From: a virus
Taxonomy: Duplodnaviria; Caudoviricetes
Virus record (IMG/VR): IMGVR_UViG_3300021256_000089
Location: 1 to 64,000 of that record
Reading direction: 5' to 3' (one strand)
Length of the DNA stretch: 64,000 bases
Each line of letters starts with the position of its first letter. The first letter of the stretch is position 1. The position numbers were made by a program, and so were the translations under genes. Below, in pieces: positions 1-64,000 of this stretch. The notes beneath the pieces are model-generated. The model made no database searches. It had not been told where the DNA came from and saw nothing but the letters and a program-made list of their open reading frames with translations.

Positions 1-1
1 A

Positions 2-235
2 GACCCGAAGCGCATACAGCCTTTGCTTGCGGCGCTTACAGAATATTGGACACAGCATCCCGACTGGCGGCTCGGCCAGATCGTCTGCAATTGCGGCCGG
101 GAGATCGGCCACTGGGATCCCTTCTACATGGAAGATGATCAGCTGCTTGGGGTCATCCGCGCTCACCTGCGCACAGACGATCTTCCCTTTACGGAAGAGC
201 CGGACGATGCCACAGGTGATTGGGGTGAGGACTGA
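2..235 (+). CDS. Phage hypothetical protein, 5'-truncated (DPKRIQPLLAALTEYWTQHPDWRLGQ)
   Basis: Frame is open from the window edge; the RDPxRI...W..xPDxRLGQ pattern is common in phage small proteins. Confidence 0.7.
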   Translation, partial: DPKRIQPLLAALTEYWTQHPDWRLGQIVCNCGREIGHWDPFYMEDDQLLGVIRAHLRTDDLPFTEEPDDATGDWGED

Positions 236-237
236 TC

Positions 238-3200
238 ATTGCATTTGAAAACTATCATTGCCATACCTGTGGCTCAAATCCTTTAACGCAGCCTGACTCT
301 ACGATGTTCATCTCTGATTATGCCAAGGCATATCAGGAACGTGGTATGCGTGTGCTTTGTGTCTCAGAGCACGGCAACCGTGGCAACGTGTGGGAGCAGG
401 CAGAAGTAGCCGCAAAGTATTCGACGGATGAATCGAAGATGATTCCTCTCGCGGCTGCTGAGGCATACTTTGTTCCGGACAGAAAGGCCGAGGACAGGCG
501 CAATTTCCATCTGATTCTCGTCGCCAAGGATATGGATGGCTTTCAGCAGCTGAATCGTATCCTTTCCGAAGCGAACATGACTGGATTCTACGGCAAGGCA
601 AGGGTCGATTTCCCACTTCTGCAAAGCCTAGATTACAGGCATTTTATCTGCACGACAGCCTGTGTAGGCGGTGTCTTTAAAGATCCTGAGGGTGAGAAGT
701 ACGCGCAAATTCTGCACGAAATTTTCAGAGATAACTTCTATCTTGAGATACAGCATCATCCGCAGAAGATTCAGATCGATACAAACAGACGGATCAAAGA
801 GTTCTACAAGAAGACAGGCATCCCTCTGATGTATGGCGCTGATACGCATTACATCAGGCACGAGGACGCCATTCTCCGCAAAGAGCTCCTGCTATCCTCC
901 GGCATTGACAACGGCTACGAGGATGAGTTCGATCTGTACCTGCCGACAGCGGAAGAAGCGTATCGTATGCTACTTGCGCAGAAAGTCTTCACGCCGGCAC
1001 AGATCGAGGAAGCAATGGAGAACACTTTGATCTTTCGAGATTTCGAAGGTGTTCATTTCTCGACAGAGAAAAAGATTCCAAACAGCCGTCCGGATAAGAC
1101 GCTTGAGGAACGCAACCGTCTGTACATGCACGAGGTATGCGACGGCTATATCGCCAAAGCAGGTATGCCTTCGAAGGAAGAAGCCGAGGAACTGCACGAG
1201 GAGATGGACGCTGTTGTCGATACTGGCACAGCGGACTACTTCATCGCCATGAAGGACATTGTCGACAAAGGCTTGTCATATGGCGGCGTGCTGACAACGA
1301 CCGGAAGAGGCTCCGGTGTTTCGTTTGCCACCAATTATGCGCTCGGTTTCACCAGTATTAACCGGCTCAAAGCGCCGATTAAACTGTATAAGGAAAGGTT
1401 TATCTCCAGGGAGCGACTGGCCAGTGGTTCATTACCTGATCTAGATCTCAATATGGCCAATGTTCAGGCTTTTGAAAAAGCTGGCAAGGAAATTCTTGGA
1501 GAATATGGCTGCCTGCCGATGATTGCTTATGGCACGAACAAGGTGCTGTCTGCATTCAAGATGCTTGCAAGGGCAAGGGATCTCGACTTCGAGCTGTCGA
1601 ATCAGATTTCGAATCAGCTTAAAAAATACGAGCTTGACCGCAAGCATGCTATTGAAAACAACCAGGATGATCCAGATTACGATGTTGACACAGACGTTAT
1701 ACTGACGGACTATGTTGACAGAGCGTATCTTCCGCTGATCGAGGAGAGCAAACAGTATTGCGGCATCATCACGACGCTGGTGCCGCATCCCTGTGCGCAT
1801 CTGCTTCTCGATCGGGATATCCGGGAAGAGATCGGGGTCATTCGGGTCAAGGCAAAGTCCGGTAATAAGGAACCTGTATACTGCGCCTATATCGACGGCA
1901 AAACAGCCGACGCATACGGTTATCTAAAGGCTGACTTCCTTCGGGTGACCGTCGTCCAGCTCATTAAGCAGGCATTTGATCAGGCAGGGCTGCCCGTCAT
2001 GCCGGTGACAGAGCTGATCGCCAAGACAAAAGACGATCAGGAAGTATGGGACCTGTATGCGCACGGCTTCACGCATTCTCTCAATCAGTGTGAAAAAGAG
2101 AAAACAACGGAGCGTGTCATGCGCTACAAGCCGCACAACATCGTCGAGCTTGCGGCGTTTGTCGCAGCTGTGCGGCCCGGTTTCAAGTCCATGCTGGAAA
2201 CCTTTGTCAGCCGATCGAAGTTTTCTTATGGCATTCCTGCACTTGACCAGCTTCTGCAGACGAAGGCGATCCCTGACAGCTTCCTGATGTTTGATGAACA
2301 GATTCTGTCCATTCTTCAGGCTGCTGGCATTCCTCCTGCGGATGCCTACACATGCCAGAAGGCGATCAAAAAGAAAAAGCTTGAAAAGGTTCTCTCTTAC
2401 AAAGAACGTTTCAAGACAGGCTTCACAAAGAAGCTGATGGACCAGGGCGTCAAAGAGCACGAAGCGGAAGCGACAACGGAGAAAGTCTGGACGATCATCA
2501 ATGACGCTGCTTCATATATGTTCTGCGCTGCTCATGCCCTGTCAATGGCCTGTGACAGCCTGTATGCCGCATGGCTTAAGGTTCATTACCCATATGAACT
2601 ATACTCTGTTATCCTGAAAACCTTTACGGAAAAGGGAAACAAAGACAAGGTCGCATCGGCAATTGCTGAGATGCGGCGATACAAAGGTATCCAGCTCACG
2701 GTTGGCAAGTTCGGCCAGGATAATCGTGACTGGCATATCGACAAGGAAAAGGGAACGATTTCTCAAAGTCTGTCATCGGTCAAGTTTATTTCTCAGGTAG
2801 CTGCCGATGACCTGTACAAGATGAAAGACCTCCACTTTGATACATTTTCGGATGTGCTGCGTTATATGCAGATGGAAACCTGCCTGAATGCGCGTCAGAT
2901 TCGTGTACTGATTCAGCTTGGATATTTCGACTGTTTTGGCGGCTCGGACAAGCTGATGCAGCTGTTTTACGTTTTCTCCGGAGACAAGATAAATGATCAT
3001 CTCTTCCATGGTAAAAACGTAATCACAAAAACGCACAAGGATAAAACGGTTTCTCAGCGCATGGAAGTGATGCATGCGCTCGAGCAGAACCTGCCGGATC
3101 TGGATGCGCCAATTTATGAACGAGTGCGCGCGGAGAATGAGTATGTTGGTTTGTGTCTGTCTTCGGACGACACGGCACCGAACCTATCTTATTGCGTTGA

Positions 3201-3441
3201 GGATGTGGACGATACCTATGGTATCAAGGCGAAGCTGTATTCAGTCAACCGAGGCATCACAGGTACCATGAAGATTCGCAAGGACGTCTTTGCGCAGCTC
3301 CCATTCAAGCCTGGAGATACAATCATGCTTCAGACATGGAGGAAGCAGCCGTGCTACGTGTATCAGAACGGCAAGCGCATTGCGATACCTGATCAAAAGG
3401 AAGTCTGGCTGTCATCCTACAGCATCCTGTCTTCCGCTTAA
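238..3441 (+). CDS. dnaE: DNA polymerase III alpha subunit (DnaE-type, with PHP domain); start codon uncertain
   Basis: PHP motifs ENYHCHT (upstream of the tracked ATG at 304), SEHG and DTHY; GRGSG; catalytic PDLDLN and KADFL; HPCAHLL; C-terminal OB-like region. Confidence 0.95.
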   Translation: MAFENYHCHTCGSNPLTQPDSTMFISDYAKAYQERGMRVLCVSEHGNRGNVWEQAEVAAKYSTDESKMIPLAAAEAYFVPDRKAEDRRNFHLILVAKDMDGFQQLNRILSEANMTGFYGKARVDFPLLQSLDYRHFICTTACVGGVFKDPEGEKYAQILHEIFRDNFYLEIQHHPQKIQIDTNRRIKEFYKKTGIPLMYGADTHYIRHEDAILRKELLLSSGIDNGYEDEFDLYLPTAEEAYRMLLAQKVFTPAQIEEAMENTLIFRDFEGVHFSTEKKIPNSRPDKTLEERNRLYMHEVCDGYIAKAGMPSKEEAEELHEEMDAVVDTGTADYFIAMKDIVDKGLSYGGVLTTTGRGSGVSFATNYALGFTSINRLKAPIKLYKERFISRERLASGSLPDLDLNMANVQAFEKAGKEILGEYGCLPMIAYGTNKVLSAFKMLARARDLDFELSNQISNQLKKYELDRKHAIENNQDDPDYDVDTDVILTDYVDRAYLPLIEESKQYCGIITTLVPHPCAHLLLDRDIREEIGVIRVKAKSGNKEPVYCAYIDGKTADAYGYLKADFLRVTVVQLIKQAFDQAGLPVMPVTELIAKTKDDQEVWDLYAHGFTHSLNQCEKEKTTERVMRYKPHNIVELAAFVAAVRPGFKSMLETFVSRSKFSYGIPALDQLLQTKAIPDSFLMFDEQILSILQAAGIPPADAYTCQKAIKKKKLEKVLSYKERFKTGFTKKLMDQGVKEHEAEATTEKVWTIINDAASYMFCAAHALSMACDSLYAAWLKVHYPYELYSVILKTFTEKGNKDKVASAIAEMRRYKGIQLTVGKFGQDNRDWHIDKEKGTISQSLSSVKFISQVAADDLYKMKDLHFDTFSDVLRYMQMETCLNARQIRVLIQLGYFDCFGGSDKLMQLFYVFSGDKINDHLFHGKNVITKTHKDKTVSQRMEVMHALEQNLPDLDAPIYERVRAENEYVGLCLSSDDTAPNLSYCVEDVDDTYGIKAKLYSVNRGITGTMKIRKDVFAQLPFKPGDTIMLQTWRKQPCYVYQNGKRIAIPDQKEVWLSSYSILSSA

Positions 3442-3490
3442 TCGGCAACACTGAAAATAAAAAAATAAAAAAAGAAAGCAGGCACGAAAA

Positions 3491-3811
3491 ATGAGTACGA
3501 GAATACACTCCGTTCCCGGATTCTTTGGTGAAACAATTCATTACGACGAAGCAGGCAACAAGGTTGGTGAAAGCTGGCCTGGTCTGTTCGGTGGATCACA
3601 AGTCCATTACGACGCTGGCGGTTCCAAGGTTGGAGAATCGTACGCTGGCTTGTTTGCCGATGCCATATACTACGATGAATGCGGCAGTAAGGCAGGCGAA
3701 AGCTATCGTGGATTCTTCGGGCAGGAGAACCATTACGACAATGACGGCGACTGGGTTGGCGACACCTGGTCAACGCCGCTTGGAACGGTTTCAGATTTCG
3801 ACCTTCCTTGA
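3491..3811 (+). CDS. Gly/Tyr-rich tandem-repeat protein (about 4 x 21-22 aa)
   Basis: Repeats of [HY]YDxxGxKxGES[WY]xG[LF]F[GA]. Confidence 0.8.
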   Translation: MSTRIHSVPGFFGETIHYDEAGNKVGESWPGLFGGSQVHYDAGGSKVGESYAGLFADAIYYDECGSKAGESYRGFFGQENHYDNDGDWVGDTWSTPLGTVSDFDLP

Positions 3812-3841
3812 TGCCCGGCTTCTAAAGCTGGGTGATTTCAT

Positions 3842-4267
3842 ATGTACCAATTACCCCTGAGATTTATACGAATTTCAGAGGATGTCAGCATCTGCGCGAC
3901 GCGAATTGTTGCCATGATGTCGACGGATACTTACCAAGCCCGCAACCTGATACGAGACGAGAAGCGAGCGGGCACACTGATTAACGGGGCAGGCAGAGCA
4001 GCGGTAAAGACGGCGATCGTACTTGACAACGGTACGATTGTGGCCTCTCCCCTCTCGATTCGTAGGCTGATGACGGCGATCGAGCGTTCCAACGCAAAAG
4101 ATCCCGGCAAAGTCAAGGCCGACAGCGTCAGGCTGAAGGTCTATACGGTTGGAGACGAGGAGCCTGATCCCGAACTCGACGAAGAAGTGCCGGAAGTTGG
4201 TGCTGAACTCGGAGCGCATCTGCCAGAAATCCCAGAAGAGGAGCTGATCGAAGATGATTTTACTTAA
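3842..4267 (+). CDS. RemA/DUF370-like DNA-binding regulator with acidic C-terminal tail
   Basis: FIRISEDVSICATRIVAMMS...ARNLIRDEKRAGTLINGAGRAAVKTAIVLDNGTIVASP aligns by eye with RemA (LINIGFGNIVSANRIIAIVS...[38 protein letters not shown]). Confidence 0.75.
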   Translation: MYQLPLRFIRISEDVSICATRIVAMMSTDTYQARNLIRDEKRAGTLINGAGRAAVKTAIVLDNGTIVASPLSIRRLMTAIERSNAKDPGKVKADSVRLKVYTVGDEEPDPELDEEVPEVGAELGAHLPEIPEEELIEDDFT

Positions 4268-4922
4268 TCAATCGGTGAAGCTTCTCAAGCCGGACAGCCC
4301 CGAAGGAGGGCTTGCGATTCTCAAAGCGATTGAGTACGCAGGCCGCAACTGTTACGCGTCACAGGATAAGATCACGGACGATTCATGCTTCCGCTTCGTA
4401 GAAAACCTGATCAAACGTGGACACGAAGCACCTCTCGAGTTCGCTGATCTTACCTTTGATATCACTACATCACGCGCCGTTCTGGCCGAGATGACAAGAC
4501 ATCGCCTGTCAAGCTTCTGTGTAGAATCTCAGCGCTACATCCAGGAGGCGAAGACTGGAGACATCTCGTTCATCAAGCCGGAGTGGTTTACCGAGATGGA
4601 AGAAGGTGGTTCCGATGTGGATTTAATTGGGAGCAAACAATGGATCCTCGCAATGGAAAACGCCGAAACTGTTTATAAGCGTCTGATCGACTTAGGCATG
4701 AAGCCGGAACAGGCGCGTGAAGTTCTGCCGAATTCTACCGCATGTCGCATCATCATGAAGGCGGACATCCGCGAGTTCCGGCACATTTTCAGTCTGCGCT
4801 GCGCGAAAGCAGCTTACCCGCAAATGCGGTCCTTGGCACGTTCAATGTTATCTCAGGCACAATCTGCTGTTCCCGTAGCGTTTGACGATCTGATTAAAAC
4901 GTTAGAAAGGGAGACAGATTAA
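4254..4922 (+). CDS. thyX: FAD-dependent thymidylate synthase
   Basis: ThyX motif RHRLSSFCVESQRY; GHEAPLEF; EQAREVLP; LRCAKAAYPQMR. Confidence 0.97.
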   Translation: MILLNQSVKLLKPDSPEGGLAILKAIEYAGRNCYASQDKITDDSCFRFVENLIKRGHEAPLEFADLTFDITTSRAVLAEMTRHRLSSFCVESQRYIQEAKTGDISFIKPEWFTEMEEGGSDVDLIGSKQWILAMENAETVYKRLIDLGMKPEQAREVLPNSTACRIIMKADIREFRHIFSLRCAKAAYPQMRSLARSMLSQAQSAVPVAFDDLIKTLERETD

Positions 4923-4923
4923 G

Positions 4924-5196
4924 ATGACGGATATTATGAACGGTGCGCAGGATTGCGTGTTTGAAGACTACGATGCCGTACTGACAATGAGGCCGCTTGG
5001 AAATCAACAATCGGTCGAAGAACTCGACACCGAAATCCGGAAGATCGAGAAGGCCCTGAAGGCGCTCGAGCGTGACCGCCAGACATTGCTGAACATGCTG
5101 TCTGATGCGGAGCTTGAGATGGACATGAAGCTTGAACAAGCCGTATGGGACGAACTGATGGGTCCTTTTGAGCAAACCGAACAAACCGCAACCTGA
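4924..5196 (+). CDS. Acidic coiled-coil hypothetical protein
   Basis: Abuts the thyX stop; heptad-rich helix. Confidence 0.7.
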   Translation: MTDIMNGAQDCVFEDYDAVLTMRPLGNQQSVEELDTEIRKIEKALKALERDRQTLLNMLSDAELEMDMKLEQAVWDELMGPFEQTEQTAT

Positions 5197-5209
5197 TTCC
5201 ATGGGAGGC

Positions 5210-5236
5210 AAGGGGCTGCCGCAAGGTGGCCCCTTT
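5210..5236 (+). terminator. GC-rich hairpin with GCAA tetraloop, probable intrinsic terminator or processing stem
   Basis: AAGGGGCTGCC-GCAA-GGTGGCCCCTT followed by a short T tract. Confidence 0.6.
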
Positions 5237-5264
5237 CGCTATCTTGTACAAGGAGGCCGCAGAT

Positions 5265-5462
5265 TTGCGCGACTATTACTTCTGGACATACGATTCCTAT
5301 GAAACCAAAACAGGTATGCTGATCGCTGATTCCGAGAGCGAAGCCTGGCTGAGGGTCATGAACTATTTGATTCAGCAGGGCTACGATGATGCGGGTCAGT
5401 TCCTGACAGTTGTTTACAAGGGATCGATGCGGGACGATGGCATTCTGTGCTTCGATGACTGA
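5265..5462 (+). CDS. Hypothetical protein (TTG start preferred over the tracked GTG at 5226)
   Basis: AAGGAGG lies 8 nt before the in-frame TTG at 5265; GTG 5226 lies inside the hairpin. Confidence 0.65.
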   Translation: MRDYYFWTYDSYETKTGMLIADSESEAWLRVMNYLIQQGYDDAGQFLTVVYKGSMRDDGILCFDD

Positions 5463-5477
5463 TAAGGAGGAGCAGGG

Positions 5478-7607
5478 ATGAACATTCGTTTGTATACGAT
5501 TCCGAATTGCCCTCAATGTGCGCTGATCAAGCAAAAGCTTGACGCGATGAAGGCAGACTATGAAGTGGTCTGTGATCCTGAGGCGATTGCATCACTTGGC
5601 TATCAGACGGCTCCGATTCTGAGCGTCGATGACCATACATATAATTTCGCGGAATCAATTAAGATGCTGAATCAGCCGGACGCGATCGGCAAGGCTGACA
5701 AGCAGGAAGATGAACGGCCGATCGACATTGAGCCGTCGCGTGCAGACAAGTATGAACCGTGGCGCAAGGATCTTGATTTCATGCATGCCTACGCTGAAGC
5801 GCAGAACGCTGCGTCAGGATCCCAGGTAGACGCTAATGCAAATGTTTCCAACAAGAATATTGCCACGATGGCCCCGGAGATCCACAAGAAGGACAACATC
5901 TACGCGAACAGGCTGCTGATGTACGACACGATCACGGAACTCTTTGGCACAGAATTGGCTGAAGAGTACCTCCGGCAGCTCGAACAGCACGAAATCTACA
6001 GGCACGACGAAAGCGGCATGCCTGTCGGTACACCGTACTGCGCAAGCATTACGCTGTATCCTTTCCTGTTTGACGGGATGACAAAGCTTGGTGGTACGAC
6101 TGGTGCTCCTCATCATCTGCGTTCGTTCTGCGGCGGGTTTATCAATCTGGTGTTCGCCGTGTCAGCTCAGCTGTGCGGTGCTGTTGCGACGCCTGAATTC
6201 CTTGCCTATATGGATTACTTTATCCGCAAGGAATACGGTGATCATTACTACGAACACCCGCAGCAGATCGTAGATCTGTCAAACGAGCATCGGACGATCG
6301 ATGATGTTATCGTCGACAGCTTTGCCCAGGTTGTCTACAGTCTGAACCAGCCCGCCGCTGCGCGTGGAAGCCAGAGCGTATTCTGGAATATCGCCTACTT
6401 TGACAAGTATTATTTCGACCAGCTGTTTGACGGCTTTGTGTTCCCGGACGGAACCTCGATGCAGTGGGAGTCTGTGTCATGGCTGCAGAAGCGTTTCATG
6501 ACCTGGTTTAATGCAGAGCGGCTGAAAAATGTCCTCACCTTCCCGGTGGAATCCCTGTCGCTGCTCAACGACGGCGAAGATTTCCTGGATCAGGATTGGG
6601 CAAACTTCGCTGCCGAGATGTATGCCAATGGACACAGCTTCTTTACCTACACCAGTGACAGCGTTGACAGTCTGGCTTCCTGCTGCCGTCTGCGCAACGG
6701 TATCCAGGACAATCACTTCAGCTATACGCTTGGTGCTGGCGGCGTTGCTACAGGATCCAAATGCGTCATGACGATCAATCTCAACCGTCTGATTCAGGAC
6801 GGAGCGAGAGCAAATCATGATGCGGATTGGCATACATGGCTCTCTCCGCTGGTTGACAAACAGGTGCGTAAAGTGCACAAGTACCTGCTTGCGTTCGACC
6901 ACATCGTTCACGATATGAACGATAAGCATATGCTTCCGATCTATGAGGCAGGGTTCATTGCGCCTGAAAAGCAGTATCTGACGGTCGGGATCAACGGTCT
7001 GACAGAAGCCGCTGAATTCCTGAATATTCCGATCAAAGACTGCGCCGAGTATCGCGAGTTTGTCGACAGCGTAATGCTGCCGATCTTCAACGCGAACAAG
7101 GAAGCAAAGACAGATAAGGTCATGTTCAACACGGAGATGGTCCCGGCCGAGAATCTGGGTGTCAAGCATGCCAAATGGGACAAGCGCGACGGATATTTCG
7201 TACCGCGCGATTGTTACAATTCCTATTTCTATCTCGTCGAAGACGAAACGACCAATCCGATTGACAAGTTCAGGCTGCACGGCAGAGCTTATACGGGACA
7301 CCTCGATGGCGGTTCCGCACTTCACTGTAACCTGGACGAGCACCTTTCCAAGGCGCAGTACATGCATCTTTTGCACTACGCAATCAAGACAGGGTGCAAT
7401 TATTTCACCTTCAATATTCCGAATACGATCTGCAATGATTGCGGTCATATCTCCAAGCATCGCCTGCAGAGATGTCCGAAGTGCGGCAGCGAAAATCTGG
7501 ACTATGCGACGCGCGTGATCGGCTATCTGACGCGGATCAGCAAGTGGTCAGCCGAGCGTAAGAAGGAGGCCGCGCGAAGGTATTATGCCGGCGCGGATAC
7601 CGTCTGA
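5478..7607 (+). CDS. nrdD: Anaerobic (class III) ribonucleoside-triphosphate reductase with N-terminal glutaredoxin/NrdH-like domain
   Basis: PYCAS, SCCRL, EMVPAEN, Zn site CNDC...CPKC, glycyl-radical motif RVIGYL; N-terminal YTIPNCPQC and TAP motifs. Confidence 0.95.
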   Translation: MNIRLYTIPNCPQCALIKQKLDAMKADYEVVCDPEAIASLGYQTAPILSVDDHTYNFAESIKMLNQPDAIGKADKQEDERPIDIEPSRADKYEPWRKDLDFMHAYAEAQNAASGSQVDANANVSNKNIATMAPEIHKKDNIYANRLLMYDTITELFGTELAEEYLRQLEQHEIYRHDESGMPVGTPYCASITLYPFLFDGMTKLGGTTGAPHHLRSFCGGFINLVFAVSAQLCGAVATPEFLAYMDYFIRKEYGDHYYEHPQQIVDLSNEHRTIDDVIVDSFAQVVYSLNQPAAARGSQSVFWNIAYFDKYYFDQLFDGFVFPDGTSMQWESVSWLQKRFMTWFNAERLKNVLTFPVESLSLLNDGEDFLDQDWANFAAEMYANGHSFFTYTSDSVDSLASCCRLRNGIQDNHFSYTLGAGGVATGSKCVMTINLNRLIQDGARANHDADWHTWLSPLVDKQVRKVHKYLLAFDHIVHDMNDKHMLPIYEAGFIAPEKQYLTVGINGLTEAAEFLNIPIKDCAEYREFVDSVMLPIFNANKEAKTDKVMFNTEMVPAENLGVKHAKWDKRDGYFVPRDCYNSYFYLVEDETTNPIDKFRLHGRAYTGHLDGGSALHCNLDEHLSKAQYMHLLHYAIKTGCNYFTFNIPNTICNDCGHISKHRLQRCPKCGSENLDYATRVIGYLTRISKWSAERKKEAARRYYAGADTV

Positions 7608-8080
7608 TGCTGTACTATCAGGGATATACCGTCAGCTTTCAAGAGGTGCCTGACGAGATTTCGCTTGTGATATTGATCGCGGATTGTCCGCATCGCTGTC
7701 CAGGATGTCACTCGCCGCAACTGCAGAAGCCTGAAGGACGTAATCTGCTGCCTGATCTTCCGAAAATGATTCAGGAGTACGGAGACGTAATTACCTGTGT
7801 ATGCTTTATGGGTGAAGGGCAGGACGATATGGCGCTCTCTATCTGCCACGACTTTGTCAAGTCGCTCGGTTACAAGACTTGTATGTACGCGGGCGGAGCA
7901 AACCTGCACGGCTGCGACTGGGACTATTTCAAGGCCGGTCCATACGTGGAAAGCAGGGGGCCTCTCACGAGCAGAACAACCAACCAGCGCATGTTCCGTC
8001 TCGATTGGACAGCAAAGTCACCGGACGAGGGCGTCATTGATATTACTGATCGATTCTGGAATAAATCCATTCCTCTGTAA
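7607..8080 (+). CDS. nrdG: Anaerobic RNR activating radical-SAM protein
   Basis: CPHRCPGCHS (CxxxCxxC), FMGEG, TTNQR; directly downstream of nrdD. Confidence 0.93.
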   Translation: MLYYQGYTVSFQEVPDEISLVILIADCPHRCPGCHSPQLQKPEGRNLLPDLPKMIQEYGDVITCVCFMGEGQDDMALSICHDFVKSLGYKTCMYAGGANLHGCDWDYFKAGPYVESRGPLTSRTTNQRMFRLDWTAKSPDEGVIDITDRFWNKSIPL

Positions 8081-8101
8081 CGCAGAGGGGGAAGGAGTCT
8101 T

Positions 8102-8332
8102 ATGAGAACTGGAGCTTGGATTCCGATTGTTATCTTTAGCGTTCTGATTTTGGCAGGGGTAGCACTCAGTGCCTGGCAGATTCACAACATGAATGTGCAC
8201 AGTTCTGAGTACAGCCAGGAAACATTGCTGAAAATGGCAAAGCAGAGCGAAATCTGGCGCTGTGTCTGGGCACTGCTCTGCATGGTAACATTCATCATGT
8301 ATTGCTTGTCGAATGGACGGCCGTTTGCCTGA
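8102..8332 (+). CDS. Small two-TM membrane protein
   Basis: Two hydrophobic stretches; GGAG RBS. Confidence 0.7.
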   Translation: MRTGAWIPIVIFSVLILAGVALSAWQIHNMNVHSSEYSQETLLKMAKQSEIWRCVWALLCMVTFIMYCLSNGRPFA

Positions 8333-8901
8333 TGCAAAAAAAGAAAACAATAGAGCTTCTGACACTCCCCTCTCGATTCTGGCTTGTATCGGCAGACCTG
8401 TCTCTCCGCAGACCTGGATTCTGCAGGATGCTTGTCACACAGCAAGAGAATGGACCTCCTCTGATTGAACAAATCCTCCTGCGCAGCGTTGACAACAAGA
8501 CGGCGACCAAAACGCACGGAGAACTGCTCGATGATATATTACGCGCCGTGTCTGAACTCTTTCCAGACACCGAAAAGACGGATATTCCTACGTTTTTCGT
8601 GCGCGAAAAAGCGATCAACAGCCGGGCTGCGATGTCCGAAATCGGCGTGTTCAAGGTTGTCGGTGTCACCGATTGGGTTCTGTGGCGTATCGGGCAAACC
8701 TGGCATGAAATCTATCCTGTATCTGTCAAAAAACTGGTGACTGGTTCCGGTAAATCTGATAAAGAAGCCGTCGCTCAGGCAGTACAAAAGCTGCTTGGCG
8801 GCGTCTCGTTCAATAATGATGACGAGTCCGATGCCGCAGCTGTGGCATTGGCTTTCCTGATTGAACAAAAAGTAATGCCGGAGGTGGTGCCCGATGATTG
8901 A
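8332..8901 (+). CDS. RuvC-like Holliday junction resolvase
   Basis: SADLS (first acidic site), VREK, PVSVKKLVTGSGKSDKEAV, DDESDAAAVA. Confidence 0.85.
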   Translation: MQKKKTIELLTLPSRFWLVSADLSLRRPGFCRMLVTQQENGPPLIEQILLRSVDNKTATKTHGELLDDILRAVSELFPDTEKTDIPTFFVREKAINSRAAMSEIGVFKVVGVTDWVLWRIGQTWHEIYPVSVKKLVTGSGKSDKEAVAQAVQKLLGGVSFNNDDESDAAAVALAFLIEQKVMPEVVPDD

Positions 8902-9739
8902 CCTTGCAAACGGATACAAAGGCTATCGATTGGTTCCTGCGGACAATCCAGCCGTGATCGCCATGTACGAGGATAAGACAAACAACCTGATCGGGGCGTC
9001 CGAAAACGAGTACGTGTTGATCACGAACCCTGAGGACGGACGGATTGTCGACAAAATCAAGTGGCAGGACGGCAGGTTCAAGCCGCTGTACCGCAAACCG
9101 CTTGAAAGCATGGCGACGAGCAAGATCAAAGCGAAAAATGTCGAGCAGGAGCTTGCGATCGACATGCTCATGGACGAGCAGACGACTGTCAAAACGATCA
9201 CTGGCACATGGGGCAGCGGCAAAACGCTGTTGTCCTGTGCCTATGCCTTTGCATCCCTGCAATCCGGGCGGTATGACAAGATCGTTTGGATCCGCAACAA
9301 TGTCGAGGTGAAGGATTCGAATCCGATTGGCTTCCTGAAGGGCGATTTCGGCAACAAGATGATGGTCTGGGCCATGCCGTTGGCCGATCACATGGGGGGC
9401 GTTGACGCGCTTGAAATGTACATTCAGCGAGGCCAGGTTGAGATCATGCATCTCGGTTTTCTTCGTGGCAGAGACATTCACAATAGCCTGATTCTCTGTT
9501 CCGAAGCCGAGCATCTGACACGGGAGCATGTTCAGCTGCTGCTGGCGCGCGTCGCCGAAGGATCGACTCTTATTCTGGAAGGTGACTGCAGGCAGATTGA
9601 TGCTAAAGCCTTTGAACGGGACAACGGTCTCGAGGCTGCCATCCAGAGGCTGCGCGGAAACCGTCTGTTCGGCTATGTACACCTGAATGAATCAGTCCGC
9701 AGTGACACGGCGAAGCTTGCTGACCTGCTCGGGGACTGA
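8894..9739 (+). CDS. phoH: PhoH-family ATPase
   Basis: Walker A GTWGSGKT, IGFLKGD, GFLRGRDI, LEGDCRQID. Confidence 0.92.
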   Translation: MIDLANGYKGYRLVPADNPAVIAMYEDKTNNLIGASENEYVLITNPEDGRIVDKIKWQDGRFKPLYRKPLESMATSKIKAKNVEQELAIDMLMDEQTTVKTITGTWGSGKTLLSCAYAFASLQSGRYDKIVWIRNNVEVKDSNPIGFLKGDFGNKMMVWAMPLADHMGGVDALEMYIQRGQVEIMHLGFLRGRDIHNSLILCSEAEHLTREHVQLLLARVAEGSTLILEGDCRQIDAKAFERDNGLEAAIQRLRGNRLFGYVHLNESVRSDTAKLADLLGD

Positions 9740-9752
9740 GAAAGGACAAACG

Positions 9753-10379
9753 ATGAGCTTATTTGAACTTCCTGTCGCAATTGGAGAAATTATGTCCGAT
9801 GGATCGGGTCCTCTGCCTGATCCTGATCTGGTCAATTTCTACAAGCTGGCAGAAAAACGAATCATTTATCTGGATTTTGATGTAGATATCGATGTCATGG
9901 CAATCCATCGGCAGATCATGCTCTGGAATATGGAAGACAGGGACATTGAGATTGACAAGCGTCAACCGATCAAGCTTGTGATCTATTCTCCCGGGGGATA
10001 CATGGGTCACATGTGGGCAATTGTCGATCTGATCAATGCTTCAAAGACTCCTGTCTGGACGATCAATATTGGCCAGGCGTCATCTGCGGCATTTTTGATC
10101 TTTGTATCCGGCAAGAAGCGTCTGATGACGAAGAACGCTGTCTGTGTCGTGCATGAAGGCGCTGCCCAAATGGATGGCGATGCCGTCAAGGTGATGGACG
10201 CCGCGACAACGTACAAGGAAGATTTGAAGCGGATGAAGCAGTACATCGTGGATCACACCGGGATTCCGATGCGCATGCTGACTTCAAAGAAAGCCAATGA
10301 CTGGACCATCAGCGCAGATAAATGTCTCGAGCTGAAAGCCTGCGACCAGCTGATTGGTTCGCTGGATGATGTTTTCTGA
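9753..10379 (+). CDS. clpP: ClpP-family serine peptidase
   Basis: RIIYL, IYSPGG, nucleophile ASSAAFLIF, VVHEG, DWTISA (putative Ser-His-Asp triad). Confidence 0.88.
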   Translation: MSLFELPVAIGEIMSDGSGPLPDPDLVNFYKLAEKRIIYLDFDVDIDVMAIHRQIMLWNMEDRDIEIDKRQPIKLVIYSPGGYMGHMWAIVDLINASKTPVWTINIGQASSAAFLIFVSGKKRLMTKNAVCVVHEGAAQMDGDAVKVMDAATTYKEDLKRMKQYIVDHTGIPMRMLTSKKANDWTISADKCLELKACDQLIGSLDDVF

Positions 10380-10410
10380 TTGCGGCTCGAACGCAAAGGA
10401 GATGGTTCCA

Positions 10411-10857
10411 TTGGCTGACGAACAGCTTTCGGTACAGATTATCTACCATGACGATGAGATCCCGCCGCTGCGTCCGATGTTCCGCAAGAGCGACTGGATC
10501 GATTTATACGCAGCCGAGGACGTTGAGCTGAAACAGGGCGAGTCTGCCCTAATTTCGCTCGGCGTTTCCATGCGGCTGCCCGATGGATACGAAGCGCACA
10601 TCGCGCCGCGTTCGTCTACTTTCAAAAACTTCGGGATCATTCAGACCAACTCAGTTGGCGTGGTCGATAATTCCTATTCCGGCGACCATGACATCTGGCG
10701 CTTTCCTGCGCTTGCGATGCGGGACACCGTCATTCATAAGGGTGACAGGATCTGTCAGTTCAGGCTGATGGAAAAGATGCCCGGTGTCACATTCATGAAG
10801 GTGGATCACCTGGAAGGTCCTGATCGCGGCGGTTTCGGATCGACAGGGATCAGGTAA
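10411..10857 (+). CDS. dut: Trimeric dUTPase
   Basis: DLYAAE, PRSS, GVVDNSYSG, RICQ, DRGGFGSTG; AAGGAG before TTG 10411. Confidence 0.95.
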   Translation: MADEQLSVQIIYHDDEIPPLRPMFRKSDWIDLYAAEDVELKQGESALISLGVSMRLPDGYEAHIAPRSSTFKNFGIIQTNSVGVVDNSYSGDHDIWRFPALAMRDTVIHKGDRICQFRLMEKMPGVTFMKVDHLEGPDRGGFGSTGIR

Positions 10858-10868
10858 GGAGTGTCGGG

Positions 10869-11051
10869 ATGAACAAAGGAGAAGTCTATTACACAAGACT
10901 TGGCTCAAAAGTAGTCAAGGTAGTTGTCGATTCAGACAATCTGATCGGCGGCTATGTCACTGTTCATCTTGAAGAGACGAACGGCAAGCGTCTGATTTAC
11001 GAGCATAAGCTGTATGCGCGTGAAGAGGATGTGCCGGCTATGACTGACTAA
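10869..11051 (+). CDS. Small SH3/KOW-like hypothetical protein
   Basis: AAGGAG RBS; beta-rich 60 aa. Confidence 0.6.
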   Translation: MNKGEVYYTRLGSKVVKVVVDSDNLIGGYVTVHLEETNGKRLIYEHKLYAREEDVPAMTD

Positions 11052-11069
11052 AAAAATAGGAGAAAAAGT

Positions 11070-12464
11070 ATGAGTGAGCACTGCGGCTACATTGTCCGCA
11101 TCGATACACTTCGCAAGCACTCGAACGCTGACAGGCTGCAGGTTGCCACGATCTTCGGCAATGATACGATTGTCAGTCTCGATGTGCACCCCGGAGATAT
11201 CGGGGTTTATTTCCCTTCCGATCTGCAGCTGTCGGAAGAATTTTGCAAGGTAAACGATCTTGTCCGCAGAAAGGACGAGAACGGCAAGGAATGCGGCGGG
11301 TATCTTGACCCCGTCAAACGCAACGTGCGGGCCATCAACCTGCGCGGTGAAAAGAGCGACGGCATTTACCTGCCGCTTTCCTGCCTGTCTGCGTTCGGAG
11401 ACGTTGACACGCTTGCTATCGGCAAAACAATCGACGTCTGGAACGGTCATGAGATCTGCTGCAAATATATTCCGCGCAGCAATCCGACAGCTGTGGCTAA
11501 AACAGCTCATCCTGTCAAGGCGAAGCGGAATATTGCGCCGACTTTCTACGAGCACGTGGATACGGAGCAGCTGAACTACAATCTTCTTGCTTTCCGGCAA
11601 GGAGACGAGATTGAGCTGACTCTGAAGATGCATGGCACTTCTCAGCGTACCGGGTATCTGCCTCTGATCAGAGAGAAAAAGCGTACTCTGCTTGACAGGC
11701 TTCTGCGCAGACCGGAGAAGACGTACACAGAATACGGATATATCACCGGCACACGCAGAACTGTGCTTGATCCTGACAGAAACACCAATACAGATGGCTT
11801 CTACAAGGACATGGATTTCCGCGATGCTATGGCCAAGAAATTCGAAGGCAAACTGCACAAGGGTGAAACTGTCTATTATGAGATTGTTGGTTTCCAGGGG
11901 CCGAACGGTGCTCCGATCATGGCCACGTGTCAGAATTCTAAAATAAAGGACAAGGAATTCGAACGCACGTACGGCAAGGAGACTGTCTTCAACTACGGCT
12001 GCGACCCGACAGGCGACTATGTGCCACGTCCGACAGAGAATCTCAGCAATCAAACAATCTTTGTTGCGCCGTGCTGTGATGTGTACGTGTACCGGATGAC
12101 GATGGTCAACGAGGACGGCGATGTCGTTGAGTATACGCCGGATTTTGCACGTTACCGATGCGAACAGATGGGCGTCAAACATGTCATGATGTTTGAACGT
12201 TTCTTTATCCCGGTTGATTGTGACGTTGATCCCGGTAATTACGTGAAGGAAAAGGCCGAGCAGTATTTTGACGGCCCTGACCCGATTGGCAGGACGCATG
12301 TGCGCGAAGGTGTCGTCGCCCGCATTGTCAATCGTCCTGTATTCACGGCTTACAAGACCAAAAACTGGTCGTTCAAGGTGCTTGAAAACATTGTCAAGGA
12401 TATGTCCGATGTGCCGGACATGGAAGAGGCTCAAGACTTGATCAATGAGGAGACACAGGAATGA
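11070..12464 (+). CDS. ATP-dependent RNA ligase (Rnl2/DRB0094-like) with N-terminal OB-type domain
   Basis: N-terminal KHSNADRLQ...RAINLRGEKSDG; adenylation motif TLKMHGT; YYEIVG, VYVYRM, REGVV, YKTK motifs. Confidence 0.88.
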   Translation: MSEHCGYIVRIDTLRKHSNADRLQVATIFGNDTIVSLDVHPGDIGVYFPSDLQLSEEFCKVNDLVRRKDENGKECGGYLDPVKRNVRAINLRGEKSDGIYLPLSCLSAFGDVDTLAIGKTIDVWNGHEICCKYIPRSNPTAVAKTAHPVKAKRNIAPTFYEHVDTEQLNYNLLAFRQGDEIELTLKMHGTSQRTGYLPLIREKKRTLLDRLLRRPEKTYTEYGYITGTRRTVLDPDRNTNTDGFYKDMDFRDAMAKKFEGKLHKGETVYYEIVGFQGPNGAPIMATCQNSKIKDKEFERTYGKETVFNYGCDPTGDYVPRPTENLSNQTIFVAPCCDVYVYRMTMVNEDGDVVEYTPDFARYRCEQMGVKHVMMFERFFIPVDCDVDPGNYVKEKAEQYFDGPDPIGRTHVREGVVARIVNRPVFTAYKTKNWSFKVLENIVKDMSDVPDMEEAQDLINEETQE

Positions 12465-12994
12465 AGATTACATCCAAAGAGGCAAACAAGTTCATCAAAA
12501 CCATGAACGAAAAACTAGAAGACCTGATTGAGCAGGACAAGCGTGATTCAGTGTATGTGGCGGCCATCGAGGAAGATCCGATGGACGTCCGTCCTGATTA
12601 TGATTTCTCGGAAAACGCCGACAAAGAGAAGACGATCATGAAACATCTCGCGATCGTGAAGCATGCGCTCAATCAGTTCAATCAGACGCACAAGATCAGT
12701 CCGGATGAAGAGTACACGATCGATCAGGTACTGGTTATGATGCCGATCCTCTCGCGTCAGATCGGGCTCTATCGTGAAATGATGAAGTTGCCAGAGAAGG
12801 CAAGAGCGAACGATCGATACCATTCGAACCCGCATATCGAATACAATTATACCAACTTCGATCGCGGTGAGCTCCTTGACTCTTATGATACGGCCAAGGA
12901 ACAGCTTGAAAAATGGCAGCTTCAGCTTGACAGGATCAATTCGACAGTTGAAGAGATCGATATTCCGGATGAAATCGTATTAGCTTATACTTAA
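12461..12994 (+). CDS. Conserved Firmicute-type coiled-coil protein (DIP1984/DUF6847-like from memory, unverified)
   Basis: MKITSKEANKFIK...EDPMDVRPDYDF...VKHALNQFN...TIDQVLVMMPIL...QLQLDRINST; ATGA overlap with the RNA ligase. Confidence 0.75.
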   Translation: MKITSKEANKFIKTMNEKLEDLIEQDKRDSVYVAAIEEDPMDVRPDYDFSENADKEKTIMKHLAIVKHALNQFNQTHKISPDEEYTIDQVLVMMPILSRQIGLYREMMKLPEKARANDRYHSNPHIEYNYTNFDRGELLDSYDTAKEQLEKWQLQLDRINSTVEEIDIPDEIVLAYT

Positions 12995-13004
12995 TTTCTT
13001 TCCG

Positions 13005-13185
13005 TCATGCATGTGTTTGTTTTAGAAGCTGATTGTTTAGCGTTCGTTGTTTGATGTTGTTCGCTTTGTTATCAGTTATCGCCCCTTTGTGTTTAATGTT
13101 CTGGGGTCAAACATGATTCTGAGTGCATGTATGTAAAAGCCTGCGCGTTGCGCACTCCGTCCCGAGGCACGGTTTCAGGAGCGGA
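13005..13185 (+). ncRNA. Putative structured RNA with 7-nt periodic GYTNNNN array
   Basis: Closing helices CATGCA/TGCATG and TGTTTG/CAAACA, hairpin GCCCC/GGGGT, heptads at 13028-13067, 3' multiloop CCTG/CAGG. Confidence 0.6.
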
Positions 13186-13189
13186 ACAA

Positions 13190-13260
13190 TGAGGTGTGGC
13201 CAAGCGGTAAGGCACGGGACTTTGACTCCTGAATCGAAGGTTCAACTCCTTCCACCTCAG
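13190..13260 (+). tRNA. tRNA-Gln(TTG)
   Basis: TGAGGTG/CACCTCA acceptor, CTTTGAC loop, TTCAACT T-loop; CCA not encoded. Confidence 0.95.
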
Positions 13261-13265
13261 CTTTG

Positions 13266-13657
13266 CGGGTAGCCAAGCATTAAAAGGCGATAAGAAAATA
13301 AGGCTCGTACGGGAGAACACCCGGAGGGGACAACTCCGTGTAGATAGGCCCAATAAATCCTGACAGCAGTCTGCTTGCAGATGATCTGTCAGGTCGGGAT
13401 GCATGCAGAGTAAGTCAGTGTAACTCTCCCAGAGATGCGTGTGATTGACGCCGTAAGCGCTTACGGCTACTGCACACCCCGCATGTAAAAAACCTGCGCA
13501 GCGGACCAGTGCTTGGACGCCATGGTACAACAGGCCAGCCACCTGATCGAGGCCGTGGTAGAAGATCTCCGGCAACGCTTGCGCTGTCTCCAAGGTTGAC
13601 GTTCCGTCCTCTTGAGAGAGGGAGTTGGCTGCCCGAGAGGTCGGTTTGGCGGAGACA
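13266..13657 (+). ncRNA. Putative large ornate ncRNA between tRNAs
   Basis: 11-bp closing helix 13266-13276/13625-13635, many internal stems, possible 7-bp pseudoknot 13585-13591/13651-13657; no ORF with an RBS. Confidence 0.7.
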
Positions 13658-13660
13658 CAT

Positions 13661-13729
13661 GATCCCGTAGCTCAATTGGCGAGAGACGCGACTACATGCG
13701 GAATGACGGTTCGATTCCGTCCGGGATCA
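13661..13729 (+). tRNA. tRNA-like element with shortened anticodon arm (pseudo-tRNA or mimic)
   Basis: GATCCCG/CGGGATC acceptor, GACGG-TTCGATT-CCGTC T arm; anticodon arm is only 4 bp plus the 6-nt loop ACTACA. Confidence 0.65.
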
Positions 13730-13745
13730 CTAAAAGAAAAGGAGA

Positions 13746-13946
13746 TTGTTTCATATGATCAAGGAAGAGTATTTGAAAATGATAGCCGGTGACGACACGA
13801 TCAAACTCCTGGAATCTATTCATTCGTACTTCTATGGCTGTTTTCAGAACGCAGCTCGTGGAAGCGAAGCAGAGGAAAGATTCCATAATTGGATGCGTGC
13901 AATAGAGAATATAGAAAGGGCAATCAAAGAGGATGCGACCGATTGA
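13746..13946 (+). CDS. Hypothetical protein
   Basis: AAAGGAGA before TTG; coupled to the next gene. Confidence 0.65.
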   Translation: MFHMIKEEYLKMIAGDDTIKLLESIHSYFYGCFQNAARGSEAEERFHNWMRAIENIERAIKEDATD

Positions 13947-14253
13947 CGGAGACGCTCTATTGAAGCAGATGAAGCACCGGAAAGAATATGTTGGCAGACT
14001 GTCGGACCCAGTGTGTCTTGTTGAGGACGCGCCAACAATTAATACGGACACCGATGTCCGCATGATGACGTTAGACGAACTTACAGAAATATACGTTGAG
14101 TTCAAAGGCACTGCTAGCCCGATTAGATTGATCCATTTCGACCTGCAGAAAATCATCACGTATGCGGATGATGGCATCTGTCGTCTGTGGACAGGCATGC
14201 CGACAAACGAACAAATGAAAGAGGCGAAGTGGGATGCTGAAACGAGTGCCTAA
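13933..14253 (+). CDS. Phage hypothetical protein (MRPIDGDAL...EDAPTI type)
   Basis: Common phage N-terminal MRxIDAD motif and C-terminal RLWTGMPTNEQ. Confidence 0.75.
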   Translation: MRPIDGDALLKQMKHRKEYVGRLSDPVCLVEDAPTINTDTDVRMMTLDELTEIYVEFKGTASPIRLIHFDLQKIITYADDGICRLWTGMPTNEQMKEAKWDAETSA

Positions 14254-14422
14254 AATGTGCGTTACCTGTCAGTATTACGAGCCGTATCATTGCACTTTGG
14301 ACGGCTCTCACATCAGGTATTTCTGGCCCGATGAACGGAACAATTGTAAGACTTACAGTCTGAGCGAACACTACCGCAAAGGCGGAAAATTCTACGAGAG
14401 CAGGAAGGTGGAGCAGAAATGA
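14234..14422 (+). CDS. Small Cys-rich protein
   Basis: CVTC...HC...C; overlaps the previous gene. Confidence 0.65.
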   Translation: MLKRVPKMCVTCQYYEPYHCTLDGSHIRYFWPDERNNCKTYSLSEHYRKGGKFYESRKVEQK

Positions 14423-14520
14423 CTGTGTTACTTGTTTTGCTTGTCGGTGTTTGTATGATTTGCCTCATGTGTATTTCCTCAGACATCGAGAAGATAAGAA
14501 AGCTGGTGGAACGGAAATGA
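14419..14520 (+). CDS. 33-aa membrane peptide (MTVLLVLLVGVCMICLMCISSDIEKIRKLVERK)
   Basis: ATGA overlaps at both ends; GGAG RBS; below the ORF-track cutoff. Confidence 0.6.
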   Translation: MTVLLVLLVGVCMICLMCISSDIEKIRKLVERK

Positions 14521-14792
14521 AGTTTATTGTTGACGAGATGCCAAAGAGTAAAGGTGAATGTCCTCTTTCAGAATGGGAACCTTATCCACCGATAATGGAG
14601 GAAGCAGGACATTATGTTTGCAAAATAAATCACAATGATTGTAATCTGTGCAAGACGGAATGCAAATTGCTGAAGCAGGAAGCAGTTGTCCGGTGCAAAG
14701 ACTGTAAACTTCATGACGGCGACGAAAATGAGGTTGATGCATGCACAGCATCAACACGAAGGGCGGAGAAAATTATTGTTCATGCGTGGTGA
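14517..14792 (+). CDS. Cys-rich phage hypothetical protein (MKFIVDEMPKS...CPL)
   Basis: ATGA overlap; VVRCKDCK motif. Confidence 0.7.
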   Translation: MKFIVDEMPKSKGECPLSEWEPYPPIMEEAGHYVCKINHNDCNLCKTECKLLKQEAVVRCKDCKLHDGDENEVDACTASTRRAEKIIVHAW

Positions 14793-14799
14793 AGCGGAA

Positions 14800-14994
14800 A
14801 TGAAATATTTTCCTTCTGATTGCACTAGAGAATGTCCACATTACAAAACATGGGACATGTCCGTGGATGATTGGACATCTTTTTGCGACGTTCTAAAAGT
14901 ACAGGTTGACGATTGCGATGGAGATTATATCCGTTACAAATGCCCGTTAGATTCTGGCAAACATTATCAAAACACATCACAGGAAAGTCGGTGA
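14800..14994 (+). CDS. Small Cys-rich protein
   Basis: CTRECPHY...C...CD...CPL. Confidence 0.6.
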   Translation: MKYFPSDCTRECPHYKTWDMSVDDWTSFCDVLKVQVDDCDGDYIRYKCPLDSGKHYQNTSQESR

Positions 14995-15000
14995 AGTGGA

Positions 15001-15438
15001 ATGCGGATAATTGATGCGGATAAACTAAATGAAATGATTCGTGCAGACAACTGTTCATTATGCAGAGGTGGAGGCCAATGTGGCTATTGCGAAACGCGTA
15101 CCGTACTAAATATGATCGTCAGTCTTCCTACAATTCAATTATGGGCTGGGTTTGGCAAAAATTCGCCAGAAGAAAAAGATAAATACTATGCTTGTCAAAG
15201 AGTTGAAAACGTTTATGAATCTTTTGCTGAAACATCGAAGCGTGAAATAGATTTTCTTGATTGGCTATCGCTTTCCGTTGTTTTAGGAGACGATTTTAAG
15301 AAGAACCCAGAATTCTATCGTGAACTTATTTGTAGGAAGTTAGTCGAACTTGGCAAACTTGAAAAGAAAAATGATTATTATATATTATCTGATCCTGAAA
15401 AATGGCTTAAAAAGTTTGATGTAAACATATACGAATAG
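15001..15438 (+). CDS. Phage hypothetical protein (MRIIDADKL; CxxC...CxxC)
   Basis: GGTGAAGTGGA RBS-like; AT-rich coding. Confidence 0.7.
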   Translation: MRIIDADKLNEMIRADNCSLCRGGGQCGYCETRTVLNMIVSLPTIQLWAGFGKNSPEEKDKYYACQRVENVYESFAETSKREIDFLDWLSLSVVLGDDFKKNPEFYRELICRKLVELGKLEKKNDYYILSDPEKWLKKFDVNIYE

Positions 15439-15455
15439 TTTAAGTAACCGAAATT

Positions 15456-15528
15456 GCTATCATAGCTCAATGGTGAGAGCAGTGGCCTTATAAGCCAAAG
15501 GTTCCCGGTTCGAATCCGGGTGATAGTA
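15456..15528 (+). tRNA. tRNA-Ile(TAT)
   Basis: GCTATCA/TGATAGT acceptor, anticodon loop CTTATAA, TTCGAAT. Confidence 0.9.
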
Positions 15529-15529
15529 T

Positions 15530-15612
15530 GTTGGCATGGCGGAATCGGCAGACGCTGCGGACTTAAAATCCGCTGCAATTATTGCGTGTGGGTTCGAGTC
15601 CCACTGCCAGCA
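15530..15612 (+). tRNA. tRNA-Leu(TAA)
   Basis: GTTGGCA/TGCCAGC, loop CTTAAAA, long variable arm. Confidence 0.95.
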
Positions 15613-15634
15613 CTAAAAGACCATCCTGGACTAC

Positions 15635-15708
15635 CCGGGTATAGCGAAGCTTGGTATCGTGTCTGGTTCGGGACCAGAAGACCGCAGGTTCAAATCCTGC
15701 TGCCCGGA
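15635..15708 (+). tRNA. tRNA-Pro(CGG)
   Basis: CCGGGTA/TGCCCGG, TCTGG-TTCGGGA-CCAGA. Confidence 0.93.
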
Positions 15709-15714
15709 CACTAT

Positions 15715-15790
15715 GGGGTCGTAGCTCAATTGGTAGAGCGCCTGCTTTGCAAGCAGGACGCAGAGGGTTCAAATCCCTTCGATTCCACCA
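15715..15790 (+). tRNA. tRNA-Ala(TGC)
   Basis: GGGGTCG/CGATTCC with G3:U70, loop TTTGCAA, encoded CCA. Confidence 0.97.
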
Positions 15791-15894
15791 GACGCCGAGA
15801 GGATGACTGGGCGACGGCACTAAGAGGAGTCATGACCTCATCGCTTTCCCGAGATTCTGACAGCATCGACTCGTTAACATGAAGCTGTGTGCAC

Positions 15895-15967
15895 GATCCA
15901 TTGGCGCAGTTGGTAGCGCATGGCACTTTTAATGCCGGGGCCGTGGGTTCGAGTCCCACATGGATCA
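15895..15967 (+). tRNA. tRNA-Lys(TTT)
   Basis: GATCCAT/ATGGATC, loop CTTTTAA. Confidence 0.95.
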
Positions 15968-15970
15968 CAC

Positions 15971-16190
15971 ATGCAGGGTCGCGCCCTGCAAGGCTCCCGA
16001 TCCTTACCTTTGTTGACTTCGGAAGGACGAAGCGGCAGCAAGATCGGTATGGCCCTGAAGAGCGGGATGGAAGGAAGTAACACCGTGAATGTCCTTACCC
16101 AAATGCGCATTGTCCTTACTCGATGCGTATTGGAAGATGTGGAAGTGGTGTGCCAAACCCGAGTACGGTGATGAACGTGTAGGGGTCATA
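15971..16190 (+). ncRNA. Putative structured RNA with three TCCTTAC copies
   Basis: Stems TGCAGGG/CCCTGCA, CCGATC/GATCGG, CACCGTG/TACGGTG, AATGCGCAT/ATGCGTATT; fills the gap between tRNA-Lys and tRNA-Thr. Confidence 0.5.
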
Positions 16191-16191
16191 T

Positions 16192-16263
16192 GCCGGAGTA
16201 GCTCAATGGCAGAGCGGCTGATTTGTAATCAGCAGGCTGAGAGTTCGAGTCTCTCCTCCGGCT
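16192..16263 (+). tRNA. tRNA-Thr(TGT)
   Basis: GCCGGAG/CTCCGGC, GCTGA-TTTGTAA-TCAGC. Confidence 0.96.
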
Positions 16264-16294
16264 TTACTCTTTATACAGGAAGGAAGGAACAGCT

Positions 16295-16606
16295 TTGTTT
16301 CAATTAACGGTTTTTCAATTCTGGATTCTTGTTTGTCTTGCCGTCGTCGGCTGTTCGCATATGCTGTTGACGGCGGCCAGACGCATTAGCAAGCAGCGTA
16401 AACGGGCAAATAAAACAAATGCAGTAATCAAGAAAATGACGAATGATATTTCGTGGTTGACACGTGGTCAACAGAGCGTTAATTCGTCGCTGATTCATAT
16501 CAATGAGGATATCAAGCGAGTACAGGAACATTTAGAGCAGCTTGATGATATTCTGGCTGGTTTATGTGATGCTGATCATGAGGAGGAGGAGCCTGTCAAT
16601 GGTTGA
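16295..16606 (+). CDS. Membrane-anchored coiled-coil protein
   Basis: AAGGAAGGA RBS + TTG; N-terminal TM helix. Confidence 0.7.
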   Translation: MFQLTVFQFWILVCLAVVGCSHMLLTAARRISKQRKRANKTNAVIKKMTNDISWLTRGQQSVNSSLIHINEDIKRVQEHLEQLDDILAGLCDADHEEEEPVNG

Positions 16607-16808
16607 AAAGTGGACACAAACAACAGACACTCCTACGTATACGACGCCATCATATGGCTGGAAGTGTCCATGCTGCGGAGCTGTTTATTCGCCGATGGTA
16701 ACATATTGTCCGCGTTGCACATGCCCCTATCCGATGCCTGGTTTTCCTGGCACGGGTCCTGTGCCGACATTCGACCCATATAAAATTACATGTCGCTGCA
16801 TGGCGTGA
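16599..16808 (+). CDS. Small Zn-ribbon protein (GWKCPCCG...CPRC)
   Basis: GGAGGAG RBS before ATG 16599. Confidence 0.75.
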   Translation: MVEKWTQTTDTPTYTTPSYGWKCPCCGAVYSPMVTYCPRCTCPYPMPGFPGTGPVPTFDPYKITCRCMA

Positions 16809-16815
16809 GGTGAAT

Positions 16816-17094
16816 ATGGAAACTTCTTTCAGTTATACTGGCAAGTTTGGATACTTTTCCTCGGACGAGAAAAAGATGATCAGCAAAGTGCTAAAGCTCA
16901 GCAAAGAATATCCGGAGTTGGTCAGGATTCTGGCATTTCCGGAAGACAACGACGGCTGTTTGTACTGTCAACTCCCTAGTGAGTGGCTGAAAATTGCTCC
17001 GAAAAGGCGCGTTACGTTCACAGATGAACAACGGCTCGCCGCAAAACAGAGGCTGTTAGCAGCACGCAAAACAACTACTCAGCAGGAGGATTAA
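16816..17094 (+). CDS. Phage hypothetical protein
   Basis: GAGGTGA RBS; LPSEWLKI...TDEQRLAAKQRL pattern. Confidence 0.75.
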   Translation: METSFSYTGKFGYFSSDEKKMISKVLKLSKEYPELVRILAFPEDNDGCLYCQLPSEWLKIAPKRRVTFTDEQRLAAKQRLLAARKTTTQQED

Positions 17095-17097
17095 AGT

Positions 17098-17508
17098 ATG
17101 TGTTATTACGCAAGTGGAGGACAAACTGCTGGAACCGTATTCATCAGAAAAGATAACAATTTGCCTGCGCTCAAAGCATTGCTTTCGTCTAATCTCTTGC
17201 CGGATCGATTTGTGATAAACAATACAAATCTGAATGATGCTCTATGCTATCTTGGATGGAGTACGGACATGAACGCAGAGGGCGCTGTTGAATATATTTA
17301 TTTCGAATATGAAAAATGGTTTACAGACAGCGAGAAAACATTAGATGTAATTGCCAGGTTTGTAGAACCCGGCGTGATTATCGAGATGACAGGAGACGAC
17401 AATGCTCATTGGGCCTATGCGTTTAAGAACGGTACAATGCAGGAATTTAGCGGTGTGCTTACTTATCCCGGCCTGGATGAGTTCTTGAAAGGAAACCGCA
17501 ATGACTGA
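17098..17508 (+). CDS. Hypothetical protein
   Basis: GGAGG RBS; 136 aa. Confidence 0.75.
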   Translation: MCYYASGGQTAGTVFIRKDNNLPALKALLSSNLLPDRFVINNTNLNDALCYLGWSTDMNAEGAVEYIYFEYEKWFTDSEKTLDVIARFVEPGVIIEMTGDDNAHWAYAFKNGTMQEFSGVLTYPGLDEFLKGNRND

Positions 17509-17773
17509 AAAAACACCGAGGGTTTATGGCCCTCCGGCGGTATACCTGCTGTATACGCTTGATATCACGGCTGACATCCTGAGGCTGCCGCAGTTTCAGG
17601 TGTTCAGGCTGATGCCGCAGGCAAAGTACGCAATGGAGCAGCGGATACGTGATCTGATCATGCAGGGATATGTGGTCAGAAATGAAAGCTCAACAGGCGA
17701 TCTCAGATCTATTACACTGCGCAATCAGTATCGTGCCCTGCAAGTATGCTGCCGCTTAATTGCGGTGCAGTAG
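17501..17773 (+). CDS. Hypothetical protein
   Basis: Overlaps the previous stop; AAAGGA RBS. Confidence 0.65.
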   Translation: MTEKTPRVYGPPAVYLLYTLDITADILRLPQFQVFRLMPQAKYAMEQRIRDLIMQGYVVRNESSTGDLRSITLRNQYRALQVCCRLIAVQ

Positions 17774-17783
17774 GAGGCATAAT

Positions 17784-18074
17784 ATGTTCAAACTTGGATT
17801 CAAAGTTGGAGATATCGTTATAGGCAATGAGAAAGCGGGACATTACCATATTACCAAGCCTGGCACACGCTGGCTTGTAGTCCAAGTATGTGACACACCG
17901 CTTGAAGATCCGATCATTATTGTCGGACGAGACAAAACCACGCATGAACTAAAGATTACCGAATCGATGTCGATGTATCCTGTCCGGACATCCGAGTTCG
18001 ATTTAGCATCGATAAGTGTTGTTCCACTGACTGACCAGGAACGCACTCAAGTAATCGATTTATTGGAGAAATAA
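17784..18074 (+). CDS. Hypothetical SH3-like protein with C-terminal PLTDQERTQVIDLLEK tail
   Basis: AGGAGG RBS before ATG 17784. Confidence 0.75.
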   Translation: MFKLGFKVGDIVIGNEKAGHYHITKPGTRWLVVQVCDTPLEDPIIIVGRDKTTHELKITESMSMYPVRTSEFDLASISVVPLTDQERTQVIDLLEK

Positions 18075-18077
18075 CTG

Positions 18078-18320
18078 ATGGAAATAAAAACTGGTATGTA
18101 CGTGAAAATCATAAACAGACTAGCTACAACAGCGCGATACGGTTTCGCTACGCCAATGGAAACATGGATCGGTAAAACGGGTAAGGTAGAACACACGCTC
18201 GGAAACGAAGGTGTTGGCGTGGGAGGCTGGAACTGGAGCATTAAAGATGTTGTTCTAGTTTCGACACAGCCGCTGTCCAAAGAGGAGAAGACACAGTTCT
18301 CTGCCCTTTTGAAAGGATGA
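18078..18320 (+). CDS. Hypothetical SH3-like protein with C-terminal PLSKEEKTQFSALLKG tail
   Basis: GGAG RBS; similar tail to the upstream gene. Confidence 0.75.
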   Translation: MEIKTGMYVKIINRLATTARYGFATPMETWIGKTGKVEHTLGNEGVGVGGWNWSIKDVVLVSTQPLSKEEKTQFSALLKG

Positions 18321-18326
18321 AAACAA

Positions 18327-18410
18327 ATGGAACCATGGATCATTTTCGGAATCGTGACAGTGATCGCCATAGCTCTCGGATGGGCACTTCACATGGAAGG
18401 AGATTTGTAA
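18327..18410 (+). CDS. 27-aa membrane peptide (MEPWIIFGIVTVIAIALGWALHMEGDL)
   Basis: AAAGGA RBS; single TM helix. Confidence 0.55.
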   Translation: MEPWIIFGIVTVIAIALGWALHMEGDL

Positions 18411-18413
18411 TCG

Positions 18414-18554
18414 GTGGAAACAAGTCACATTTCCTTCTGGATTGAACTGAACGGCACATGGGTTGAGACTACGCAAGATGTATACTTGATTTTTGACGGC
18501 AACAAAGAAATCAGGACGGCACAAGACATCATAAAAACAATTGAAACGGAGTGA
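18414..18554 (+). CDS. 46-aa hypothetical protein
   Basis: AAGGAG RBS + GTG; overlaps the next start. Confidence 0.55.
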   Translation: METSHISFWIELNGTWVETTQDVYLIFDGNKEIRTAQDIIKTIETE

Positions 18555-18871
18555 TGTATATGCATAGTGAATATCTTGATTGGCTGTCTTCCGTTCTGGA
18601 AGAAGCCATCAACGCACAGGCGAAACAGGCTGAAGATCATGGTGAGATGCCAGAAGCAGAAGATGACAGCGTGAATCATCCCAATCATTACGCGGATAAG
18701 AATATCGAAGTCATCGATTACATCGAGGACACTTTGACGCATGAAGAGTACATTGGCTACTGCATCGGCAACGTATTGAAATATGTGTCGCGTTGGCGCA
18801 AAAAGGGTGGTCTCGAAGACCTGGAAAAGGCAGCCGTCTATCTTGATTGGGCGATCAAGGCGGTCGAATAA
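18551..18871 (+). CDS. DUF3310 (SaV-like) protein
   Basis: DSVNHPNHY...IEVIDYI...GNVLKYVSRWRKKGGLEDLEKA. Confidence 0.9.
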   Translation: MMYMHSEYLDWLSSVLEEAINAQAKQAEDHGEMPEAEDDSVNHPNHYADKNIEVIDYIEDTLTHEEYIGYCIGNVLKYVSRWRKKGGLEDLEKAAVYLDWAIKAVE

Positions 18872-18874
18872 CAA

Positions 18875-19771
18875 ATGGCTATTTTTGTTACAGGAGACAC
18901 GCACGGAGCAGAGCGTATTGGTTTTACTTCCTATGATGGTTTTCTGAGCCGCTTCAGCATGGCTGCGTTCCCGGAACAGAAAGAACTAACAAAAGAAGAT
19001 TTCGTCGTGATTCTTGGCGACTTCGGTGGCATATGGGAAACAAACAGATTCAAGTTCGAGGAGACAATGCAGGAAAAATACGCACTCGACGCGCTTGACA
19101 AACGATCGTTTACGACGCTGTTTGTGCCTGGTAACCATGAAAACTATGACCGTCTGACAGGATGCACAGACGAAGCCTTACTGAATTCGTGGATGTATGA
19201 AAAGATGCCACCATCTGAAAAGGCAAAGCTGCGCCAAGGTTATCCTCAGCAGTCATGGCACGGCGGCATGGTCAGAGTCATCAGACCTTCCGTGCTGATG
19301 CTTGAGCGCGGTGATATTTTTGATATCGATGGCAAAAAATGTTTCGCATTCGGCGGAGCAAGAAGCCACGATATTCGCGATGGCATCCTTTACCCTGCTG
19401 ATTATTCTGACAAGGAAAGCTTTGACGCAGAAAGACGGAAATGGATCCGGCATGGCAAGCAGTTTCGGATCAGCGGCATTTCCTGGTGGGAGCAGGAAGT
19501 CCCGTCTCAACAGGAAATGCAGCATGGGTATGAGACATTGCAGGAATTCCGCAAAACAGGCGGTGTTGTAGACTTCGTGTTCACGCACGACGCTCCATCG
19601 TCTGATAAAATCTATATGGGTTATGGCGGAGATCAGACTTTCAGCACCTATCTCGAATCACTGCGGGATAAAATGGATTACGGCAAATGGTTTTACGGAC
19701 ATCTGCACGATAATCGCAGAGTGTTGGACAAACATTACCTGCTGTATGATCAAATTATCCGTATTGCATGA
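18875..19771 (+). CDS. Calcineurin-like metallophosphoesterase
   Basis: GDTHG, LGDFG, GNHE, FTHD, GHLH. Confidence 0.92.
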   Translation: MAIFVTGDTHGAERIGFTSYDGFLSRFSMAAFPEQKELTKEDFVVILGDFGGIWETNRFKFEETMQEKYALDALDKRSFTTLFVPGNHENYDRLTGCTDEALLNSWMYEKMPPSEKAKLRQGYPQQSWHGGMVRVIRPSVLMLERGDIFDIDGKKCFAFGGARSHDIRDGILYPADYSDKESFDAERRKWIRHGKQFRISGISWWEQEVPSQQEMQHGYETLQEFRKTGGVVDFVFTHDAPSSDKIYMGYGGDQTFSTYLESLRDKMDYGKWFYGHLHDNRRVLDKHYLLYDQIIRIA

Positions 19772-19832
19772 TAATAAAAGACATAGACTGTACTCTTTTG
19801 TTATATTACAAAGTTAAGGCAAACATTTGTTC

Positions 19833-19861
19833 TTGACATAACATGGCCGCATCGGTACAAT
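19833..19861 (+). promoter_or_regulatory. Sigma70/SigA-type promoter upstream of the integrase
   Basis: TTGACA (19833-38), 17-nt spacer, TACAAT (19856-61). Confidence 0.8.
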
Positions 19862-19975
19862 ACTGGTGCGGCCTTCTTTTTCCTGGAGGTCCTATGGAAA
19901 TATCAAAAGAAGAGCTTCAGGCGATGCTTGATCAGGCCGCAACTGCCGCCGTAAGGCAGACGAACCTTGACAACT

Positions 19976-19991
19976 TGACAGATGCGGCTCC
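19976..19991 (+). repeat. Left copy of 16-bp inverted repeat TGACAGATGCGGCTCC
   Basis: Exact reverse complement at 21246-21261. Confidence 0.9.
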
Positions 19992-20007
19992 TGAGGAAGG
20001 AGCAGCT

Positions 20008-21063
20008 ATGCGCATCAAGCAAAGAGTATCGTTAAACGGCCAGACTCATTGGCTAACAGGCAGCACGCCGCAGGATATCATGGACGGCTACCTGAAACTT
20101 TGTTTCAAGGAAGGCGTTGCCATGCCGCCAATGCCTCAAATGATGGCACAGGACGATTCTCCCCTATTCGGTGACTACCTGATGTCGTTCCTGCACGTTT
20201 TCAAGAAAGGCCAGGCATCAAACACGCTCGTAAACCGCGAACGAATTATAAAAAATCACATTATGCCGCGTTTCGGCAAAACAAAGCTGAATCAGATTAC
20301 TGTTTCGTCGCTTCAGCATTGGCTTAATGAGCTTTCTGAGATGTACGCGAAGGAAACGATTCTGAAAATTGTTCACACAATGAATCCTGTGCTCGATTCA
20401 GCCGTAGAGGATGGCCTGATCACTCGAAATCCATTGCGATCTAAACGAATCGTAATCGGCGGACGGCCGACGGTAGGACACAAACCGATTCCGGCTCACA
20501 AGATGACAGAAATCAGGCAAAATCTGCACCGATTAGACGATCGGGAGCGCAAGATGGCGGCTCTTCTGTCTTATACAGGCATGCGATTTGAGGAAGTGCT
20601 CGGCGTCAAGTGGGAAGACTTCGATTTTGTGAATGGTTGGGTCACAGTACGGCGTGCAGTCGTGCATCCGACACGCAATCTTCCCGAGATTAAGTGTCCA
20701 AAAACGAAAACATCCGAGAGAGATATCCCAATTCCTAAAAATCTGCAGTCCGATCTCGGAATCCAGGGCACTGCGGGCTTTGTATTATCAAATGAGCGCG
20801 GTCAGCCTCTCAGCTACACGGAAGCCCGTCGCAGTTTTCAAAAAATAAAAAAAGAATTCGGCCTTGACGGGTACTCCGCCCATGATTTCCGCGACACTTG
20901 TGCTACCGAATGGCGGGAAAAAGGCATCCCTCTCGACGTCATTGCTCGTATGCTCGGCCATGCAAAGACAGAAACAACAGAGCGCAAATATGTGACATAT
21001 AGAGATGCCCTCTACACCAGTATCCGTAAGGCTTTGGAGCCTGCCGATGTGACACTTTTGTGA
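20008..21063 (+). CDS. int: Tyrosine recombinase/integrase (alternative in-frame start at 19894)
   Basis: SAM-like domain; catalytic TGMRFEE, AHDFRDT, LGHA, KY; GAAGGAG RBS before ATG 20008. Confidence 0.95.
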   Translation: MRIKQRVSLNGQTHWLTGSTPQDIMDGYLKLCFKEGVAMPPMPQMMAQDDSPLFGDYLMSFLHVFKKGQASNTLVNRERIIKNHIMPRFGKTKLNQITVSSLQHWLNELSEMYAKETILKIVHTMNPVLDSAVEDGLITRNPLRSKRIVIGGRPTVGHKPIPAHKMTEIRQNLHRLDDRERKMAALLSYTGMRFEEVLGVKWEDFDFVNGWVTVRRAVVHPTRNLPEIKCPKTKTSERDIPIPKNLQSDLGIQGTAGFVLSNERGQPLSYTEARRSFQKIKKEFGLDGYSAHDFRDTCATEWREKGIPLDVIARMLGHAKTETTERKYVTYRDALYTSIRKALEPADVTLL

Positions 21064-21114
21064 CATTTCTCTGCAGATGAGGTCTAAAGCTAACATTCAC
21101 ATAACTATTTGGAT

Positions 21115-21160
21115 AAAAGAAAAACCACGGACAAAGCTTTGCACCGCCTCAATCCGTGGT
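21115..21160 (-). terminator. Intrinsic terminator downstream of the attP tRNA half (minus strand)
   Basis: ACCACGGA/TCCGTGGT 8-bp stem followed on the - strand by TTTTCTTTT. Confidence 0.65.
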
Positions 21161-21164
21161 ACCC

Positions 21165-21210
21165 GAGCTGATGGCCGGAGTCGAACCGGCGACCTCATCC
21201 TTACCAAGGA
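21165..21210 (-). other. attP core: 3' half of tRNA-Thr(GGT)
   Basis: Reverse complement TCCTTGGTAAGGATGAGGTCGCCGGTTCGACTCCGGCCATCAGCTC = anticodon loop, T arm and 3' acceptor strand; 5' half absent; ~100 bp after int. Confidence 0.9.
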
Positions 21211-21245
21211 ACCAATTTCGATAACAAAAACATAACGACACATAC

Positions 21246-21261
21246 GGAGCCGCATCTGTCA
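21246..21261 (-). repeat. Right copy of the 16-bp inverted repeat
   Basis: GGAGCCGCATCTGTCA = reverse complement of 19976-19991. Confidence 0.9.
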
Positions 21262-21467
21262 GTTAGTCGAACTTTAACACATAAACTTGCCTGTACGAGT
21301 CTATCTGTTAGGGCTCGGATAAACTCAGAGCATATCGTTATACAATTTCCCTATTGAGTAGCTGTTTTATAACTTGATTTGCCTCCCAACGCACCGACAT
21401 GAAGACTTATTCACTTGAAATTTTTCATGCGAAATCGAGTTGTATTTCTGCTACTCAGTAGGGAGAA

Positions 21468-21519
21468 TAAAAAAGGGGTACTTTCTACACGTTTCATGTA
21501 GATTGTACCCCTATTTTTT
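21468..21519. terminator. Bidirectional intrinsic terminator ending the late operon
   Basis: A6-GGGGTAC-TT-TCTACA-loop-TGTAGA-TT-GTACCCC-TATTTTTT. Confidence 0.85.
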
Positions 21520-21526
21520 CACGAAG

Positions 21527-21874
21527 TTACTCGGCCTCAGCAGGCTGCTTTTCCCCTGCTTCAATCATATCGAGATCGAGTTCTTTCCAGGCCGCTTTCA
21601 GCGCAAGAACGACCTGATCGGTATCGACATTCCAGCCGGCAGCCTTCATCTTTTCAAGCGCAAGACGCCACTTCTCTTCACCGGCGTGCCTGCCGATCAG
21701 AGCTTCAACGCCTTTGACAATCAACTTTGCGTCATCAATCAGATGACGCGCTTCCAGCCACGGCATCACATAGATATGCCACACATGCCGCAGAGCGATG
21801 CCGCCCATCGCAGCAAGGACACCAATGACTGCTACAATAATGTCAGTCCAGTCGATTTGATTTAAAAAGTTCAT
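21527..21874 (-). CDS. Holin (LL-H-like)
   Basis: N-terminal TM helix, A..IV.GVE...G.EK pattern; last gene of the late operon. Confidence 0.8.
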   Translation of the reverse strand: MNFLNQIDWTDIIVAVIGVLAAMGGIALRHVWHIYVMPWLEARHLIDDAKLIVKGVEALIGRHAGEEKWRLALEKMKAAGWNVDTDQVVLALKAAWKELDLDMIEAGEKQPAEAE

Positions 21875-21969
21875 ACACATTCTCCTTTCTCAATGGGCGA
21901 CATTGGGCCATAGCATACATAGCACCAATACAATAATAAAAACCAAACGTTTCATTCTATCATTCCTTG

Positions 21970-22272
21970 TTAACCGTTATCGGTTGCTTCAGTTGGTTTA
22001 TTGATCTCATATGCACTGCGGATTTCTCCGTATTTCGCAGCGAAATTCTTCTCAAAGATACTATTCGTAGCGTAGCTGGCGATGACGCCTGTTTCAAATA
22101 CAGACACCATTTGCAGAATGTTGGTCATCGCTTCAATTTGAATCTGATTTAACTGACCAAACGCGATCAAACAGATAATGCTGGCAACAATTACGAAGAA
22201 TACAGCAAGGCAAAAGGTTGTAATCTTTTTGCTGTATTGAACATAAGTCTGCTTGATGTTCATCTTACTCAC
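21970..22272 (-). CDS. Two-TM membrane protein (holin-like)
   Basis: QYSKKI followed by two hydrophobic helices; lysis module. Confidence 0.65.
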   Translation of the reverse strand: MSKMNIKQTYVQYSKKITTFCLAVFFVIVASIICLIAFGQLNQIQIEAMTNILQMVSVFETGVIASYATNSIFEKNFAAKYGEIRSAYEINKPTEATDNG

Positions 22273-22594
22273 ACATGCCTTCGTAGTACAGCATGCAATC
22301 GGATAACGCAGTTATCTTATACACAGGAAGCTTCTCGATGCCACGCATCGCTCCCTCAGGAATTACCCAGGGATACCGCGTGTTATCATTGACGATAAGC
22401 CTCACTTCTGTCAAAGCTTTCACTGTAAACACGTCAAGCCGCACCGGTTCATCCCGATCAGGAGCATAGAAGATCACAGATTGCCCCTGTGTCAACACGA
22501 TAGAGCCGTCGTTCTCCGCCTGAATAACCTGCTTAGTGTCGGCATCGATCGCATAAAAGCTGTTGACAATAAAGTTACTTTCAAGGATTGCCAT
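22265..22594 (-). CDS. Hypothetical protein
   Basis: GGAGG RBS; overlaps the next gene. Confidence 0.7.
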   Translation of the reverse strand: MAILESNFIVNSFYAIDADTKQVIQAENDGSIVLTQGQSVIFYAPDRDEPVRLDVFTVKALTEVRLIVNDNTRYPWVIPEGAMRGIEKLPVYKITALSDCMLYYEGMCE

Positions 22595-22606
22595 CCTGCC
22601 ACCTCC

Positions 22607-23011
22607 TTACTTAGCCGGATGTTCCGGCAGGTTGATTATCTCCTCAAGATATTTGTCAGACAGGTGATTCCTGCCTTTCTTGTGGTATTTGTGCACCATG
22701 TTTTCAATGCGTGCTTTTTCTGCTGCTGTACACCATTCCTGTTGATATACATAGAAATCGTGGCTTTCCTGCAGCCTGCTTCCGATAATGTCAGCTGTGT
22801 CTTCATCGAGGCTGGTCAGTTTTTCATCCATGCTTCGCATTTTTTCATCCAATTCCTTAACACTTGAACGAATATCATTCAAAGGTTGCAGCGTCCATTT
22901 GCGAATTGCCGGAATGACCGTTGCGATAACGCCGATAAACCAGATGATTTCTTTTGTGTCTTTCAGAAATTGGATCAATCCATCCCACCATTCCACACTC
23001 ACCACCCCCAT
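22607..23011 (-). CDS. TM + coiled-coil lysis-module protein
   Basis: TM helix, coiled coil, C-terminal IENMVHKYHKKGRN pattern typical of genes next to endolysins. Confidence 0.7.
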   Translation of the reverse strand: MGVVSVEWWDGLIQFLKDTKEIIWFIGVIATVIPAIRKWTLQPLNDIRSSVKELDEKMRSMDEKLTSLDEDTADIIGSRLQESHDFYVYQQEWCTAAEKARIENMVHKYHKKGRNHLSDKYLEEIINLPEHPAK

Positions 23012-23038
23012 TCGCTACGAACAGTGTGAGATCAGGGA

Positions 23039-23824
23039 TTATAAGGCATCAATAAGCTTGCTTATTTCCGCCAGTAAAGCTTTGAGTTTTTCTTTCGCTG
23101 TGCCGTCAGTATTCGTTGTACTGCCAGTGACTGGCGTTGTAGAAGATACAGGTTTATCTCTCAGGAATTTCGTCATCATGTAACCCGTGTATCGATCATA
23201 CATAACGCGGCTCCATTCTCCTTCGTCACTTAACTTCTGCACTTCAGCACCGAACGGAACAGCCGTAATACGGGCGCTGCGGGTAGACTTTTCTTCACGG
23301 AGATTGACGTCGCCGCCATTTTCGCTGTATACATACTTCGTCGTCATCGGAATCACCTCTTCATTTGCGCTGTTGTAATCGACTGCTTTCAGTTTGCCCC
23401 AGTGAGTCCATGCTTTGGTATAGGGATCCTCACGTACTTGCATGCCATTGGTGGAAGCGTGAATGATTTTCACGGGATTGACAGATACAACAAGACCAAT
23501 ATGATACATGTTTCCGTCAGCATCTTTGTTGTACCAACGATGCTTATTGTCTTTATCGGTCCAGGCTCTGTTCTTGAATACGGCCATGCCAACTTTCAGT
23601 TGATTCTGTGTTAGAATCCTGCCCTTTTCAGACAAGTCCTCGCGCCAGATCGTGTTGCTCCCATGATAGATAGTTGCTCCCTGCCGCTTGAATGCGCGCA
23701 CAAACATGCCGCTGCAGTCAATTCCTTTTTCATCATTGGTGCCTGGAGACACATAGGGCCATCCTAAAGCATCTTTGAAATCCTGCACCATTTGTGCAAT
23801 CTGTACTCTTGCCATCGATATCAC
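23039..23824 (-). CDS. Endolysin: NlpC/P60 peptidase + SH3b
   Basis: YVSPG...GIDCSGM, HIGL, IIHAS; SH3b VNLRE...WSRVMY...GYMMTKFL. Confidence 0.9.
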   Translation of the reverse strand: MISMARVQIAQMVQDFKDALGWPYVSPGTNDEKGIDCSGMFVRAFKRQGATIYHGSNTIWREDLSEKGRILTQNQLKVGMAVFKNRAWTDKDNKHRWYNKDADGNMYHIGLVVSVNPVKIIHASTNGMQVREDPYTKAWTHWGKLKAVDYNSANEEVIPMTTKYVYSENGGDVNLREEKSTRSARITAVPFGAEVQKLSDEGEWSRVMYDRYTGYMMTKFLRDKPVSSTTPVTGSTTNTDGTAKEKLKALLAEISKLIDAL

Positions 23825-23828
23825 CGGC

Positions 23829-24056
23829 TTAATAGACGATCATAGGCGTATCAGCCTTACGATCAGTTAAAGGTCTTTCTTTGATTTCTCCGTTGTCAAG
23901 CTCATACAAAGGTGCACCGTTGTTATCGTATAAATCCTTGCCCCAAGGCATTAATCTGGAATCGATCTGTTGCCAACCGTCATTGCCAGTCATATCGCTC
24001 AGGCTCGCGGCGATGATATGATTCCGATTGTTCACATAAATCCAAATCACGATCAT
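23829..24056 (-). CDS. Hypothetical tail-associated small protein
   Basis: ATGA overlap; GLYxLxxGEI-like segment. Confidence 0.65.
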   Translation of the reverse strand: MIVIWIYVNNRNHIIAASLSDMTGNDGWQQIDSRLMPWGKDLYDNNGAPLYELDNGEIKERPLTDRKADTPMIVY

Positions 24057-25012
24057 TCACCCCTTCCGCAAACGATAAAACAAGGCACGATACCGGCATT
24101 GTCTGTACCAGCTTCACCTGTGTACGGGAAATTTCGTGCAGCGCCACGGCAGAACGCCGTAAAGGAATTGTCAACCGAAGATTCGCACCAGTAGTTGCAA
24201 GGGCTGCTGCCTTCGCCGAGCGTCTTGGACGTGTAATCACCAGCCAGTGCGAAGATAGGCCACTGTTGCACTGCCCCGCCGCTGCCAAAACGATTGTTGC
24301 TGTACATAGAGCTGCCCCAGATCTCTTTCTCAGTAGGAAAGAATAGTGCACCACGATTGCCCCAGTGCATACCAGAAGCAGAGGATACATTTGCGGCTTT
24401 CGTTTCCATCACATGCCGCATGCCGGAATTGTCGGAACCGGTATAAATGTATGGTCCAATCTCAGTTTGTTTAAACAACCTGATGAGTCCGTTTGTTGAG
24501 TCATTCAGCGTCTTGTACAGCGCGGAGCCAGTCCATGGGTTATTTGTAGTTTTGTCAAACCAGGTAGAATTGGCAGAACGCATCTGCAGAACGATAGGCA
24601 GCGCGGCATGGCAGGTAAACACTACGTGCTTTGTGCCAGCAGCAAACTCACCTTCGTCGCCGTAATACAAATAGGGATCGATAGCCGCAACCTCAAGACG
24701 CACAGACACGTTATTCAGCGTCTTATCGGTATCCGTTGCATAATCGTGGAAAGTACCGCCGATTGTCACGGGATAATAATCCCCAGGGTAGATTTCAGAT
24801 GCCGCACCTTTGTTGATTTCAGCCAATAGTTCAGACGCAGTATACTTTTCTTTCAGATTAACAGGCACATGCCTGCCATTTTGAATCGTAGTCTGTGTGT
24901 TGATCTCTCTGACAATGACTGTGCTGCCACCGGAAGAACCGGATTCGGAACTGCCGCTGCCGCCTGACCCGCCAGAGACTTGCTGCTCATAGATAAAAGG
25001 CATCCTGATCAC
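24053..25012 (-). CDS. Tail-associated protein (DUF6273-like)
   Basis: IYPGDYYPVTIGG, FFPTEKEIWG, QWPIF, YW, GIVPCFIV. Confidence 0.7.
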   Translation of the reverse strand: MIRMPFIYEQQVSGGSGGSGSSESGSSGGSTVIVREINTQTTIQNGRHVPVNLKEKYTASELLAEINKGAASEIYPGDYYPVTIGGTFHDYATDTDKTLNNVSVRLEVAAIDPYLYYGDEGEFAAGTKHVVFTCHAALPIVLQMRSANSTWFDKTTNNPWTGSALYKTLNDSTNGLIRLFKQTEIGPYIYTGSDNSGMRHVMETKAANVSSASGMHWGNRGALFFPTEKEIWGSSMYSNNRFGSGGAVQQWPIFALAGDYTSKTLGEGSSPCNYWCESSVDNSFTAFCRGAARNFPYTGEAGTDNAGIVPCFIVCGRGE

Positions 25013-25041
25013 TCCTTTCTGTTGAGTTTAGATATCAGTGA

Positions 25042-25221
25042 TCAGTCGATGATGAGTTCTTCCATGCCACTGTCGATCAGGATTTCGGCAACCTTCGCCT
25101 TCAGCAGCTTCGGCACCTGAGCATAAGTCTTCTTACCAAGCATAATTTGCTGAGCCCACAGTAAAGCCATCATATAAGCATTTCTCCTTCCAAATAAGAC
25201 AGATAGTAATAAGAATCGCAT
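25042..25221 (-). CDS. CD1375-like small protein, copy 2 (alternative start 25173)
   Basis: MMALLWAQQIMLGKKTYAQVPKLLKAKVAEILIDSGMEELIID; missed by the ORF track. Confidence 0.85.
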   Translation of the reverse strand: MRFLLLSVLFGRRNAYMMALLWAQQIMLGKKTYAQVPKLLKAKVAEILIDSGMEELIID

Positions 25222-25241
25222 AGTGTATCACCACATTTGCT

Positions 25242-25373
25242 TCAGTCGGTAATGAGATCTTCACGGCCTGCATCATTCAGGATAGCCGCAACCTGTGTCT
25301 TCAGGAGCTTAGGCACCTGGCTGAACTGCTTCTTGCCGCTCAGAATCTGCTGAGCCCAAAGATGCGCAATCAT
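25242..25373 (-). CDS. CD1375-like small protein, copy 1
   Basis: MIAHLWAQQILSGKKQFSQVPKLLKTQVAAILNDAGREDLITD; ATGA overlap. Confidence 0.85.
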   Translation of the reverse strand: MIAHLWAQQILSGKKQFSQVPKLLKTQVAAILNDAGREDLITD

Positions 25374-25732
25374 TGTTCTTCATCCTCCCCTGCGTACACA
25401 ATCTCACTCATTTCCAGTAAACACTCAACCAGGAAATCGTTCTGCTCCTGCAGCTTATTGTTGTGTTCAACAAGATCTTCATTGATATGATCCTGTTCTG
25501 TAACTGCCTCAAAATGAAAATGCCATCCATCATCTTCATGACGGATGTCACACACTTTGCCGTTTGTCCATTGTCGGCCAGCTGGATACATGCTGTCCGT
25601 GTTCTCAACAATAACAGGAGACAGCTTTCCGACGAACATATCTTCTGTAATTTCATCGGAGCTGATCAGATCGAACCAGTCCCCGTTGAGATTTTCAAGT
25701 GCTGTATTATCGGATAAAATTACTCGATACAC
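25370..25732 (-). CDS. Tail-associated hypothetical protein
   Basis: C-terminal NDFLVECLLEMSEIVYA, typical of genes preceding CD1375-like ORFs. Confidence 0.75.
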   Translation of the reverse strand: MYRVILSDNTALENLNGDWFDLISSDEITEDMFVGKLSPVIVENTDSMYPAGRQWTNGKVCDIRHEDDGWHFHFEAVTEQDHINEDLVEHNNKLQEQNDFLVECLLEMSEIVYAGEDEEQ

Positions 25733-25750
25733 GTTATCACTTCCTTCACA

Positions 25751-25954
25751 TTACCGATCGCCGTCTTTCGGCTCCTCTGGAACTTCAATCGGTTCGTCCG
25801 TCTCTTCGTACTCCCATGTAGCGGTCTCTACGTCAATTGCCTCATCATACACGAGGTTGCTTGGAATCTGACGGATGCGTACTCCCGCATCGGACCACGT
25901 GCGGTATAATTTGACGCCATCGCTACGTGTCATAAATAACTCTTTCTTGATCAT
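25751..25954 (-). CDS. Hypothetical protein (RTWSDAG..IRQ...YDEAID..YEETDEPIE)
   Basis: Common small phage gene following LRR genes. Confidence 0.7.
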   Translation of the reverse strand: MIKKELFMTRSDGVKLYRTWSDAGVRIRQIPSNLVYDEAIDVETATWEYEETDEPIEVPEEPKDGDR

Positions 25955-25965
25955 TGACTATCACC

Positions 25966-27381
25966 TCACCGTGGTTCTTCAAATATTTGTTTAGCATATG
26001 TTGACCAGTTTGTGGCAGTTCGATATGCTTTGAGAATGTTATGGGCTGGGCTGTACGGCACGTAGATCTTGCAGTCGGACGCAATATCCGTGAACGCGCT
26101 TATGTTAGCTAATTTCGGGGGAGTCGTTGCCTTCATGTGGTATTCGCTCACAGCCACACATCCGTTGAATGCGTCTCGGTAGATGTTTGTAACGCTTGAC
26201 GGAATCGTTACCTTAGTCAAACTCCGGCACATTTCGCATGTGGCGTAATTGATATCTACGATGCCTTCCGGGATTTCAGCTTTTACCAGATTATAGCAAG
26301 CGTAATATGCGCTCCCATTGATCGTCGTCACCGTGCTCGGAAAGATGACCTCGCGCAGCGTATAGCACCCTTCAAACATATACGCAACGATGGTAGTTAC
26401 GCCGTACGGCAACACGACCTTTTTGAGGTTTTGGCAGTTTTTGAATACAGCCGATCCGAATGTAGTTACGCCCTTCGGAATGGTGACTTCCTCGAGGCTT
26501 TGACAGGAATAGAATACAGACGATTCATCCCAACCAGTGATACCAGCCGGGACGGAAATCGTATTTGCCTGATAGCATTGTCCGAATGCCCCAGCGTGTA
26601 TAGTCGTTACCGTTCCAGGAATCGTAAATGACTTCAGAGAATAGCATGCCTCAAATGCGTGTCCGCCGATAGTCTCTATTCCGTTCGGCACCGTTGCAAT
26701 TTCCAGCCCAATGCAATAATTGAATGTGTAGCCTCCCAATGAGCCCGCCGTGGTTCCGCTGCCGATGAGGACCTTTCTGAATCTTAGGCTTTTGTACCAG
26801 TATTGTGCAATCGTTGATCCAGCAATCCCCTGGTTCTTATCCCCGCCGAACGAAATTGTTCCGCTCGTCACTTCAAGCGTGACGTCATATATTCCGCCAG
26901 ATGTATAGGTATGATCGTGGTCGTTCTCTCCTGTTTCGCTGTATGTTTCCGGTTCGCTCTCATCGCCCCAGTTCACCGTAACACCGTTGCTGACAGTCTG
27001 GTCCCACCGTATCGTTGCGACTTTCCTGTTCTTCGGCGCGTCATCCGGGATCTCAATCACAATATGTGTCTTCCCGTCAGTTGGGATTACCACATTTCCC
27101 ACATACACAGCTTGCTCCGGCATCGCCGCAAGTTGTTCCTTGATTTCTTCCAGCGTCCAGTTCCATCCTTGCGAGGTTAGCGGGATTTCGTCACTGCTGT
27201 GATCCGGATTGTTCGGAAGTGCGGAGAGTGCGTCTACTTCGCTCTGCGTATAGGAGTCTACAATGCTGCCATCGTAATCGATCAGCACCAGACGCGAGTT
27301 TGGCTTGATAGTGCCGCCACCGCTGCCTCCTCCTTCACCGCCACCGCTGCCAGTCTTACTGTAATAATATCTGTAAGGCAT
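25966..27381 (-). CDS. BspA-type leucine-rich repeat protein with PKD-like segment
   Basis: About 9 repeats of xIPxxVTTIxxxAFxxCxxL; VNWGD...HTYTSGGIYDV. Confidence 0.9.
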   Translation of the reverse strand: MPYRYYYSKTGSGGGEGGGSGGGTIKPNSRLVLIDYDGSIVDSYTQSEVDALSALPNNPDHSSDEIPLTSQGWNWTLEEIKEQLAAMPEQAVYVGNVVIPTDGKTHIVIEIPDDAPKNRKVATIRWDQTVSNGVTVNWGDESEPETYSETGENDHDHTYTSGGIYDVTLEVTSGTISFGGDKNQGIAGSTIAQYWYKSLRFRKVLIGSGTTAGSLGGYTFNYCIGLEIATVPNGIETIGGHAFEACYSLKSFTIPGTVTTIHAGAFGQCYQANTISVPAGITGWDESSVFYSCQSLEEVTIPKGVTTFGSAVFKNCQNLKKVVLPYGVTTIVAYMFEGCYTLREVIFPSTVTTINGSAYYACYNLVKAEIPEGIVDINYATCEMCRSLTKVTIPSSVTNIYRDAFNGCVAVSEYHMKATTPPKLANISAFTDIASDCKIYVPYSPAHNILKAYRTATNWSTYAKQIFEEPR

Positions 27382-27420
27382 TGTCTCACTCCTCAATATA
27401 ATAAAAGAGACCTTTCGGTC

Positions 27421-27588
27421 TCAGTCTAAGTAATGTTTTCGATTTACTCTGTCACGGTTCCGGTGTGCCTCCGCAACGCTGCAGCCGGGATGCATTCGAT
27501 AATACGCGATGTCTTGCTGCTCCGCAATTGCGAAGGCACGGTAGTACCGCTTCCACCAGAGTTTCTGCAATAGATACGCAATCAGCAT
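27421..27588 (-). CDS. 55-aa basic hypothetical protein
   Basis: GAGGTGAG RBS; MLIAYLLQKLWWKRYYR. Confidence 0.55.
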   Translation of the reverse strand: MLIAYLLQKLWWKRYYRAFAIAEQQDIAYYRMHPGCSVAEAHRNRDRVNRKHYLD

Positions 27589-27618
27589 ATGCTCACCTCA
27601 TGCGTATCATATCACAGC

Positions 27619-27855
27619 TTACAGGAATTCGCCACCGATAATATGCCCGGTAATTGTAATGTTATCGAATGTCGGGCTGTCGGTCGTGCCGAGATCGTCC
27701 TGCATTCCGGCAAGTTTCGTCTTTTCTGCTGTTGTGTAATCGTTCGTGGAGAGGCCCTTCCCTGTCTCTTTGTCGACTTTGCCATTCAGCAAAATCTTAA
27801 TATGCGCAAGGAACTGTGCCAATCCATTCAAACCGATCTTCTTTGTTTCAGACAC
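27619..27855 (-). CDS. Mini tail-fibre-like protein (KVDKETGKGLSTNDYT motif)
   Basis: GGAGGGG RBS + GTG 27855. Confidence 0.75.
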   Translation of the reverse strand: MSETKKIGLNGLAQFLAHIKILLNGKVDKETGKGLSTNDYTTAEKTKLAGMQDDLGTTDSPTFDNITITGHIIGGEFL

Positions 27856-27871
27856 TTTGACCCCTCCTCTC

Positions 27872-30800
27872 TCACGTCTCGTCTCCAGCAATCCTGCGTC
27901 TCACGAGGTTGATCTCACTTGCCGTAGGCCACTGTGCAAGTGCTGTATAGCTTCGCGGCGTAAACGTGTCGCCGTGAATCGTTGCATACACTTCGTTGAT
28001 GCCGTTCTGTAGCTGGCAGATGTTCTTCCGCCAATTGATGAACGGACCAACCGTATCACTCAGCGTAATGCTCTGCAGGTTATACAGCTGCCGCATGTCG
28101 TTGACGTATGTCACCAGCTGATTGATCTCCGCAATGTGGCTTGTGTTATAGTCGGAAATCACACTTCCAACAGCAATCGTTCTTGCGTAGGCTGGCGCAA
28201 CATACTGAATCTGATGTGTAACAATAGCAGACCCGGTTCCAATACGGAACTGAACCGCTGAAGACGACGCAGCGCCAACATCAACTGGCAACTTGCCGAT
28301 CCATGTATTGATCCCAGCCGTCAGATTGGCGCATGTTGTCCACGTGCCCCACACATCTTCCTTGAGATCTCCTGATCTGACCTGTAGGGTTGTGGCGTCT
28401 GCCACATAGTATTGCACCTTAAAGTAAGGTCGCGCATCATGGGTCACGAGCATCGGCACTGGCCAGATAACCGGATTATCAATCTGCCGCGTCACGATCG
28501 CGCTTTCGTTGCTGTATCCGCTATAAGCGCCCATCGTGTCGTACGCCCGCACACGATACTTGATCTGGTTGAATGCGGCTGCACTCCACGTATGCGTATA
28601 GGAGTTGGTTGAAACCGTTGTCAGTTCTGTCCAGCTGCCCCATGATGCGGAACTGTCTGCCCGTGTCGCGTACTCAATGCTATAGCCGCTCAGAGCGCCT
28701 CCGGTTGATGCGTCAACATCTGTGGACGCTGTCCAGCTCAGGCTGATGCTGCCATTGCTTGTAATTGTCGGCGTTGCGCTCGGTGTTCCCGGCACTGTTG
28801 GCGCTGTGTTCGCCTTAGTCATTTCGTTGGATGCTGTCCAAGCGGATGCGGTTCCAGCGCCGTTGACAGTGCGAATCTGATACTGGCCCTTCTCTCCAAT
28901 AGGGAGGCTGGCCCACGTATCGGTGAAGCTTGTTGTCGTCTTGTCAGCTCCGTTTGTCCAGCTGCCCCATGTTCCGTCTGTTGTGCGACGGTACTGCATG
29001 TTATAATGGTCAGCATTCGTCGCACCAGTCCAGCTGACGGTATAAGATGTACTGCCATAACAGTTCGCAGGGATCGTGACGGACGTCGGTGCACCGGGCG
29101 CGGCGTAACCAGTGACAGTACCGTATACAGTTGAATTGACCGTGTTGCGAGCATATACCGCAGTCACACGGTAGTGTCTTGTGACGCCAGCTGCAGGACA
29201 GGCGACCGTCAGAGGCGATGTTGCGCTTGTACTGTAGCTTGTCCACGCGCCGTTATTATCTGAGTATTCGACAGTATACTTGCTAAGAGCGTTATTTGTT
29301 CCTGCCGCAGCGCCACTCCATGAGAGAGTGGTTGTATTACCAACAGTAAGCTTTGACGCACCAATGGTGACTGTTGTCGGGGCTGTACCATTCGTATAAT
29401 GAATCGTGCTGACCTGATTACTCGTCGGAGAGTTGTGCGCATAGTACGCAATTACTCGCCAGTATCTGGTCTTACCTGCCTCAGGGCCTGTGACGGTAGC
29501 CGATCGCTTATCGCTTGCAATACCCGTTGACAAATTGGCCCATGCGGTATCATAGTATTGGATCGTAAAACTTGATATCGCGTTGTTAGTCTGAGCGGTT
29601 GCTGTCCACGACAATGTAAGCGAAGCGCTTGCCGTCGTTGTCTGCGTCGCGCTGATCGTCGCAACAGGCGTTGGACCTGTGACATAATGCCCAACACTAA
29701 CAGACCCGGTCGTTACTGTATTCCGTGCAAAATATATAACTGCCCGATAATAATAGTAAGTGTCAGATATGGCAACAGCATACGTAGAAGCAGTTTGTCC
29801 AGTGGCTAAATTACTCCATGAGCTGTTATTCGTGCTGCGTTGAATTGTGTAACTTGAAAACGCACTGTTTGTGCCATTTGTATGGCTTATCGTTAAATCG
29901 GTATTACCAGTCGTTGTTGTCCATCCGCTGGTTCCAATACTAATGCTACCTGTGCCATTTGTGTAATGGATCGTACTAACTTGATTGCTTGTAGGCGAAT
30001 TATGCGCATAGTACGCGATCACTCGCCAGTATCTTGTTTTGCCAGCAGCAGGGCCAGTGACGGTATACGATCGCTTATCGCTTGCCACATTTTTTGCCAG
30101 ATCAGCCCATGTGGTGTCGTAGTATTGGATTGTAAAACTTGAAATCGCGTTATTGGTTTGTGCAGCTGCCGTCCACGATAGTGTTAGCGAAGCGTTTGCA
30201 GTTGTTGTTTGCGTCGCGCTGATTGTTGCAACAGGTGTTGGGCCCGTAACGTAATGGCCAACGCTGACCGAACCAGTAGTAACCGTATTGTGAGCAAAAT
30301 AAATGATTGCTCGATAATAATAATATGTATCAGATATGGCAACAGCATACGTAGCAGCAGTTTGTCCGGTGGCGTTAGCTAAATTACTCCACGAACTGTT
30401 GTTTGTGCTGCGCTGGATTGTATAACTCGAAAAGGCGTTATTCGTACCATTGGTTCTGCCAATTGTTAGATTCGTGTTGCCTGTCGCGGTTGTCCAGCCG
30501 CTGTTCGCAATGCTGATACTACCAGTACCGTTCGTGTAATGCCTTGTCCAGACAGATCCGGTAGTCACCGTATTCTGTGCGAAGTAAATAATCGCCCGAT
30601 AGTAATACAGTGTGTCAGAGATTGCTACGGCATAGGTAGCTCCTGTTTGACCTGTTGCCAAGTTCGACCAGTTGCTATTATCCGTGCTTCGCTGTACCGT
30701 ATAGCTAGAAAACGCATTGTTTGTTCCGTTCGTTCTGCTGATCGTCAGGTTGGTATTACCTGTTGCGGTAGTCCAACCGCTCGCACCGATACTGATGGAA

Positions 30801-31573
30801 CCTGAACCGTTCGACCACGTGGTAGTCAGCTTAGGTCGTGGGGACGAAGCGCCAGATCGCCAGTATGTGCCATTCGTGTAGATCACGAAATTCTTGTAGT
30901 TACCATTAGTGGCACTGGCATTGACTGTACGGCTTCCTGATGTGGCTGTTGTAGATACGGTTGCGACATCCGTCCAGCCGCTTGTCACCTGAGTACCAGA
31001 GCTGTTGAATTCCTCATAGCGGATCAAGTAACCCGTGATTGCGTTGCCAGTGCCAGCCTTTGCGCCACTCCAGCTTAGTGTCGCTGAACCGCTCTTGCCA
31101 GTCGATGTGGGAGACACGGTGAACGAGGTCGGAGCTGTCGGCTGTGTGCCAGCGGTATACGTAAGCGTCAGTTTGATGCTGCTCCATGCAACCTGTGTGC
31201 TGGTTGTGCCTGTACCGCATTTCCAGTTCATAAGCAGAGTGCACTGGCCCATCTCTGTATTGGCATACCAATTGCTGCCGCTCTTCACAAAGTGACTATT
31301 GAAACTGCTTAAATGACCAAGAACATTCAGTGTTCTTGCGCCAGTCGAACCAGTTGTCGTCCATGCAACACCGCTTCCGTCAGTGGTGCTGCACGCATAT
31401 GCCGTGGAACCACTTTTCGGGTTTGTTGTCACCGTGATAACAAGCGACGCTGCAGTGATATGACTGCCTGCAGGCAGTTTGCTGGAGATGCTCTTGGCAA
31501 CACTATAGGTCGCCAGAGAGCCTTTCTTGGACGTCATGCTTCCGGCGTCCCACGTCCATGTTGCTGTTGCCAA
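27872..31573 (-). CDS. Thr/Ser-rich FN3/Ig-like repeat virion protein, paralog B
   Basis: About 9 tandem ~95-aa beta-sandwich repeats (LSW...Y...YYYR); GGAGGTGA RBS. Confidence 0.88.
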   Translation of the reverse strand: MATATWTWDAGSMTSKKGSLATYSVAKSISSKLPAGSHITAASLVITVTTNPKSGSTAYACSTTDGSGVAWTTTGSTGARTLNVLGHLSSFNSHFVKSGSNWYANTEMGQCTLLMNWKCGTGTTSTQVAWSSIKLTLTYTAGTQPTAPTSFTVSPTSTGKSGSATLSWSGAKAGTGNAITGYLIRYEEFNSSGTQVTSGWTDVATVSTTATSGSRTVNASATNGNYKNFVIYTNGTYWRSGASSPRPKLTTTWSNGSGSISIGASGWTTATGNTNLTISRTNGTNNAFSSYTVQRSTDNSNWSNLATGQTGATYAVAISDTLYYYRAIIYFAQNTVTTGSVWTRHYTNGTGSISIANSGWTTATGNTNLTIGRTNGTNNAFSSYTIQRSTNNSSWSNLANATGQTAATYAVAISDTYYYYRAIIYFAHNTVTTGSVSVGHYVTGPTPVATISATQTTTANASLTLSWTAAAQTNNAISSFTIQYYDTTWADLAKNVASDKRSYTVTGPAAGKTRYWRVIAYYAHNSPTSNQVSTIHYTNGTGSISIGTSGWTTTTGNTDLTISHTNGTNSAFSSYTIQRSTNNSSWSNLATGQTASTYAVAISDTYYYYRAVIYFARNTVTTGSVSVGHYVTGPTPVATISATQTTTASASLTLSWTATAQTNNAISSFTIQYYDTAWANLSTGIASDKRSATVTGPEAGKTRYWRVIAYYAHNSPTSNQVSTIHYTNGTAPTTVTIGASKLTVGNTTTLSWSGAAAGTNNALSKYTVEYSDNNGAWTSYSTSATSPLTVACPAAGVTRHYRVTAVYARNTVNSTVYGTVTGYAAPGAPTSVTIPANCYGSTSYTVSWTGATNADHYNMQYRRTTDGTWGSWTNGADKTTTSFTDTWASLPIGEKGQYQIRTVNGAGTASAWTASNEMTKANTAPTVPGTPSATPTITSNGSISLSWTASTDVDASTGGALSGYSIEYATRADSSASWGSWTELTTVSTNSYTHTWSAAAFNQIKYRVRAYDTMGAYSGYSNESAIVTRQIDNPVIWPVPMLVTHDARPYFKVQYYVADATTLQVRSGDLKEDVWGTWTTCANLTAGINTWIGKLPVDVGAASSSAVQFRIGTGSAIVTHQIQYVAPAYARTIAVGSVISDYNTSHIAEINQLVTYVNDMRQLYNLQSITLSDTVGPFINWRKNICQLQNGINEVYATIHGDTFTPRSYTALAQWPTASEINLVRRRIAGDET

Positions 31574-31647
31574 TCAGCTCACCTCCCCCTTGACAAACTG
31601 TAAAATACAAAAGCTTCGTTTTTTCAGACACTTTGACGCATCTCATC

Positions 31648-34600
31648 TTATGTCTCATCGCCAGCAATCCTACGTCTTACAAAATTAATCTCGCTTGCTG
31701 TAGGCCACTTCACAAGTGTTGTATAATTTCGTGGCGTAAATGCGTCACCGTGAATCGTTGCGTATAGTTCATTGATACCATTCTGCAGCTGGCATATGTT
31801 TTTGCTCCATGTGGCAAAGTATCCCACACTGTCCGCAAAGGAGATCACTTGAAGGCCGTAAAGTCTCCGCATATCGTTCACATAGCCAAGCATCTGATTC
31901 ATTTCTGCTACGTGGCTAATCTGTGTATTCGCGATTACGCTCCCCGTCGTAATCTCCCGGGCATAGGCAGGCGCTTCATACCGCAGCGCGAATGTCACGA
32001 TCGGGTTTCCGCTGCCGATCCTTAGCTGAATTGCAGCGTCTGTGCCGGTAGCCAGATCAACAGGGCATCTGCCCATCCATCGATTGGTTCCGGCGTTCAG
32101 GCTGGTACAGGTGGTCCATGCTCCCCAGCTGCCACCCGTGTTTCCGGTTCTCGCCTGCAATTCTGTCGCCGCAAGCACATACACCAGCACCTGCAGATAT
32201 GGTCTGCGATCATAGCATACTCCTTCAATTGCAGGCAGAACAATCGGATCGGTAACAGCTCTGGTGACGACGCTACTCTCTCCGCTGTACCCACTGTAAG
32301 CGTTCTGGCTATCATACGCCCGGATACGGTATTTGATCTGATTCAGACTGGTCCCGGCCCACGCATGCGTGTAAGCATTTGTACTGACCGTTGTCAGCAC
32401 CGTCCAATTTCCCCAGCTCGCGGTGTCGTTGGCCCTGGTTGCAAACTCAATGCTATATCCGCTGAGCCCACCACCTGTCGAGGCATCTACATCCGTGGAG
32501 GCTGTCCAGCTTAGAGAGACACTCCCATTCTCCAGAAGCAATGGTGAAACTGTCGGGGTTCCAGGAGTTGTTGGTGCTGTATTCCTCTTCGTGATCTCAT
32601 TTGATTCCTTCCAGGCAGAAGCGGTTCCGGCACCATTGATGGTCCGAATCCGATACTTTCCCTTCTGACCGACAGTCAGGCTGGCCCACGTATCCGAAAA
32701 GCTGGTCCCGCTCCGATTGGTGGATGCACTCCAGCTTCCCCACGTTCCGTTGTTGGTCCGGCAATACTGGGATTCATAGTGGTCAATCCCGCCGCTCGCT
32801 CCGCTCCAGGTGACCGTGTAGGCGGTACTGCCATAGCAATCAGTCGGGACAGTGACAGAGGTTGGCGCACCGGGAGCCGCGTATCCTGTAACAGAGCCAT
32901 ATACGCTGGAGCTTACAGTGTTGTTGGCGTAAACAGCAGTAACACGATAGCGCCTGGTTACTCCTGCAGCAGGGGCAGCTACGCTCAGCGTAGATGTCGC
33001 GCTTGTGCTGTAGCTTGTCCATGCTCCGCTGTTGTCGGAGTATTCTACGGTATACTTGCTGAGTGCGTTATTGGTTCCCGCAGCCGCACCGCTCCAAGTG
33101 AGAGTCGTTGTGCTGCCAACGGTAAGCTTTGACGCGCCAATAGTAACCGTCGAAGGTGCTGTACCGTTAGTATAGTGACCGACACTTACGGAACCTGTAG
33201 TGACTGTATTGCGTAAAAATGGCGCAACAACTCGATAATAGTAATATGTATCAGAAATTGCAACAGCATACGATGTACCAGATTGTCCTGTTGCCAGATT
33301 AGACCAAGTATTGTTGTCAGTGCTTCGTTGCACAGTGTAATCGTTTGGCCCGTTATTTGTGCCAGAAGCACGTGTTACTGTAATGTTTGCATTGCCTGTC
33401 GATGTCGTCCATCCGCTTGGGCTGACGCTGATCGAACAAGTGCCATTAGTATAATGAATACAAGAGACAGCGTCTGTTACCGCGCCAGATCGTCCAAAAG
33501 TAGCATGCACAGTCCATGAAAATGTTTGCCCACTTCCCGGACCTGTCACCGCATAGCTTCGTGTTGTGGCCGCAAGCCTGCTGCTATTAAGTTTCGTCGA
33601 ACCGCGATAGACATCGAATCCAATAATAGCATTGTTTGTGCCAGCTGACGCTGCCCACGATAAAGTCAATGAATCGTTGACGGTGGTAGTGCTTTTCTTG
33701 CTGATTGCTATATTGTTACAGGTGCCCATCGTGAAATGGATACAACCAACGCTGGCTGTTGACACTGCATTACGGGCAAATATTGCTTCCACATGCCAAT
33801 AATAGGTTTCACCACTTGCTGGCCCTGTTACGGCGTAACTTCGTGTAGATGCAGCAAGCCTAGTGCTGTTGAGTTTTGTACTACCACGATATACATCAAA
33901 ACCGGATATAGCATTATTTGTGCCTGCTACCGCTCCCCATGATAAGGTTAATGAATCATTGACTGTCGTTGTGCTTGTTTTACTGATCGTTGGAGTAGTA
34001 CATGCGCCGTCCGTATAATAAACACGGGACATGCTTCCCGTTGTCACAATATTTCGGGCAAAACTGACAACGACCCGGTAATAATAAATGGTGGAGCTGG
34101 TCGTGGGTCCAGATACAGTGTGGCTACGGGCGGTTGCGTCCAGACCAGTATATGCATCCGTCCATGTACTATTGTCAGTTGATCGCTGTATTCTCTGAAT
34201 GCTGATCGCGTTATTGGTTCCAGCGGTCGCCGTCCATGTCAAGGTGAAACTCTGTCCAGAGGTCGTTGTTGCGGAGGAACCGCCAATGCTTGCCGTGCCA
34301 TTTGTATAATGCTGACACTGGACCTGTCCACTTGTATAGCTTGCATGATCACAATTTGCCACAACGCGCCAATAGTTTGTTGCGCCAGCAACGGGACCAG
34401 TAACGGTGACGCTGGTTGCAGTTGTATTCGCTACGTTAACCCACCCGGATCCATTGTTGTTTTGCTGTACGGTATAATTGTTCAGCTCGTTTTGTATGCC
34501 TCCAGCCGCACCACTCCAGCTCAGGGTGAGGCTGGCACTTGCTGTTGTTGTTAATGTAGCGCTTATTGACACGGAGGTGGGAGCTTTACCTGCAGAATAA

Positions 34601-34950
34601 ACGACGATTTTCGGTCGAGCGTTATCTGCAGAACTTGCAGAACTAAGTGTACTGCCAGCCATTGTATAGACAACATACTGGTACTGATGCCCAGCAGTTG
34701 TCGGCGGCTTGATGCCTACGTTTCCGCTGGTGGCAGTTGTTGTGACTGTCGGCCTCGAAATATAATCTTCAAAATCACTCCAGCTGGAACCGTCGTAGTG
34801 GCGCTGCTTGACTAGATAGCCAGTTATGCCGCTACCGCTAGCTCCGCTCCAAACTAGCTTAAGTGCTGGGTTGGTACCGACTAGCACATAGTAGTGATTG
34901 CCGCTTGAACCATCATTAATATTAACATTTGTTGGAGGATTAACTGCCAA
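31648..34950 (-). CDS. Thr/Ser-rich FN3/Ig-like repeat virion protein, paralog A
   Basis: Same architecture; C-terminus WPTASEINFVRRRIAGDET nearly identical to paralog B. Confidence 0.88.
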   Translation of the reverse strand: MAVNPPTNVNINDGSSGNHYYVLVGTNPALKLVWSGASGSGITGYLVKQRHYDGSSWSDFEDYISRPTVTTTATSGNVGIKPPTTAGHQYQYVVYTMAGSTLSSASSADNARPKIVVYSAGKAPTSVSISATLTTTASASLTLSWSGAAGGIQNELNNYTVQQNNNGSGWVNVANTTATSVTVTGPVAGATNYWRVVANCDHASYTSGQVQCQHYTNGTASIGGSSATTTSGQSFTLTWTATAGTNNAISIQRIQRSTDNSTWTDAYTGLDATARSHTVSGPTTSSTIYYYRVVVSFARNIVTTGSMSRVYYTDGACTTPTISKTSTTTVNDSLTLSWGAVAGTNNAISGFDVYRGSTKLNSTRLAASTRSYAVTGPASGETYYWHVEAIFARNAVSTASVGCIHFTMGTCNNIAISKKSTTTVNDSLTLSWAASAGTNNAIIGFDVYRGSTKLNSSRLAATTRSYAVTGPGSGQTFSWTVHATFGRSGAVTDAVSCIHYTNGTCSISVSPSGWTTSTGNANITVTRASGTNNGPNDYTVQRSTDNNTWSNLATGQSGTSYAVAISDTYYYYRVVAPFLRNTVTTGSVSVGHYTNGTAPSTVTIGASKLTVGSTTTLTWSGAAAGTNNALSKYTVEYSDNSGAWTSYSTSATSTLSVAAPAAGVTRRYRVTAVYANNTVSSSVYGSVTGYAAPGAPTSVTVPTDCYGSTAYTVTWSGASGGIDHYESQYCRTNNGTWGSWSASTNRSGTSFSDTWASLTVGQKGKYRIRTINGAGTASAWKESNEITKRNTAPTTPGTPTVSPLLLENGSVSLSWTASTDVDASTGGGLSGYSIEFATRANDTASWGNWTVLTTVSTNAYTHAWAGTSLNQIKYRIRAYDSQNAYSGYSGESSVVTRAVTDPIVLPAIEGVCYDRRPYLQVLVYVLAATELQARTGNTGGSWGAWTTCTSLNAGTNRWMGRCPVDLATGTDAAIQLRIGSGNPIVTFALRYEAPAYAREITTGSVIANTQISHVAEMNQMLGYVNDMRRLYGLQVISFADSVGYFATWSKNICQLQNGINELYATIHGDAFTPRNYTTLVKWPTASEINFVRRRIAGDET

Positions 34951-34967
34951 TCAGCTCACCTCCCTTA

Positions 34968-35585
34968 TTAGCGGGCAAATGCACAAACGACACCGAGATA
35001 TTCCGTGGCCTGAACCGTCAATACGCGAGAGCTCGGTGTGTAGGTGGCGGTACCATATTGATTGGAAGCGTTGGCCGTATGTAGATACACCGCCCACTTT
35101 GACGGGAGCTGATCAAGGTCGATAGTAGCCGACCTTGTGAATGCGTTTACCGAAAGCGGTAGCCGACACTCAATAACATCAGCAGCGGCACCTGCGCCAG
35201 GAGTGTATCCTATAAGCATAAGCTCGGAATACTTTTGAGCCACGGTGACAGAAATCGCTCCAGGTGCGCCATCATTGACACCCCACTCGGAAGCTGCGAT
35301 CAAATCCCAGGCCCCATGCATCATATCATTGATGGCCTTACCCTGTTTAGCACTAAGAGGTTTGTCTGTGGCGGTGCTGGTCAGGTTGTCTACTATGTTC
35401 GCAGTCGTTACTGCAGACGCCAACTTGGTCTTCTCTGCCGTTGTATAATCCTCTGTACTCAACTGCTTCCCCGTCACCTTGTCTACCTTGCCGTTCAGCA
35501 TGTTAGACACCCACGCTTTGATTCTATCTGAAAAGTAACCGAGAGCACTTTTCTCGATTACCTTTTTACGTTCAGGTTGTGACAT
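34968..35585 (-). CDS. Short tail-fibre-like protein (KVDKVTGKQLSTEDYT, DNLTSTATDKPLSAKQGK)
   Basis: Tail-fibre repeat motifs plus a C-terminal beta domain. Confidence 0.75.
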   Translation of the reverse strand: MSQPERKKVIEKSALGYFSDRIKAWVSNMLNGKVDKVTGKQLSTEDYTTAEKTKLASAVTTANIVDNLTSTATDKPLSAKQGKAINDMMHGAWDLIAASEWGVNDGAPGAISVTVAQKYSELMLIGYTPGAGAAADVIECRLPLSVNAFTRSATIDLDQLPSKWAVYLHTANASNQYGTATYTPSSRVLTVQATEYLGVVCAFAR

Positions 35586-35603
35586 CGAGTCACCTCCTCA
35601 AAG

Positions 35604-35786
35604 TTAAGTAGAACTTTTTTCGTCGCTTTGCTTCGCGTCTGCAACACGTACAACTTTGCTGACATCATATTTCCTGCCGTCAGGAAACTGAACGAATTTG
35701 ATCAGTCCGTTCTCTATGCCTTCAAACAGCTTATACATGTTTGCATATATCGAGTCATCTTTGTAATGCATGTAATCTACGCGCAC
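35604..35786 (-). CDS. 60-aa hypothetical protein
   Basis: AGGAG RBS + GTG. Confidence 0.55.
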   Translation of the reverse strand: MRVDYMHYKDDSIYANMYKLFEGIENGLIKFVQFPDGRKYDVSKVVRVADAKQSDEKSST

Positions 35787-35811
35787 TTCTTTATTTCTCC
35801 TTATTACCTGT

Positions 35812-36537
35812 TTAAAATTCGAAATACATAATGTACCAATTACCTATTGACTCTGTATGATCCTCACCCGGGTCGTCAAAGCCACCGGTACATATCGAAA
35901 ATTCATACATAGTTATTGATGATAAATAGGAACCATCAAAAGTACAAGAAAATTTAGCTCGGTAAATAGAGGAATCGAGTTCACAAGAATAGGCGACGAA
36001 ATCCGAAGGATCAAAAGTCATAACCATCCAAAAGTCGCCGTCTGTATAATATTGAAGATATATACAAAAAGAATTTCTAGTAGGAGGATGAAAATCTTCT
36101 TCGAACCATTCTTGATTACGAATTGTTACTTCCTCATCGCCATGTCCATAAATCACCTTTTTAGGTCTGCCCTTATGAATATTATTAATTGCATTTACAA
36201 ATCCAGTCGGAAATGAAAGCTTCCCTGTTGTTTCAGTTTTTTCGCGAATAGCATCTGCAACAGCAGTTAAAGACTGATCGTTTGCGATGTATTTTTTAGG
36301 TTTTGGAATTTCTTCCCAGATTGCGTATTGTGTTTCACCCGCAGGGTATCCCGGCGCAAATCCAGAACCTGTTCCATCTCGATACATGTTCCATTCTTTA
36401 AAAGTATAACCAGTTGGTGCATCCCAGCCAAGTGTTTCTATGGAAACCGAAGGCTCACCTGTCATACCGTGGTTATCGTCGTATACTGTATCATCGCTCG
36501 TGTAGTTACGATAATATGTTGCTGGTAATCCTGCCAT
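35812..36537 (-). CDS. Virion accessory protein with B-repeat-like segment and LTAVADAIR motif
   Basis: GYTFKEWNMYRDGTG; LTAVADAIREKT...FPTGFVNAINNI. Confidence 0.7.
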   Translation of the reverse strand: MAGLPATYYRNYTSDDTVYDDNHGMTGEPSVSIETLGWDAPTGYTFKEWNMYRDGTGSGFAPGYPAGETQYAIWEEIPKPKKYIANDQSLTAVADAIREKTETTGKLSFPTGFVNAINNIHKGRPKKVIYGHGDEEVTIRNQEWFEEDFHPPTRNSFCIYLQYYTDGDFWMVMTFDPSDFVAYSCELDSSIYRAKFSCTFDGSYLSSITMYEFSICTGGFDDPGEDHTESIGNWYIMYFEF

Positions 36538-37520
36538 CAGAAACTCGCCTCCTCTGCTGCTAACAGCTCATAATCAAAGAGGGCGTCAATTTCTTCAATT
36601 GTAGCATACGGATCAGAGTCTCCCCCGCCACTGCCAAAGACTTCCCACTCGCTTCCGTTCCATGTGTACTTCTTTTCTTCATCTTCAACGAGATACACAT
36701 GGCCAACAGCCTGTCCGGAAGAAGGCAGCGCAGTCTTTGTGGCTACGCTGCCTTTGTAAACATATGCATTCTGGACAGCAGAGTCTGCCCAAATAAGCGT
36801 ATTGTTGCTCACTGTCAACACTTGTCCGTTATGTGACGCACTGTGCGCAGGGAGTCTCTCGATGGAATCAATTTGTTCCTGAAGAGGATTAAGTGTTTTC
36901 CAGTGTTCGGCATCCCATGCTTCAGCGGTCGCAATGTCAACTGTGCACTCCCAGATGTTAAAATCATGGCGCACACGATCTCCAATAGTATATGTTTCCG
37001 AAGCACTATAAACTGGATAATCAGCAATAACATTTTGAACGATACTATTCAATGAGGCTGGAACTAACGCAAATGAGGTTCCTGTGCTGGTAGCAGAATT
37101 AGACAGTTTTGTTACACCATAATAAGTAGTAGTAGCAATAGCACCATCTAAAATGAGGAAATATGATTTATCGTATAGTAGCGGGATAGTTTCGCCTGCT
37201 ATCCATTCATATCGTGCAGCGTCGCCTGCAGTTGAACGTCTAATGCTGTGCGCTCCCAAATTATTGATGTTCAAAGTGGGTACTCCATTATAAGTCTGAG
37301 CTGCAGTAAAAGTAATGAGAAACAAGTCTCCTTCTTGCAATTTCGTCAAATCGGCAATCGTAACGGTTTTTGATCCTGTTGATGCAGCCGTACTACACGT
37401 ACCGTGCCAGATACGCACAGAGCCAATACCAGCTCTCGCTGTCTCGTCTTTGATTTCATATACTTTACTGTTCGGCAACTCGATTCGACTGATGTTGCCA
37501 TCGGAGGGTTCACTTGCCAT
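36537..37520 (-). CDS. Tail protein with CBM5/12-like carbohydrate-binding segment
   Basis: YSASETYTIGDRVRH...WDAEHW; YKGSVAT...YTWNGSEW. Confidence 0.7.
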   Translation of the reverse strand: MASEPSDGNISRIELPNSKVYEIKDETARAGIGSVRIWHGTCSTAASTGSKTVTIADLTKLQEGDLFLITFTAAQTYNGVPTLNINNLGAHSIRRSTAGDAARYEWIAGETIPLLYDKSYFLILDGAIATTTYYGVTKLSNSATSTGTSFALVPASLNSIVQNVIADYPVYSASETYTIGDRVRHDFNIWECTVDIATAEAWDAEHWKTLNPLQEQIDSIERLPAHSASHNGQVLTVSNNTLIWADSAVQNAYVYKGSVATKTALPSSGQAVGHVYLVEDEEKKYTWNGSEWEVFGSGGGDSDPYATIEEIDALFDYELLAAEEASF

Positions 37521-37536
37521 TTAAAGCCCTCCTTTT

Positions 37537-38505
37537 TTACGATACTTCAACCTGTGCCTGCGTACCAGTAAATGTCGGCTTACTGACAGTTCCTTCAGGT
37601 GTGCCGCTTACGCTCACGCTACCCTCGGACCCTGTAAAGGTCGGCTGACTTACAGTGCCGGCAGGTGTAAACTTGCCACTCGCGGACATCGTTGTACCGC
37701 TGAACTTCAGGTTCACACCATCGCCAGTGAATGTAGGCTGAGAAGCAGTCGCACTGTCGATGCCAGTCACGATCGTCTTGCTTGTAAATGAAGGCAGCGT
37801 CACAGCCGTTGGCGTGTTGGCGGTAAAGCTTCCGTTCGTCCAGCTGATTGTCAGCGTTTCATTGGCCACGCTCGTCGTCAACACAGGCATCGTCGCAGAA
37901 GCGGCTGTACCAGCGGTCACCGCACCACCACCCGTAGCGGAAGATGCGACATAGCCAGTCGAACTTTCAGGGGTCACTGTAATCACAGGTGTAGACACTG
38001 TGCCGCCCGGAGTATAGTTCGCGCTGCCCGTGCCGACATTGATCGTTCCGGTCGGCGTACCGCTCACGCTGACGTTGCCCTCAGTCCCCGTAAATGTAGG
38101 CTTGCTGACAGTTCCCGCAGGCGTAAACTCGCCGCTGGAAGTCATCGCAGTTCCCGTAAACGTAGGCTGGCTCACAGAACCAGCGGGCGTAAAGTTTCCG
38201 GTCGCGCTATCCTTGTAGGCCAGAGCGCCAAGCCCAGTCGTATCGCCGAACTCGTGCCACGCGCTGTCGGAGTTAGAATAAACAAATTCCTTGTTATTGT
38301 AGATGGCAATACCGCCATTGACAGCGGAGATCGTCTTGCCACCGACAATGATCTCAGTCGCCTGAGAACCGTCGGTGAGTTCAGTTGTAGTCACACCAAG
38401 GAATGATGTGCCGCCAGCAATCGCTTCACGGGCAGTAGCGTCCTTGATGTCATAAGTCGTGCCAGAAGGCAGCGTAATCCTGCTAATATCAGGCATTGAT
38501 ATCAC
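37537..38505 (-). CDS. Repeat protein with GTVS[QK]PTFTG motifs
   Basis: At least 5 copies of F/YTPxGTVSxPTFTG. Confidence 0.75.
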   Translation of the reverse strand: MISMPDISRITLPSGTTYDIKDATAREAIAGGTSFLGVTTTELTDGSQATEIIVGGKTISAVNGGIAIYNNKEFVYSNSDSAWHEFGDTTGLGALAYKDSATGNFTPAGSVSQPTFTGTAMTSSGEFTPAGTVSKPTFTGTEGNVSVSGTPTGTINVGTGSANYTPGGTVSTPVITVTPESSTGYVASSATGGGAVTAGTAASATMPVLTTSVANETLTISWTNGSFTANTPTAVTLPSFTSKTIVTGIDSATASQPTFTGDGVNLKFSGTTMSASGKFTPAGTVSQPTFTGSEGSVSVSGTPEGTVSKPTFTGTQAQVEVS

Positions 38506-38508
38506 TCC

Positions 38509-39045
38509 TTAGTTTCTTGTAAAGACAAGGGTTTCTCCCTGTGTCTCGTAATTCAGCTTTGCGTTCCAGAAGGCTTTCTCTTCCGGCGTAACGTGTATAT
38601 CCGTATTGTTCACATGATTGTTTAGCACGTCAACAATTTGATCTGTTACGTCATCGCCAAGGAAAGGCAAGTCGACAACATAAGCGCTGCCGTCACCAAT
38701 CTTGATGCCGGGATAAGCAACACCGTCGATGACTGTGCGATCGGTGTAGATAACCATCTCGCCAGCATCCGGCACGTAATCGCGATGCTCATTCCAATAA
38801 GAAGTTGGATGCACGTCCATCGCTTCGATCGTTGTCTCGATCACAATGTCTTCGCTGCCATCAAAATAAGCCTGCCCGGACACAGCGCCATGCAGACCGA
38901 TGGTCCTGCCCGTTGTCAGCTTATCAGCCGTCAGAGCACGGAGTGCGAGATTGGCAACCGTTGAACCGCCAAGGTTCAGCTTCAGCGGATCTCCCTTGAG
39001 ATTCAATTTCAGCTTGTCAGGATCTTTCAATACAAGATTCGGCAT
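38509..39045 (-). CDS. Tail-fibre-like protein with Mtd/hyaluronidase-type N-terminal-like domain
   Basis: LTTGRTIGLHGAVSGQAYFDGSEDI; WN...GEMVIY...IKIGDG...DLPF. Confidence 0.7.
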   Translation of the reverse strand: MPNLVLKDPDKLKLNLKGDPLKLNLGGSTVANLALRALTADKLTTGRTIGLHGAVSGQAYFDGSEDIVIETTIEAMDVHPTSYWNEHRDYVPDAGEMVIYTDRTVIDGVAYPGIKIGDGSAYVVDLPFLGDDVTDQIVDVLNNHVNNTDIHVTPEEKAFWNAKLNYETQGETLVFTRN

Positions 39046-39380
39046 CAGACGCTCACCTCGTTCTCCGCATGCGTAATTTCGGAGTTCAGGATGAAGCTGC
39101 CAACGAACGTCTTTTTAATCGACGGGCCTACGAGTTCAATGTCGAACTGATAGTAGCCGAACGCCAGATGATCAGTGTCTTCCGGCTGAATCGTGAATGC
39201 GAACTCATCGTCTGCAACCTTGACGATCGTGCCGTCTCCAAGACGTTTCTGGAACAGCGGCTTCTTGTCGTACCGCGTTCTCTTGACGGTAAAATAGATC
39301 TCCGTCAGTTCGGGGATGACGTCGGCCTCGATCGTAAAACTCTGTACCATCAGGTCGCCTCTTGCCATCTCAATCTTCAT
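39045..39380 (-). CDS. BppU/baseplate-adapter-like Ig-fold protein
   Basis: RGD...FT...IYFTVK...TIQPEDT...YQFDIEL. Confidence 0.65.
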   Translation of the reverse strand: MKIEMARGDLMVQSFTIEADVIPELTEIYFTVKRTRYDKKPLFQKRLGDGTIVKVADDEFAFTIQPEDTDHLAFGYYQFDIELVGPSIKKTFVGSFILNSEITHAENEVSV

Positions 39381-39395
39381 CGCTATCCCTCCTTC

Positions 39396-39623
39396 TCATC
39401 TGAATTGAGCGCCATAGACCGTCCCCGTCACCGTCACGTTGTTGAATGTAGGTGTGGCGGTTGTCGTAAGATCGGTCTGTGCATTGGTCAGGTTCGTGTA
39501 TTCTTCCTGTGTAAAGTTATTGGATGACAGCCCTTTCCCGGCTTCCTTGTCCTGCTTCCCGTTCAGAAGCCTCTGGAAGACATTGCGGAAAGCTGTCAGC
39601 CCGGTTAAGTCAAGAGCTTTCAT
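39396..39623 (-). CDS. Mini tail-fibre-like protein (KQDKEAGKGLSSNNFT)
   Basis: Shared motif family. Confidence 0.75.
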   Translation of the reverse strand: MKALDLTGLTAFRNVFQRLLNGKQDKEAGKGLSSNNFTQEEYTNLTNAQTDLTTTATPTFNNVTVTGTVYGAQFR

Positions 39624-39635
39624 CGTATCACGCCC

Positions 39636-40112
39636 TTACAAAAATTTCAAGTTGTCAATATAGCCGTTGACTGTCAGATCCTCAAATGTCGGAGAATCGG
39701 TTGTAGCTAGCGGCTGCATGTGGACGAGCTTTGATTTCTCGGAATCTGTCAGATCATTTGTTGATAGTCCCTTGCCAGTCTCCTTGTCCTGTTTGCGTGA
39801 AAGCCTGCCGCGAATCAGCTTGCACAGCGTCCGCAGGCCGCTCTCATCCAGCAGGTTCGGATGCTGGATCTCGTGTGTCCAGATCGCGTAGTGGTATCCT
39901 TCGCTGACATCGACCACGTCTCCGATCGCATAAGAAGTGCCACTGCCGTCACGTGCCGTGTTCCAAGATTGTAAAATATACCCGGCAGGAACTCCGGGGA
40001 TTTCTGTTGCATCCGGGAACACGAATGTTATAGCATCTACGCGGACGGCATGCACAAGAACCATGTCATCTGGTGTAAGGTTTCGATAAACTACTGGTGT
40101 ATCCGCAGCCAT
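39636..40112 (-). CDS. B-repeat-like domain + KQDKETGKGLSTNDLT module
   Basis: GYILQSWNTARDGSG; motif shared with 35812..36537 and the mini fibres. Confidence 0.75.
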   Translation of the reverse strand: MAADTPVVYRNLTPDDMVLVHAVRVDAITFVFPDATEIPGVPAGYILQSWNTARDGSGTSYAIGDVVDVSEGYHYAIWTHEIQHPNLLDESGLRTLCKLIRGRLSRKQDKETGKGLSTNDLTDSEKSKLVHMQPLATTDSPTFEDLTVNGYIDNLKFL

Positions 40113-40123
40113 TCAATCACCCC

Positions 40124-40354
40124 TTACTGGAAGTCGACCGCGTTCAGCGTTCCTGTCAGATTAAGTCCGCTGAATGTCGGATGCCCCGTCAGGTCTTCCT
40201 GCATGCCGGCCAGCTTGTTTTTCTCCGCATCTGTAAAGTCAACATCAGACAATCCTTTGCCGTCAATTTTGTCAACCTTCGTTCTGAGCTGCTTGTGGAT
40301 CAGGCTGCATATCACATGAAGCGCACGTGGGTTTACATATGTGTGTTGAATCAT
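40124..40354 (-). CDS. Mini tail-fibre-like protein (KVDKIDGKGLSDVDFT)
   Basis: Shared motif family. Confidence 0.75.
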   Translation of the reverse strand: MIQHTYVNPRALHVICSLIHKQLRTKVDKIDGKGLSDVDFTDAEKNKLAGMQEDLTGHPTFSGLNLTGTLNAVDFQ

Positions 40355-40446
40355 ATGTCTTCACCTTCAATTATTTTACGAAGCAGATTTACTGTCACCA
40401 CAATCTGAGGATCTGTGCATTGCCATGACTTTGTTACTGTTGCCAT
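40351..40446 (-). CDS. 31-aa ORF (MATVTKSWQCTDPQIVVTVNLLRKIIEGEDI), possible gene remnant
   Basis: AAGGGGTGA RBS; ATGA overlap with the next gene. Confidence 0.45.
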   Translation of the reverse strand: MATVTKSWQCTDPQIVVTVNLLRKIIEGEDI

Positions 40447-40458
40447 TCACGTCACCCC

Positions 40459-41142
40459 TTACGGTGTGTCGTCGACAACATCATCCACATCGGATGTAGT
40501 CGCGTAATCAAGCTCACCAGCAAGGTCATCCCATGCGGTTCCGGTCCACACATAGTTCGATCCGGTATCCGCAACATTGTAGACCCAGCCGGGTACAACC
40601 GTTGTGGGCAGATCAGCATATGTCGCCACAGATCCCTTGTACACCATGACATCGGTCACTTCTGTCGGGATAATGTATCCAGCTTCCTCAAAAATGTTGA
40701 TGATCTCCTGATCTGTCAGCGGTACAAAATAGTATTCAGCCGCCTCTGCAGCCGCAGCCTCTGCCGCAGCTTGCGCCGTCTCAGCTGCGGTTTGCGCAGC
40801 CTGTGCTGCCACCTTGGAAGCGTTGGCGTTATTCGCGCTTGTTGCCGCGTTTGTGGCGCTTGTGGCAGCTTCGGATGCCTTCGCGCTTGCTGTCGACGCG
40901 GACCCGGCAGCTTCGCTTGCCTTCGCGCTGGCTGTTGTGGCAGAAGCGGCAGCATTGCTAGCATAAGTTGCTGCATTTGTTGCCGCGTTTGTCGCCGTAT
41001 TTGCAGTTGCGGTTACCTGTGTTGCCGCATTATTGATTGCGTTAATAACGCCGCTCTGGTTTTGCTGGATACCTACAATAGCCGTACGAATGTCTTCGCC
41101 TTTGTTTTCTGTGAGCAGCCTTTTAGGACCGATTTCACTCAT
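40459..41142 (-). CDS. Ala-rich coiled-coil tail fibre protein (TASAKASEAA repeats)
   Basis: Stalk repeats; YKGSVAT...YVWTGTAWD. Confidence 0.8.
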   Translation of the reverse strand: MSEIGPKRLLTENKGEDIRTAIVGIQQNQSGVINAINNAATQVTATANTATNAATNAATYASNAAASATTASAKASEAAGSASTASAKASEAATSATNAATSANNANASKVAAQAAQTAAETAQAAAEAAAAEAAEYYFVPLTDQEIINIFEEAGYIIPTEVTDVMVYKGSVATYADLPTTVVPGWVYNVADTGSNYVWTGTAWDDLAGELDYATTSDVDDVVDDTP

Positions 41143-41420
41143 GCGCCTGTCGCCTCCTTATATGCAAGCTCGTTACGAATTCGCGCAATCGCTTGCGGTA
41201 TATAAGTTGTCATTTCTTGAATTAACTCGTCCTGAAAGCCTGCCTGCAGATCATCTGCTAGATTCGCAGCCGCTTTCGCGATTTCTTCCTCGATGTCATA
41301 AATGCCTTGCTGCTTGAGGTTTTCGATTTCTTCATTTGATAAAATGCCGGAGATAGCCTGACGCAGCGCATCTTCGACATAGCTTGTAAACATTTCCCAA
41401 TTACGTTCCACCAGACTCAT
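41139..41420 (-). CDS. Helical hypothetical protein
   Basis: Coupled overlaps on both sides. Confidence 0.7.
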   Translation of the reverse strand: MSLVERNWEMFTSYVEDALRQAISGILSNEEIENLKQQGIYDIEEEIAKAAANLADDLQAGFQDELIQEMTTYIPQAIARIRNELAYKEATGA

Positions 41421-43725
41421 CCCCTTCCGGATTCTTTAATTTCTTTTCGATATAATCATCGATCCTTTTTCGCAAGTCGTTTCGGAGTCGTTGTTTCAAT
41501 GTGAGCATTTCAAGCTTAATAATAGATCCTACGGCCGCTGTGGCTTGTGCGATTGGATTCGACTGGCTGGTTTTTAGATTGGCGATCGCTTCTTTGATGG
41601 CTTCACCTTTGACGTCTGTCATAATCCGTACAGTGGCCAAATGGTCACTTTCTGTCCAATTGTCTGGATCTTCCCATCCTACCGGTTTTGTTTCGTTTTC
41701 AAGTACCTGCGCGACGTATCCAGCCTCGTCAACAAAAAGACCCGTTTTCATAAAGTCTTTCATTGCTTCGATTTCTTCTTCCGTAAGCGGCAATCCTTTT
41801 GTCATTAGCTGTACAGTATTCGTAAAACCACTGTATTCACCATAGCTGTCTACTGCCCGTACACGCCACTCTTGAATATCGCCAGCAGATGAAGGAATTG
41901 GAATCGTTGCATCGTACATGTATTTATTCTCCTGGTCGTCCCATGTAGGATCAGAAGTTAAGCGAATTGTTTCCCATGCACCCCATCTGCTTTTTTCGTA
42001 AATGCGTGTCTGTATCTCGTATTGCAGATCACTGTCATTATCGATATCTGTAGCGGCGTTCCATGATAAAGTAGCGGTATATGAAGAAGGATTCTCGCTT
42101 CTTTTAGCGACAATTGACTTACTTTCTTTATAAGTAAGTTGCAAGCTCATTGCCGCACTGCCGGTAAATGCTGGCGGTGTGTTGCGTATAATTGTAGCCG
42201 TTCCAGCAAAGGAGCTTTTATAATCATAGCTGTCGACAGCTTGCACTTCGTAAACCTGTTTGTATCCCGGGACCGACACGGTCGGAGTAACGGGCGAAGC
42301 ATATACGTAGCTCTGTGGCATAAAGCTAACACTTGCGCCCATTTCTTCCCAGTTTGTTATTGCCTGATCATTTGCGTCGAGAATACGTGTCCGCAACCGA
42401 TAAGACGTACTTGATGGAAGGCCATTCGTATGAAAACAGATATACACTCGTCCGCTAGCCCACAACTTGGTTGTATCGTAAGCTGTCTGTAATTCGTTTT
42501 CCCTCAAGAAACCTTTCATGATTGGAGCTGCCGGGTTCTGGTGTTGATGCAGTTCACCGTAACCATCCTTAATTTCCGACCAATCGGACCACACACCTTC
42601 ATCGTCCATGGCTCTGATTTGATAATATTTTGGAGCATGCATGATTTCAGCATGTGAGCTGATCGGTACATAATACGGTGCCTTACGCGTGAACCCGAGT
42701 GTACGCCAATTGGATGGGTCGCTGCCTCCAGTATTACTGTATCTAATCTCGTATTGAACCACTGCAGGGAAAATACTCTTGCTTTCACTATATGGTTTCT
42801 TCGAGATTGTAGAATCAGGATCAATAGCCTCATCCCAGATAATAATGATCGGTCCGTTTAGATAATCCTTAGGCAGGATCTGAACCTTGGTCGGTGCTCC
42901 AGGCACCTGATTTTTAAAGACCGTCCCGTATTCGAAGCTTGTCAGCAATTGAGAGCTTTTCTTTAATGTATCTGGATGTTCGGTATCGCTTAATGTCTGT
43001 ACTGCATATCGTCTCTTCTGGCCTCGAGTCGCAGGAGGCACGACTGTACACGAGCCGGAACCCTTCTTTGTCTTGACAATTTTATAAGATACCCATCCGG
43101 AAATACCAGACGGATACTCTTTCTTTTCCATATCGTAATCTTTGTACCAGATCCGGTAGCCAGCAATCTTTTTGTCACTACTTCCTGTTGCCCCGCTCCA
43201 GTGCAATTCGGTTTCCGTTTCGACACACCACTTTGTTACGCTGTAATCTGTAGGCGGGGCGAAAGTTGCAGCCGGACTGCCATCTGTCCATTTAACGGTA
43301 AGTTCAGCCGTGAAGGCTACGGTTGTTGTAGATATCGTAACAGAACGATCAAGCATAGTCGGAGAAGAACCGCTGCTCCCACCAGAACCTCCTGTTGGCG
43401 TGCTACCGACACCATATGAGAAAAACATCTTCAAGTTAAATGAAGATTGTTTCGAATCCGTGTTGATATATTTTCGAACGTCGATTGTCGTCTCGGCTCC
43501 CAATGAGCTGACTGTTACAAGCTCTCCGGACGCAGTCATAGCGCGTAGCAACGCTCCGGATTTTGGTGTGCCTGTAATTGTTACAACCAATTTGGCGGAA
43601 GTAATTTCCGCGTCTTTGACGATTGGCGTATTATATGATGCTTTCTGAGACGACTCGACTGTGTTCCCTTTTTTTACATTGATTGCCCACTCGCTCCAGG
43701 AGGCTTTGCTTGTATGTGTAGCCAT
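41401..43725 (-). CDS. FN3-like repeat virion protein, third family member
   Basis: LHWSGATG...GYRIWY, IIWDEAIDPD...YEIRY, LSWNAATDID...EWRVRAVDSYG. Confidence 0.8.
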   Translation of the reverse strand: MATHTSKASWSEWAINVKKGNTVESSQKASYNTPIVKDAEITSAKLVVTITGTPKSGALLRAMTASGELVTVSSLGAETTIDVRKYINTDSKQSSFNLKMFFSYGVGSTPTGGSGGSSGSSPTMLDRSVTISTTTVAFTAELTVKWTDGSPAATFAPPTDYSVTKWCVETETELHWSGATGSSDKKIAGYRIWYKDYDMEKKEYPSGISGWVSYKIVKTKKGSGSCTVVPPATRGQKRRYAVQTLSDTEHPDTLKKSSQLLTSFEYGTVFKNQVPGAPTKVQILPKDYLNGPIIIIWDEAIDPDSTISKKPYSESKSIFPAVVQYEIRYSNTGGSDPSNWRTLGFTRKAPYYVPISSHAEIMHAPKYYQIRAMDDEGVWSDWSEIKDGYGELHQHQNPAAPIMKGFLRENELQTAYDTTKLWASGRVYICFHTNGLPSSTSYRLRTRILDANDQAITNWEEMGASVSFMPQSYVYASPVTPTVSVPGYKQVYEVQAVDSYDYKSSFAGTATIIRNTPPAFTGSAAMSLQLTYKESKSIVAKRSENPSSYTATLSWNAATDIDNDSDLQYEIQTRIYEKSRWGAWETIRLTSDPTWDDQENKYMYDATIPIPSSAGDIQEWRVRAVDSYGEYSGFTNTVQLMTKGLPLTEEEIEAMKDFMKTGLFVDEAGYVAQVLENETKPVGWEDPDNWTESDHLATVRIMTDVKGEAIKEAIANLKTSQSNPIAQATAAVGSIIKLEMLTLKQRLRNDLRKRIDDYIEKKLKNPEGDESGGT

Positions 43726-44244
43726 TTAGCCACCTCCTGTTTCTTGATGCAATTGTTCGTCGATTGTATCCGTCAGCTGCGCGAATAAGGTCGACTCAAT
43801 ATCGTAGATAAAGCTGCCTGGTTTCAGGTTTTCACTCGGCCAGCTTTCTTCTGTATCGTTCTCTGTCTGTGTTTGTGACTGATTCTGATCATCGGTCTCG
43901 GGTGTAGACAGGTCTACATCCCAAATTTCCTTAATCATTGTTTTGCGTAGATGCTCGACAATTGTTTCAAGTCCTGTTTGCAGAGCTTTATAGTCAGTGA
44001 TAGCATCTTCAATTTCTTTGCCGATAACATCTGAAGCCATGCGCTGCGTCGCTTTCGTCACGTCGACGCCATAGCTCGTATAATGATCACCCTTGACTGT
44101 CTGGGCAATATATCCGTCAGGACCAACGTAAAAACCGAGAGAGGCGGGGTCCCTGTGAATTACACCGTCGGCTGTGCTGTCGACAGACCACATGCTGTCT
44201 CCGGTATCGATTACTTTATAGGGCACAGAAACCCCACCTCCCAT
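43726..44244 (-). CDS. Hypothetical protein sharing a GYxAQ domain with the C-terminus of 41401..43725
   Basis: LGFYVGPDGYIAQ vs GLFVDEAGYVAQ. Confidence 0.7.
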   Translation of the reverse strand: MGGGVSVPYKVIDTGDSMWSVDSTADGVIHRDPASLGFYVGPDGYIAQTVKGDHYTSYGVDVTKATQRMASDVIGKEIEDAITDYKALQTGLETIVEHLRKTMIKEIWDVDLSTPETDDQNQSQTQTENDTEESWPSENLKPGSFIYDIESTLFAQLTDTIDEQLHQETGGG

Positions 44245-44246
44245 TG

Positions 44247-44669
44247 TTATTCAATAAAGTTGATAAAGCCTTCCAGCCTTGTCATGTCGACGAGCGTCAG
44301 CTTCACATCTCCGACGCTGTTAAGCCTGAGATCAATCGGCTTGAAATCGATCTCAGCTTCCTGTTCACCAAGCTCGTTAACTTCGTTTGCGAAGCCTGTC
44401 ATGCGCCGCATCACGTCGGCACGGTCTTCGTCTGTTTGATTTGCACTAGTCAAGTCTGTATTTTGCTTCGAGAAATCGACTCTGCCATCTTCCTTGACAA
44501 CTCCTCCATACTTTTGAAGAAGCTTTTTTTCAAGTTCAATTTGGCTATTGACTAGCGGTTCTAATTGTTTAAGCAAAAGAGAAAGACGGTATGCTGCTGC
44601 AATCGGCAGCTCGCTGTCTTTCAGCTTCGCAAGAGTCTGATAAGCAGATGTAATCTGTTTCTGTTTCAT
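44247..44669 (-). CDS. DUF1617-like tail-associated protein
   Basis: LPIAAAYRLSLLLKQLE...EKKLLQKYG...L..QEAEI. Confidence 0.7.
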   Translation of the reverse strand: MKQKQITSAYQTLAKLKDSELPIAAAYRLSLLLKQLEPLVNSQIELEKKLLQKYGGVVKEDGRVDFSKQNTDLTSANQTDEDRADVMRRMTGFANEVNELGEQEAEIDFKPIDLRLNSVGDVKLTLVDMTRLEGFINFIE

Positions 44670-44681
44670 TTCCTTACCCCT

Positions 44682-47600
44682 TTATGCAATGCGGAATACA
44701 GTATACCAATTTTTACGACTTGCAGAGTTTATAATATCTATTCCATATTGACCAGTTGTTTGCAACATAGATATTGATACAGTGATCTCACTTCCAGTTC
44801 CTGATATGTTGTGCGCGTATATTGATTCAGAATTAATGTTAACTACCCACAAGGAGCACGAGTTAGCAGTAGCCTTTACCATGGTGATAACCAGATAACG
44901 TCCATATGGCACCGGTATATGCGCTGGCGCATATACATCTTTATCGTCTTTTTTTGTGCTTAATGTGCCGGAAGCATATCCACCGTATAACATACCTTCA
45001 TAAATGGATGCTTTTCCGGCAGATAGGTTGGTAGTCATCAGATTTGGTACTGCGGCATAAGCACCAACAGCTTGATCTGCAATAGGCGTTACACCGCCTA
45101 AGTGCAAACTAAGCATATCGGTTAATGTTCCGGACATATTGGCCATTTTGAAGATCATAGCAGATCCGGATCTGCTTGCCGATGCTCCTTGAATGGACAG
45201 ATTCAACCTGGCCGCAACCCACGGACTGCCAGTAGATATATTCTGATATATGACAAAAGGCGAAAAATCACCCGTGTCAGTAGCGCCCATGTACAATTGA
45301 ACAGGTTCTTTAGCATTTGCCCGCAAATTAACTCTGCCTTGCGTAGTCAGCGTCTTTGGATTTTCTGAAGATAACAATCCATTGCCAATGTACCAGTTGC
45401 CAATCAGTCCAGACACAAATGAAACATTGCCATCAGCATCGACGGTAAAATTACCGCTTGTTATTTCCAATTGCCCGGTCGTCGACAGTTTGATTTTATT
45501 CGGTGTCAAAAGAATGCCGCTGGCATTGCCCAAACTATCCCAAGTTAAAGCAGAAATCTTCGTCGGTATCGCTTCTATTTTAGCATACGATGTAAGCTTT
45601 GTCGTTAAGCCGTCTGGTGTTACAAATGTATTGTCGGCCATTGCTGTAGCTGTTAGTTTACCCTTGTCATTCAACGAAAAATTAGCTTTTGTATTGCCGA
45701 TATATAATGCATTCGCTCGGATGGTCCCTGTTACCTCAGCGTCTGTTGCAGTAAGCTTACCGGTATTTGTTACCTTGAACGTATCTTGTCCGGAATTATT
45801 TTTGATCGTAATAGAACCTTTATTCATGGTAATAGTTCCATCACTTGCCGCGATAAAACTACCGTTACCAAGATTAATAGATCCTTTTGTAATAGCTAGA
45901 CCAGCTTGACTCAACAAAGCATCCGGAGTGGTACTCGTATCCGTTCCGTAAAAGCCTATCCCATCAGCACCAAACTTCGCATATACTCCAGTGTATTTCC
46001 ACGTATCTGTTGCCTGCTCATATGTTCCTTGTTGTACAGTCAGATAATTTGATCCAAAGTTAAAATGACTTCGTAAAGTTGTGTTTGTGTCTCCTTTAAA
46101 ATTTGTATAGTCTTGTTTTAAAGAACCGAAAGACACGTATGTTTCCTGTAAATCATCTGTCAGTTTCTCAAGGGATATCGTGCCAGCTTCAATTAGCACG
46201 GCCCGAATGTGTCCGGCCGTAATCAGATCTGCTGTGAAGCCTTTGCCTGTGCCGAACGTGCGCCAGCGCCAGTCGCCTTCCTCATCCTTGCTGTCCGCAA
46301 TCGCGAAGCCTGCACCTGTCAGCCGCATCGCCGAGGATCCATCCGTAGCTTCAAACATCTGAGCACCCTTATCATCTGTGTACCAGGAGCTCGATACGCT
46401 CGTAATTAGATTGCGTTCTGTGCTGATCGTATCCTCGAGCAGCTGCGCCATGATCTTTCCGGTTCTGCTGAACTGCTTCGCCCGCTCATACATCGTTTCC
46501 CTGCCTCGCGATTGATTCGCGACATCGGCAATGTAGGAAATCACATCGGAGAAGCTGTGCTGATTCATCAGCGTCAGGTTTGTGTTGATTGTTATCGACG
46601 TCTTCCACGGCTGATCATAACACTTTTTTAGCTGATCGATATAGGCCCAGCAGTTGACAGCGATTTCAGGATCAATGAGATGGATTGCATCCTGAATTCG
46701 GATGTCAGGCCACAATACTTTGGCTGTTTCTGGCGACGCGCCGTAATCTTCGTTGTCTTCGTTCGCGCCATACAGATCGAGATACGAAACAGAATACGTT
46801 GTTTCTGGCTTTGAGATGTACTCGATGTTCTCTACAGCGTCATCATACAGTTTCTGTTCGTCTTCGTCTACGTAGTCGTTTTTCTGCCAGTAGCCCTCGC
46901 GGAAGATGTCGCCAAGTTTCAATGCGAGATTCGTTTCCATCTCTTTCATTTGATCCTGCATCCGCGTGAGATATGGAAGATCAGAAAGGTATACGAGTTC
47001 AGCATAGTCCGCGAATTGATCCATCATCGGGACAAGACCTTTATATACCCCTTCGCCCGTCATCTTAGGAAGGATCGTGTATGTAATATTCTGCCCCGTT
47101 TTAGACGAAAGAGTAATCGTATTTTTTGTTGTCACAGGACGAATCGTAATCTTGTCGCGTAGAGATTTCAGACACGTAATGCGGATATACGATGATCCCG
47201 GTGTAAACGATCCATCGTTCCCTATTGCAACTCTTGTACCACTCGTCGAATCAACATTGCTGTACTTGTAGATTCGAATTCGTGTTTCGTCAGACGATGA
47301 ACTGACATTGAACGCGCTTGATGTAATTAGATATTTTTGAGTGTCTGCAACTGTCAACATCGTGCTTGTCAGATATTGGACGGCCGGTTCTTCAGCGCCA
47401 GTATCGTCATTTAATCCGCCTTTTTTGACAGTTATCTTATTGTCATGTGGATCAAAAATGATCACAGGCGGCTGAGCCATAGAACCAACAAGAATTTTTC
47501 CTTGAACGATTCGCTGTGGATTCAATTCTTCGTAAATCTTAATATTCTTTTGTTTGAGATCGACCTGCTTCAGGCGCAACGAAGAACAGTTTGCCGGGAT

Positions 47601-50585
47601 CGAAAGATCCTTGTTTTTTGAATTCGCATCAATGTCTTCCTTTTTGAGAAATTTACCCTTTGAGTTATAGTAGAAGACTGTTACAGCCGGTATGTTTGTT
47701 TCTGTACCGAGATAACTGTATTTATACTTTTTGTGATCACGATGCCTGGGTGGCAACTTAATGTTTGAAGTTCGCTTATAAGCAAGATCATTGTCAGCAA
47801 GTGTACCATTGCTTGTCAGCTTTTGATCCATATAGTCGCCGACATTCATTAGGTTGGAAGGATGATAGAAGACATCATCCTGATCACGAGTCAATACAGA
47901 GTACGAGTCTACGTCAACCCATTTGGCGTCTTCTCCGGATTGATATGTTTGCTCGCGTATATAACCCGCGTATGGTCCACCAGTATCATACGCCAAACGA
48001 TTACCAGCTTCGACAGGTTCTTTCAGTGTAAATGTCCAGTACCTGCCATAATCTGTTTCGAACGCGTAATTGCCGGCATCGAGAGTTGAAGATGGCGCAT
48101 ATGTGTATGTCTGATACTGTCCTTTTAATGTTTGTTCCAACGTGTAACATGCGGAGATTACACGGCCGAAATACTGTATAATAGCCGATTGAGATGTCTC
48201 ATCCTCGATCTTTACAAAAGCACCTCCGCCACGTTTACGATATAAGACAGGTGCCTTCGTGTCAAGACCAAGCTCATTGTATGCTGGCGTGTACCAATAA
48301 GCGTCTGCTTCTGGTACAGGTCTCGTGTTGTTTCCTGGTTGGATATATACTGGATACCAATTGGTATCTTTCTCGGTACCCCATTTCGCTGTATCTCCCC
48401 AGCAAAAATAGAGTTTGCTTGGTCTTCCATCTGCATTGTATTTCCACCACCAACCCCAGAATCCAGGACCGATGACGTTCTTTAGGGACGGTGGATACAT
48501 GCTGCAATATAACCGGTGATCAATTGTCGAGCCGTCGTCTTCTCCTGTTTTGGTGCCTTTGCACGCTGCTTCAAGTTCAGATTCCAGTGCGCCGATGTAA
48601 CCGTTGACGCTGTTTGCTTCGAATAAATAATACTTGTTGTTTTCATTGTTGACCGCGTGTGCATTTCTGGAATATACATCTTCCCATTTTAACCACAGCG
48701 TAATAGTTGTTTGTTGCGTCGCGTCATTATGACCGATATCTTTCAGATAACTCTTGTCCCAAGAGCTGTCGTCGCGCAGAATATACACAACAGAAGCGGC
48801 AGGCTCCTGCGGCGTACCATCAGGTTTCAGGCTCGGTGCCACATGAATCAGATCATGATACCAGTCAAGATCTGATTTCTTGTTCTCGTACTCAACAGTC
48901 TCACCCATCACCTGCGCACTTGTTGTTTTCTTTTCTTTGTACCAGGCGTATTTGCGCACAATGCTATCGGGGATTACCTGAAAAGTATTCACTTGATCGA
49001 ACGTGGGATCATCAAAGGTATATGCGACATAGTCTCCGGATTTATGATAGACACCATCCGGCAGCCTGCAGTATTTCAGAGTTGAACCAATCAGCCCGCT
49101 GAGCTCTGTAAGATCTGTGTTGTATGTTTCGCTTGCCTGAGCAATACGCCTAAGCAGCTCGGGAGCCCCACGCTGAAACTGTGCGATTGTTTGCAGCATA
49201 TCGTCAGTCAGCAAATCAACGCTTGAATAGTAATCAAAGTCCATTAGATAAGAGAACTCGTTGCGCGCTTCTTTGATGTTTGATTTGTGCTCGTTGTCGC
49301 CTGTACCATATACACCGAGATCGACCGCATGATCGGTCTTTGCTTCGCGGTATACGGGATAAGCAAGATAATTGATCTCGTCCCACACATAGGATCTGGA
49401 AGCCGGGTCAAGTGTAGACCACACGAGATAATTATCTTGAGGCTGCGAAGATGGAGCCTCAGGATTCTGAATGATGTATGTATTGCCCTCGTAATCGCCG
49501 GTCATTAAACCAAGATCTTTAACTTCAGCAGCCGTATTCTTGGCAGATGTAGCATATGGCCGCACAAACTGGAAGTAATAAGTCGTTGCAATCCCATCAT
49601 CACCTTTGACCGTGAACTTGCATTCTGTCCAGTTCGGGAACACGCTGCATGTGGTTGCGTTAGATCCTTTATCTGTCAGCCAGTATTCTTTATGGATGCA
49701 CTCGTCAATGCCGCAGTATCCAGTAGCCGTGTCGCCCCACGAACCATACGCGTACAGCTTTGTCACAATGTTTTCTGTGTTCATTGTACGGGTCACGTTG
49801 CTGACGTTCTGTCCATAATGCAGTTCAATAACTTTGCTGCCCTGCCGGTTCTCTTCCTTACCGGCATGGCCATCAGGCAGAAAGATCGATGGCAGCTCAC
49901 CATCCGTCGATACGGAGAACGGGTTCATCGGGATGATGTCTACAGTTCGCGTATCGCCGTGAAACACAGGCTTTGCGTCAAACAAATCACACATCTGCGT
50001 AATCAGTTTAAAAGCGCCGGTTTTGGCCGACGCTCTGAGTGTGCGCATCTTCTCTTTCTTGCGCGTCTTCGTAACACCGTTTTCAACGTATGTTTCATAT
50101 TGATCTTTTTCAACAAAGCGATACACGTCGCCAGGTGTCCAGGTGGTACCATTCAGGATTTCTGTTAGTAAATCGTATGCGGTGCCGACATTGTTGCCAT
50201 CAGCATCCGTAAACTCAAGACCCATGTTTTTTGTTTTTAGCAGCTGACTGATATGTCCGGCTATCACAGACACATTCTTGCTTCGATTGACGTGCGTTAC
50301 CTTTGGTTCTGAAATAAGATACCAGTCTACACCGTCATCGTCAAGCAGCCGAATCATATAATCGGCCTTCATGTAATCGAGCCGGAAGTTCGGCTGCTGC
50401 CCGTCTTCTGTCTCACAGGTTGTAGGCAAGTCAAAGGTCAGTACCTTCCAGCCGTTGCGCTCCGTCGTGACAAGCACGTTGCTTGCCTGCCCAGAAGATT
50501 CGACCGCGTTATCATACAGCGTGCACAGCTTGTGCTTTGCGTAATCGAATACATCCAGGACTAAATTCCTTTTATACCTTAACAT
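44682..50585 (-). CDS. Tal / tail spike (prophage-tail endopeptidase-type N-terminus, long variable insert, fibre-like C-terminus)
   Basis: Follows Dit; YGQNVSNVTRT...TKLYAYG; AMRLTGAG.AIA.SKD..G.W.WRTFGTG.GF.AD.I.AG. Confidence 0.85.
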   Translation of the reverse strand: MLRYKRNLVLDVFDYAKHKLCTLYDNAVESSGQASNVLVTTERNGWKVLTFDLPTTCETEDGQQPNFRLDYMKADYMIRLLDDDGVDWYLISEPKVTHVNRSKNVSVIAGHISQLLKTKNMGLEFTDADGNNVGTAYDLLTEILNGTTWTPGDVYRFVEKDQYETYVENGVTKTRKKEKMRTLRASAKTGAFKLITQMCDLFDAKPVFHGDTRTVDIIPMNPFSVSTDGELPSIFLPDGHAGKEENRQGSKVIELHYGQNVSNVTRTMNTENIVTKLYAYGSWGDTATGYCGIDECIHKEYWLTDKGSNATTCSVFPNWTECKFTVKGDDGIATTYYFQFVRPYATSAKNTAAEVKDLGLMTGDYEGNTYIIQNPEAPSSQPQDNYLVWSTLDPASRSYVWDEINYLAYPVYREAKTDHAVDLGVYGTGDNEHKSNIKEARNEFSYLMDFDYYSSVDLLTDDMLQTIAQFQRGAPELLRRIAQASETYNTDLTELSGLIGSTLKYCRLPDGVYHKSGDYVAYTFDDPTFDQVNTFQVIPDSIVRKYAWYKEKKTTSAQVMGETVEYENKKSDLDWYHDLIHVAPSLKPDGTPQEPAASVVYILRDDSSWDKSYLKDIGHNDATQQTTITLWLKWEDVYSRNAHAVNNENNKYYLFEANSVNGYIGALESELEAACKGTKTGEDDGSTIDHRLYCSMYPPSLKNVIGPGFWGWWWKYNADGRPSKLYFCWGDTAKWGTEKDTNWYPVYIQPGNNTRPVPEADAYWYTPAYNELGLDTKAPVLYRKRGGGAFVKIEDETSQSAIIQYFGRVISACYTLEQTLKGQYQTYTYAPSSTLDAGNYAFETDYGRYWTFTLKEPVEAGNRLAYDTGGPYAGYIREQTYQSGEDAKWVDVDSYSVLTRDQDDVFYHPSNLMNVGDYMDQKLTSNGTLADNDLAYKRTSNIKLPPRHRDHKKYKYSYLGTETNIPAVTVFYYNSKGKFLKKEDIDANSKNKDLSIPANCSSLRLKQVDLKQKNIKIYEELNPQRIVQGKILVGSMAQPPVIIFDPHDNKITVKKGGLNDDTGAEEPAVQYLTSTMLTVADTQKYLITSSAFNVSSSSDETRIRIYKYSNVDSTSGTRVAIGNDGSFTPGSSYIRITCLKSLRDKITIRPVTTKNTITLSSKTGQNITYTILPKMTGEGVYKGLVPMMDQFADYAELVYLSDLPYLTRMQDQMKEMETNLALKLGDIFREGYWQKNDYVDEDEQKLYDDAVENIEYISKPETTYSVSYLDLYGANEDNEDYGASPETAKVLWPDIRIQDAIHLIDPEIAVNCWAYIDQLKKCYDQPWKTSITINTNLTLMNQHSFSDVISYIADVANQSRGRETMYERAKQFSRTGKIMAQLLEDTISTERNLITSVSSSWYTDDKGAQMFEATDGSSAMRLTGAGFAIADSKDEEGDWRWRTFGTGKGFTADLITAGHIRAVLIEAGTISLEKLTDDLQETYVSFGSLKQDYTNFKGDTNTTLRSHFNFGSNYLTVQQGTYEQATDTWKYTGVYAKFGADGIGFYGTDTSTTPDALLSQAGLAITKGSINLGNGSFIAASDGTITMNKGSITIKNNSGQDTFKVTNTGKLTATDAEVTGTIRANALYIGNTKANFSLNDKGKLTATAMADNTFVTPDGLTTKLTSYAKIEAIPTKISALTWDSLGNASGILLTPNKIKLSTTGQLEITSGNFTVDADGNVSFVSGLIGNWYIGNGLLSSENPKTLTTQGRVNLRANAKEPVQLYMGATDTGDFSPFVIYQNISTGSPWVAARLNLSIQGASASRSGSAMIFKMANMSGTLTDMLSLHLGGVTPIADQAVGAYAAVPNLMTTNLSAGKASIYEGMLYGGYASGTLSTKKDDKDVYAPAHIPVPYGRYLVITMVKATANSCSLWVVNINSESIYAHNISGTGSEITVSISMLQTTGQYGIDIINSASRKNWYTVFRIA

Positions 50586-50598
50586 GCCCATCCTCCTT

Positions 50599-51849
50599 TT
50601 ACGGGAACGTAGGCTTGAAGACAAACCGCATCCTGTGCAGATTCATGTCTCCGTCGTTTCCTTTTTGAATACTGATTTCATTTGCCTTGATGATCATCCA
50701 ATTATCTAATTTGATATCGCCGGATATCGCAGGCGAATGCTCACTTGGTTCACACCAGATCGAATAACCACTGACGCTTGCAATTTTCCACATATGCCCG
50801 GTGTCCTCATCATACACCCAGTATCCTGCCGGTTTGTAAGGCAGATGTAAATCATATTGATCAGAAATCGTAAATGAATTATGTCCGGGTGTTTCGTTAC
50901 CTTGCAGCTGCACATCACCGTTGCTTCTGAATAATGGCACGCCAGCCGGCTCCAGATAGATAAAGCCGTAATCGTGATACACGTAATCGAGCGTAACATT
51001 TGAATCACTGCCATGACGTGACACACGTCCGTTTAGAGCATCGCATTGAATGTACTGGCTCTTATCACTAACGCCGCCAATGAAGCGGCAGACTTCAGAA
51101 TTCGTGTGATTTGTAATCGTCAGTCCTTTGTTAAAAGTGCCACCGACTTCGACACATACGGCAGCACGTTCCGTCCCTGGATTGATGACCGGGAACTTGA
51201 TCAAATTGCTTGTCATACTATCCGCACCGCGAAGGAAATCATACACCACCTGATTGCCGGATGAGATTCGCCTGGCGTTTTGCGCCAGGTCATCGTTTGC
51301 ATCTACAACATAACCCATCGCAGAATTGGCGCGCATATCAGCAATCACACGGTTCTTTTCTGCAATATCTTCTCGTTGTGTTTCGCTGAGCGGTTGATTT
51401 TCCTCGTCGATCACATCTTCGTGATCTGTATAATACTGATCGCTTCTTGCAAAAGGATAGTAAGCACGCATCTGGATCACAACAATACCATTCTCACGGT
51501 TTGTCAGCCCGCTTGCGTTAACGCTTACAACGGTCGCCGTGTACCACAGCCATGGGCGCTTAGCGAATACAAGCCGTCCAGTCTTCCCACGATGGAACAG
51601 CCAGTCAATCTTTGACATGACGCCGTCAAGTACCGGAGATTCCTCAAAGATGCACCGTAGTGTAAAGTCTTTCGGTTGCATCGTATTGCCGTAATAGTAG
51701 CCGCCGTCATGGGCGTCGAAAGCCTGCTCATGCAGCTTATATGCCGCAGGCTTGTATACGTAAATGTTGGATATTTCTGGCGCATAGGTCAGGCCGATGT
51801 CGGCGATGTCAACACCGTCAAAACTGAAGCCGCCTTTGATTACTGCCAT
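50599..51849 (-). CDS. Distal tail protein (Dit), with probable insertion
   Basis: GFSFDG..DIG, KDFTL, GRLVF...WYTATV, YYPFA; between TMP and Tal. Confidence 0.85.
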   Translation of the reverse strand: MAVIKGGFSFDGVDIADIGLTYAPEISNIYVYKPAAYKLHEQAFDAHDGGYYYGNTMQPKDFTLRCIFEESPVLDGVMSKIDWLFHRGKTGRLVFAKRPWLWYTATVVSVNASGLTNRENGIVVIQMRAYYPFARSDQYYTDHEDVIDEENQPLSETQREDIAEKNRVIADMRANSAMGYVVDANDDLAQNARRISSGNQVVYDFLRGADSMTSNLIKFPVINPGTERAAVCVEVGGTFNKGLTITNHTNSEVCRFIGGVSDKSQYIQCDALNGRVSRHGSDSNVTLDYVYHDYGFIYLEPAGVPLFRSNGDVQLQGNETPGHNSFTISDQYDLHLPYKPAGYWVYDEDTGHMWKIASVSGYSIWCEPSEHSPAISGDIKLDNWMIIKANEISIQKGNDGDMNLHRMRFVFKPTFP

Positions 51850-51974
51850 TCCGACACCTCCTTCATTCCTTCACAGAAATAAAATGGAGGGCAGTTTTCC
51901 GACTTGCCCAGGTCGCTAAAACCTTTAAATCCTTTTCCTTATTCCATTACGTGGCATTTCGAAACTGATACTTT

Positions 51975-54900
51975 TTAAGAGCTGAAAGCAAAGTTGGCTG
52001 TTTGCAATCCTTGCTTGCTGAGCTCACGCACGAACTCCTCGCCGACCTTGCGGGCAACCTCTTCGTAGTCCGCATCTTCTTTCAGTTCCGCTTCATTGAT
52101 CTCAATGTTCAGCTTTTCAACCGTAAACCCGCTTACGTCACTGAACATGCTGTCAGAGATCATCGAGCTGAACGAAGGTACGCGAATCGTCGAGAACGCG
52201 TCGAGGAATGCACGCATTGCAGCCGTGTCTTCCGCACTAAGGAAGGCTTCGGGCTTTGTCTTCGAGCCGTCAACCCAAGCCGGACCGGTAAAGTCTACAA
52301 GGCCGCCTTGCGCATACGCTTTCTCGACCTTGCCATATTTAACCTTGTCGCCAACATGTTTGCGATCCATCGCTTGCTCTTCTGCAAGTTGTTTCGCTGC
52401 AAGTTTCGCATATTTCTTCGTGTAAAAAGCATCGCCCTCAGCAACGCCGGAGGCTCTTACACTGCCGTTCTTTTTGATGACTTCCCAGGAACGCTTGAAT
52501 TTATACTTTGGCTCATCATCAATTTCGTCTCCGTCGTGTTCCCCGGCATGTTCCTCAGAGACAAGCGCAGCGCCGCCAAGCTTTGCCGTACTCCACAAAC
52601 TCCAGGCTTCATTCCACTGCTCACGCAGCTGACGCTTCCTGTCGTTGCTTGCAGTACGGTACTCTTCGCTGTCCATCATGAAATCCATGAAACTCTCACG
52701 GTCTGTCATCACTGCCGCAACCTGATTCCAGTAATCACGCCAGTATTGATCCGTAAGCCCCTTCATTTCATCATACATGTCGCCCCAGTTCTGCACCATC
52801 AGCTCCTGCTGTTCCTTTGTGCTGTCAGCATATGTCTTATCGTTTTCCTTCAGCCACTCGATTAAATCTTCGCGGCTCTTCTTCAGCACATCATTCAGCT
52901 CGGTTGTGAAGTTGTTATTATCCTCGAGATAATTGTCGAGCCATTCCTGATACTGATCCGTATACAGATCATAGCCCATGATACGTTCGTCGAGGTCGGC
53001 TTTCTGTGCATCTGCTTCCTGATCAGCAATCTTCCAAGCGATTTCGTCCTGCAGCTTCGCAATCTTGTCACGCAGCTCTGCGGCTTCCCTTGTGCGGGAA
53101 CTGTCCATCTCAACACGGCTGAGCTGTGCCTGCAGGTTCGCAAGCTCTTCATACTTGCTTGCCTCGCTCGCAGCGTTCTTCCTCGCGTTCAGCCGCTCAT
53201 CGATCAGGCTCTTCTCCTGTTCGAGCGCGGCTTTCTTGTTGTCAATGTCCTGCTTCAGCAGATCCCACTCATCACGATAACGCTGCTTGATCAGATCAAG
53301 GATTGTGTTCTCCATGTCGACCGTGCCTTGCAGCCGCTGCCTGCGGAGCTCCTCACGGTTGTCAAGCTCGGCAGAGATCATATCCTGAATATCAACCTTG
53401 TATTGCCTGATCTGTTTGCGGTTCTCCTTCATCTGTTCGAGGTTATCGTGGATTGCCTGCGTATGCTCCTGGATCGCTTCTTCAGCGGCCTGGATTGCAT
53501 CGCGCAGCGCGTACCAATCGTCAGAGCCCTGCTCGGTAGCGGCCATCTCATCCCGCAGCGCAGAGATATTATCTCGCTGATTCTTAATCTGTCTACGGCG
53601 CTCCTCGTTTTCCTGCTTGATCAACGTGTTCTCATTTGTCAGTTCGCCAGCATTCTTGTAACGCGTACGACGATACTGAATCATTTTCAGCATGTGATCG
53701 TCCACGGATGCGGAATGTTTCTGACTCTCGATCAGCTGCTGTGCGTGGCTCTTGCCACCACCGCCACCACCTCTCGGAGGACGCGTTCCCTGATTGCCAG
53801 AACCAAGTTCATCAAGAATCCAATCGAAGCCTGTAGTGTTGCCATCACCATCCTTAAGCTCTTCAAAATGGCCTTTAATATGCATCGCTTCGAGAATTGC
53901 ATTTAATGCTTGAATTGTATTAGCCGCATCTGCGCCAATTGTTTCAATCAACCCTGCATCATTCCAGTTTACATTGCCATCGGCCACCGTAATAGCAGGC
54001 GCAAATGTATCAAACTGTCCCTGGAGTTCAGAGTTTAAAAGAGCAGCGATTTGATTACCATAATCTTCGACAGAAATCTTGTCAGCCTCATAAGATTGCT
54101 TAAGTGCATCGTCAATGCCGGTCGTGATTTTCTGATCTTTGCCGTATTGTTTTATTTGTTCGGTGTCGAATCCAGTGATCTGCGCTATTTGATCCATCGT
54201 TGTTTTATCGCGTTTGCCAGCTTTAAACTGTTCTCTGTAATATTGTCTGTACGACAAATTATTCAGTGCATTTCTCATATCGGTGAGAGCTTTTGCAGAT
54301 TCAACGGCATCTCCCTGAACATTCTTTAAATAATTGAGAACCTCATCGCCCCTGGACCCAAACATGGATTTCGCTGCTTCTTGCGCTTCACGCATTGACT
54401 GTGCTAATTTCTTCCAATCTTCAGCCGTAACAAGAGCACCTTCACCAAGCTTTGCGAGAATTTCACTTCCTCCATCAAAGCTTTCGAGTGCTGTTTTAAA
54501 TACGTCAAACGATACAGCATCTCCGCTGAGCCGTTGGTACTCGGCAAGCATACCCGCCTGGTCGTTGCTTTGCAGCGCAGACATGAACGTTGCTCCGATG
54601 CCACCTTCTCCAGTAAGGATTGCCTGGTTCAAATCGTAGCCGTAACCCTTTTGTCCAAGCTGATAGTTCTGTAACATTTGCTGGAAGATCGGCCAGTCAA
54701 GCGTGCCTTCGGATGTAGCCTGAAGCGCGCTGTACAGTTCTTTCGGGAGCACCTTCGACATATTATCGCGGGACCAGGTGACACCAAGTGTGCTGCTGAT
54801 GCCGCTCATGAATTCCTGGAACCCGGTTGCGCCGTTTGCAACATTCAGCAAATCGAGACGTTTGCCGGATAAATCAGGATTTTCCTGAACATACTCTGTC

Positions 54901-57900
54901 CACAGACCTGCGAATATATCCTCTGGAGACTGGTAATACTGTTTGCCGTTATACATAATATCTGCAGCAGTATATCCAAGATGCCACCCATTACGCTTGG
55001 CTTCATCTGGTACACTGTCACCTCGGATATAAGACAATGCTTGATCTAAATTTTCAAACGGTATTCCGTCAACACTAAAAGGCAATGCTTCCGGATTGTC
55101 CGTTCTTAGTAAAGATAATCGATTCGCTTCGGTAGATGTTGCAAAACGTATTTTTTCTTCTGTTTGTGCGGCGATATAATCAATATATCGTTGTCTTTGA
55201 TCTTTAGTCATCTGGCTAAAAGAAAGTCCGCTCTCCAAGCCAGCGTCAGCCGAATAGGTCTCTGAATTCGTTAACATGTTGCTAATAGAATTATCCAATG
55301 CAGTTTTGAGATTCTCATCTGAGACGTAAGCAGAAGAAAGTCCTTTGTTGCTCATCAAACCATACACGCGTTCGGACACGTAACCAGACCAATCTGTCAA
55401 CAACGATTCCACTAATTGATATAACCAGCCGTTTTCCCCAGCTGACTCTATTAATCCATCGTAAATTAATGAGATTACATCGTCAGATAAAGAAGTGTTA
55501 TATGATTGTATTAGCGTAATGAAGTCTCCTGATGTCAGCGATTGATTAGACAAAGCGTGATCTAATTCTTGATTGCCAGTTGATACACCCGACAATCTTG
55601 TTCTGAGATCTTCTGCATTCCTGTCGTAGAAAACTTTTAAAACATTTTGCATTGATTCATTGTCGGCTAACGTGCGCATATTAGACCGTTTCCAGCTAAC
55701 ATCTGAATTCATGTTTGTATTCACAATAAATGCCTTATACAATTCAGGGAACTGCTTACTCAAAGTAGAAGCATCTACTTGATTATCTTTGATTGTTTGT
55801 AAAAGTCCTACAGGAATCGACTTTTGTAAATCGTTGAAAGTGTTTAACGGTGTTAACGTGCTTTCGATAAATGAAAGCATCTCCGTTGACCATTTCTTTC
55901 GACTGTGTTCGCGGGCTGCATTATAATCAGCAAAGCTCATGTTGCCAGCCTCAAAAGCATTTTGCCATAAATTCAAAGTATCTTTCATATTCTGCACATC
56001 TTCCCGCGAAAAATCAGGAAAATTATTTATATTAGCCTCAAGAAAAGATAATAGTTCATCAACATCTAACGATGAAACATCTTGCCAATCTTCCGATATT
56101 TCGGGACCGTTTTCACCTTCAATGGCATACGATGCCAATCGGACGAGCGCACTAGGCAGTCCATCTTCACCAACCGAGTTCACGTTGGCAATATTCAGCA
56201 TATTATGCGCACGTTTATATTCATCACTATTCTGCAGATTTAACATTTGCAACACGTTGTCATATAGCTGCTGTTCTTCTGCTGGTGTTAATTTGTCTTT
56301 ACTGTACGTCACATATCGATTCCAGTATTGATCTATAGCCGACTGTCCTGTTGTTTGTTCCAACAGATCAGCGAGATTGTCCATCGTAACTCCAATACTG
56401 TGTGCATCTTGCCATTGTTTTTCATATGCTTCTGCAGAACTTTGGCGCGTTGCTTCATATTGTAATGTAGCAAGGGTTTGTCTTGTGGTGTCGGTTCGTG
56501 CAACAATCCCGTTCAAAGAATCCTGAGCTCCGTTAACGATCTCTGCCCAACGCTCAAGTTTGTCCGAAGTTGAGTCAATTTCTTTTCCTAATTCGGGGAA
56601 CAAACCTGTTAATTGTGCCAGATTGTTGTTGAATTGAATCTTATCGGCATAAGCCATATTCTCGCCAAGTCGCTGATAAGATTCACCAAGTCTTTTGGTA
56701 TCATCAATCAATTGCTGATAACGATTGTTGCGATCGTCGGTATCATGCACATAAGCTTCGAGTGTCTGTTGTTCCATCATCCCTGGTTTTTGCTTCGCTT
56801 GTGCATTTCCTATTCCACTTGCCACACCAAGACCGATTGTTCCAAGCAGCAACGTACCTCCGACAACAGCTCCGGCAACGTCTCCGGTCAGCACTTTGAT
56901 GACAGTCGTCAATGCAGCGACTGCGCCTGTGATAGCTACAATTGTCGTAACAACATTGCCGCCATTTTCCGTAATCAGTCGTAAACCATTCACGAATCCG
57001 GTTATCGCGTCAACGATACCTTTGATTGCTCCGCTCTTAACAAGATTCTCAACCAGCCCGTCAAATGTACTCTTCAGCTCGTTGATTGACGCCTGCAAGC
57101 TCTTTGCCGCAATCTCATACTTACTCTCCGTGATGCCTTCGCTGTCCTCAGACAACCCGAGATACTTTGCGAAAGTTTCACCGTTGTCTTCGGCCATGCC
57201 CTCCATCAGCGTAGAGAACATATTGCCTGCACGCACGCCGGCAACACTTGTCGTAATGTTCGCACGCTGCACGTCGCTCATGTCGCCCCAGTTCCTGGCA
57301 ATGTCATACATGATTTCCGTAGGCGAACGGAACGTATTCTGATCAGACCGCAGATCGATACCTGCAAGACGCAGCGCGGTTTCAATTGTAGACAGATCCG
57401 TCGTGTCACCGTTCTTGTCGGAGACATAGCCAGTAGACTGCACCTGCCGCAGACGGCTGAACAGGGTATTCAGAGCCGTACCAACCTGCGTGCCAGACAG
57501 CTGCGTTGTCGAAGTCATGACCGTGATCATGCTCGTCAGTTCGCCGTAACTGACACCGGCAACCTTTGCGGCAGCCGCGCACTTCTGCATTGCTTTACCG
57601 ATCTCGACAGCCGTTGTGGCTGCGCTGTCGCCGAGAGCGGTAAGAGCGTCCATTGCTTCTTCGGCACTTTCAACAAGACCGTTCTGTAAAGCGGTCGTAA
57701 TGATCTTTGTGGCATCCTGAACTTTAGACCCGGTAACCGTAGCGAATTTAATGATCGCCTCGGAGCGGTCAGCAACTTCGGTATCACTCAGACCCTGGCG
57801 GTACAGAGCAGCCTCAACTTGACTGACATTGCCGACGCTTGTACGCAGATTGATCGCACGGTCGATCGTGCTGCTGCGGATATCCTGCATCTGCTCGTCA

Positions 57901-60900
57901 CTCTTCATCGTGATCGTTTGGATCTCGGTCATCGATGCGTCGAATTCCATCACGAAGCGCTTGGCTTCTTGGATAGCCCTCTGGAACATCCGGCGACCAA
58001 GCTGCTGCGTAAGACGAGTGACAGAGACTGCTATTTTGTCGAACACCGTACCGACTATCTGATTCGAATTATTAAATCGATCAAGATCTCTTTGCGTATT
58101 ACTGAGCGCTTGACGATAGCCTTCGACTGCCCGTTGAGAATCTTTGATTCGATTGTTTATTCTATCGATGTCTGCCTGATCAGTAGCAGTCTCTAATTGC
58201 GCGTTCAGAGTTGCTTGCCGATCCTGTTCCCCTCGTATGCGCTGCTGATAATTAAATTCATTTTGCCGCAACTGTTGGCCATAGTTCATTCGCTCGTCAT
58301 ACATTCTTCCGAGCATTGTTTTGGTATATCTGCTGCCATGCATGCGTCTAAAGTTTTCAGACGCATAAACTGCTTGCTGCGCATTAAACTCAGATTGAGC
58401 AGCTTGCATTTCGTCACGACGTGCAAGAGCTTCATCTTGAATTTGAATTTGACGCGCTACTGTTTGCCTGTATTGATTCAAAGATTCTTCTGATAATAAA
58501 CCTTCTATTTGATTGCGCGTTTCACTGTCTTTCGGTGTTCTAGATTTTAATTTTTGTAATGTCGCTATTCGATTGTCTACAGCCCAATCTATTCTTTGAG
58601 CTCTCGTTGCATTTTGCCCTGTTTGTTGAAGCGTTAATTGGGCTACGTTCGTTTGTAAAGCATTAAAGTTTTGATCGTATTCTAACCCTTGTCGAGCGAG
58701 ATAGTCTTTTTCTGCTTTTTTATCAGAATATTTTCTTAACCAGAAAAGACGTTCTTCATCGTTATCGGCAGCTTTGATATTTTTTAATATATCGTTTCTT
58801 CTTGCCGTCCTCATCCGATAAATAAACTGGTCTCTGCTTTCTGCTTGATCATTATATTTGTTTTCAAACGTATCTACTCGTACACCTTTGTCTCCAAAAG
58901 ACACGGATCTTTCTATGCCATATATATCCGCATCAATTCTCTGCTTATTCTCTAAGCCGCCATTTTCGATATAATCATTGATACGATCTTTGCTTTTCTT
59001 ATATTGTTCTATGATTCGTCCAAGCTGATTTGCTATATCAGTGTCTCCATTTTTCTCAGCTGTGGTTTTTTCTTCTGTAGCTTTTTTAATTAATGCCTCA
59101 TAAGATAAAACTCGTTGTTCTAATTCTGTTATCTCATCGCGCTGTTTCTTTGCAAAAATCTCTTTCGGATTTACTTTACCGAGTAATTCAGAGACACGAT
59201 ATGCATCGTCTTCTATTTCGCGATTGACGAATTTTTCAGCGGAACCATCTTTCCCGTAGAGTTGTGCTTTTATTTCGGCCTCTTTTTGTTCTGCTGCTTT
59301 AAACGCATCTCGAGCATTAATTGCCTGATTGACTCTGTCTTGTTCGGCAGCTTTATCCTGTGCTGATTGATTGAAATCAACTAACCATCCTTCGTTCGGC
59401 TCATTGATTTTTGAAGCGTCAAAGTATGCAGAATTGTTCTTTAATCCTTTATACGTAGCACTACTTTCTTGGATTATACGAAGAGCTGACAATAAAGGAG
59501 AATCCGTATCAGATTTCTTAACACCATTTAACATATTGTTGACTGTTTCTTCCGCATTGTTTAAATCTGTAATTGCTGCTTTTATTTCCAGCTCATTGTT
59601 TTGTCTCCTGGCTTGTCTTGTTTTGTTTTGTATTTCTTCGATGTCTGCTCTTATTTCTGGATTGTCTCCATATTTTGCCGACATGGCTTGAAGAGTTGCG
59701 TCTGAAAACAACATGTTTAATTCGTTTCTTCTTGATTCGAATCTGCTTGTGTGCCTAAACATTTCTCCATCTGCCATTCTATTGCTTTCTTTATACAAAG
59801 AAGATCTTATTTGAGACAGATGTTCTTTGTTCTCAGCATATTGAGACAAATAGAAATCTAATGCATTTTGTTCTTGTGCACTCATCGTTGCATAATCTCG
59901 TCTATTAGAAAAAATCTCATCAACTTTACGTTTCGATTCAGCTCGATCTAATAATTCTCTCGGAGATAACAATCTGGTAACCTCATCAAACAATCCGTTG
60001 TTAGACGTGTCTGTTAAATCGCCATACAAAGATTGATATGCATTAACCATCTTATTTGCCCAAGATTTTTTCAACTCTTCTCCAAGCGTTCCTGCTGAAA
60101 CATCCAATCTGTGAATTTGGCCAGTTTTTGGATCCCATCCTTCGAATTTTTCAAAATTGCTTTCCCATTCGCCCGTCTGTTGATTGTATTGGCCGAAGCC
60201 TTTGAATATCTCATATTCTTTGGCGCGCACCGTATCTCCAGAGGCGTTTGCGTTATGATATTCCTTGGCAAGCTCTTCGAATAGCGAAGCATAATATGCA
60301 CTTTGAGGAATAGATTCATCTGCTCCTGTACCAGAAGATTTATAGTCTACGATTCTAATCTTTCCATTACTGTCTAATACCATCATGTCTGGTTTTACAG
60401 TCGTAGCATATGTTCTTACTTCTTCGCCCTGCTGAGCTTCTGGCGCTAGTTGTTCTCTTGTCGTTCTAGTTCTAACAACATTACCGTTGGCATCTGTATA
60501 TACATGCCTATAAACATTACCAGAATCATTAGAAGGAGCTATTGTGTATTCTTTGTTATTTTTCCCGACAAGGACTCCTTCGCGTCCAACAAGCCTGTCC
60601 CCCGGATGCAAAATATTCGTTAAAAACTTTTCAAAGTTGCCAGCAGTTGCAACTGTACCATCTTCGTTGAATACACCAAGCAAGGCGTTTAAATGCTCCT
60701 GTATCCCTTGCAGCGTTCCACTCTTCGGCACGCCGCTTGCTATCAGACGGCCATCTTTAGACGATAAAGTTACACCTGCTTGATTCTTCAAATCCCCAAG
60801 ATCTGTTCGTACGCCTTCTAAAATTGGCGCTCTCATTAAGTTGAATAAATTGTATGCTGCCTGAGCTGGTGTCATTGCTTGCTTTGTGCCTAATGTCTTC

Positions 60901-63900
60901 CAATATGATTCTATTCCTGTATGCATTAATTGGCCTATGTGAGTCATCGGGTTGCTTCTCGCGCTGGAAAAACTTGAATCTATAATACTGGCCAAATTAT
61001 ATGCTTTCGTATTGCCACTATATAGCTTATTATATCTTTCATAATCAACTTCACCAGTAGTTGTTTTTAATCCAGGAGCAATTGGTTGACCGGTTTCTAC
61101 ATCTATTACTTCTATGCCAGGTATTTGTAATTGCGCATCTTTATTCTCGTCGCTATTAATCCAATGCTTTAATTGACTCCATGCAAAAGCCCATTTAGAT
61201 CCAGAAACATGCCCGGTTTTTGCTATCTCTCTCGCTCTTGATTCGATGCCAGCTCTCAACGTAGCTCTTTCTTCATTTGTTTCCGGATTGTTAGCTTGTA
61301 ATTCCTTGATACGTTTAGCCGCATCTGCTTGTTGTTGCTTAATGGCTTTCATAAAAGCATCTTCGACTTCTTGACGGGCTTCGTCATCAATAGTCGGGGT
61401 CAATAAACTTTCAAGAACATCTGCATAGGCACCCGCCAACAAATCGTTGTTTTGATTGGCTTGCTGTCTATACTGTTCTACCGTGTCTCGTATATTTGTT
61501 TCATTCATAGCTTCCCCAGAATTCAACTCTTTAAGTCTTTTTCTGAAAGAAGCTAACAAAGAAGATTCCGTCGTGAGAGAATAGCCATACGCTTTCTCTC
61601 TGTCATTAATGCTTGTTTCCCATTTTTGTGCGATTAAATTACCTTTATCTAGATCATTTTCTCCAACCACTCTGTTTCTTAAAACGGTTTGCTCATATAA
61701 ATCAAGATACCATCTCGCGGCTTCTGATTCAACACTGGAATCTGAATGTCCATATTTAGTGTTATACCAGTTTTCCATTTTTTGTAGAGCATCGGTGTTA
61801 AAGTGACCAGAACCTAAATTACGCGCCTCTGTTCTTCTTAAAGCTAATCCTAGCACACCGTGAGTATCAAACATGGTAGGAAGGCTGGTAGAAAAAATAT
61901 TAACGTCTTTCAACGCTTGCACAGGATCAGAAGAATTAGATGCTATCTTTAATGCACGCAGAAAACGTTCATGAGTAGCTCCTTTCTCCATAACTCCTAA
62001 TCCCTTTAAATCTATTTGTGCACCAGTGTTTTGACCTTCTGATGTTGCCTTGTCGTATGCTCGATTGGCGGCAACAATTTTCATCATTGTTTCCCTATCG
62101 ACCATGCTTGCTTCTTGTTTCCTTATAGCTGCAGATGCAGACGCCATATCTTGCCGCGAATTAATGTGATACATGATAGCATCTCTTATAGATTCAACAA
62201 TTGTTCCAGATTTCTGCTTCTCGGGTTGATCCTTTTGTAGCCCGACTTGAGATTTTTCAATGTCTCGTAATTGAGCATAATAATCTTCAAAATATTTTTT
62301 TGCCTCTCCAACTGCTTGAGGCGGTAATCCGAGGAATGCCGTGATCGTATCACCATCAAAGTCGCCAGTATTCATTTGATATAATTGCGACGGGGTTGTT
62401 AGCATCGACAACAAGTCTGAAGGATCTCTTCCGAGTTCTTTTAGCCTTTTTCTATATGTGGAATCTATAACATATTTCTTCTTCGATGCGTTATAAGTAA
62501 TAGCTCCATTTCTTATGGCTGCCGAAATAGTACCCATCGTAGAAGGATTGCGTGTCATTGCATCAATTTGTTCGTCTCTAATTCCAGGTGCATATACTAT
62601 CTGATTAGCACCATTGTTCTTCCTATCATCCATGATATCAGGCATAAACATTTTCCACTCATCTGGCATTTGAGACAAATCTTGCCAGTTTTCAACGCCA
62701 CCGACATATTGTAAAGCCTGTAAAATTGCTTCCGGCAAAACTCCAGGAGTAGCTTCTGCGTAGCCCGACCATTTAGATCCTTTAAGCAACAAATCCCCTC
62801 TTGCTCTCGACTCCTCTAAACTGCGAATTTCTGATGCTATTTGTCTATTCGCAGATAAGCTTGTCCAGATCCAAGAAGGATCACGTTTCATTTCCTTTTG
62901 AGCAGACGCATTGTTCTTAAAAAACTTCTGACGGCCCTCTAATGTTTGAAGTTCTCTAAATCTTTGTTCATATAATTCTTCAGACTGCTTTCTTAATTCT
63001 GGTCCAGCATGTATAGCTCGAGCAATAGATTCCGGCATAACATCTTTTCTACTTTGCATTTGCGCATCTGTATGCATAGAAATGAAACCACTATGTCCTT
63101 CTCCTGCTGCAAGCTGAGAATACTCCATAATCATACGTGCACGTTCTTCAGGTAACAATTGAACCATGCCATTGCTATCTATGCGTCTAGCTTTTTCTAA
63201 GTCTTTTCGTTTTACAGTTGGAAAATGATATGAAAAGTCTTCCAGCGGCATGTGTAAAAAATTGTCTATACCTTTCATACCGGTTGCGTCTATGAGATAA
63301 GGCAACGATTGATCCATTACATTTACAAAGTACCTTTGCCGAAGATCATCAATTTCTTCTTGTGTCAATTTAATTTGTTTGCCTTTTTCATCGTTTCTAT
63401 ATCCGGTCATAAATTGTCTTAAGATTTCAGCATCGTCTGTCGTAGGCAAATACACTTCGCCGTTGTCTCCGAACAAAGGAGTATTGCTATCAACGCCTTT
63501 GACTGCACCTTGCTTGACTTGATCTGAAAGAGACCTCAGCATAGGTCTCCAATCAAGCGCGCTTAAATAAAACTTATCTTGTCCGTGAGCAAACCTCATT
63601 TGTTGACCATAATGGAATATTTGAGGATCGCCCCACGCTTGGCCGTCGATCCGTAATCCGGTATCTTTGCCAATTCCAAGCATGTTATAAAAAGCACCCA
63701 TATTCACAAAAGCTCCGGGATTATTAAGAAGACGATAATTTGTACCAAAGACATCCTCGTAATAATGTCCACTCGAATTAAGCTTTTTTACATTGTTTAT
63801 TTGTTTGATTGTTTTAGCTTTATCATCCGGAACAATTAGTCCACCATAGTTACCAAGTTCAAAAGGCGACGGAAAATGATTGTCTTTGAATGTTTTTTCT

Positions 63901-64000
63901 ATGCTATTTTTCTGCGAAACAGGAATCATAACGATATCATCGTGCCCGATAAACGCTACCGTATAATCATCAGTTTCTCCTGTTTCTTCGTTCCATCGAT
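51975..64000 (-). CDS. Giant tape measure protein (>4000 aa, 5' end beyond the window) with RNAP-like and nuclease-like domains
   Basis: TP901-type TMP core (MDALTALGDSAATTAVEIGKAMQKCAAAAKVAGVS...QVGTALNTLFSRL); C-terminal YAQGGLVDFTGPAWVDGSKTKPE; frame stays open from 63929 to the window end. Confidence 0.93.
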   Translation of the reverse strand, partial: RWNEETGETDDYTVAFIGHDDIVMIPVSQKNSIEKTFKDNHFPSPFELGNYGGLIVPDDKAKTIKQINNVKKLNSSGHYYEDVFGTNYRLLNNPGAFVNMGAFYNMLGIGKDTGLRIDGQAWGDPQIFHYGQQMRFAHGQDKFYLSALDWRPMLRSLSDQVKQGAVKGVDSNTPLFGDNGEVYLPTTDDAEILRQFMTGYRNDEKGKQIKLTQEEIDDLRQRYFVNVMDQSLPYLIDATGMKGIDNFLHMPLEDFSYHFPTVKRKDLEKARRIDSNGMVQLLPEERARMIMEYSQLAAGEGHSGFISMHTDAQMQSRKDVMPESIARAIHAGPELRKQSEELYEQRFRELQTLEGRQKFFKNNASAQKEMKRDPSWIWTSLSANRQIASEIRSLEESRARGDLLLKGSKWSGYAEATPGVLPEAILQALQYVGGVENWQDLSQMPDEWKMFMPDIMDDRKNNGANQIVYAPGIRDEQIDAMTRNPSTMGTISAAIRNGAITYNASKKKYVIDSTYRKRLKELGRDPSDLLSMLTTPSQLYQMNTGDFDGDTITAFLGLPPQAVGEAKKYFEDYYAQLRDIEKSQVGLQKDQPEKQKSGTIVESIRDAIMYHINSRQDMASASAAIRKQEASMVDRETMMKIVAANRAYDKATSEGQNTGAQIDLKGLGVMEKGATHERFLRALKIASNSSDPVQALKDVNIFSTSLPTMFDTHGVLGLALRRTEARNLGSGHFNTDALQKMENWYNTKYGHSDSSVESEAARWYLDLYEQTVLRNRVVGENDLDKGNLIAQKWETSINDREKAYGYSLTTESSLLASFRKRLKELNSGEAMNETNIRDTVEQYRQQANQNNDLLAGAYADVLESLLTPTIDDEARQEVEDAFMKAIKQQQADAAKRIKELQANNPETNEERATLRAGIESRAREIAKTGHVSGSKWAFAWSQLKHWINSDENKDAQLQIPGIEVIDVETGQPIAPGLKTTTGEVDYERYNKLYSGNTKAYNLASIIDSSFSSARSNPMTHIGQLMHTGIESYWKTLGTKQAMTPAQAAYNLFNLMRAPILEGVRTDLGDLKNQAGVTLSSKDGRLIASGVPKSGTLQGIQEHLNALLGVFNEDGTVATAGNFEKFLTNILHPGDRLVGREGVLVGKNNKEYTIAPSNDSGNVYRHVYTDANGNVVRTRTTREQLAPEAQQGEEVRTYATTVKPDMMVLDSNGKIRIVDYKSSGTGADESIPQSAYYASLFEELAKEYHNANASGDTVRAKEYEIFKGFGQYNQQTGEWESNFEKFEGWDPKTGQIHRLDVSAGTLGEELKKSWANKMVNAYQSLYGDLTDTSNNGLFDEVTRLLSPRELLDRAESKRKVDEIFSNRRDYATMSAQEQNALDFYLSQYAENKEHLSQIRSSLYKESNRMADGEMFRHTSRFESRRNELNMLFSDATLQAMSAKYGDNPEIRADIEEIQNKTRQARRQNNELEIKAAITDLNNAEETVNNMLNGVKKSDTDSPLLSALRIIQESSATYKGLKNNSAYFDASKINEPNEGWLVDFNQSAQDKAAEQDRVNQAINARDAFKAAEQKEAEIKAQLYGKDGSAEKFVNREIEDDAYRVSELLGKVNPKEIFAKKQRDEITELEQRVLSYEALIKKATEEKTTAEKNGDTDIANQLGRIIEQYKKSKDRINDYIENGGLENKQRIDADIYGIERSVSFGDKGVRVDTFENKYNDQAESRDQFIYRMRTARRNDILKNIKAADNDEERLFWLRKYSDKKAEKDYLARQGLEYDQNFNALQTNVAQLTLQQTGQNATRAQRIDWAVDNRIATLQKLKSRTPKDSETRNQIEGLLSEESLNQYRQTVARQIQIQDEALARRDEMQAAQSEFNAQQAVYASENFRRMHGSRYTKTMLGRMYDERMNYGQQLRQNEFNYQQRIRGEQDRQATLNAQLETATDQADIDRINNRIKDSQRAVEGYRQALSNTQRDLDRFNNSNQIVGTVFDKIAVSVTRLTQQLGRRMFQRAIQEAKRFVMEFDASMTEIQTITMKSDEQMQDIRSSTIDRAINLRTSVGNVSQVEAALYRQGLSDTEVADRSEAIIKFATVTGSKVQDATKIITTALQNGLVESAEEAMDALTALGDSAATTAVEIGKAMQKCAAAAKVAGVSYGELTSMITVMTSTTQLSGTQVGTALNTLFSRLRQVQSTGYVSDKNGDTTDLSTIETALRLAGIDLRSDQNTFRSPTEIMYDIARNWGDMSDVQRANITTSVAGVRAGNMFSTLMEGMAEDNGETFAKYLGLSEDSEGITESKYEIAAKSLQASINELKSTFDGLVENLVKSGAIKGIVDAITGFVNGLRLITENGGNVVTTIVAITGAVAALTTVIKVLTGDVAGAVVGGTLLLGTIGLGVASGIGNAQAKQKPGMMEQQTLEAYVHDTDDRNNRYQQLIDDTKRLGESYQRLGENMAYADKIQFNNNLAQLTGLFPELGKEIDSTSDKLERWAEIVNGAQDSLNGIVARTDTTRQTLATLQYEATRQSSAEAYEKQWQDAHSIGVTMDNLADLLEQTTGQSAIDQYWNRYVTYSKDKLTPAEEQQLYDNVLQMLNLQNSDEYKRAHNMLNIANVNSVGEDGLPSALVRLASYAIEGENGPEISEDWQDVSSLDVDELLSFLEANINNFPDFSREDVQNMKDTLNLWQNAFEAGNMSFADYNAAREHSRKKWSTEMLSFIESTLTPLNTFNDLQKSIPVGLLQTIKDNQVDASTLSKQFPELYKAFIVNTNMNSDVSWKRSNMRTLADNESMQNVLKVFYDRNAEDLRTRLSGVSTGNQELDHALSNQSLTSGDFITLIQSYNTSLSDDVISLIYDGLIESAGENGWLYQLVESLLTDWSGYVSERVYGLMSNKGLSSAYVSDENLKTALDNSISNMLTNSETYSADAGLESGLSFSQMTKDQRQRYIDYIAAQTEEKIRFATSTEANRLSLLRTDNPEALPFSVDGIPFENLDQALSYIRGDSVPDEAKRNGWHLGYTAADIMYNGKQYYQSPEDIFAGLWTEYVQENPDLSGKRLDLLNVANGATGFQEFMSGISSTLGVTWSRDNMSKVLPKELYSALQATSEGTLDWPIFQQMLQNYQLGQKGYGYDLNQAILTGEGGIGATFMSALQSNDQAGMLAEYQRLSGDAVSFDVFKTALESFDGGSEILAKLGEGALVTAEDWKKLAQSMREAQEAAKSMFGSRGDEVLNYLKNVQGDAVESAKALTDMRNALNNLSYRQYYREQFKAGKRDKTTMDQIAQITGFDTEQIKQYGKDQKITTGIDDALKQSYEADKISVEDYGNQIAALLNSELQGQFDTFAPAITVADGNVNWNDAGLIETIGADAANTIQALNAILEAMHIKGHFEELKDGDGNTTGFDWILDELGSGNQGTRPPRGGGGGGKSHAQQLIESQKHSASVDDHMLKMIQYRRTRYKNAGELTNENTLIKQENEERRRQIKNQRDNISALRDEMAATEQGSDDWYALRDAIQAAEEAIQEHTQAIHDNLEQMKENRKQIRQYKVDIQDMISAELDNREELRRQRLQGTVDMENTILDLIKQRYRDEWDLLKQDIDNKKAALEQEKSLIDERLNARKNAASEASKYEELANLQAQLSRVEMDSSRTREAAELRDKIAKLQDEIAWKIADQEADAQKADLDERIMGYDLYTDQYQEWLDNYLEDNNNFTTELNDVLKKSREDLIEWLKENDKTYADSTKEQQELMVQNWGDMYDEMKGLTDQYWRDYWNQVAAVMTDRESFMDFMMDSEEYRTASNDRKRQLREQWNEAWSLWSTAKLGGAALVSEEHAGEHDGDEIDDEPKYKFKRSWEVIKKNGSVRASGVAEGDAFYTKKYAKLAAKQLAEEQAMDRKHVGDKVKYGKVEKAYAQGGLVDFTGPAWVDGSKTKPEAFLSAEDTAAMRAFLDAFSTIRVPSFSSMISDSMFSDVSGFTVEKLNIEINEAELKEDADYEEVARKVGEEFVRELSKQGLQTANFAFSS

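What the first reader, a model, noticed from the sequence alone, without database searches (positions are those of the whole stretch)
12461..13185. Coiled-coil protein followed by a structured RNA carrying a 7-nt periodic GYT array: candidate protein-RNA system
Right after the stop of the 177-aa helical protein is a T/G-rich tract with strict 7-nt phasing: GCTGATT (13028), GTTTAGC (13035), GTTCGTT (13042), GTTTGAT (13049), GTTGTTC (13056), GCTTT (13063), then GTTATCA and GTTATCG (13068, 13075). It is held as an unpaired loop by nested helices (CATGCA 13006/TGCATG 13124; TGTTTG 13014/CAAACA 13108), a GCCCC/GGGGT hairpin and a 3' two-hairpin junction (CCTG 13140/CAGG 13176). Fixed GYT positions with variable spacers are what one expects when each subunit of an oligomer or filament binds one unit, as in TRAP-type or nucleocapsid-type binding. 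The protein resembles the DIP1984/DUF6847-like coiled-coil family from memory. It is translationally coupled to an RNA ligase and lies at the head of a tRNA array. I know of no characterised function for such a gene-RNA pair.
Basis: partly seen in the sequence, partly recalled or inferred. Interest (0 to 1): 0.85.

Follow-up and report, generated by a model that had tools for sequence, protein, structure and literature searches.

The report
Conserved folded RNA behind phage gene
The ~190 bases after this small phage gene are an intricately folded RNA element that matches no Rfam family and follows the same gene family in hundreds of gut and rumen phage and Clostridia sequences, so gene and RNA very probably work together, though their job is unknown.

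Summary
The GYT triplets sit where stated, and the 7-nt phasing is far beyond chance (period-7 z = 5.4; 0 of 2000 shuffles).

The main result comes from homologues. The 177-aa protein belongs to a large family (480 cluster representatives) distantly related to DUF6847/DIP1984. Its genes are followed, on the same strand, by a ~200-nt element with a fixed architecture:
- UUUCCG about 7 nt after the stop codon;
- a long-range helix P1 of variable sequence;
- a U/G-rich centre with two GUUYANNGU boxes flanking 2-3 GUUAY repeats;
- AAAACYUU;
- a hairpin P2 with a conserved 14-nt loop.

Covariation supports P1, P2 and two pseudoknots that tie the P2 loop to AAAACYUU and to the 5' CCG. A model of the 3' domain hits once per locus, always just downstream of the gene. 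It hits none of 22 canonical DUF6847 loci, and no Rfam 15 family matches.

The strict 7-nt period is a local extreme. Across the family, GUUAY spacings cluster at 7 and 12-13 nt. The RNA ligase and the tRNA array are not conserved neighbours.

I read this as a new protein-linked structured RNA, probably a ribonucleoprotein. Binding, transcription and function are all untested, and the protein is acidic.

The parts
12461..12994 (+). Gene for a 177-aa four-helix protein, a divergent branch of DUF6847/DIP1984, predicted to form a symmetric homodimer
   Evidence: ORF. Pfam DUF6847 E = 0.009 and NCBIfam DIP1984 E = 5e-4, both below the curated cut-offs. 480 cluster representatives at E <= 1e-3. AlphaFold2 pLDDT 97.3. 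Best structural match 3KDQ, Z 11.7, rmsd 5.1 over 151 residues. Dimer prediction.
12999..13004 (+). 5' leader UUUCCG. CCG (13002-13004) is the 5' strand of pseudoknot PK2
   Evidence: CCG starts 7-8 nt after the stop in 66 of 135 distinct loci. CCG:CGG 80, CCA:UGG 3, CCC:GGG 4 of 98; permutation p < 2e-4 (examples).
13005..13019 (+). P1, 5' arm of the long-range helix that encloses the U/G-rich centre
   Evidence: Pairs with 13108-13114 and 13123-13133 in the fold. Across 42 distinct homologues the native arms give a mean of -17.7 kcal/mol against -8.4 for arms swapped between sequences, p = 2e-18.
13028..13080 (+). U/G-rich repeat zone. It holds the 7-nt phased GYU triplets, box 1 (13035-13043, GUUUAGCGU), degenerate GUUGU units, and two canonical GUUAU units at 13068-13072 and 13075-13079
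   Evidence: for the window. Alignments show the GTTAT columns nearly invariant. Family spacings are 7 nt (52 cases) and 12-13 nt (86 cases). 2-3 GUUAY per element is typical.
13081..13107 (+). Local hairpin GCCCC/GGGGU presenting box 2 (13091-13099, GUUUAAUGU) in its loop
   Evidence: Present in the window. A helix around box 2 is only weakly supported in the family: -4.4 against -3.2 kcal/mol, p = 0.006. Box 2 itself is conserved.
13108..13134 (+). P1, 3' arm, with an internal bulge
13135..13142 (+). Junction AAAAGCCU (family consensus AAAACYUU). 13139-13142 is the 5' strand of pseudoknot PK1
   Evidence: The four pairs with loop positions 13165-13168 have no unpaired cell in 66 sequences, with AU59/GC5/GU2 and UA51/CG13/UG2 at the two variable pairs.
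13143..13153 (+). Optional small hairpin (GCGC/GCGC) inserted between the junction and P2
   Evidence: Present in a minority of homologues with unrelated sequences (L018, L158, L209, L238, L246).
13156..13185 (+). P2 hairpin. Stem 13156-13163 with 13178-13185; 14-nt loop 13164-13177 (GAGGCACGGUUUCA), which pairs with the junction (PK1) and with the 5' CCG (PK2, 13170-13172)
   Evidence: Covariation: 86.6% of cells paired against 60.9% in shuffles; 139 cells changed on both sides against 46; slid controls 34-55%. Model R1 scores this place 30.6 bits and it is the only hit in the 81.5-kb phage record.
13190..13261 (+). tRNA-Gln(UUG), starting 4 nt after P2. It may define the 3' end of the RNA through RNase P cleavage
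   Evidence: A tRNA also starts within about 11 nt of P2 in L022, L024 and L180. The link to RNase P is inference.

Best explanation
Window 12461-13185 is a two-part module: a gene for a small dimeric four-helix protein (a divergent DUF6847/DIP1984 relative), followed by a ~190-nt structured RNA read from the same strand.

Shown by comparison of sequences:
- The RNA has a fixed architecture. A 5' UUUCCG lies a few bases after the stop codon.
- A long helix P1 of free sequence follows.
- P1 holds out a U/G-rich, mostly unpaired centre with two GUUYANNGU boxes flanking 2-3 GUUAY pentamers.
- A junction AAAACYUU comes next.
- A 3' hairpin P2 ends the element. Its conserved 14-nt loop pairs both with the junction (PK1) and with the 5' CCG (PK2). 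The two ends are therefore locked into a compact double-pseudoknot core.

Inferred:
- The RNA is made as the 3' part of the protein's transcript.
- Its 3' end is set at P2, by a T-run terminator in some genomes and by RNase P cutting at an abutting tRNA in this phage.
- The protein dimer recognises the repeated GUU-containing motifs shown in the P1 loop, giving a ribonucleoprotein.

The window's unusually regular 7-nt phasing is the minimal spacing of these motifs, not a separate feature. What the particle does is unknown. The module moves between phages and chromosomal islands as a self-contained unit.
For: 1. Conservation with the gene.
- The protein family has 480 representatives. It was found at 411 metagenome places and in 261 species genomes, mostly Clostridia.
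- The 3'-domain model R1 hits once per locus, always on the gene's strand, ending 160-250 nt after the stop, in 79 of 93 sources. 7 of the 14 misses are contigs that end too early.
- R1 also hits 69 of 77 bacterial-genome loci.
- There were no other hits in about 0.9 Mb of flanks.
- Both hits of a protein-blind scan of 151 genomes have the gene directly upstream.
- 0 of 22 canonical DUF6847 loci have a hit.

2. No other conserved partner. Upstream and downstream proteins fall into many small unrelated clusters.

3. Structure under selection.
- P2.
- PK1: 0 mismatches in 264 cells, with 18 changes on both sides.
- PK2.
- P1.
- G.U outnumbers A.C by 72 to 12 in P2 and PK1, so the gene's strand is the one that folds.

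4. The size is fixed: median 201 nt, interquartile range 195-214.

5. The repeats sit in a stretch with 45% U and 13% C that cannot pair much with itself. Preferred spacings are 7 and 12-13 nt, with no constant DNA helical phase.

6. Homodimer prediction.
- Score 0.80, best of 3 controls 0.07.
- The mark was reached by 20 of 30 proteins solved as pairs of one chain and by 1 of 23 solved as single chains.
- The runs agree in 100% of contacts and the partner's pLDDT is at least 91.
- The counts hold only roughly, because my own alignment was used. The model supports pairing but does not show it, and a like complex (3KDQ) may be remembered by the model.
- The conserved K67, H68, T86 and D88 lie in that interface.

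7. 3'-end context: a T-run follows P2 in 11 of 55 loci, and a tRNA starts within about 11 nt in 4.
Against: - No experiment or transcript data.
- Binding is inferred from gene linkage alone.
- The protein family is acidic: median pI 5.2; the window copy has pI 4.8 and net charge -13. Only six conserved K/R positions exist, which is unusual for an RNA binder.
- The only structural relative (3KDQ) has no known function.
- GUUAY number (1-7) and spacing vary.
- Co-variation between the two boxes is weak (7.20 against 7.01 identities, p = 0.02).
- About 8% of loci with enough sequence have divergent or damaged copies (L014, L115, L120, L144).
- The window copy is the lowest-scoring full hit (30.6 bits).
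Confidence: 0.5

Rival explanations
1. The element acts only in cis on its own mRNA, without binding the encoded protein. It would be a 3' UTR device, such as a decay-blocking or terminating structure, or one coupled to translation termination. Locking the 5' CCG into the 3' hairpin loop could stall a 5'-to-3' exonuclease such as RNase J, as xrRNAs stall Xrn1, or could sense whether ribosomes terminate at the stop codon 7-8 nt upstream.
For: - The CCG of PK2 starts within 10 nt of the stop in 84 of 135 loci, inside the footprint of a terminating ribosome (inference).
- P2 is followed by a T-run in 11 of 55 loci.
- The protein is acidic.
- Downstream genes vary, so the only constant cis partner is the upstream gene.
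Against: - A 200-nt element with invariant loop sequences, two conserved boxes and repeated pentamers is far more than a stabiliser or terminator needs.
- Most copies, including the window's, lack a T-run.
- The conserved single-stranded motifs point to recognition by some factor.
Confidence: 0.2
2. The RNA is the active part and works in trans against a host factor. It could be a decoy or sponge for an RNA-binding regulator or a defence nuclease, or an antitoxin-like RNA. The protein would be its helper, or the toxin it neutralises, in a type III-like toxin-antitoxin or anti-defence module.
For: - The module is self-contained and sits in variable places in phages and in chromosomal islands. 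Neighbours include a PvuRts1I-like nuclease, an AbiEii-like ATPase and a DarT1-associated NADAR.
- In this window it lies between an RNA ligase and a tRNA array.
- The repeated UGUUAU-like units resemble a GUU anticodon loop (my own reading, not tested).
- Conserved K, H, T, D, R and Y residues could form a catalytic or ligand site.
Against: - No match to PADLOC defence models beyond coiled-coil noise.
- No relation to the ToxN, CptN or TenpN folds was seen among the top structural matches.
- The gene order and the repeat length differ from type III systems.
- There are no toxicity data.
- The ligase and tRNA contexts are not conserved.
Confidence: 0.17
3. The core is a self-cleaving ribozyme or another catalytic or ligand-sensing RNA. 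It would process the transcript just after the stop codon or ahead of the downstream tRNA, and the U/G-rich domain would be peripheral.
For: - The double-pseudoknot core has invariant loop nucleotides.
- The 5' boundary is fixed next to the stop codon.
- A tRNA abuts the element in some loci.
Against: - No match to any ribozyme or riboswitch family in Rfam 15 at E <= 1 in 13 copies.
- The idea does not explain the strict linkage to one protein family.
- It does not explain the conserved repeats.
Confidence: 0.05
4. It is a DNA-level element (iterons of an origin, a partition or operator site, or a recombination site), or merely a T-rich spacer or promoter ahead of the tRNA array whose periodicity is accidental.
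For: - Heptad iterons bound by small dimeric proteins are known (pSM19035 omega; my own knowledge).
- The single-sequence fold is not significant.
- The window's strict period is not shared by most homologues.
Against: - Helices of free sequence with compensatory changes, and two pseudoknots, are selected at the level of a folded single strand.
- G.U exceeds A.C by 72 to 12, which marks one strand.
- The spacings of 7 and 12-13 nt keep no helical phase.
- The element follows the gene whether or not tRNAs are near.
- No sigma-70-like promoter was found in 12995-13189.
Confidence: 0.04

Closest known systems
Orphan RNA motifs named after an adjacent DUF gene in Rfam (for example DUF2693 RNA, RF02956, which appeared as a weak sub-threshold match elsewhere in this window)
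   Same: A conserved structured non-coding element defined by covariation and by constant linkage to one uncharacterised protein family, often in phages and gut bacteria, with function unknown.
   Different: No Rfam 15 family matches this element in 13 copies at E <= 1. It lies 3' of its gene and starts 7-8 nt after the stop. It also combines a double-pseudoknot core with a repeat-bearing loop.
HutP / hut mRNA and TRAP / trp leader (oligomeric proteins that read short repeated motifs in single-stranded RNA)
   Same: Short motifs repeated in an unpaired RNA stretch. HutP reads NAG triplets separated by 4 nt, a 7-nt period, and its site lies just downstream of hutP itself (my own knowledge). The window shows GYU at a 7-nt period just downstream of the protein gene.
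   Different: The protein is an acidic four-helix bundle predicted to be a dimer, not the HutP alpha/beta hexamer or the TRAP beta-ring. The motif is GUUAY or GUUYANNGU with spacings of 7 or 12-13 nt. No terminator/antiterminator alternative is evident, and the downstream genes vary.
Type III toxin-antitoxin systems (ToxIN, CptIN, TenpIN)
   Same: A two-part module of one protein and one repetitive RNA, with no other conserved partner, carried by phages and mobile islands.
   Different: In those systems the RNA lies upstream and is made of 34-45-nt tandem repeats cut by the toxin (my own knowledge). Here the RNA is downstream and is a single 200-nt fold with 5-nt repeats. The protein shows no relation to those toxins, and toxicity is untested.
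DUF6847 (PF20935) / DIP1984 family (NF038048); crystal structure 3KDQ from Corynebacterium diphtheriae
   Same: Same fold: Foldseek probability 1.0, TM 0.55-0.62; VIA-align Z 11.7, rmsd 5.1 over 151 residues. 36 of 71 family members match PF20935, best E 4.7e-8.
   Different: The window protein is below both curated cut-offs: 16.4 against 27 bits, and 20.3 against 70 bits. Canonical DUF6847 genes in 22 Bacillota loci have no R1 match. The function of 3KDQ is unknown.
Exoribonuclease-resistant RNAs (xrRNA) of flavivirus 3' UTRs
   Same: A 3' UTR element whose extreme 5' nucleotides are tied into a pseudoknot with a downstream loop. This is an analogy of topology only, from my own knowledge.
   Different: No sequence or structural homology was tested or claimed. 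The host enzyme would be a bacterial one such as RNase J, and resistance is untested.

Membership tests
Any Rfam 15 family | Covariance-model match at or near the gathering score | tested here: not met
   No match in window 12995-13189 at gathering or at E <= 1. None in the elements of 12 other loci; only tRNAs were found.
Pfam DUF6847 (PF20935) / NCBIfam DIP1984 (NF038048) | Profile score above the curated cut-off | tested here: not met
   The window protein scores 16.4 bits against 27, and 20.3 bits against 70. 36 of 71 relatives match PF20935 at E <= 0.01, so it is a distant branch of the superfamily, not a member by the curated rule.
Pfam DUF6847 / DIP1984 | Same fold as the solved member 3KDQ | tested here: met
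   Foldseek E 5.6e-4, probability 1.0. VIA-align Z 11.7, rmsd 5.1, 151 aligned residues, well above the next rows at Z 8.5 or less over about 60 residues.
TRAP-type RNA binding | Ring of 11-12 beta-sandwich subunits, with (G/U)AG triplets separated by 2-3 nt | tested here: not met
   The protein is all-helical. The motif and spacing differ. The oligomer beyond a dimer was not tested.
HutP-type antitermination | HutP fold; two sets of three NAG triplets with 4-nt spacers overlapping a terminator | tested here: not met
   No HutP match in Pfam or NCBIfam. The triplets are GYU. No terminator-like site lies in 12995-13189. The 7-nt period is shared in the window only.
Type III toxin-antitoxin | Tandem 34-45-nt RNA repeats upstream of a ToxN/CptN/TenpN-type endoribonuclease gene | tested here: not met
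   No tandem repeat. The RNA is downstream. No PADLOC or Pfam match to such toxins.
Type III toxin-antitoxin | Protein toxic when expressed alone and neutralised by the RNA | not testable with these tools
   Needs expression experiments.
Intrinsic terminator | G+C-rich hairpin followed directly by a T-run | tested here: not met
   The window P2 is followed by AACAA and then a tRNA. A T-run follows P2 in only 11 of 55 loci.
tRNA / tmRNA / tRNA-like | Cloverleaf detected by ARAGORN or the Rfam tRNA model | tested here: not met
   No call inside 12995-13189. The GUUCAAU of the boxes resembles a T-loop by eye only.
Structured RNA (general) | Helices kept by compensatory changes in independent sequences | tested here: met
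   P2, PK1, PK2, P1; strand asymmetry of G.U against A.C.

The most novel reading that the evidence does not exclude
The module is a new kind of phage and mobile-element ribonucleoprotein. The RNA protects its own 5' end with a double pseudoknot and displays several GUU-anticodon-like pentamers. Loaded with dimers of the DUF6847-like protein, it would act in conflict between phage and host. It could be a decoy or inhibitor for a host tRNA- or RNA-targeting defence, or a protein-RNA toxin-antitoxin pair unrelated to the known types.
Probability: 0.15. Interest if true: 0.9.

Novelty: new variant of a known kind. Interest (0 to 1): 0.72.

Why it matters
Complex RNA folds with several covarying helices and pseudoknots are rare, and nearly every one studied has turned out to do something specific: a riboswitch, a ribozyme or a ribonucleoprotein scaffold. 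This one has three further points of interest.
- It is abundant in gut and rumen Clostridia and their phages.
- It has one obligate protein partner of unknown function with a solved relative (3KDQ). It could therefore give the DUF6847/DIP1984 superfamily its first functional lead.
- It is small enough (about 200 nt plus a 170-aa dimer) for direct biochemical and structural study.

It also occurs in cultured strains, such as Dysosmobacter segnis BX15 and Ruminococcus albus 8, so the question can be tested at once. If the module turns out to act in phage-host conflict, it would add an RNA-based player in a group of bacteria where such systems are little known.

Tried and rejected
- Close relatives of the window protein in viral contigs: none. 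The word-index search found only a 97% copy on a 671-bp contig.
- Relatives of the RNA ligase (59-64% identity, L002-L008) lack the 177-aa gene and the GYT tract, so the ligase link was dropped.
- An exact search for the 15-mer of the P2 loop in viral contigs gave 88 places. Only two carry the protein, and both were already known contigs. The rest are what chance predicts for a 15-mer.
- Tandem Repeats Finder found nothing.
- Single-sequence folds of both strands were not significant.
- RNAalifold on the full-length MAFFT alignment recovered only P2, because the P1 arms are not in register. P1 was tested by duplex energies instead.
- A helix around box 2 is weak.
- Co-variation of the two boxes is weak.
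- A possible second copy of the 3' domain at 13487-13562 scores 6.1 bits, E 1.1, and was rejected.
- PADLOC, PHROGs, PDB sequence search and the ESM Atlas give no function.
- Literature: no paper on DUF6847 or DIP1984 function. The loop and box sequences occur in no relevant paper.
- The two large catalogues of candidate structured RNAs could not be checked fully. PMC10690425 has no supplements held, and there was no hit in the first 200 of 408 files of PMC8040213. The element may be listed there unnamed.
- Earlier findings of this scan: none for this protein.
Full report
**What is at the coordinates.** The window is part of an 81.5-kb IMG/VR phage record. Around the finding lie these genes and features:

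| Feature | Coordinates |
|---|---|
| PhoH | 8894-9739 |
| ClpP | 9687-10379 |
| dUTPase | 10354-10857 |
| RNA ligase (phrog_968) | 11070-12464 |
| 177-aa ORF, whose ATG overlaps the ligase stop | 12461-12994 |
| 195-nt spacer | 12995-13189 |
| tRNA-Gln | 13190-13261 |

Further downstream come small ORFs and six more tRNAs.

**Is the periodicity real?** Yes.
- GYT starts at 13028, 35, 42, 49, 56 and 63. After a 5-nt step it starts at 13068 and 13075, and the first phase recurs at 13091 and 13098.
- No other run of four or more exists in the 64 kb on either strand, and no run of five or more exists at any period from 4 to 12.
- None of 5000 dinucleotide-preserving shuffles reaches six.
- A test that does not presuppose the motif gives z = 5.4 for period 7 (0 of 2000 shuffles) and nothing for other periods.
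- Tandem Repeats Finder reports nothing, so this is not a decayed heptamer satellite. Only the first three positions of each heptad are kept.
On this sequence alone, structure is unproven.

**The protein.**
- It matches DUF6847 and the DIP1984 family only below their cut-offs.
- An exhaustive HMMER search finds 480 cluster representatives, mostly 160-180 aa and 30-40% identical.
- With 71 of them as the alignment, AlphaFold2 gives a four-helix bundle with two short strands at pLDDT 97.3.
- The only solved structure that stands out is 3KDQ, an uncharacterised Corynebacterium diphtheriae protein. Half of the relatives match PF20935.
- The family is acidic (median pI 5.2).
- A two-copy prediction passes its controls. 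The score is 0.80 against a best control of 0.07. The mark was reached by 20 of 30 proteins solved as pairs of one chain and by 1 of 23 solved as single chains. The runs agree in 100% of contacts and pLDDT is at least 91. My own alignment was used, so the counts hold only roughly, and the model may remember a like complex such as 3KDQ. The result supports pairing but does not show it.
- The conserved K67, H68, T86 and D88 fall in that interface.

**The decisive evidence: homologues carry the same downstream element.**
- The nearest relative with context (P0002, 40% identity, a phage with NrdD/NrdG and dUTPase) has a 223-nt spacer after the gene. It shares several short blocks with the window, although a DUF3310 gene follows instead of a tRNA.
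- I collected 10 viral, 80 metagenomic and 80 bacterial-genome loci. Downstream of the gene, nearly all show the same order of blocks.
- The order is: UUUCCG; a variable arm; an A-rich turn; a box GUUYANNGU; GUUAY pentamers; a second box; the complement of the variable arm; AAAACYUU; and a hairpin whose 14-nt loop reads GARGYWCGGUUWYA.
- The median length from the leader to the end of the hairpin is 201 nt, with an interquartile range of 195-214.

**Structure.**
- P2 (8 pairs): 86.6% of cells pair, against 60.9% after shuffling and 34-55% after sliding. 139 cells changed on both sides, against 46 expected.
- P1: the arms have unrelated sequences in different lineages. Native arm pairs give -17.7 kcal/mol on average, against -8.4 for arms exchanged between sequences (42 distinct sequences, p = 2e-18).
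- PK1: the junction A-C-Y-U pairs with loop positions 2-5 (A-R-G-Y). There is no unpaired cell in 66 sequences, with A-U to G-C and U-A to C-G exchanges.
- PK2: the leader CCG pairs with the loop CGG. Where the loop reads UGG the leader reads CCA, and where it reads GGG the leader reads CCC (p < 2e-4).
- G.U pairs outnumber A.C by 72 to 12, so the strand of the gene is the one that folds.
- An extra small hairpin between the junction and P2 (window 13143-13153) is optional.
- The GCCCC/GGGGU hairpin around box 2 is lineage-specific.

**Specificity of the linkage.**
- A covariance model of the junction plus P2 (R1) hits once per locus, always downstream of the gene on its strand. It does so in 79 of 93 sources (7 of the 14 misses are truncated contigs) and in 69 of 77 bacterial loci.
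- It gives a single hit in the whole phage record.
- It finds nothing in 22 loci of canonical DUF6847 genes.
- In a protein-blind scan of 151 genomes, both hits have the gene directly upstream.
- Flanking proteins are not conserved. They include nucleases, an AbiEii-like ATPase, a NADAR protein, a serpin and housekeeping genes.
- The RNA ligase and the tRNA array are therefore local company. Relatives of the ligase lack the module, and only 6 of 46 loci have a tRNA within 400 nt.

**What the 7-nt array is.**
- In the alignment, the window's heptads cover box 1, two degenerate GUUGU units and the two canonical GUUAU units.
- Across the family, successive GUUAY units are spaced 7 nt apart (52 cases) or 12-13 nt apart (86 cases), seldom otherwise.
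- Period 13 or period 7 is the best period in 67 of 112 elements, but the median period-7 z is only 0.65.
- The window copy is thus an extreme, regular version of a looser rule. Seven appears to be the minimal spacing.

**How it most likely works.**
- Shown: a folded single strand, selected as such, tied to one protein family.
- Inferred: it is RNA co-transcribed with the gene.
- Inferred: its 3' end lies at P2. A T-run follows in 11 of 55 loci, and a tRNA starts within about 11 nt in four, including this window. Its 5' end is tucked into the P2 loop.
- Inferred: the leader lies 7-8 nt after the stop in half of the loci, so a terminating ribosome would cover it. This suggests coupling of translation and folding.
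- Inferred: the exposed U/G-rich loop with repeated motifs is a landing platform, most simply for dimers of the protein encoded next to it.
- I put 0.5 on this ribonucleoprotein reading. The rest goes to a purely cis 3' UTR device (0.2), a trans-acting decoy or antitoxin-like RNA (0.17), a catalytic or sensing RNA (0.05) and a DNA-level or accidental feature (0.04), with a little left unassigned.
- The acidic protein and the lack of any transcript or binding data are the main weaknesses.

**Novelty.**
- No Rfam 15 family matches any of 13 copies, and no paper found describes it.
- It may sit unnamed in bulk catalogues that I could not search fully.
- The kind (a structured RNA linked to a DUF gene, or a protein-RNA module on mobile elements) is known. 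This family, its double-pseudoknot core joined to a repeat-bearing loop, and its position directly 3' of the gene are new.

Noticed in passing
window 13262-13729: A 399-nt ORF-free, G+C-rich spacer follows tRNA-Gln (fold z = -1.81). It ends at a tRNA-like gene, 13661-13729, that Rfam scores at 38.7 bits but ARAGORN does not call. Its acceptor and T arms look normal. By my reading of the sequence, the anticodon stem has only about 3 pairs, with an 8-nt loop.
   Followed up: partly
window 13124-13146 and 13482-13500: A 20-nt stretch covering the end of P1 and the AAAA-CCUGCGC junction recurs 358 nt downstream. Model R1 gives the second place only 6.1 bits (E 1.1). It may be a decayed second copy of the 3' domain, or chance.
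   Followed up: partly
window 15791-15894 and 15969-16191: Unusually long spacers inside the tRNA array (between Ala and Lys, and between Lys and Thr), with no Rfam match at E <= 1.
   Followed up: no
L015 3830-3990: Five tandem copies of a ~31-nt unit lie between the homologous element and a tRNA-Arg.
   Followed up: no
L126 1-314: Four tRNA genes lie directly upstream of the homologous protein gene. tRNA clusters therefore recur near the module on either side, without being a constant neighbour.
   Followed up: partly
L205 1501-2382 and 3298-4182; L114 94-855: In bacterial genomes the module can sit between defence-type genes. In Dysosmobacter segnis these are a PvuRts1I-like/SRA nuclease and an AbiEii-like AAA ATPase. 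A metagenomic contig (L114) has a DarT1-associated NADAR next to the module.
   Followed up: partly
window 44682-50624 and 51975-63929 (minus strand): Two giant ORFs of 1980 and 3984 aa, not examined.
   Followed up: no
window 15346-15529: A weak sub-threshold match to the Rfam DUF2693 RNA (29.1 bits against 81.3 gathering). It overlaps the end of an ORF and tRNA-Ile and is probably driven by the tRNA.
   Followed up: no

Follow-up and report, generated by a model that had tools for sequence, protein, structure and literature searches.

Gene neighbourhood of the non-coding block

The window, by which we mean the whole stretch of DNA analysed here, covers 64 kb from the start of an IMG/VR virus record that is 81.5 kb long and estimated to be 67% complete. 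The source phage is of the rumen/gut type. The locus is embedded in a series of genes that all lie on the + strand, in the order Clp-type protease, dUTPase, RNA ligase, a 177-aa protein, a non-coding block, small genes and a tRNA array, the last containing six tRNAs at 15455–16263 (+ strand). The non-coding block covers 760 nt and is made up of a leader, a tRNA-Gln, a 399-nt candidate RNA and a tRNA-like element. The features from the RNA ligase onward are:

11070–12464, + strand: RNA ligase gene, upstream of the block and on the same strand (phrog_968 RNA ligase, E 1e-61; weak match to the PHA02142 OB-fold domain)
12461–12994, + strand: gene of the 177-aa protein, function unassigned; its start overlaps the stop of the RNA ligase gene
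12995–13189, + strand: T/G-rich non-coding leader of 195 nt ahead of tRNA-Gln, ~95–100% identical among haplotypes
13190–13261, + strand: tRNA-Gln (UUG) without encoded CCA (ARAGORN; Rfam 65.6 bits)
13262–13660, + strand: candidate structured RNA, 399 nt, from the tRNA end to the start of the tRNA-like element; no usable ORF, no Rfam family, fold kept in six haplotypes
13661–13729, + strand: tRNA-like element without encoded CCA (Rfam tRNA, RF00005, 38.7 bits against a gathering threshold of 29, 'evalue' mode)

The 177-aa protein has no match in Pfam or PHROG. By sequence it forms a single near-identical cluster, and its atlas look-alikes are hypothetical proteins of ~169 aa from Bacillota and phages, some of which carry DUF6847. 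No sigma-70-like promoter was found on the + strand of the leader. The candidate RNA has neither a promoter nor a terminator of its own and is embedded in the operon. Downstream, on the + strand, a 63-aa gene begins at 13755, with a good ribosome-binding site (13742–13748) located 13 nt past the tRNA-like element; no terminator was found between the candidate RNA and this gene.

An earlier, sequence-only reading of this DNA had proposed a structured RNA between the two tRNA elements. The positions and sequences that it gave all agree with the window. It had the RNA start 5 nt past tRNA-Gln and end 3 nt before the tRNA-like element, which is right if the distances are counted from a long closing helix that it proposed; counted from the discriminator of tRNA-Gln and to the start of the tRNA-like element, both gaps are 0 nt. 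Stop codons occur in all three + frames across the candidate RNA. The sole long frame is antisense (13093–13593), open for at least 166 codons, and it crosses tRNA-Gln; the frames in the region have no match in Pfam. The G+C content of the candidate RNA (0.52–0.60) is higher than that of its flanks (0.42–0.50) and is at the level seen in the tRNA array. The minimum free energy (MFE) of the whole RNA has a z-score of –1.8, and 150-nt sliding windows yield unremarkable folding z-scores on either strand; by itself, folding energy is hardly informative. Inspection by eye found no internal splint for circularisation of an excised RNA by the product of the adjacent RNA ligase gene.

Searches for known families and homologues

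Rfam 15 returned tRNAs only when the whole window was searched at gathering thresholds. When 1.1 kb and 411 nt were searched at E ≤ 10, no ROOL, GOLLD (RF02032 in Rfam), tmRNA, RNase P, intron, riboswitch or T-box was found in the RNA. Rfam gave no match to 6S or SRP RNA either, and neither Rfam nor ARAGORN called a tmRNA. The Rfam scans bear out the earlier impression that no tmRNA, RNase P or intron signature is present. The lone Rfam alignment inside the RNA is to Clostridiales-1 (RF01699), at 13.4 bits (E 2.4–6.5). It spans the full length but includes many non-canonical pairs, and its main matching hairpin is deleted in three haplotypes. With a gathering threshold of 48 bits, this score is at chance level, and we rejected membership of Clostridiales-1. 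Across all 81.5 kb of the record, the ROOL model (RF03087; gathering threshold 99.1 bits) had no match at E ≤ 1. The suggestion that the RNA could be a minimal member of GOLLD or ROOL gained no support: neither the ROOL search of the genome at E ≤ 1 nor any large-RNA family gave a score.

Nucleotide searches of INPHARED phages, five related IMG/VR genomes and 40 loci around RNA ligase homologues returned only similarity to tRNA-Gln. Exact 20–22-mers of the RNA and of the tRNA-like element had 0 matches in viral contigs and genome contigs (IMG/VR, GTDB). Covariance models of the two domains described below matched the window only, among five related phage genomes and 35 loci. Distant homologues of a 106-aa neighbour lie in unrelated contexts, in which the candidate RNA was not found. 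These searches suggest that the candidate RNA is probably restricted to one narrow lineage.

Homologues of the RNA ligase (~60% identity) lead to AT-rich phages of 130–175 kb, both in IMG/VR and in rumen and gut metagenomes. ROOL is present at 300–337 bits in three of the five related phage genomes and in several metagenome contigs. In two of the related genomes it lies inside a tRNA array, and a tRNA follows after 8 nt and 19 nt, respectively. This layout, ROOL and then a tRNA, is the same as that of the candidate RNA. ROOL and GOLLD are RNAs of phages and prophages that often lie near tRNA islands and form RNA-only cages; their function is unknown (PMC5737381; 10.1101/2024.12.08.627333).

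A two-domain consensus fold among haplotypes

To follow sequence variation, we collected metagenome contigs of the same phage lineage via exact-sequence look-ups of neighbouring proteins and of their 90% clusters. This yielded six haplotypes: that of the window (also found in L045, L046, L058, L061 and L064), L063, L047, L065, L048 (also L049 and L060) and L069. The five further haplotypes are 84–99% identical, and for the whole set the range over the region is 84–100%. They look mosaic or recombinant, and the candidate RNA is no better conserved than the neighbouring coding DNA. The set is too small for R-scape.

RNAalifold folded the six haplotypes into two domains with 110 pairs, 3 of which have both sides changed. 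The elements of this consensus fold are:

13264–13483, + strand: domain 1, a multi-branch core closed by P1 (UGCGGG/CCCGCA, 13264–69/13478–83); no broken pairs, compared to 5.9 expected
13311–13430, + strand: long-range helix P3, GGGAGA (13311–16) with UCUCCC (13425–30); pair 13313:13428 is G-C, G.U or A-U across haplotypes
13343–13403, + strand: dispensable arm with the CCUGACAG hairpin and a G(CUUG)C tetraloop; its 61 nt are replaced by UUCGC in L065, L048 and L049
13450–13467, + strand: perfect 18-nt palindrome forming a 7-bp hairpin with a GCGC loop; invariant except for U-A to U.G in L063
13484–13493, + strand: A-rich interdomain linker, with indels and substitutions at 13486–88
13494–13654, + strand: domain 2, with a long irregular helix P10 (13566–90/13616–38) and high sequence conservation

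Domain 1 has three branch points. It also contains a CGGAG/CUCCG hairpin, and GUGUG/CACAC encloses the palindromic hairpin. The long CCUGACAG arm is borne by a short stem, UGUA/UGCA (13339–42/13404–07). The replacement of the arm falls exactly atop this stem, and the same haplotypes turn the U.G pair of the stem into C-G. Domain 2 has two branch points and two compensatory changes (13569:13635, C-G to U-A in L069; 13599:13607, A-U to G-C in L048), and it includes four pairs that one or two haplotypes disrupt. The consensus fold is the single-sequence MFE structure of L065 and shares its core with that of L047; in the others it lies 3–8 kcal/mol above the MFE. No pseudoknot is supported by variation among the six haplotypes.

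Counting pairs gave 3 double changes, compared to 0.8 ± 0.7 in shuffles (reached in 7 of 500) and 0 in six slid controls. Column-shuffle z-scores are inflated because shuffling destroys native hairpins, and we relied instead on a mutation re-placement null. This null was built because RNAalifold fits the structure to the variation: it leaves the window sequence as it is, and likewise which haplotypes share each mutation, assigns the mutations to random columns and then refolds the alignment. For the whole RNA on the + strand, the energy is –107.7, compared to –96.8 ± 3.8 under the null (reached in 0 of 60); 4 pairs are broken where 12.7 are expected (0 of 60), and 3 are compensatory where 0.30 are expected (1 of 60). 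The minus strand performs less well than the + strand, with 0 compensatory and 7 broken pairs and an energy that was reached by 6 of 60 replicates. Taken alone, domain 1 stands out by its lack of broken pairs (1 of 150 under the same null) and domain 2 by its 2 compensatory pairs, compared to 0.08 expected (0 of 150); in consensus energy, domain 2 does not improve on the null. Unpaired positions of the thermodynamic ensemble computed from the window sequence alone show no enrichment of variable sites (p = 0.18). In our reading, the evidence that selection acts on a + strand RNA fold is real but thin, firm for the core of domain 1 and weaker for domain 2. The covariation itself is thin, consisting of three pairs, perhaps produced by few independent events, in six close haplotypes.

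The sequence-only reading had arrived at a different fold. All ten helices that it proposed can form in the window sequence, and across haplotypes 97% of the corresponding cells are paired; the perfect 18-nt palindrome is also present. That structure contains no double changes across haplotypes. Its AGAGT/ACTCT stem is broken in three of the six haplotypes and gives way to the covarying helix P3, which uses the same 3′ bases. The helix said to close the RNA is the following:

13266–13276, + strand: 5′ strand of the 11-bp closing helix, with 13625–13635 as partner; invariant except for G13635A in L069

This helix is present and energetically competitive, but the compensation at 13569:13635 argues that its 3′ strand pairs locally. 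Among 200 dinucleotide shuffles, none had a helix of 11 bp, with no more than one G-U pair, between the first 25 and the last 45 nt; 7% had an 11-bp helix at some position. Constraining the fold to include the helix gives an MFE of –138.9 kcal/mol against –142.9 kcal/mol for the free fold, and its ensemble probability is ~0.08. Enforcing it in the consensus changes the energy from –107.7 to –106.1 and leaves the core of domain 1 unchanged. In L065, A13636U would lengthen the helix by one G.U pair. Both the closing helix and the pseudoknot that had been proposed with it are nearly invariant among haplotypes. As far as sequence comparison can tell, the two-domain fold with its covarying long-range helix fits the variation better than the earlier fold does; the two-domain and closed folds are nearly equal in energy and may be alternative states.

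The flanking tRNA-Gln and tRNA-like element

The two tRNA elements that flank the candidate RNA show opposite patterns of variation. In tRNA-Gln, the anticodon stem carries compensatory changes in L047 and L069 (13215/13231, C-G to U-A; 13216:13230, G.U to A-U), and the anticodon loop is invariant among haplotypes. In the tRNA-like element, by contrast, the acceptor, D and T arms are invariant across the six haplotypes except for one change in the D loop, while the loop at the anticodon position reads ACUACA, AUUACA, ACUAUA or ACUGUA and differs in four of the six. Four of its five variable sites fall within the 14-nt vestigial arm (hypergeometric p = 0.005), and the 'anticodon' stem is weakened in L048.

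The MFE structure of the element is a cloverleaf with a 7-bp acceptor stem, a D arm that contains GG, a 5-bp T arm with UUCGAUU, and an A at the discriminator position. It shares with canonical tRNAs (RF00005) the cloverleaf, with acceptor, D and T arms, and a score above 29 bits. It differs in the anticodon arm, which is 14 rather than 17 nt long and can form a 3-bp stem with an 8-nt loop or 4 bp with a 6-nt loop; the 5-bp stem, 7-nt loop and conserved anticodon of a canonical tRNA are not found. Consistent with this, the anticodon-arm stretch is left unaligned in the Rfam alignment (13 nt for 18 model positions), and ARAGORN did not call the element at 13661–13729. A search of 185,579 species genomes did not find the 3′ half of the element, which is therefore not a copied host tRNA end; on the same result, we rejected an origin as an attP remnant.

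The tRNA-like element has retained the acceptor stem, the T arm and the D/T elbow, the features on which substrate recognition by RNase P, RNase Z and the CCA-adding enzyme depends. In Firmicutes, CCA-less tRNA precursors are processed via RNase Z. Because the anticodon arm has decayed and the parts read by these enzymes have been kept, the element would most likely serve as a processing handle rather than as a decoder.

A candidate structured RNA and its proposed release from the tRNA operon

We lean towards the view that 13262–13660 (+ strand) is the gene of a lineage-restricted, structured non-coding RNA of the phage, built of two domains, that would be co-transcribed with its neighbours and released by tRNA-processing enzymes of the host. 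The region has no coding capacity, is positioned exactly between two tRNA elements, and varies in a manner that preserves structure on the strand shared with the surrounding genes. From this we infer that it is transcribed, cut at both ends and stable. The transcript would also cover the RNA ligase operon and the tRNAs. A cut by RNase Z, or by an enzyme of equivalent activity, just behind the discriminator of tRNA-Gln, which lacks CCA, would generate a 5′ end near 13262. RNase P would cut 5′ of the tRNA-like element and set the 3′ end at 13660. The 399-nt product would carry a phosphate at its 5′ end and a hydroxyl at its 3′ end, and the tRNA-like element would have acted as a handle, by analogy with mascRNA for MALAT1. 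It is our guess that the released RNA would act in trans during infection, in the same role as that of ROOL or GOLLD in related phages. Everything beyond the conserved folding we infer.

A more elaborate proposal can be entertained only tentatively: that the locus is a purpose-built RNA cassette, in which a decayed tRNA has been kept as an RNase P handle and the ~400-nt RNA fills the role of ROOL, possibly associating with itself via the palindromic hairpin at 13450–13467. A low but real probability also attaches to the idea that the tRNA precursor contains the region as a structured spacer, whose fold aids processing or protects the flanking tRNAs and the downstream mRNA, the excised piece being degraded and inert in trans. 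Such a spacer would account for the same structure-preserving variation, for the position in an operon without a dedicated promoter or terminator, for the narrow distribution and for a conservation that does not exceed that of the neighbouring genes. However, a spacer would get by with far less than 400 nt, a multi-branch core and a tRNA-like handle of its own; the other spacers in the tRNA array of this phage measure 0–228 nt, and in related phages the tRNA arrays house ROOL, a genuine large RNA. It is less probable that the region is neutral non-coding filler, its helices and few compensations arising from chance, G+C richness and recombination among haplotypes. The modest MFE z-score of –1.8, the non-significant ensemble test on the window sequence, the mosaic ancestry of the six haplotypes and the unremarkable energy of domain 2 are in keeping with filler. 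Against this, the + strand outperforms the re-placement null in all three measures, namely energy, broken pairs and compensatory pairs; the arm is replaced exactly at the base of a helix, the end-to-end 11-bp helix is absent from all 200 shuffles, and G+C is raised as it is in tRNAs.

The remaining alternatives carry far less weight. We consider it very unlikely that the region acts in cis, as a leader or regulatory element of the small downstream genes, beginning with the 63-aa gene at 13755: a complete predicted substrate for RNase P and RNase Z intervenes and would sever the RNA from the mRNA, and no riboswitch or leader family matches, even though the region lies upstream on the same strand, the gene has a good ribosome-binding site and no terminator separates the two. 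Hardly credible is a diverged or minimal version of ROOL, GOLLD or another catalogued RNA, including Clostridiales-1. Relatives do carry ROOL, and a weak full-length Clostridiales-1 alignment exists; yet neither ROOL nor GOLLD matches at E ≤ 10 in the 411-nt search, ROOL is not found at E ≤ 1 genome-wide, and Clostridiales-1 reaches 13.4 of the 48 bits required, with its highest-scoring hairpin deleted in three natural haplotypes. Just as implausible is a protein-coding function, either of a 25-codon + frame (13522–13599), which reads as an amphipathic peptide, or of the antisense frame (13093–13593), which stays open for at least 166 codons. The + frame has no ribosome-binding site ahead of 13522, four of its five codon changes are non-synonymous, and L048 and L047 have lost or shifted its stop; the antisense frame runs across tRNA-Gln, opposes all neighbouring genes and has no Pfam match.

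The candidate RNA lies outside every catalogued family. It is phage-borne, non-coding and situated directly beside tRNA genes, and in this it is of an already known kind, the large folded RNAs of phage tRNA islands. We conclude that it is probably a new family of the GOLLD/ROOL kind and a member of neither. The earlier proposal of a new class of tRNA-flanked phage RNA is supported by the absence of an Rfam match, the fold kept on the + strand and the presence of ROOL in the tRNA arrays of relatives.

Comparison with known systems

Like ROOL, the candidate RNA is phage-encoded, non-coding and multi-junction, and lies in or beside a tRNA island. ROOL was first found in rumen data, is ~580 nt long and occurs in three phyla (PMC5737381; 10.1101/2024.12.08.627333). 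The candidate RNA, in contrast, has ~400 nt, matches the ROOL model (RF03087) neither in sequence nor in structure and is confined to one narrow lineage; with 399 nt, 3 + 2 branch points and no variation-supported pseudoknot, it departs from the architecture described for ROOL. That relatives carry ROOL and this phage an unrelated, smaller RNA suggests that the niche, and not the particular RNA, is what these phages need.

GOLLD has a two-domain layout with a linker, occurs in phage tRNA arrays and has no known function (10.1101/2024.12.08.627333). The candidate RNA resembles it in having two domains joined by a linker and in its association with a phage tRNA array. It differs in that GOLLD is twice as long, typically >800 nt with a conserved 3′ domain, a combination that the candidate RNA does not show, and in that the tRNAs of GOLLD lie within the linker whereas those of the candidate RNA lie at both ends.

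The T4 tRNA cluster gives rise to stable RNAs known as 'species 1 and 2' (rnaC and rnaD), which are ~120–140 nt long and whose function is unknown. They are likewise non-tRNA RNAs that share a transcript with phage tRNAs and are released by tRNA-processing enzymes, as we predict for the candidate RNA. With ~120–140 nt compared to ~400 nt they are much shorter, and no sequence relation is expected.

A further parallel comes from eukaryotes. Wilusz and colleagues reportedly showed in 2008 that the 3′ ends of MALAT1 and MEN-beta are formed by RNase P, which cuts 5′ of the tRNA-like mascRNA. By analogy, the candidate RNA is directly followed by a tRNA-like element whose anticodon arm is likewise abnormal. 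The present case differs in that it is a bacterial, phage-borne one, the cleavage is a prediction, and no triple-helix 3′ end is evident. If the tRNA-like element proves to be kept purely as a cutting signal, it would be a clear case, in a bacterial virus, of a long non-coding RNA whose maturation depends on tRNA enzymes, and the cassette would be a prokaryotic counterpart of the MALAT1–mascRNA arrangement. At 400 nt, and with a 61-nt arm that natural haplotypes do without, such an RNA lends itself better to dissection than the abundant ROOL or GOLLD; if our reading is correct, it would provide a third, much smaller model after these two for asking what such phage RNAs do.

Assembly breaks and genes around the candidate RNA

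Independent metagenome assemblies were broken at or near the RNA block (L048:1, L049:1, L066:1, L070:4208 and L071:4342). Contigs start at window positions 13264 and 13270 (two contigs) and at 13549 (one), and two others end about 40 nt short of the stop codon of the gene for the 177-aa protein. The breaks suggest strain heterogeneity or recombination at the block. A few genes downstream, one haplotype (close-lineage contig L047) carries an HNH_3 endonuclease gene at L047:3648-4061, which is absent among the called genes in the compared stretches of other close relatives.

By sequence, the 177-aa protein encoded directly after the RNA ligase (window 12461-12994) is related only to the members of its 90% cluster. 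In the ESM Atlas, however, it falls among hypothetical proteins of about 169 aa from Bacillota and phages (feature score 0.96, TM 0.86-0.88), and DUF6847 occurs in some of these. Between this gene and tRNA-Gln lies a T/G-rich leader of 195 nt (window 12995-13189) that is 95-100% conserved across haplotypes; a search of its + strand for a sigma-70-like promoter found none. Another gap, of about 220 nt, separates tRNA-Lys from tRNA-Thr in the main tRNA array (window 15969-16191).

ROOL and other RNAs in ligase-related phages

ROOL RNAs, with scores of 300-337 bits, are present at six loci of phages linked to the window through their RNA ligases. At four of these loci the ROOL gene lies upstream of the ligase gene, and at two it sits within a tRNA array.

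ROOL RNAs in RNA ligase-linked phages
Ahead of the ligase gene, by 1.8-2.4 kb (range over the four):
L008:2628-3202
L015:106-677
L019:512-1086
L020:3628-4202
Within a tRNA array:
L067:1501-2091, tRNA-Arg 19 nt further on
L068:1501-2080, tRNA-Leu 8 nt further on

Phages of this group also contain matches to the tRNA model that span 112-117 nt (47-53 bits) and could represent tRNAs carrying insertions or introns.

Long tRNA-model matches
L008:10340-10456
L015:8560-8676
L019:5248-5359
L019:8022-8138

L008 also has an abiF RNA motif (RF03085; L008:2358-2394) some 230 nt before its ROOL gene. The motif scores 41.1 bits, where the gathering score is 37, and may represent a phage-borne mimic of an abortive-infection RNA.

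Follow-up and report, generated by a model that had tools for sequence, protein, structure and literature searches.

Residues ~450-1350 of the giant tape-measure protein encoded by this uncultured phage are probably a single-chain two-barrel RNA polymerase (RNAP), which would be borne by the tail and would most likely transcribe the first phage genes. A two-barrel RNAP had been suggested for the N-terminus of this protein in a preliminary description of the DNA, and the suggestion is supported here by the predicted fold of the domain, by conservation of its catalytic residues and other active-site motifs, and by a fusion of polymerase and tape measure that is kept throughout the family. We infer in addition that the predicted polymerase is catalytically active, that it uses a DNA template, that it is present in the virion, and that it acts at the start of infection.

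The window, which is the entire 64,000-nucleotide stretch of DNA that was analyzed, contains residues 559-4565 of the protein (51975..64000, minus strand). The complete tape-measure ORF has 4,565 codons (genome 51975-65672, minus strand), and its minus-strand translation yields QMNTGDFDGDTITAF. The preliminary description had suspected that the ORF began outside the window, and its start is an ATG at genome 65672, 1,672 nt past the window end, with AGGAGG 8 nt upstream. A single frame without stops, as had also been proposed, runs from the polymerase motifs through the tape-measure core (Pfam PF10145 PhageMin_Tail, 57237..57848, minus strand, residues 2609-2812, E 5.3e-28) to the stop at 51975. 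The ORF matched eight PHROG tape-measure families with E down to 1e-31. Within an SPbeta-like tail module it takes the tape-measure position, between the tail tube/chaperone and the distal tail genes, in the order tail tube (YomU_Tube), followed further on by a DUF3310 protein, the tape-measure ORF, a 416-aa protein, and a YomG_N/Prophage_tail protein. Two neighboring hydrophobic segments downstream of the core (56811..56957, minus strand, residues 2906-2954; Kyte-Doolittle above 1.6 in 19-residue windows) may be where the tape measure inserts into the membrane, as other tape-measure proteins and the membrane domain of gp96 from Thermus phage P23-45 suggest by analogy.

The structural module of the phage is SPbeta/c-st-like, with the capsid, tube, and tail-tip genes YonB, YomU, and YomG, and the genome also encodes an integrase, seven tRNA genes, and a DNA polymerase III alpha of its own. 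The record comprises 81.5 kb and is estimated to be 67% complete, with a whole genome of perhaps ~105 kb. Neither a second, non-virion RNAP nor a separate YonO-like gene was found in the 81.5 kb of this incomplete record. The phage may be temperate and tRNA-integrating, as the preliminary description had it, but scans of species-representative genomes for the pattern [MH]NTGDFDG and for the terminase identified no prophage copy or close relatives. Its NrdD and its c-st-like terminase suggest an anaerobic Bacillota host.

The two-barrel RNAP domain extends over 61623..64000 (minus strand) in the window and is incomplete there, as had been feared, with residues 450-558 lying beyond the window end, up to genome 64325. 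Structure prediction had been proposed as a check on the polymerase reading, and the AlphaFold model of residues 450-1350 (pLDDT 74.5, pTM 0.72) folds like the single-chain two-barrel RNAPs. Confidence was moderate overall and low (pLDDT 44-60) in model residues 570-620, which are part of the second barrel. The best structural matches by VIA-align were plant RDR2 (Z 12.7) and Neurospora QDE-1 (Z 12.0), followed by P74-26 gp62 (Z 10.2) and P23-45 gp96 (Z 9.4). The top match, maize RDR2 (7w82), covered 470 residues with an rmsd of 3.9, and the RDR2 and QDE-1 matches as a group (PDB 2J7N, 7Y7P, 7W82, 7RQS; Z 11.3-12.7, 460-490 residues) spanned both barrels and the bridge region, with 8-10% identity in the structural alignments. 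RDR2, QDE-1, gp62, and gp96 gave Z 8.4-12.7 over 357-490 residues, whereas unrelated chains reached at most Z 6.2. All chains with Z of at least 8 were two-barrel RNAPs, both among the representative PDB chains (5 of 48,161) and among the Foldseek-ranked chains that were re-aligned (18 of 320). Bacterial beta-prime subunits matched the second barrel and the bridge region with Z 5.3-5.7. The top Foldseek ranks were RDR2 and QDE-1 in the PDB, phage 'RdRP' proteins in BFVD (E 5.7e-6), and a viral PF05183 cluster in the ESM Atlas (TM 0.74). The polymerase domain is probably a member of the QDE-1/RDR/phage single-subunit clade. Between the barrels the prediction has an ordered, clamp-like connector of ~150 aa.

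Three motifs had been named in the preliminary description, and all of them fall on conserved active-site elements, arranged as in the single-chain enzymes with the basic-residue barrel first and the Asp-triad barrel second. The first barrel (DPBB-B, beta-like) contains D676-G677 and Q691-x-R693-x6-K700 (63573..63647, minus strand). D676, G677, R693, and K700 were conserved in all 19 sequences and Q691 in all 20, and the pattern across the family was D676-G677 followed by Q691-x-R693-x(5-7)-K700. The HGQDK motif is present at 63573-63587, where it had been placed, but its proposed likeness to the HGxK motif of the beta subunit did not hold up, since K700 is its only conserved residue. The pattern is rather that of QDE-1 and gp96 (DGxG ... 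QxRxxxxKG) than the HGNKG form of the beta subunit, and comparison with a published structure-based alignment suggests that D676-G677, Q691, R693, and K700 are equivalent to the DGxG ... QxR....KG residues of QDE-1, gp96, and gp64; by pattern, the two basic residues R693 and K700 have counterparts in the beta subunit as well.

The second barrel (DPBB-A, beta-prime-like) contains R1041-x-P1043 (62544..62552, minus strand) within the RNPS reported at 62541-62552. The arginine and proline were invariant in 20 of 20 sequences, and the motif lies 61 residues before D1104, in agreement with the [RK]xP 20-100 residues ahead of the triad that serves as the filter in Supplementary Data 4 of PMC10770324. 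The putative metal-binding Asp triad D1104/D1106/D1108, also invariant in 20 of 20, is found in T1102-G-D-F-D-G-D-T1109 (62346..62369, minus strand), which places DFDGD at window positions 62349-62363 (residues 1104-1108), as first noticed. In the AlphaFold model the triad loop precedes strand 660-665 (model numbering). Conservation of DFDGD in homologues had been named as a check, and in the 19 homologues covering the site, whose identity is 23-54%, TGD[FY]DGDT was kept without exception; this conservation is the decisive point for the motif being real. A candidate bridge helix (M1176...R1184) and the candidate start of a trigger loop (Y1206-D1207-x-x-T-S) follow at 62034..62150 (minus strand), where the conserved residues are on long helices that come after the Asp loop in the model. 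Their assignment is suggested by pattern and by spacing from the triad, which is +68 and +102 here, +55 and +94 in QDE-1, and +181 and +248 in gp96. With D1104/D1106/D1108, R1041-x-P1043, and R693/K700 of the other barrel all in place, the polymerase active site looks intact.

Analysis of the homologues showed that the family is small and that the fusion is one of its constant features. A search of 1.84 billion proteins returned only 24 related clusters, and IMG/VR gave only two relatives. All 13 full-length homologues were giant tape-measure proteins of 4,352-6,710 aa, and all 13 had the polymerase domain at ~450-1350 together with a shared tape-measure core and C-terminus. The same polymerase-tape-measure fusion was found in a TAG-recoded relative. 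The N-terminal 1,800 aa had no match in Pfam, PHROGs, a PDB phmmer search, or a PDB profile search, and none by tblastn in 50,697 cultured phage genomes; for the protein and 10 family members, Pfam, including the RdRP model PF05183, gave no match at E up to 10. Because similarity to known RNAPs is undetectable beyond the motifs, the polymerase domain is read as a family separate from gp96, RDR2/QDE-1, YonO, and Pfam RdRP.

The precedent cited in the preliminary description, gp96 of Thermus phage P23-45, is a genuine tape-measure-fused RNAP with demonstrated activity (PMC10770324; PDB 8H2M, 8H2N); its group in this comparison also included P74-26, G20c, and TSP4. No tape-measure-fused virion RNAP other than that of the Thermus Oshimavirus gp96 was described in the literature searched. 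The defining arrangement of gp96, an RNAP N-terminal to the tape-measure core in one polypeptide, was found in the 4,565-codon ORF and in its 13 homologues. The two proteins are alike in being giant tape measures (gp96 has 5,002 aa), in their N-terminal single-chain two-barrel RNAP with its TG(x)DFDGDT loop and the beta-like barrel in first place, and in the hydrophobic or membrane segments downstream, and the structural match to gp96 extended over 358 residues. However, no phmmer or profile match at E up to 10 was found in the PDB, which includes gp96, and direct comparison by hhalign aligned only 24 columns around the triad, with the Asp loop paired with gp96 residues 776-784, at a probability of 6%. 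DFDGD is at residue 779 in gp96 and at 1104 here, after an extra N-terminal region of ~450 aa, and the spacing from triad to bridge helix is QDE-1-like here. The connector is short, disordered, and without a clamp in gp96, so the ordered ~150-aa connector predicted here would argue against a flat, clamp-less architecture like that of gp96. A RecB-type nuclease is present here, while the metallopeptidase domain of gp96 was not detected. The phage is of the Bacillota type, SPbeta/c-st-like, and has an integrase, and no second RNAP resembling gp64 was seen in the 81.5-kb record. Orthology with gp96 was rejected, given that the structure is nearer to QDE-1/RDR2 and that no shared sequence is detectable beyond TG(x)DFDGDT.

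Other members of the superfamily resemble the domain in different ways. QDE-1 and RDR2 share the DGxG ... QxR....K ... DxDGD pattern with similar spacing, but they are cellular, free-standing, RNA-templated enzymes of eukaryotic RNA silencing, whereas the domain described here belongs to a phage tail protein. SPbeta, a Bacillus phage of the same type, encodes YonO of the same enzyme superfamily, but YonO is a free protein of 839 aa with DNDGD whose gene lies apart from the tape-measure gene yomI, and no significant sequence similarity to it was found (hhalign probability 0.9%, best BLASTP E 0.21). In crAss-like phage phi14:2, gp66 (PDB 6VR4) is a virion RNAP of the same single-chain clade in a giant multidomain protein; its structural match was weak (Z 5.1, rmsd 6.3, 505 residues), its motif reads DFDxD, and it differs further in not being a tape measure and in coming from a phage group with short tails.

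Directly behind the polymerase is a predicted RecB/AddB/Cas4-type PD-(D/E)xK nuclease domain (60036..61196, minus strand, residues ~1493-1879), and the preliminary description had likewise credited the phage with a nuclease domain. The GxxxH, PD, (D/E)xK, and QxxxY series is present as G1580...H1584, P1761-D1762, D1776-Y-K1778, and Q1790...Y1794, all invariant or nearly so in an anchored alignment; two MAFFT alignments, in which a fragment was scattered over the polymerase region, were dropped. The model of the domain has the RecB/AddB/Cas4 nuclease fold, at moderate confidence (pLDDT 63.7), and matched the AddB nuclease domain (Z 8.9 over 230 aa), Dna2 (Z 8.3), and the Cas4-family ACE1 (Z 8.2). 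Because the whole protein has one Cys, the nuclease would contain no Fe-S cluster.

With a polymerase and a nuclease ahead of the tape-measure ruler, the phage probably delivers a transcription enzyme of its own into the cell. The polymerase would be built into the tail and would come out of the virion together with the tape measure when infection begins, carrying the nuclease along, and the first phage genes would be transcribed from the entering DNA independently of the host RNA polymerase, as with P23-45 gp96. Transcription-assisted genome entry and pre-early transcription, both proposed in the preliminary description, may follow. It is a serious possibility, though somewhat short of an even chance, that this is a second, independent tape-measure-RNAP fusion, in SPbeta/c-st-like Bacillota phages, that forms with the nuclease an injected 'first-minute' cassette. 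The fused polymerase would then be of the QDE-1/YonO clade and not of the gp96 type, it would initiate transcription of the phage DNA as this enters, the nuclease would meanwhile act on host or incoming DNA, and the cassette would stand in for the free YonO-type polymerase of related phages.

The T7 genome is pulled into the cell by transcribing RNA polymerases, and the polymerase described here might likewise be active and injected but serve mainly in pulling in the genome by transcription, in making replication primers, or in copying RNA as QDE-1 and RDR enzymes do. The nearest structural matches are RNA-dependent enzymes, and QDE-1 is active on both DNA and RNA templates according to PMC9508822. 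The genome is large (at least 81.5 kb), a nuclease is attached, and a dedicated promoter motif was not found: no 11-14 nt k-mer was repeated except A-runs, intergenic enrichment in the phage genome was limited to generic AT-rich words, and the 25 sigma-70-like sites in 1-20 kb were not an enrichment over the 21.5 +/- 4.5 expected. The promoter search is uninformative as to the polymerase reading itself and says nothing for or against it. However, the characterized phage members of the fold (gp96, gp64, and crAss gp66) are all DNA-dependent transcription enzymes, the phage encodes its own DNA polymerase III alpha, and pulling in DNA is compatible with expressing genes from it. A main role outside gene expression is therefore considered unlikely.

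YonO transcribes the late genes of SPbeta, and a comparable non-virion late polymerase could act in the producing cell if the N-terminal polymerase were cleaved off or made separately, whether alone or together with the nuclease. Such a role would suit a phage with an SPbeta/c-st-like structural module and no separate YonO-like gene in 81.5 kb, as YonO-like single-chain RNAPs occur in such phages, including phage c-st (PMC7824862), and two relatives are broken between polymerase and ruler. Analysis of these two relatives, P0017 and P0004, showed that their ends are frameshifts within the nuclease domain (in one of them the DYK motif is deleted) and that both are on short single contigs of ~10.5-10.9 kb, so the breaks are most likely assembly errors and the two were rejected as split forms. 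A third relative, P0024, whose 937 aa are encoded upstream of a tape measure of 1,204 aa, was rejected as a stand-alone polymerase because it is an artefact of TAG recoding: when TAG is translated as an amino acid, a single ORF with five in-frame TAGs runs for at least 3,967 aa, and the neighboring genes YonB and YomU also contain TAG. The recoding and the frameshifts therefore leave no evidence for a free-standing form. In addition, the fusion is retained in all full-length members, and an enzyme encoded solely within a late gene would be unable to start late transcription, which makes a separate late polymerase quite improbable.

Another reading is that the domain has lost catalysis and survives as the relic of a polymerase, in a structural role or as a plug in the tail, as might be imagined for a sequence so divergent that it escapes every sequence profile. 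At ~25% identity, however, the invariant residues are the catalytic ones (the three Asp, RxP, R, and K), as purifying selection on catalysis would be expected to leave them, and a dead relic is accordingly very improbable. Finally, a chance origin of DFDGD in a long protein with 7.3% Asp, whose composition predicts 0.003 occurrences of DFDGD and 0.11 of D-x-DGD, is refuted by the invariance of the motif in homologues, the conserved RxP and basic motifs that flank it, and the fold matches.

A tail-borne polymerase of this kind would have consequences beyond this phage. The polymerase domain is recognized by no profile library, which is a caution for annotation. As a very divergent two-barrel polymerase, it could be used in structural and evolutionary studies of how the QDE-1/RDR and phage enzymes are linked, and it raises the mechanical question of how a ~100 kDa polymerase with a clamp-like connector passes through the tail tube. 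Compared with gp96, the family described here is unrelated in sequence, appears by structure to belong to another branch of the two-barrel enzymes, and occurs in another lineage of phages, where a nuclease is coupled to it. If it is indeed a second family, the delivery of a polymerase on the tail ruler would be a recurring solution and not an oddity of thermophiles.

The giant minus-strand frame was open from the end of the window to a stop at 51975. In the source record, which is 81,558 bp long, is estimated to be 67% complete, and contributed its bases 1-64000 to the window, the frame began at an ATG at genome position 65672 with AGGAGG 8 nt before it, for a length of 4,565 codons. Thus the polymerase-like motifs and the tape measure core lie in a single open frame, as the preliminary description had claimed, with the start beyond the window, as it had suspected. 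The Pfam PhageMin_Tail core was found in this frame (E 5e-28), and eight tape measure PHROGs were matched. Encoded upstream were a terminase, a portal, a YonB-like capsid and a YomU-like tube protein, and downstream were two further proteins, one of 416 aa and a YomG_N/Prophage_tail protein of 1,980 aa. These matches and the flanking structural genes indicate that the giant ORF occupies the tape measure slot of an SPbeta-like long-tailed phage. Directly upstream of it, outside the window, was a gene for a 141-aa DUF3310 protein (L002:3705-4130, minus strand, genome 65705-66130), and a DUF3310 gene held the equivalent position in a relative (L013:4372-4818). Two neighboring hydrophobic segments followed the tape measure core (residues 2906-2954, window 56811-56957, minus strand), and this pair may be a membrane-inserting hairpin.

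The terminase most resembled that of Clostridium phage c-st, at 30.5% identity, and all of its matches were to Bacillota phages. The plus strand encoded DNA polymerase III alpha with PHP, NTPase and finger domains (304-3441), the anaerobic ribonucleotide reductase NrdD (5478-7607) and a tyrosine integrase (19843-21063), as well as seven tRNAs (Gln, Ile-TAT, Leu, Pro, Ala, Lys and Thr) in the early/replication arm (13190-16263). At the end of the tail-fiber region, BspA-type leucine-rich repeats (E 3e-49) were found in a protein of 476 aa (25966-27396, minus strand), which may be a host-adhesion module. Scans of species-representative genomes found no prophage copy or host.

All three motifs proposed for the polymerase were located on the minus strand: DFDGD at 62349-62363 (residues 1104-1108), RNPS at 62541-62552 and HGQDK at 63573-63587. 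From the composition of the protein, 0.003 occurrences of DFDGD would be expected by chance. When residues 450-1350 were searched exhaustively with HMMER against 1.84 billion representative proteins, only 24 clusters of relatives were returned. Across this family, whose members are 23-54% identical to the query, four clusters of residues were invariant or nearly so: D676-G677, Q691-x-R693-x(5-7)-K700, R1041-x-P1043 and T1102-G-D-[FY]-D-G-D-T1109, the last of which spans DFDGD. The order, a barrel with the basic residues followed by one with RxP and the aspartate triad, is that of single-chain two-barrel polymerases. In a published structure-based alignment, the first-barrel elements are 'DGVG ... 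QGRFGSAKG' in QDE-1 and 'GDG ... VQVVRG ... GLKG' in gp96, the tape-measure-fused RNA polymerase of Thermus phage P23-45 (PMC10770324, Supplementary Figs 7-9), and D676-G677 and Q691-x-R693...K700 match both by pattern. HGQDK was therefore the right element for the basic barrel, although within it only K700 was conserved.

No match to the N-terminal 1,800 residues was found in Pfam, PHROGs or the PDB by phmmer and profile search, and Pfam likewise gave none for this region in ten family members. Residues 450-1350 were modeled with AlphaFold2 from a 20-sequence family alignment (mean pLDDT 74.5, pTM 0.72). In the PDB, Foldseek ranked RDR2 from Arabidopsis and maize and QDE-1 from Neurospora first (probabilities of 0.97-0.80, aligned over 900 columns). 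The top matches in BFVD were two phage proteins annotated as RdRP (E 5.7e-6 and 4.7e-5), and the nearest ESM Atlas entry was a viral PF05183 RdRP cluster (TM 0.74 by target). Five of 48,161 representative chains reached Z ≥8 in VIA-align, each a single-chain two-barrel RNA polymerase: maize RDR2 (12.5), QDE-1 (11.3), P74-26 gp62 (10.2), the homolog of the P23-45 non-virion polymerase, and P23-45 gp96 (9.4 and 8.5). The highest-scoring unrelated chain had Z 6.2, the largest subunits of multisubunit polymerases 5-5.7, and crAss gp66 5.1. When the Foldseek list was re-aligned, 18 chains had Z ≥8, each RDR2, QDE-1 or gp96, and bacterial beta-prime aligned to model residues 509-781, the second barrel and bridge region. 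These fold searches were mutually consistent, and a pair of double-psi barrels is thus predicted.

Fusion to a tape measure protein is the likeness to gp96, and the domain is not a gp96 ortholog. By hhalign, only 24 columns around the triad aligned with the gp96 N-terminus (probability 6%), and the alignment of the first-barrel motif with YonO was insignificant (probability 0.9%). Measured from the triad, the putative bridge helix lies at +68 and the putative trigger loop at +102, similar to QDE-1 (+55 and +94) and unlike gp96 (+181 and +248), and the structural scores likewise resembled QDE-1 rather than gp96. Furthermore, the inter-barrel segment (model residues ~360-510) was predicted to be ordered and to consist of helices and strands, at a pLDDT that was mostly 80-94 and fell to 66-68 at model residues 421-440, whereas gp96 has a short, disordered connector and lacks a clamp (PMC10770324). 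On these grounds the domain was placed as its own family in the QDE-1/RDR/phage single-subunit clade, with the unpublished-profile families 'Cyano_RUMTOR_01356' and 'CAC1139' (PMC10770324) outside the comparison.

Thirteen of the 24 clusters were full-length giants of 4,352-6,710 aa, each with the matching region at about residues 420-1390 and all sharing the tape measure core and C-terminus with the query; an IMG/VR relative had an ORF of >4,626 aa. Fusion is the rule within this family. Free or split forms were suggested by three shorter members, all of which proved to be artifacts. Between the first (P0024, 937 aa, on a 110-kb contig) and a 1,204-aa tape measure protein lay one in-frame TAG and then 31 open codons. 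With TAG translated, six called genes became a single ORF, at least 3,967 aa long, with five in-frame TAGs (L011:6912-18812, plus strand), and the YonB- and YomU-like genes on that contig also contained in-frame TAG. This phage is probably TAG-recoded, its giant gene falsely split by standard-code gene calls. The other two (P0017 and P0004), on contigs of ~10.5-10.9 kb, are cut short within the nuclease domain by frameshifts (L012:4870-4905 and L013:9960-10045) that are most likely assembly errors. Both breaks fall in one and the same domain, and in L013 the DYK motif is deleted as well.

The nuclease domain that the preliminary description had mentioned follows the polymerase directly (residues ~1493-1879, window 60036-61196, minus strand) and is of the RecB/AddB/Cas4-type PD-(D/E)xK class. 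Family members conserve the RecB-family motif series (G1580...H1584, P1761-D1762, D1776-Y-K1778 and Q1790...Y1794). Residues 1300-1900, when modeled (pLDDT 63.7), matched the nuclease domains of AddB (Z 8.9, with 230 residues aligned), Dna2 (8.3), the Cas4-family ACE1 (8.2) and AdnA/AdnB (7.3-7.8). Only one cysteine (C2698) occurs among all 4,565 residues, well below expectation for a protein of this size, which means that it lacks the Fe-S cluster found in AddB, Cas4 and Dna2.

Full-text searches for tape-measure-fused polymerases returned the P23-45 paper alone (PMC10770324). Tape measure proteins fill the tail tube until they are ejected upon infection, and the N-terminal polymerase of gp96 is active and transcribes pre-early genes (PMC10770324). 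A similar role here has weak points: a folded domain of ~100 kDa would have to pass through the tail, no distinctive promoter set was found in this phage, and no second polymerase was found in the 81,558-bp record (67% complete). Sigma-70-like matches in window 1-20000 were not enriched (25 vs 21.5 ± 4.5 in shuffled sequence), and the only near-consensus site there precedes the integrase (19833-19861). The tape-measure-fused two-barrel polymerase itself is well supported as real, and its function is inferred. The polymerase-nuclease-ruler polypeptide would be built into the tail, the hydrophobic pair would help to form a membrane conduit, and the polymerase would meet the entering DNA and make the first transcripts.
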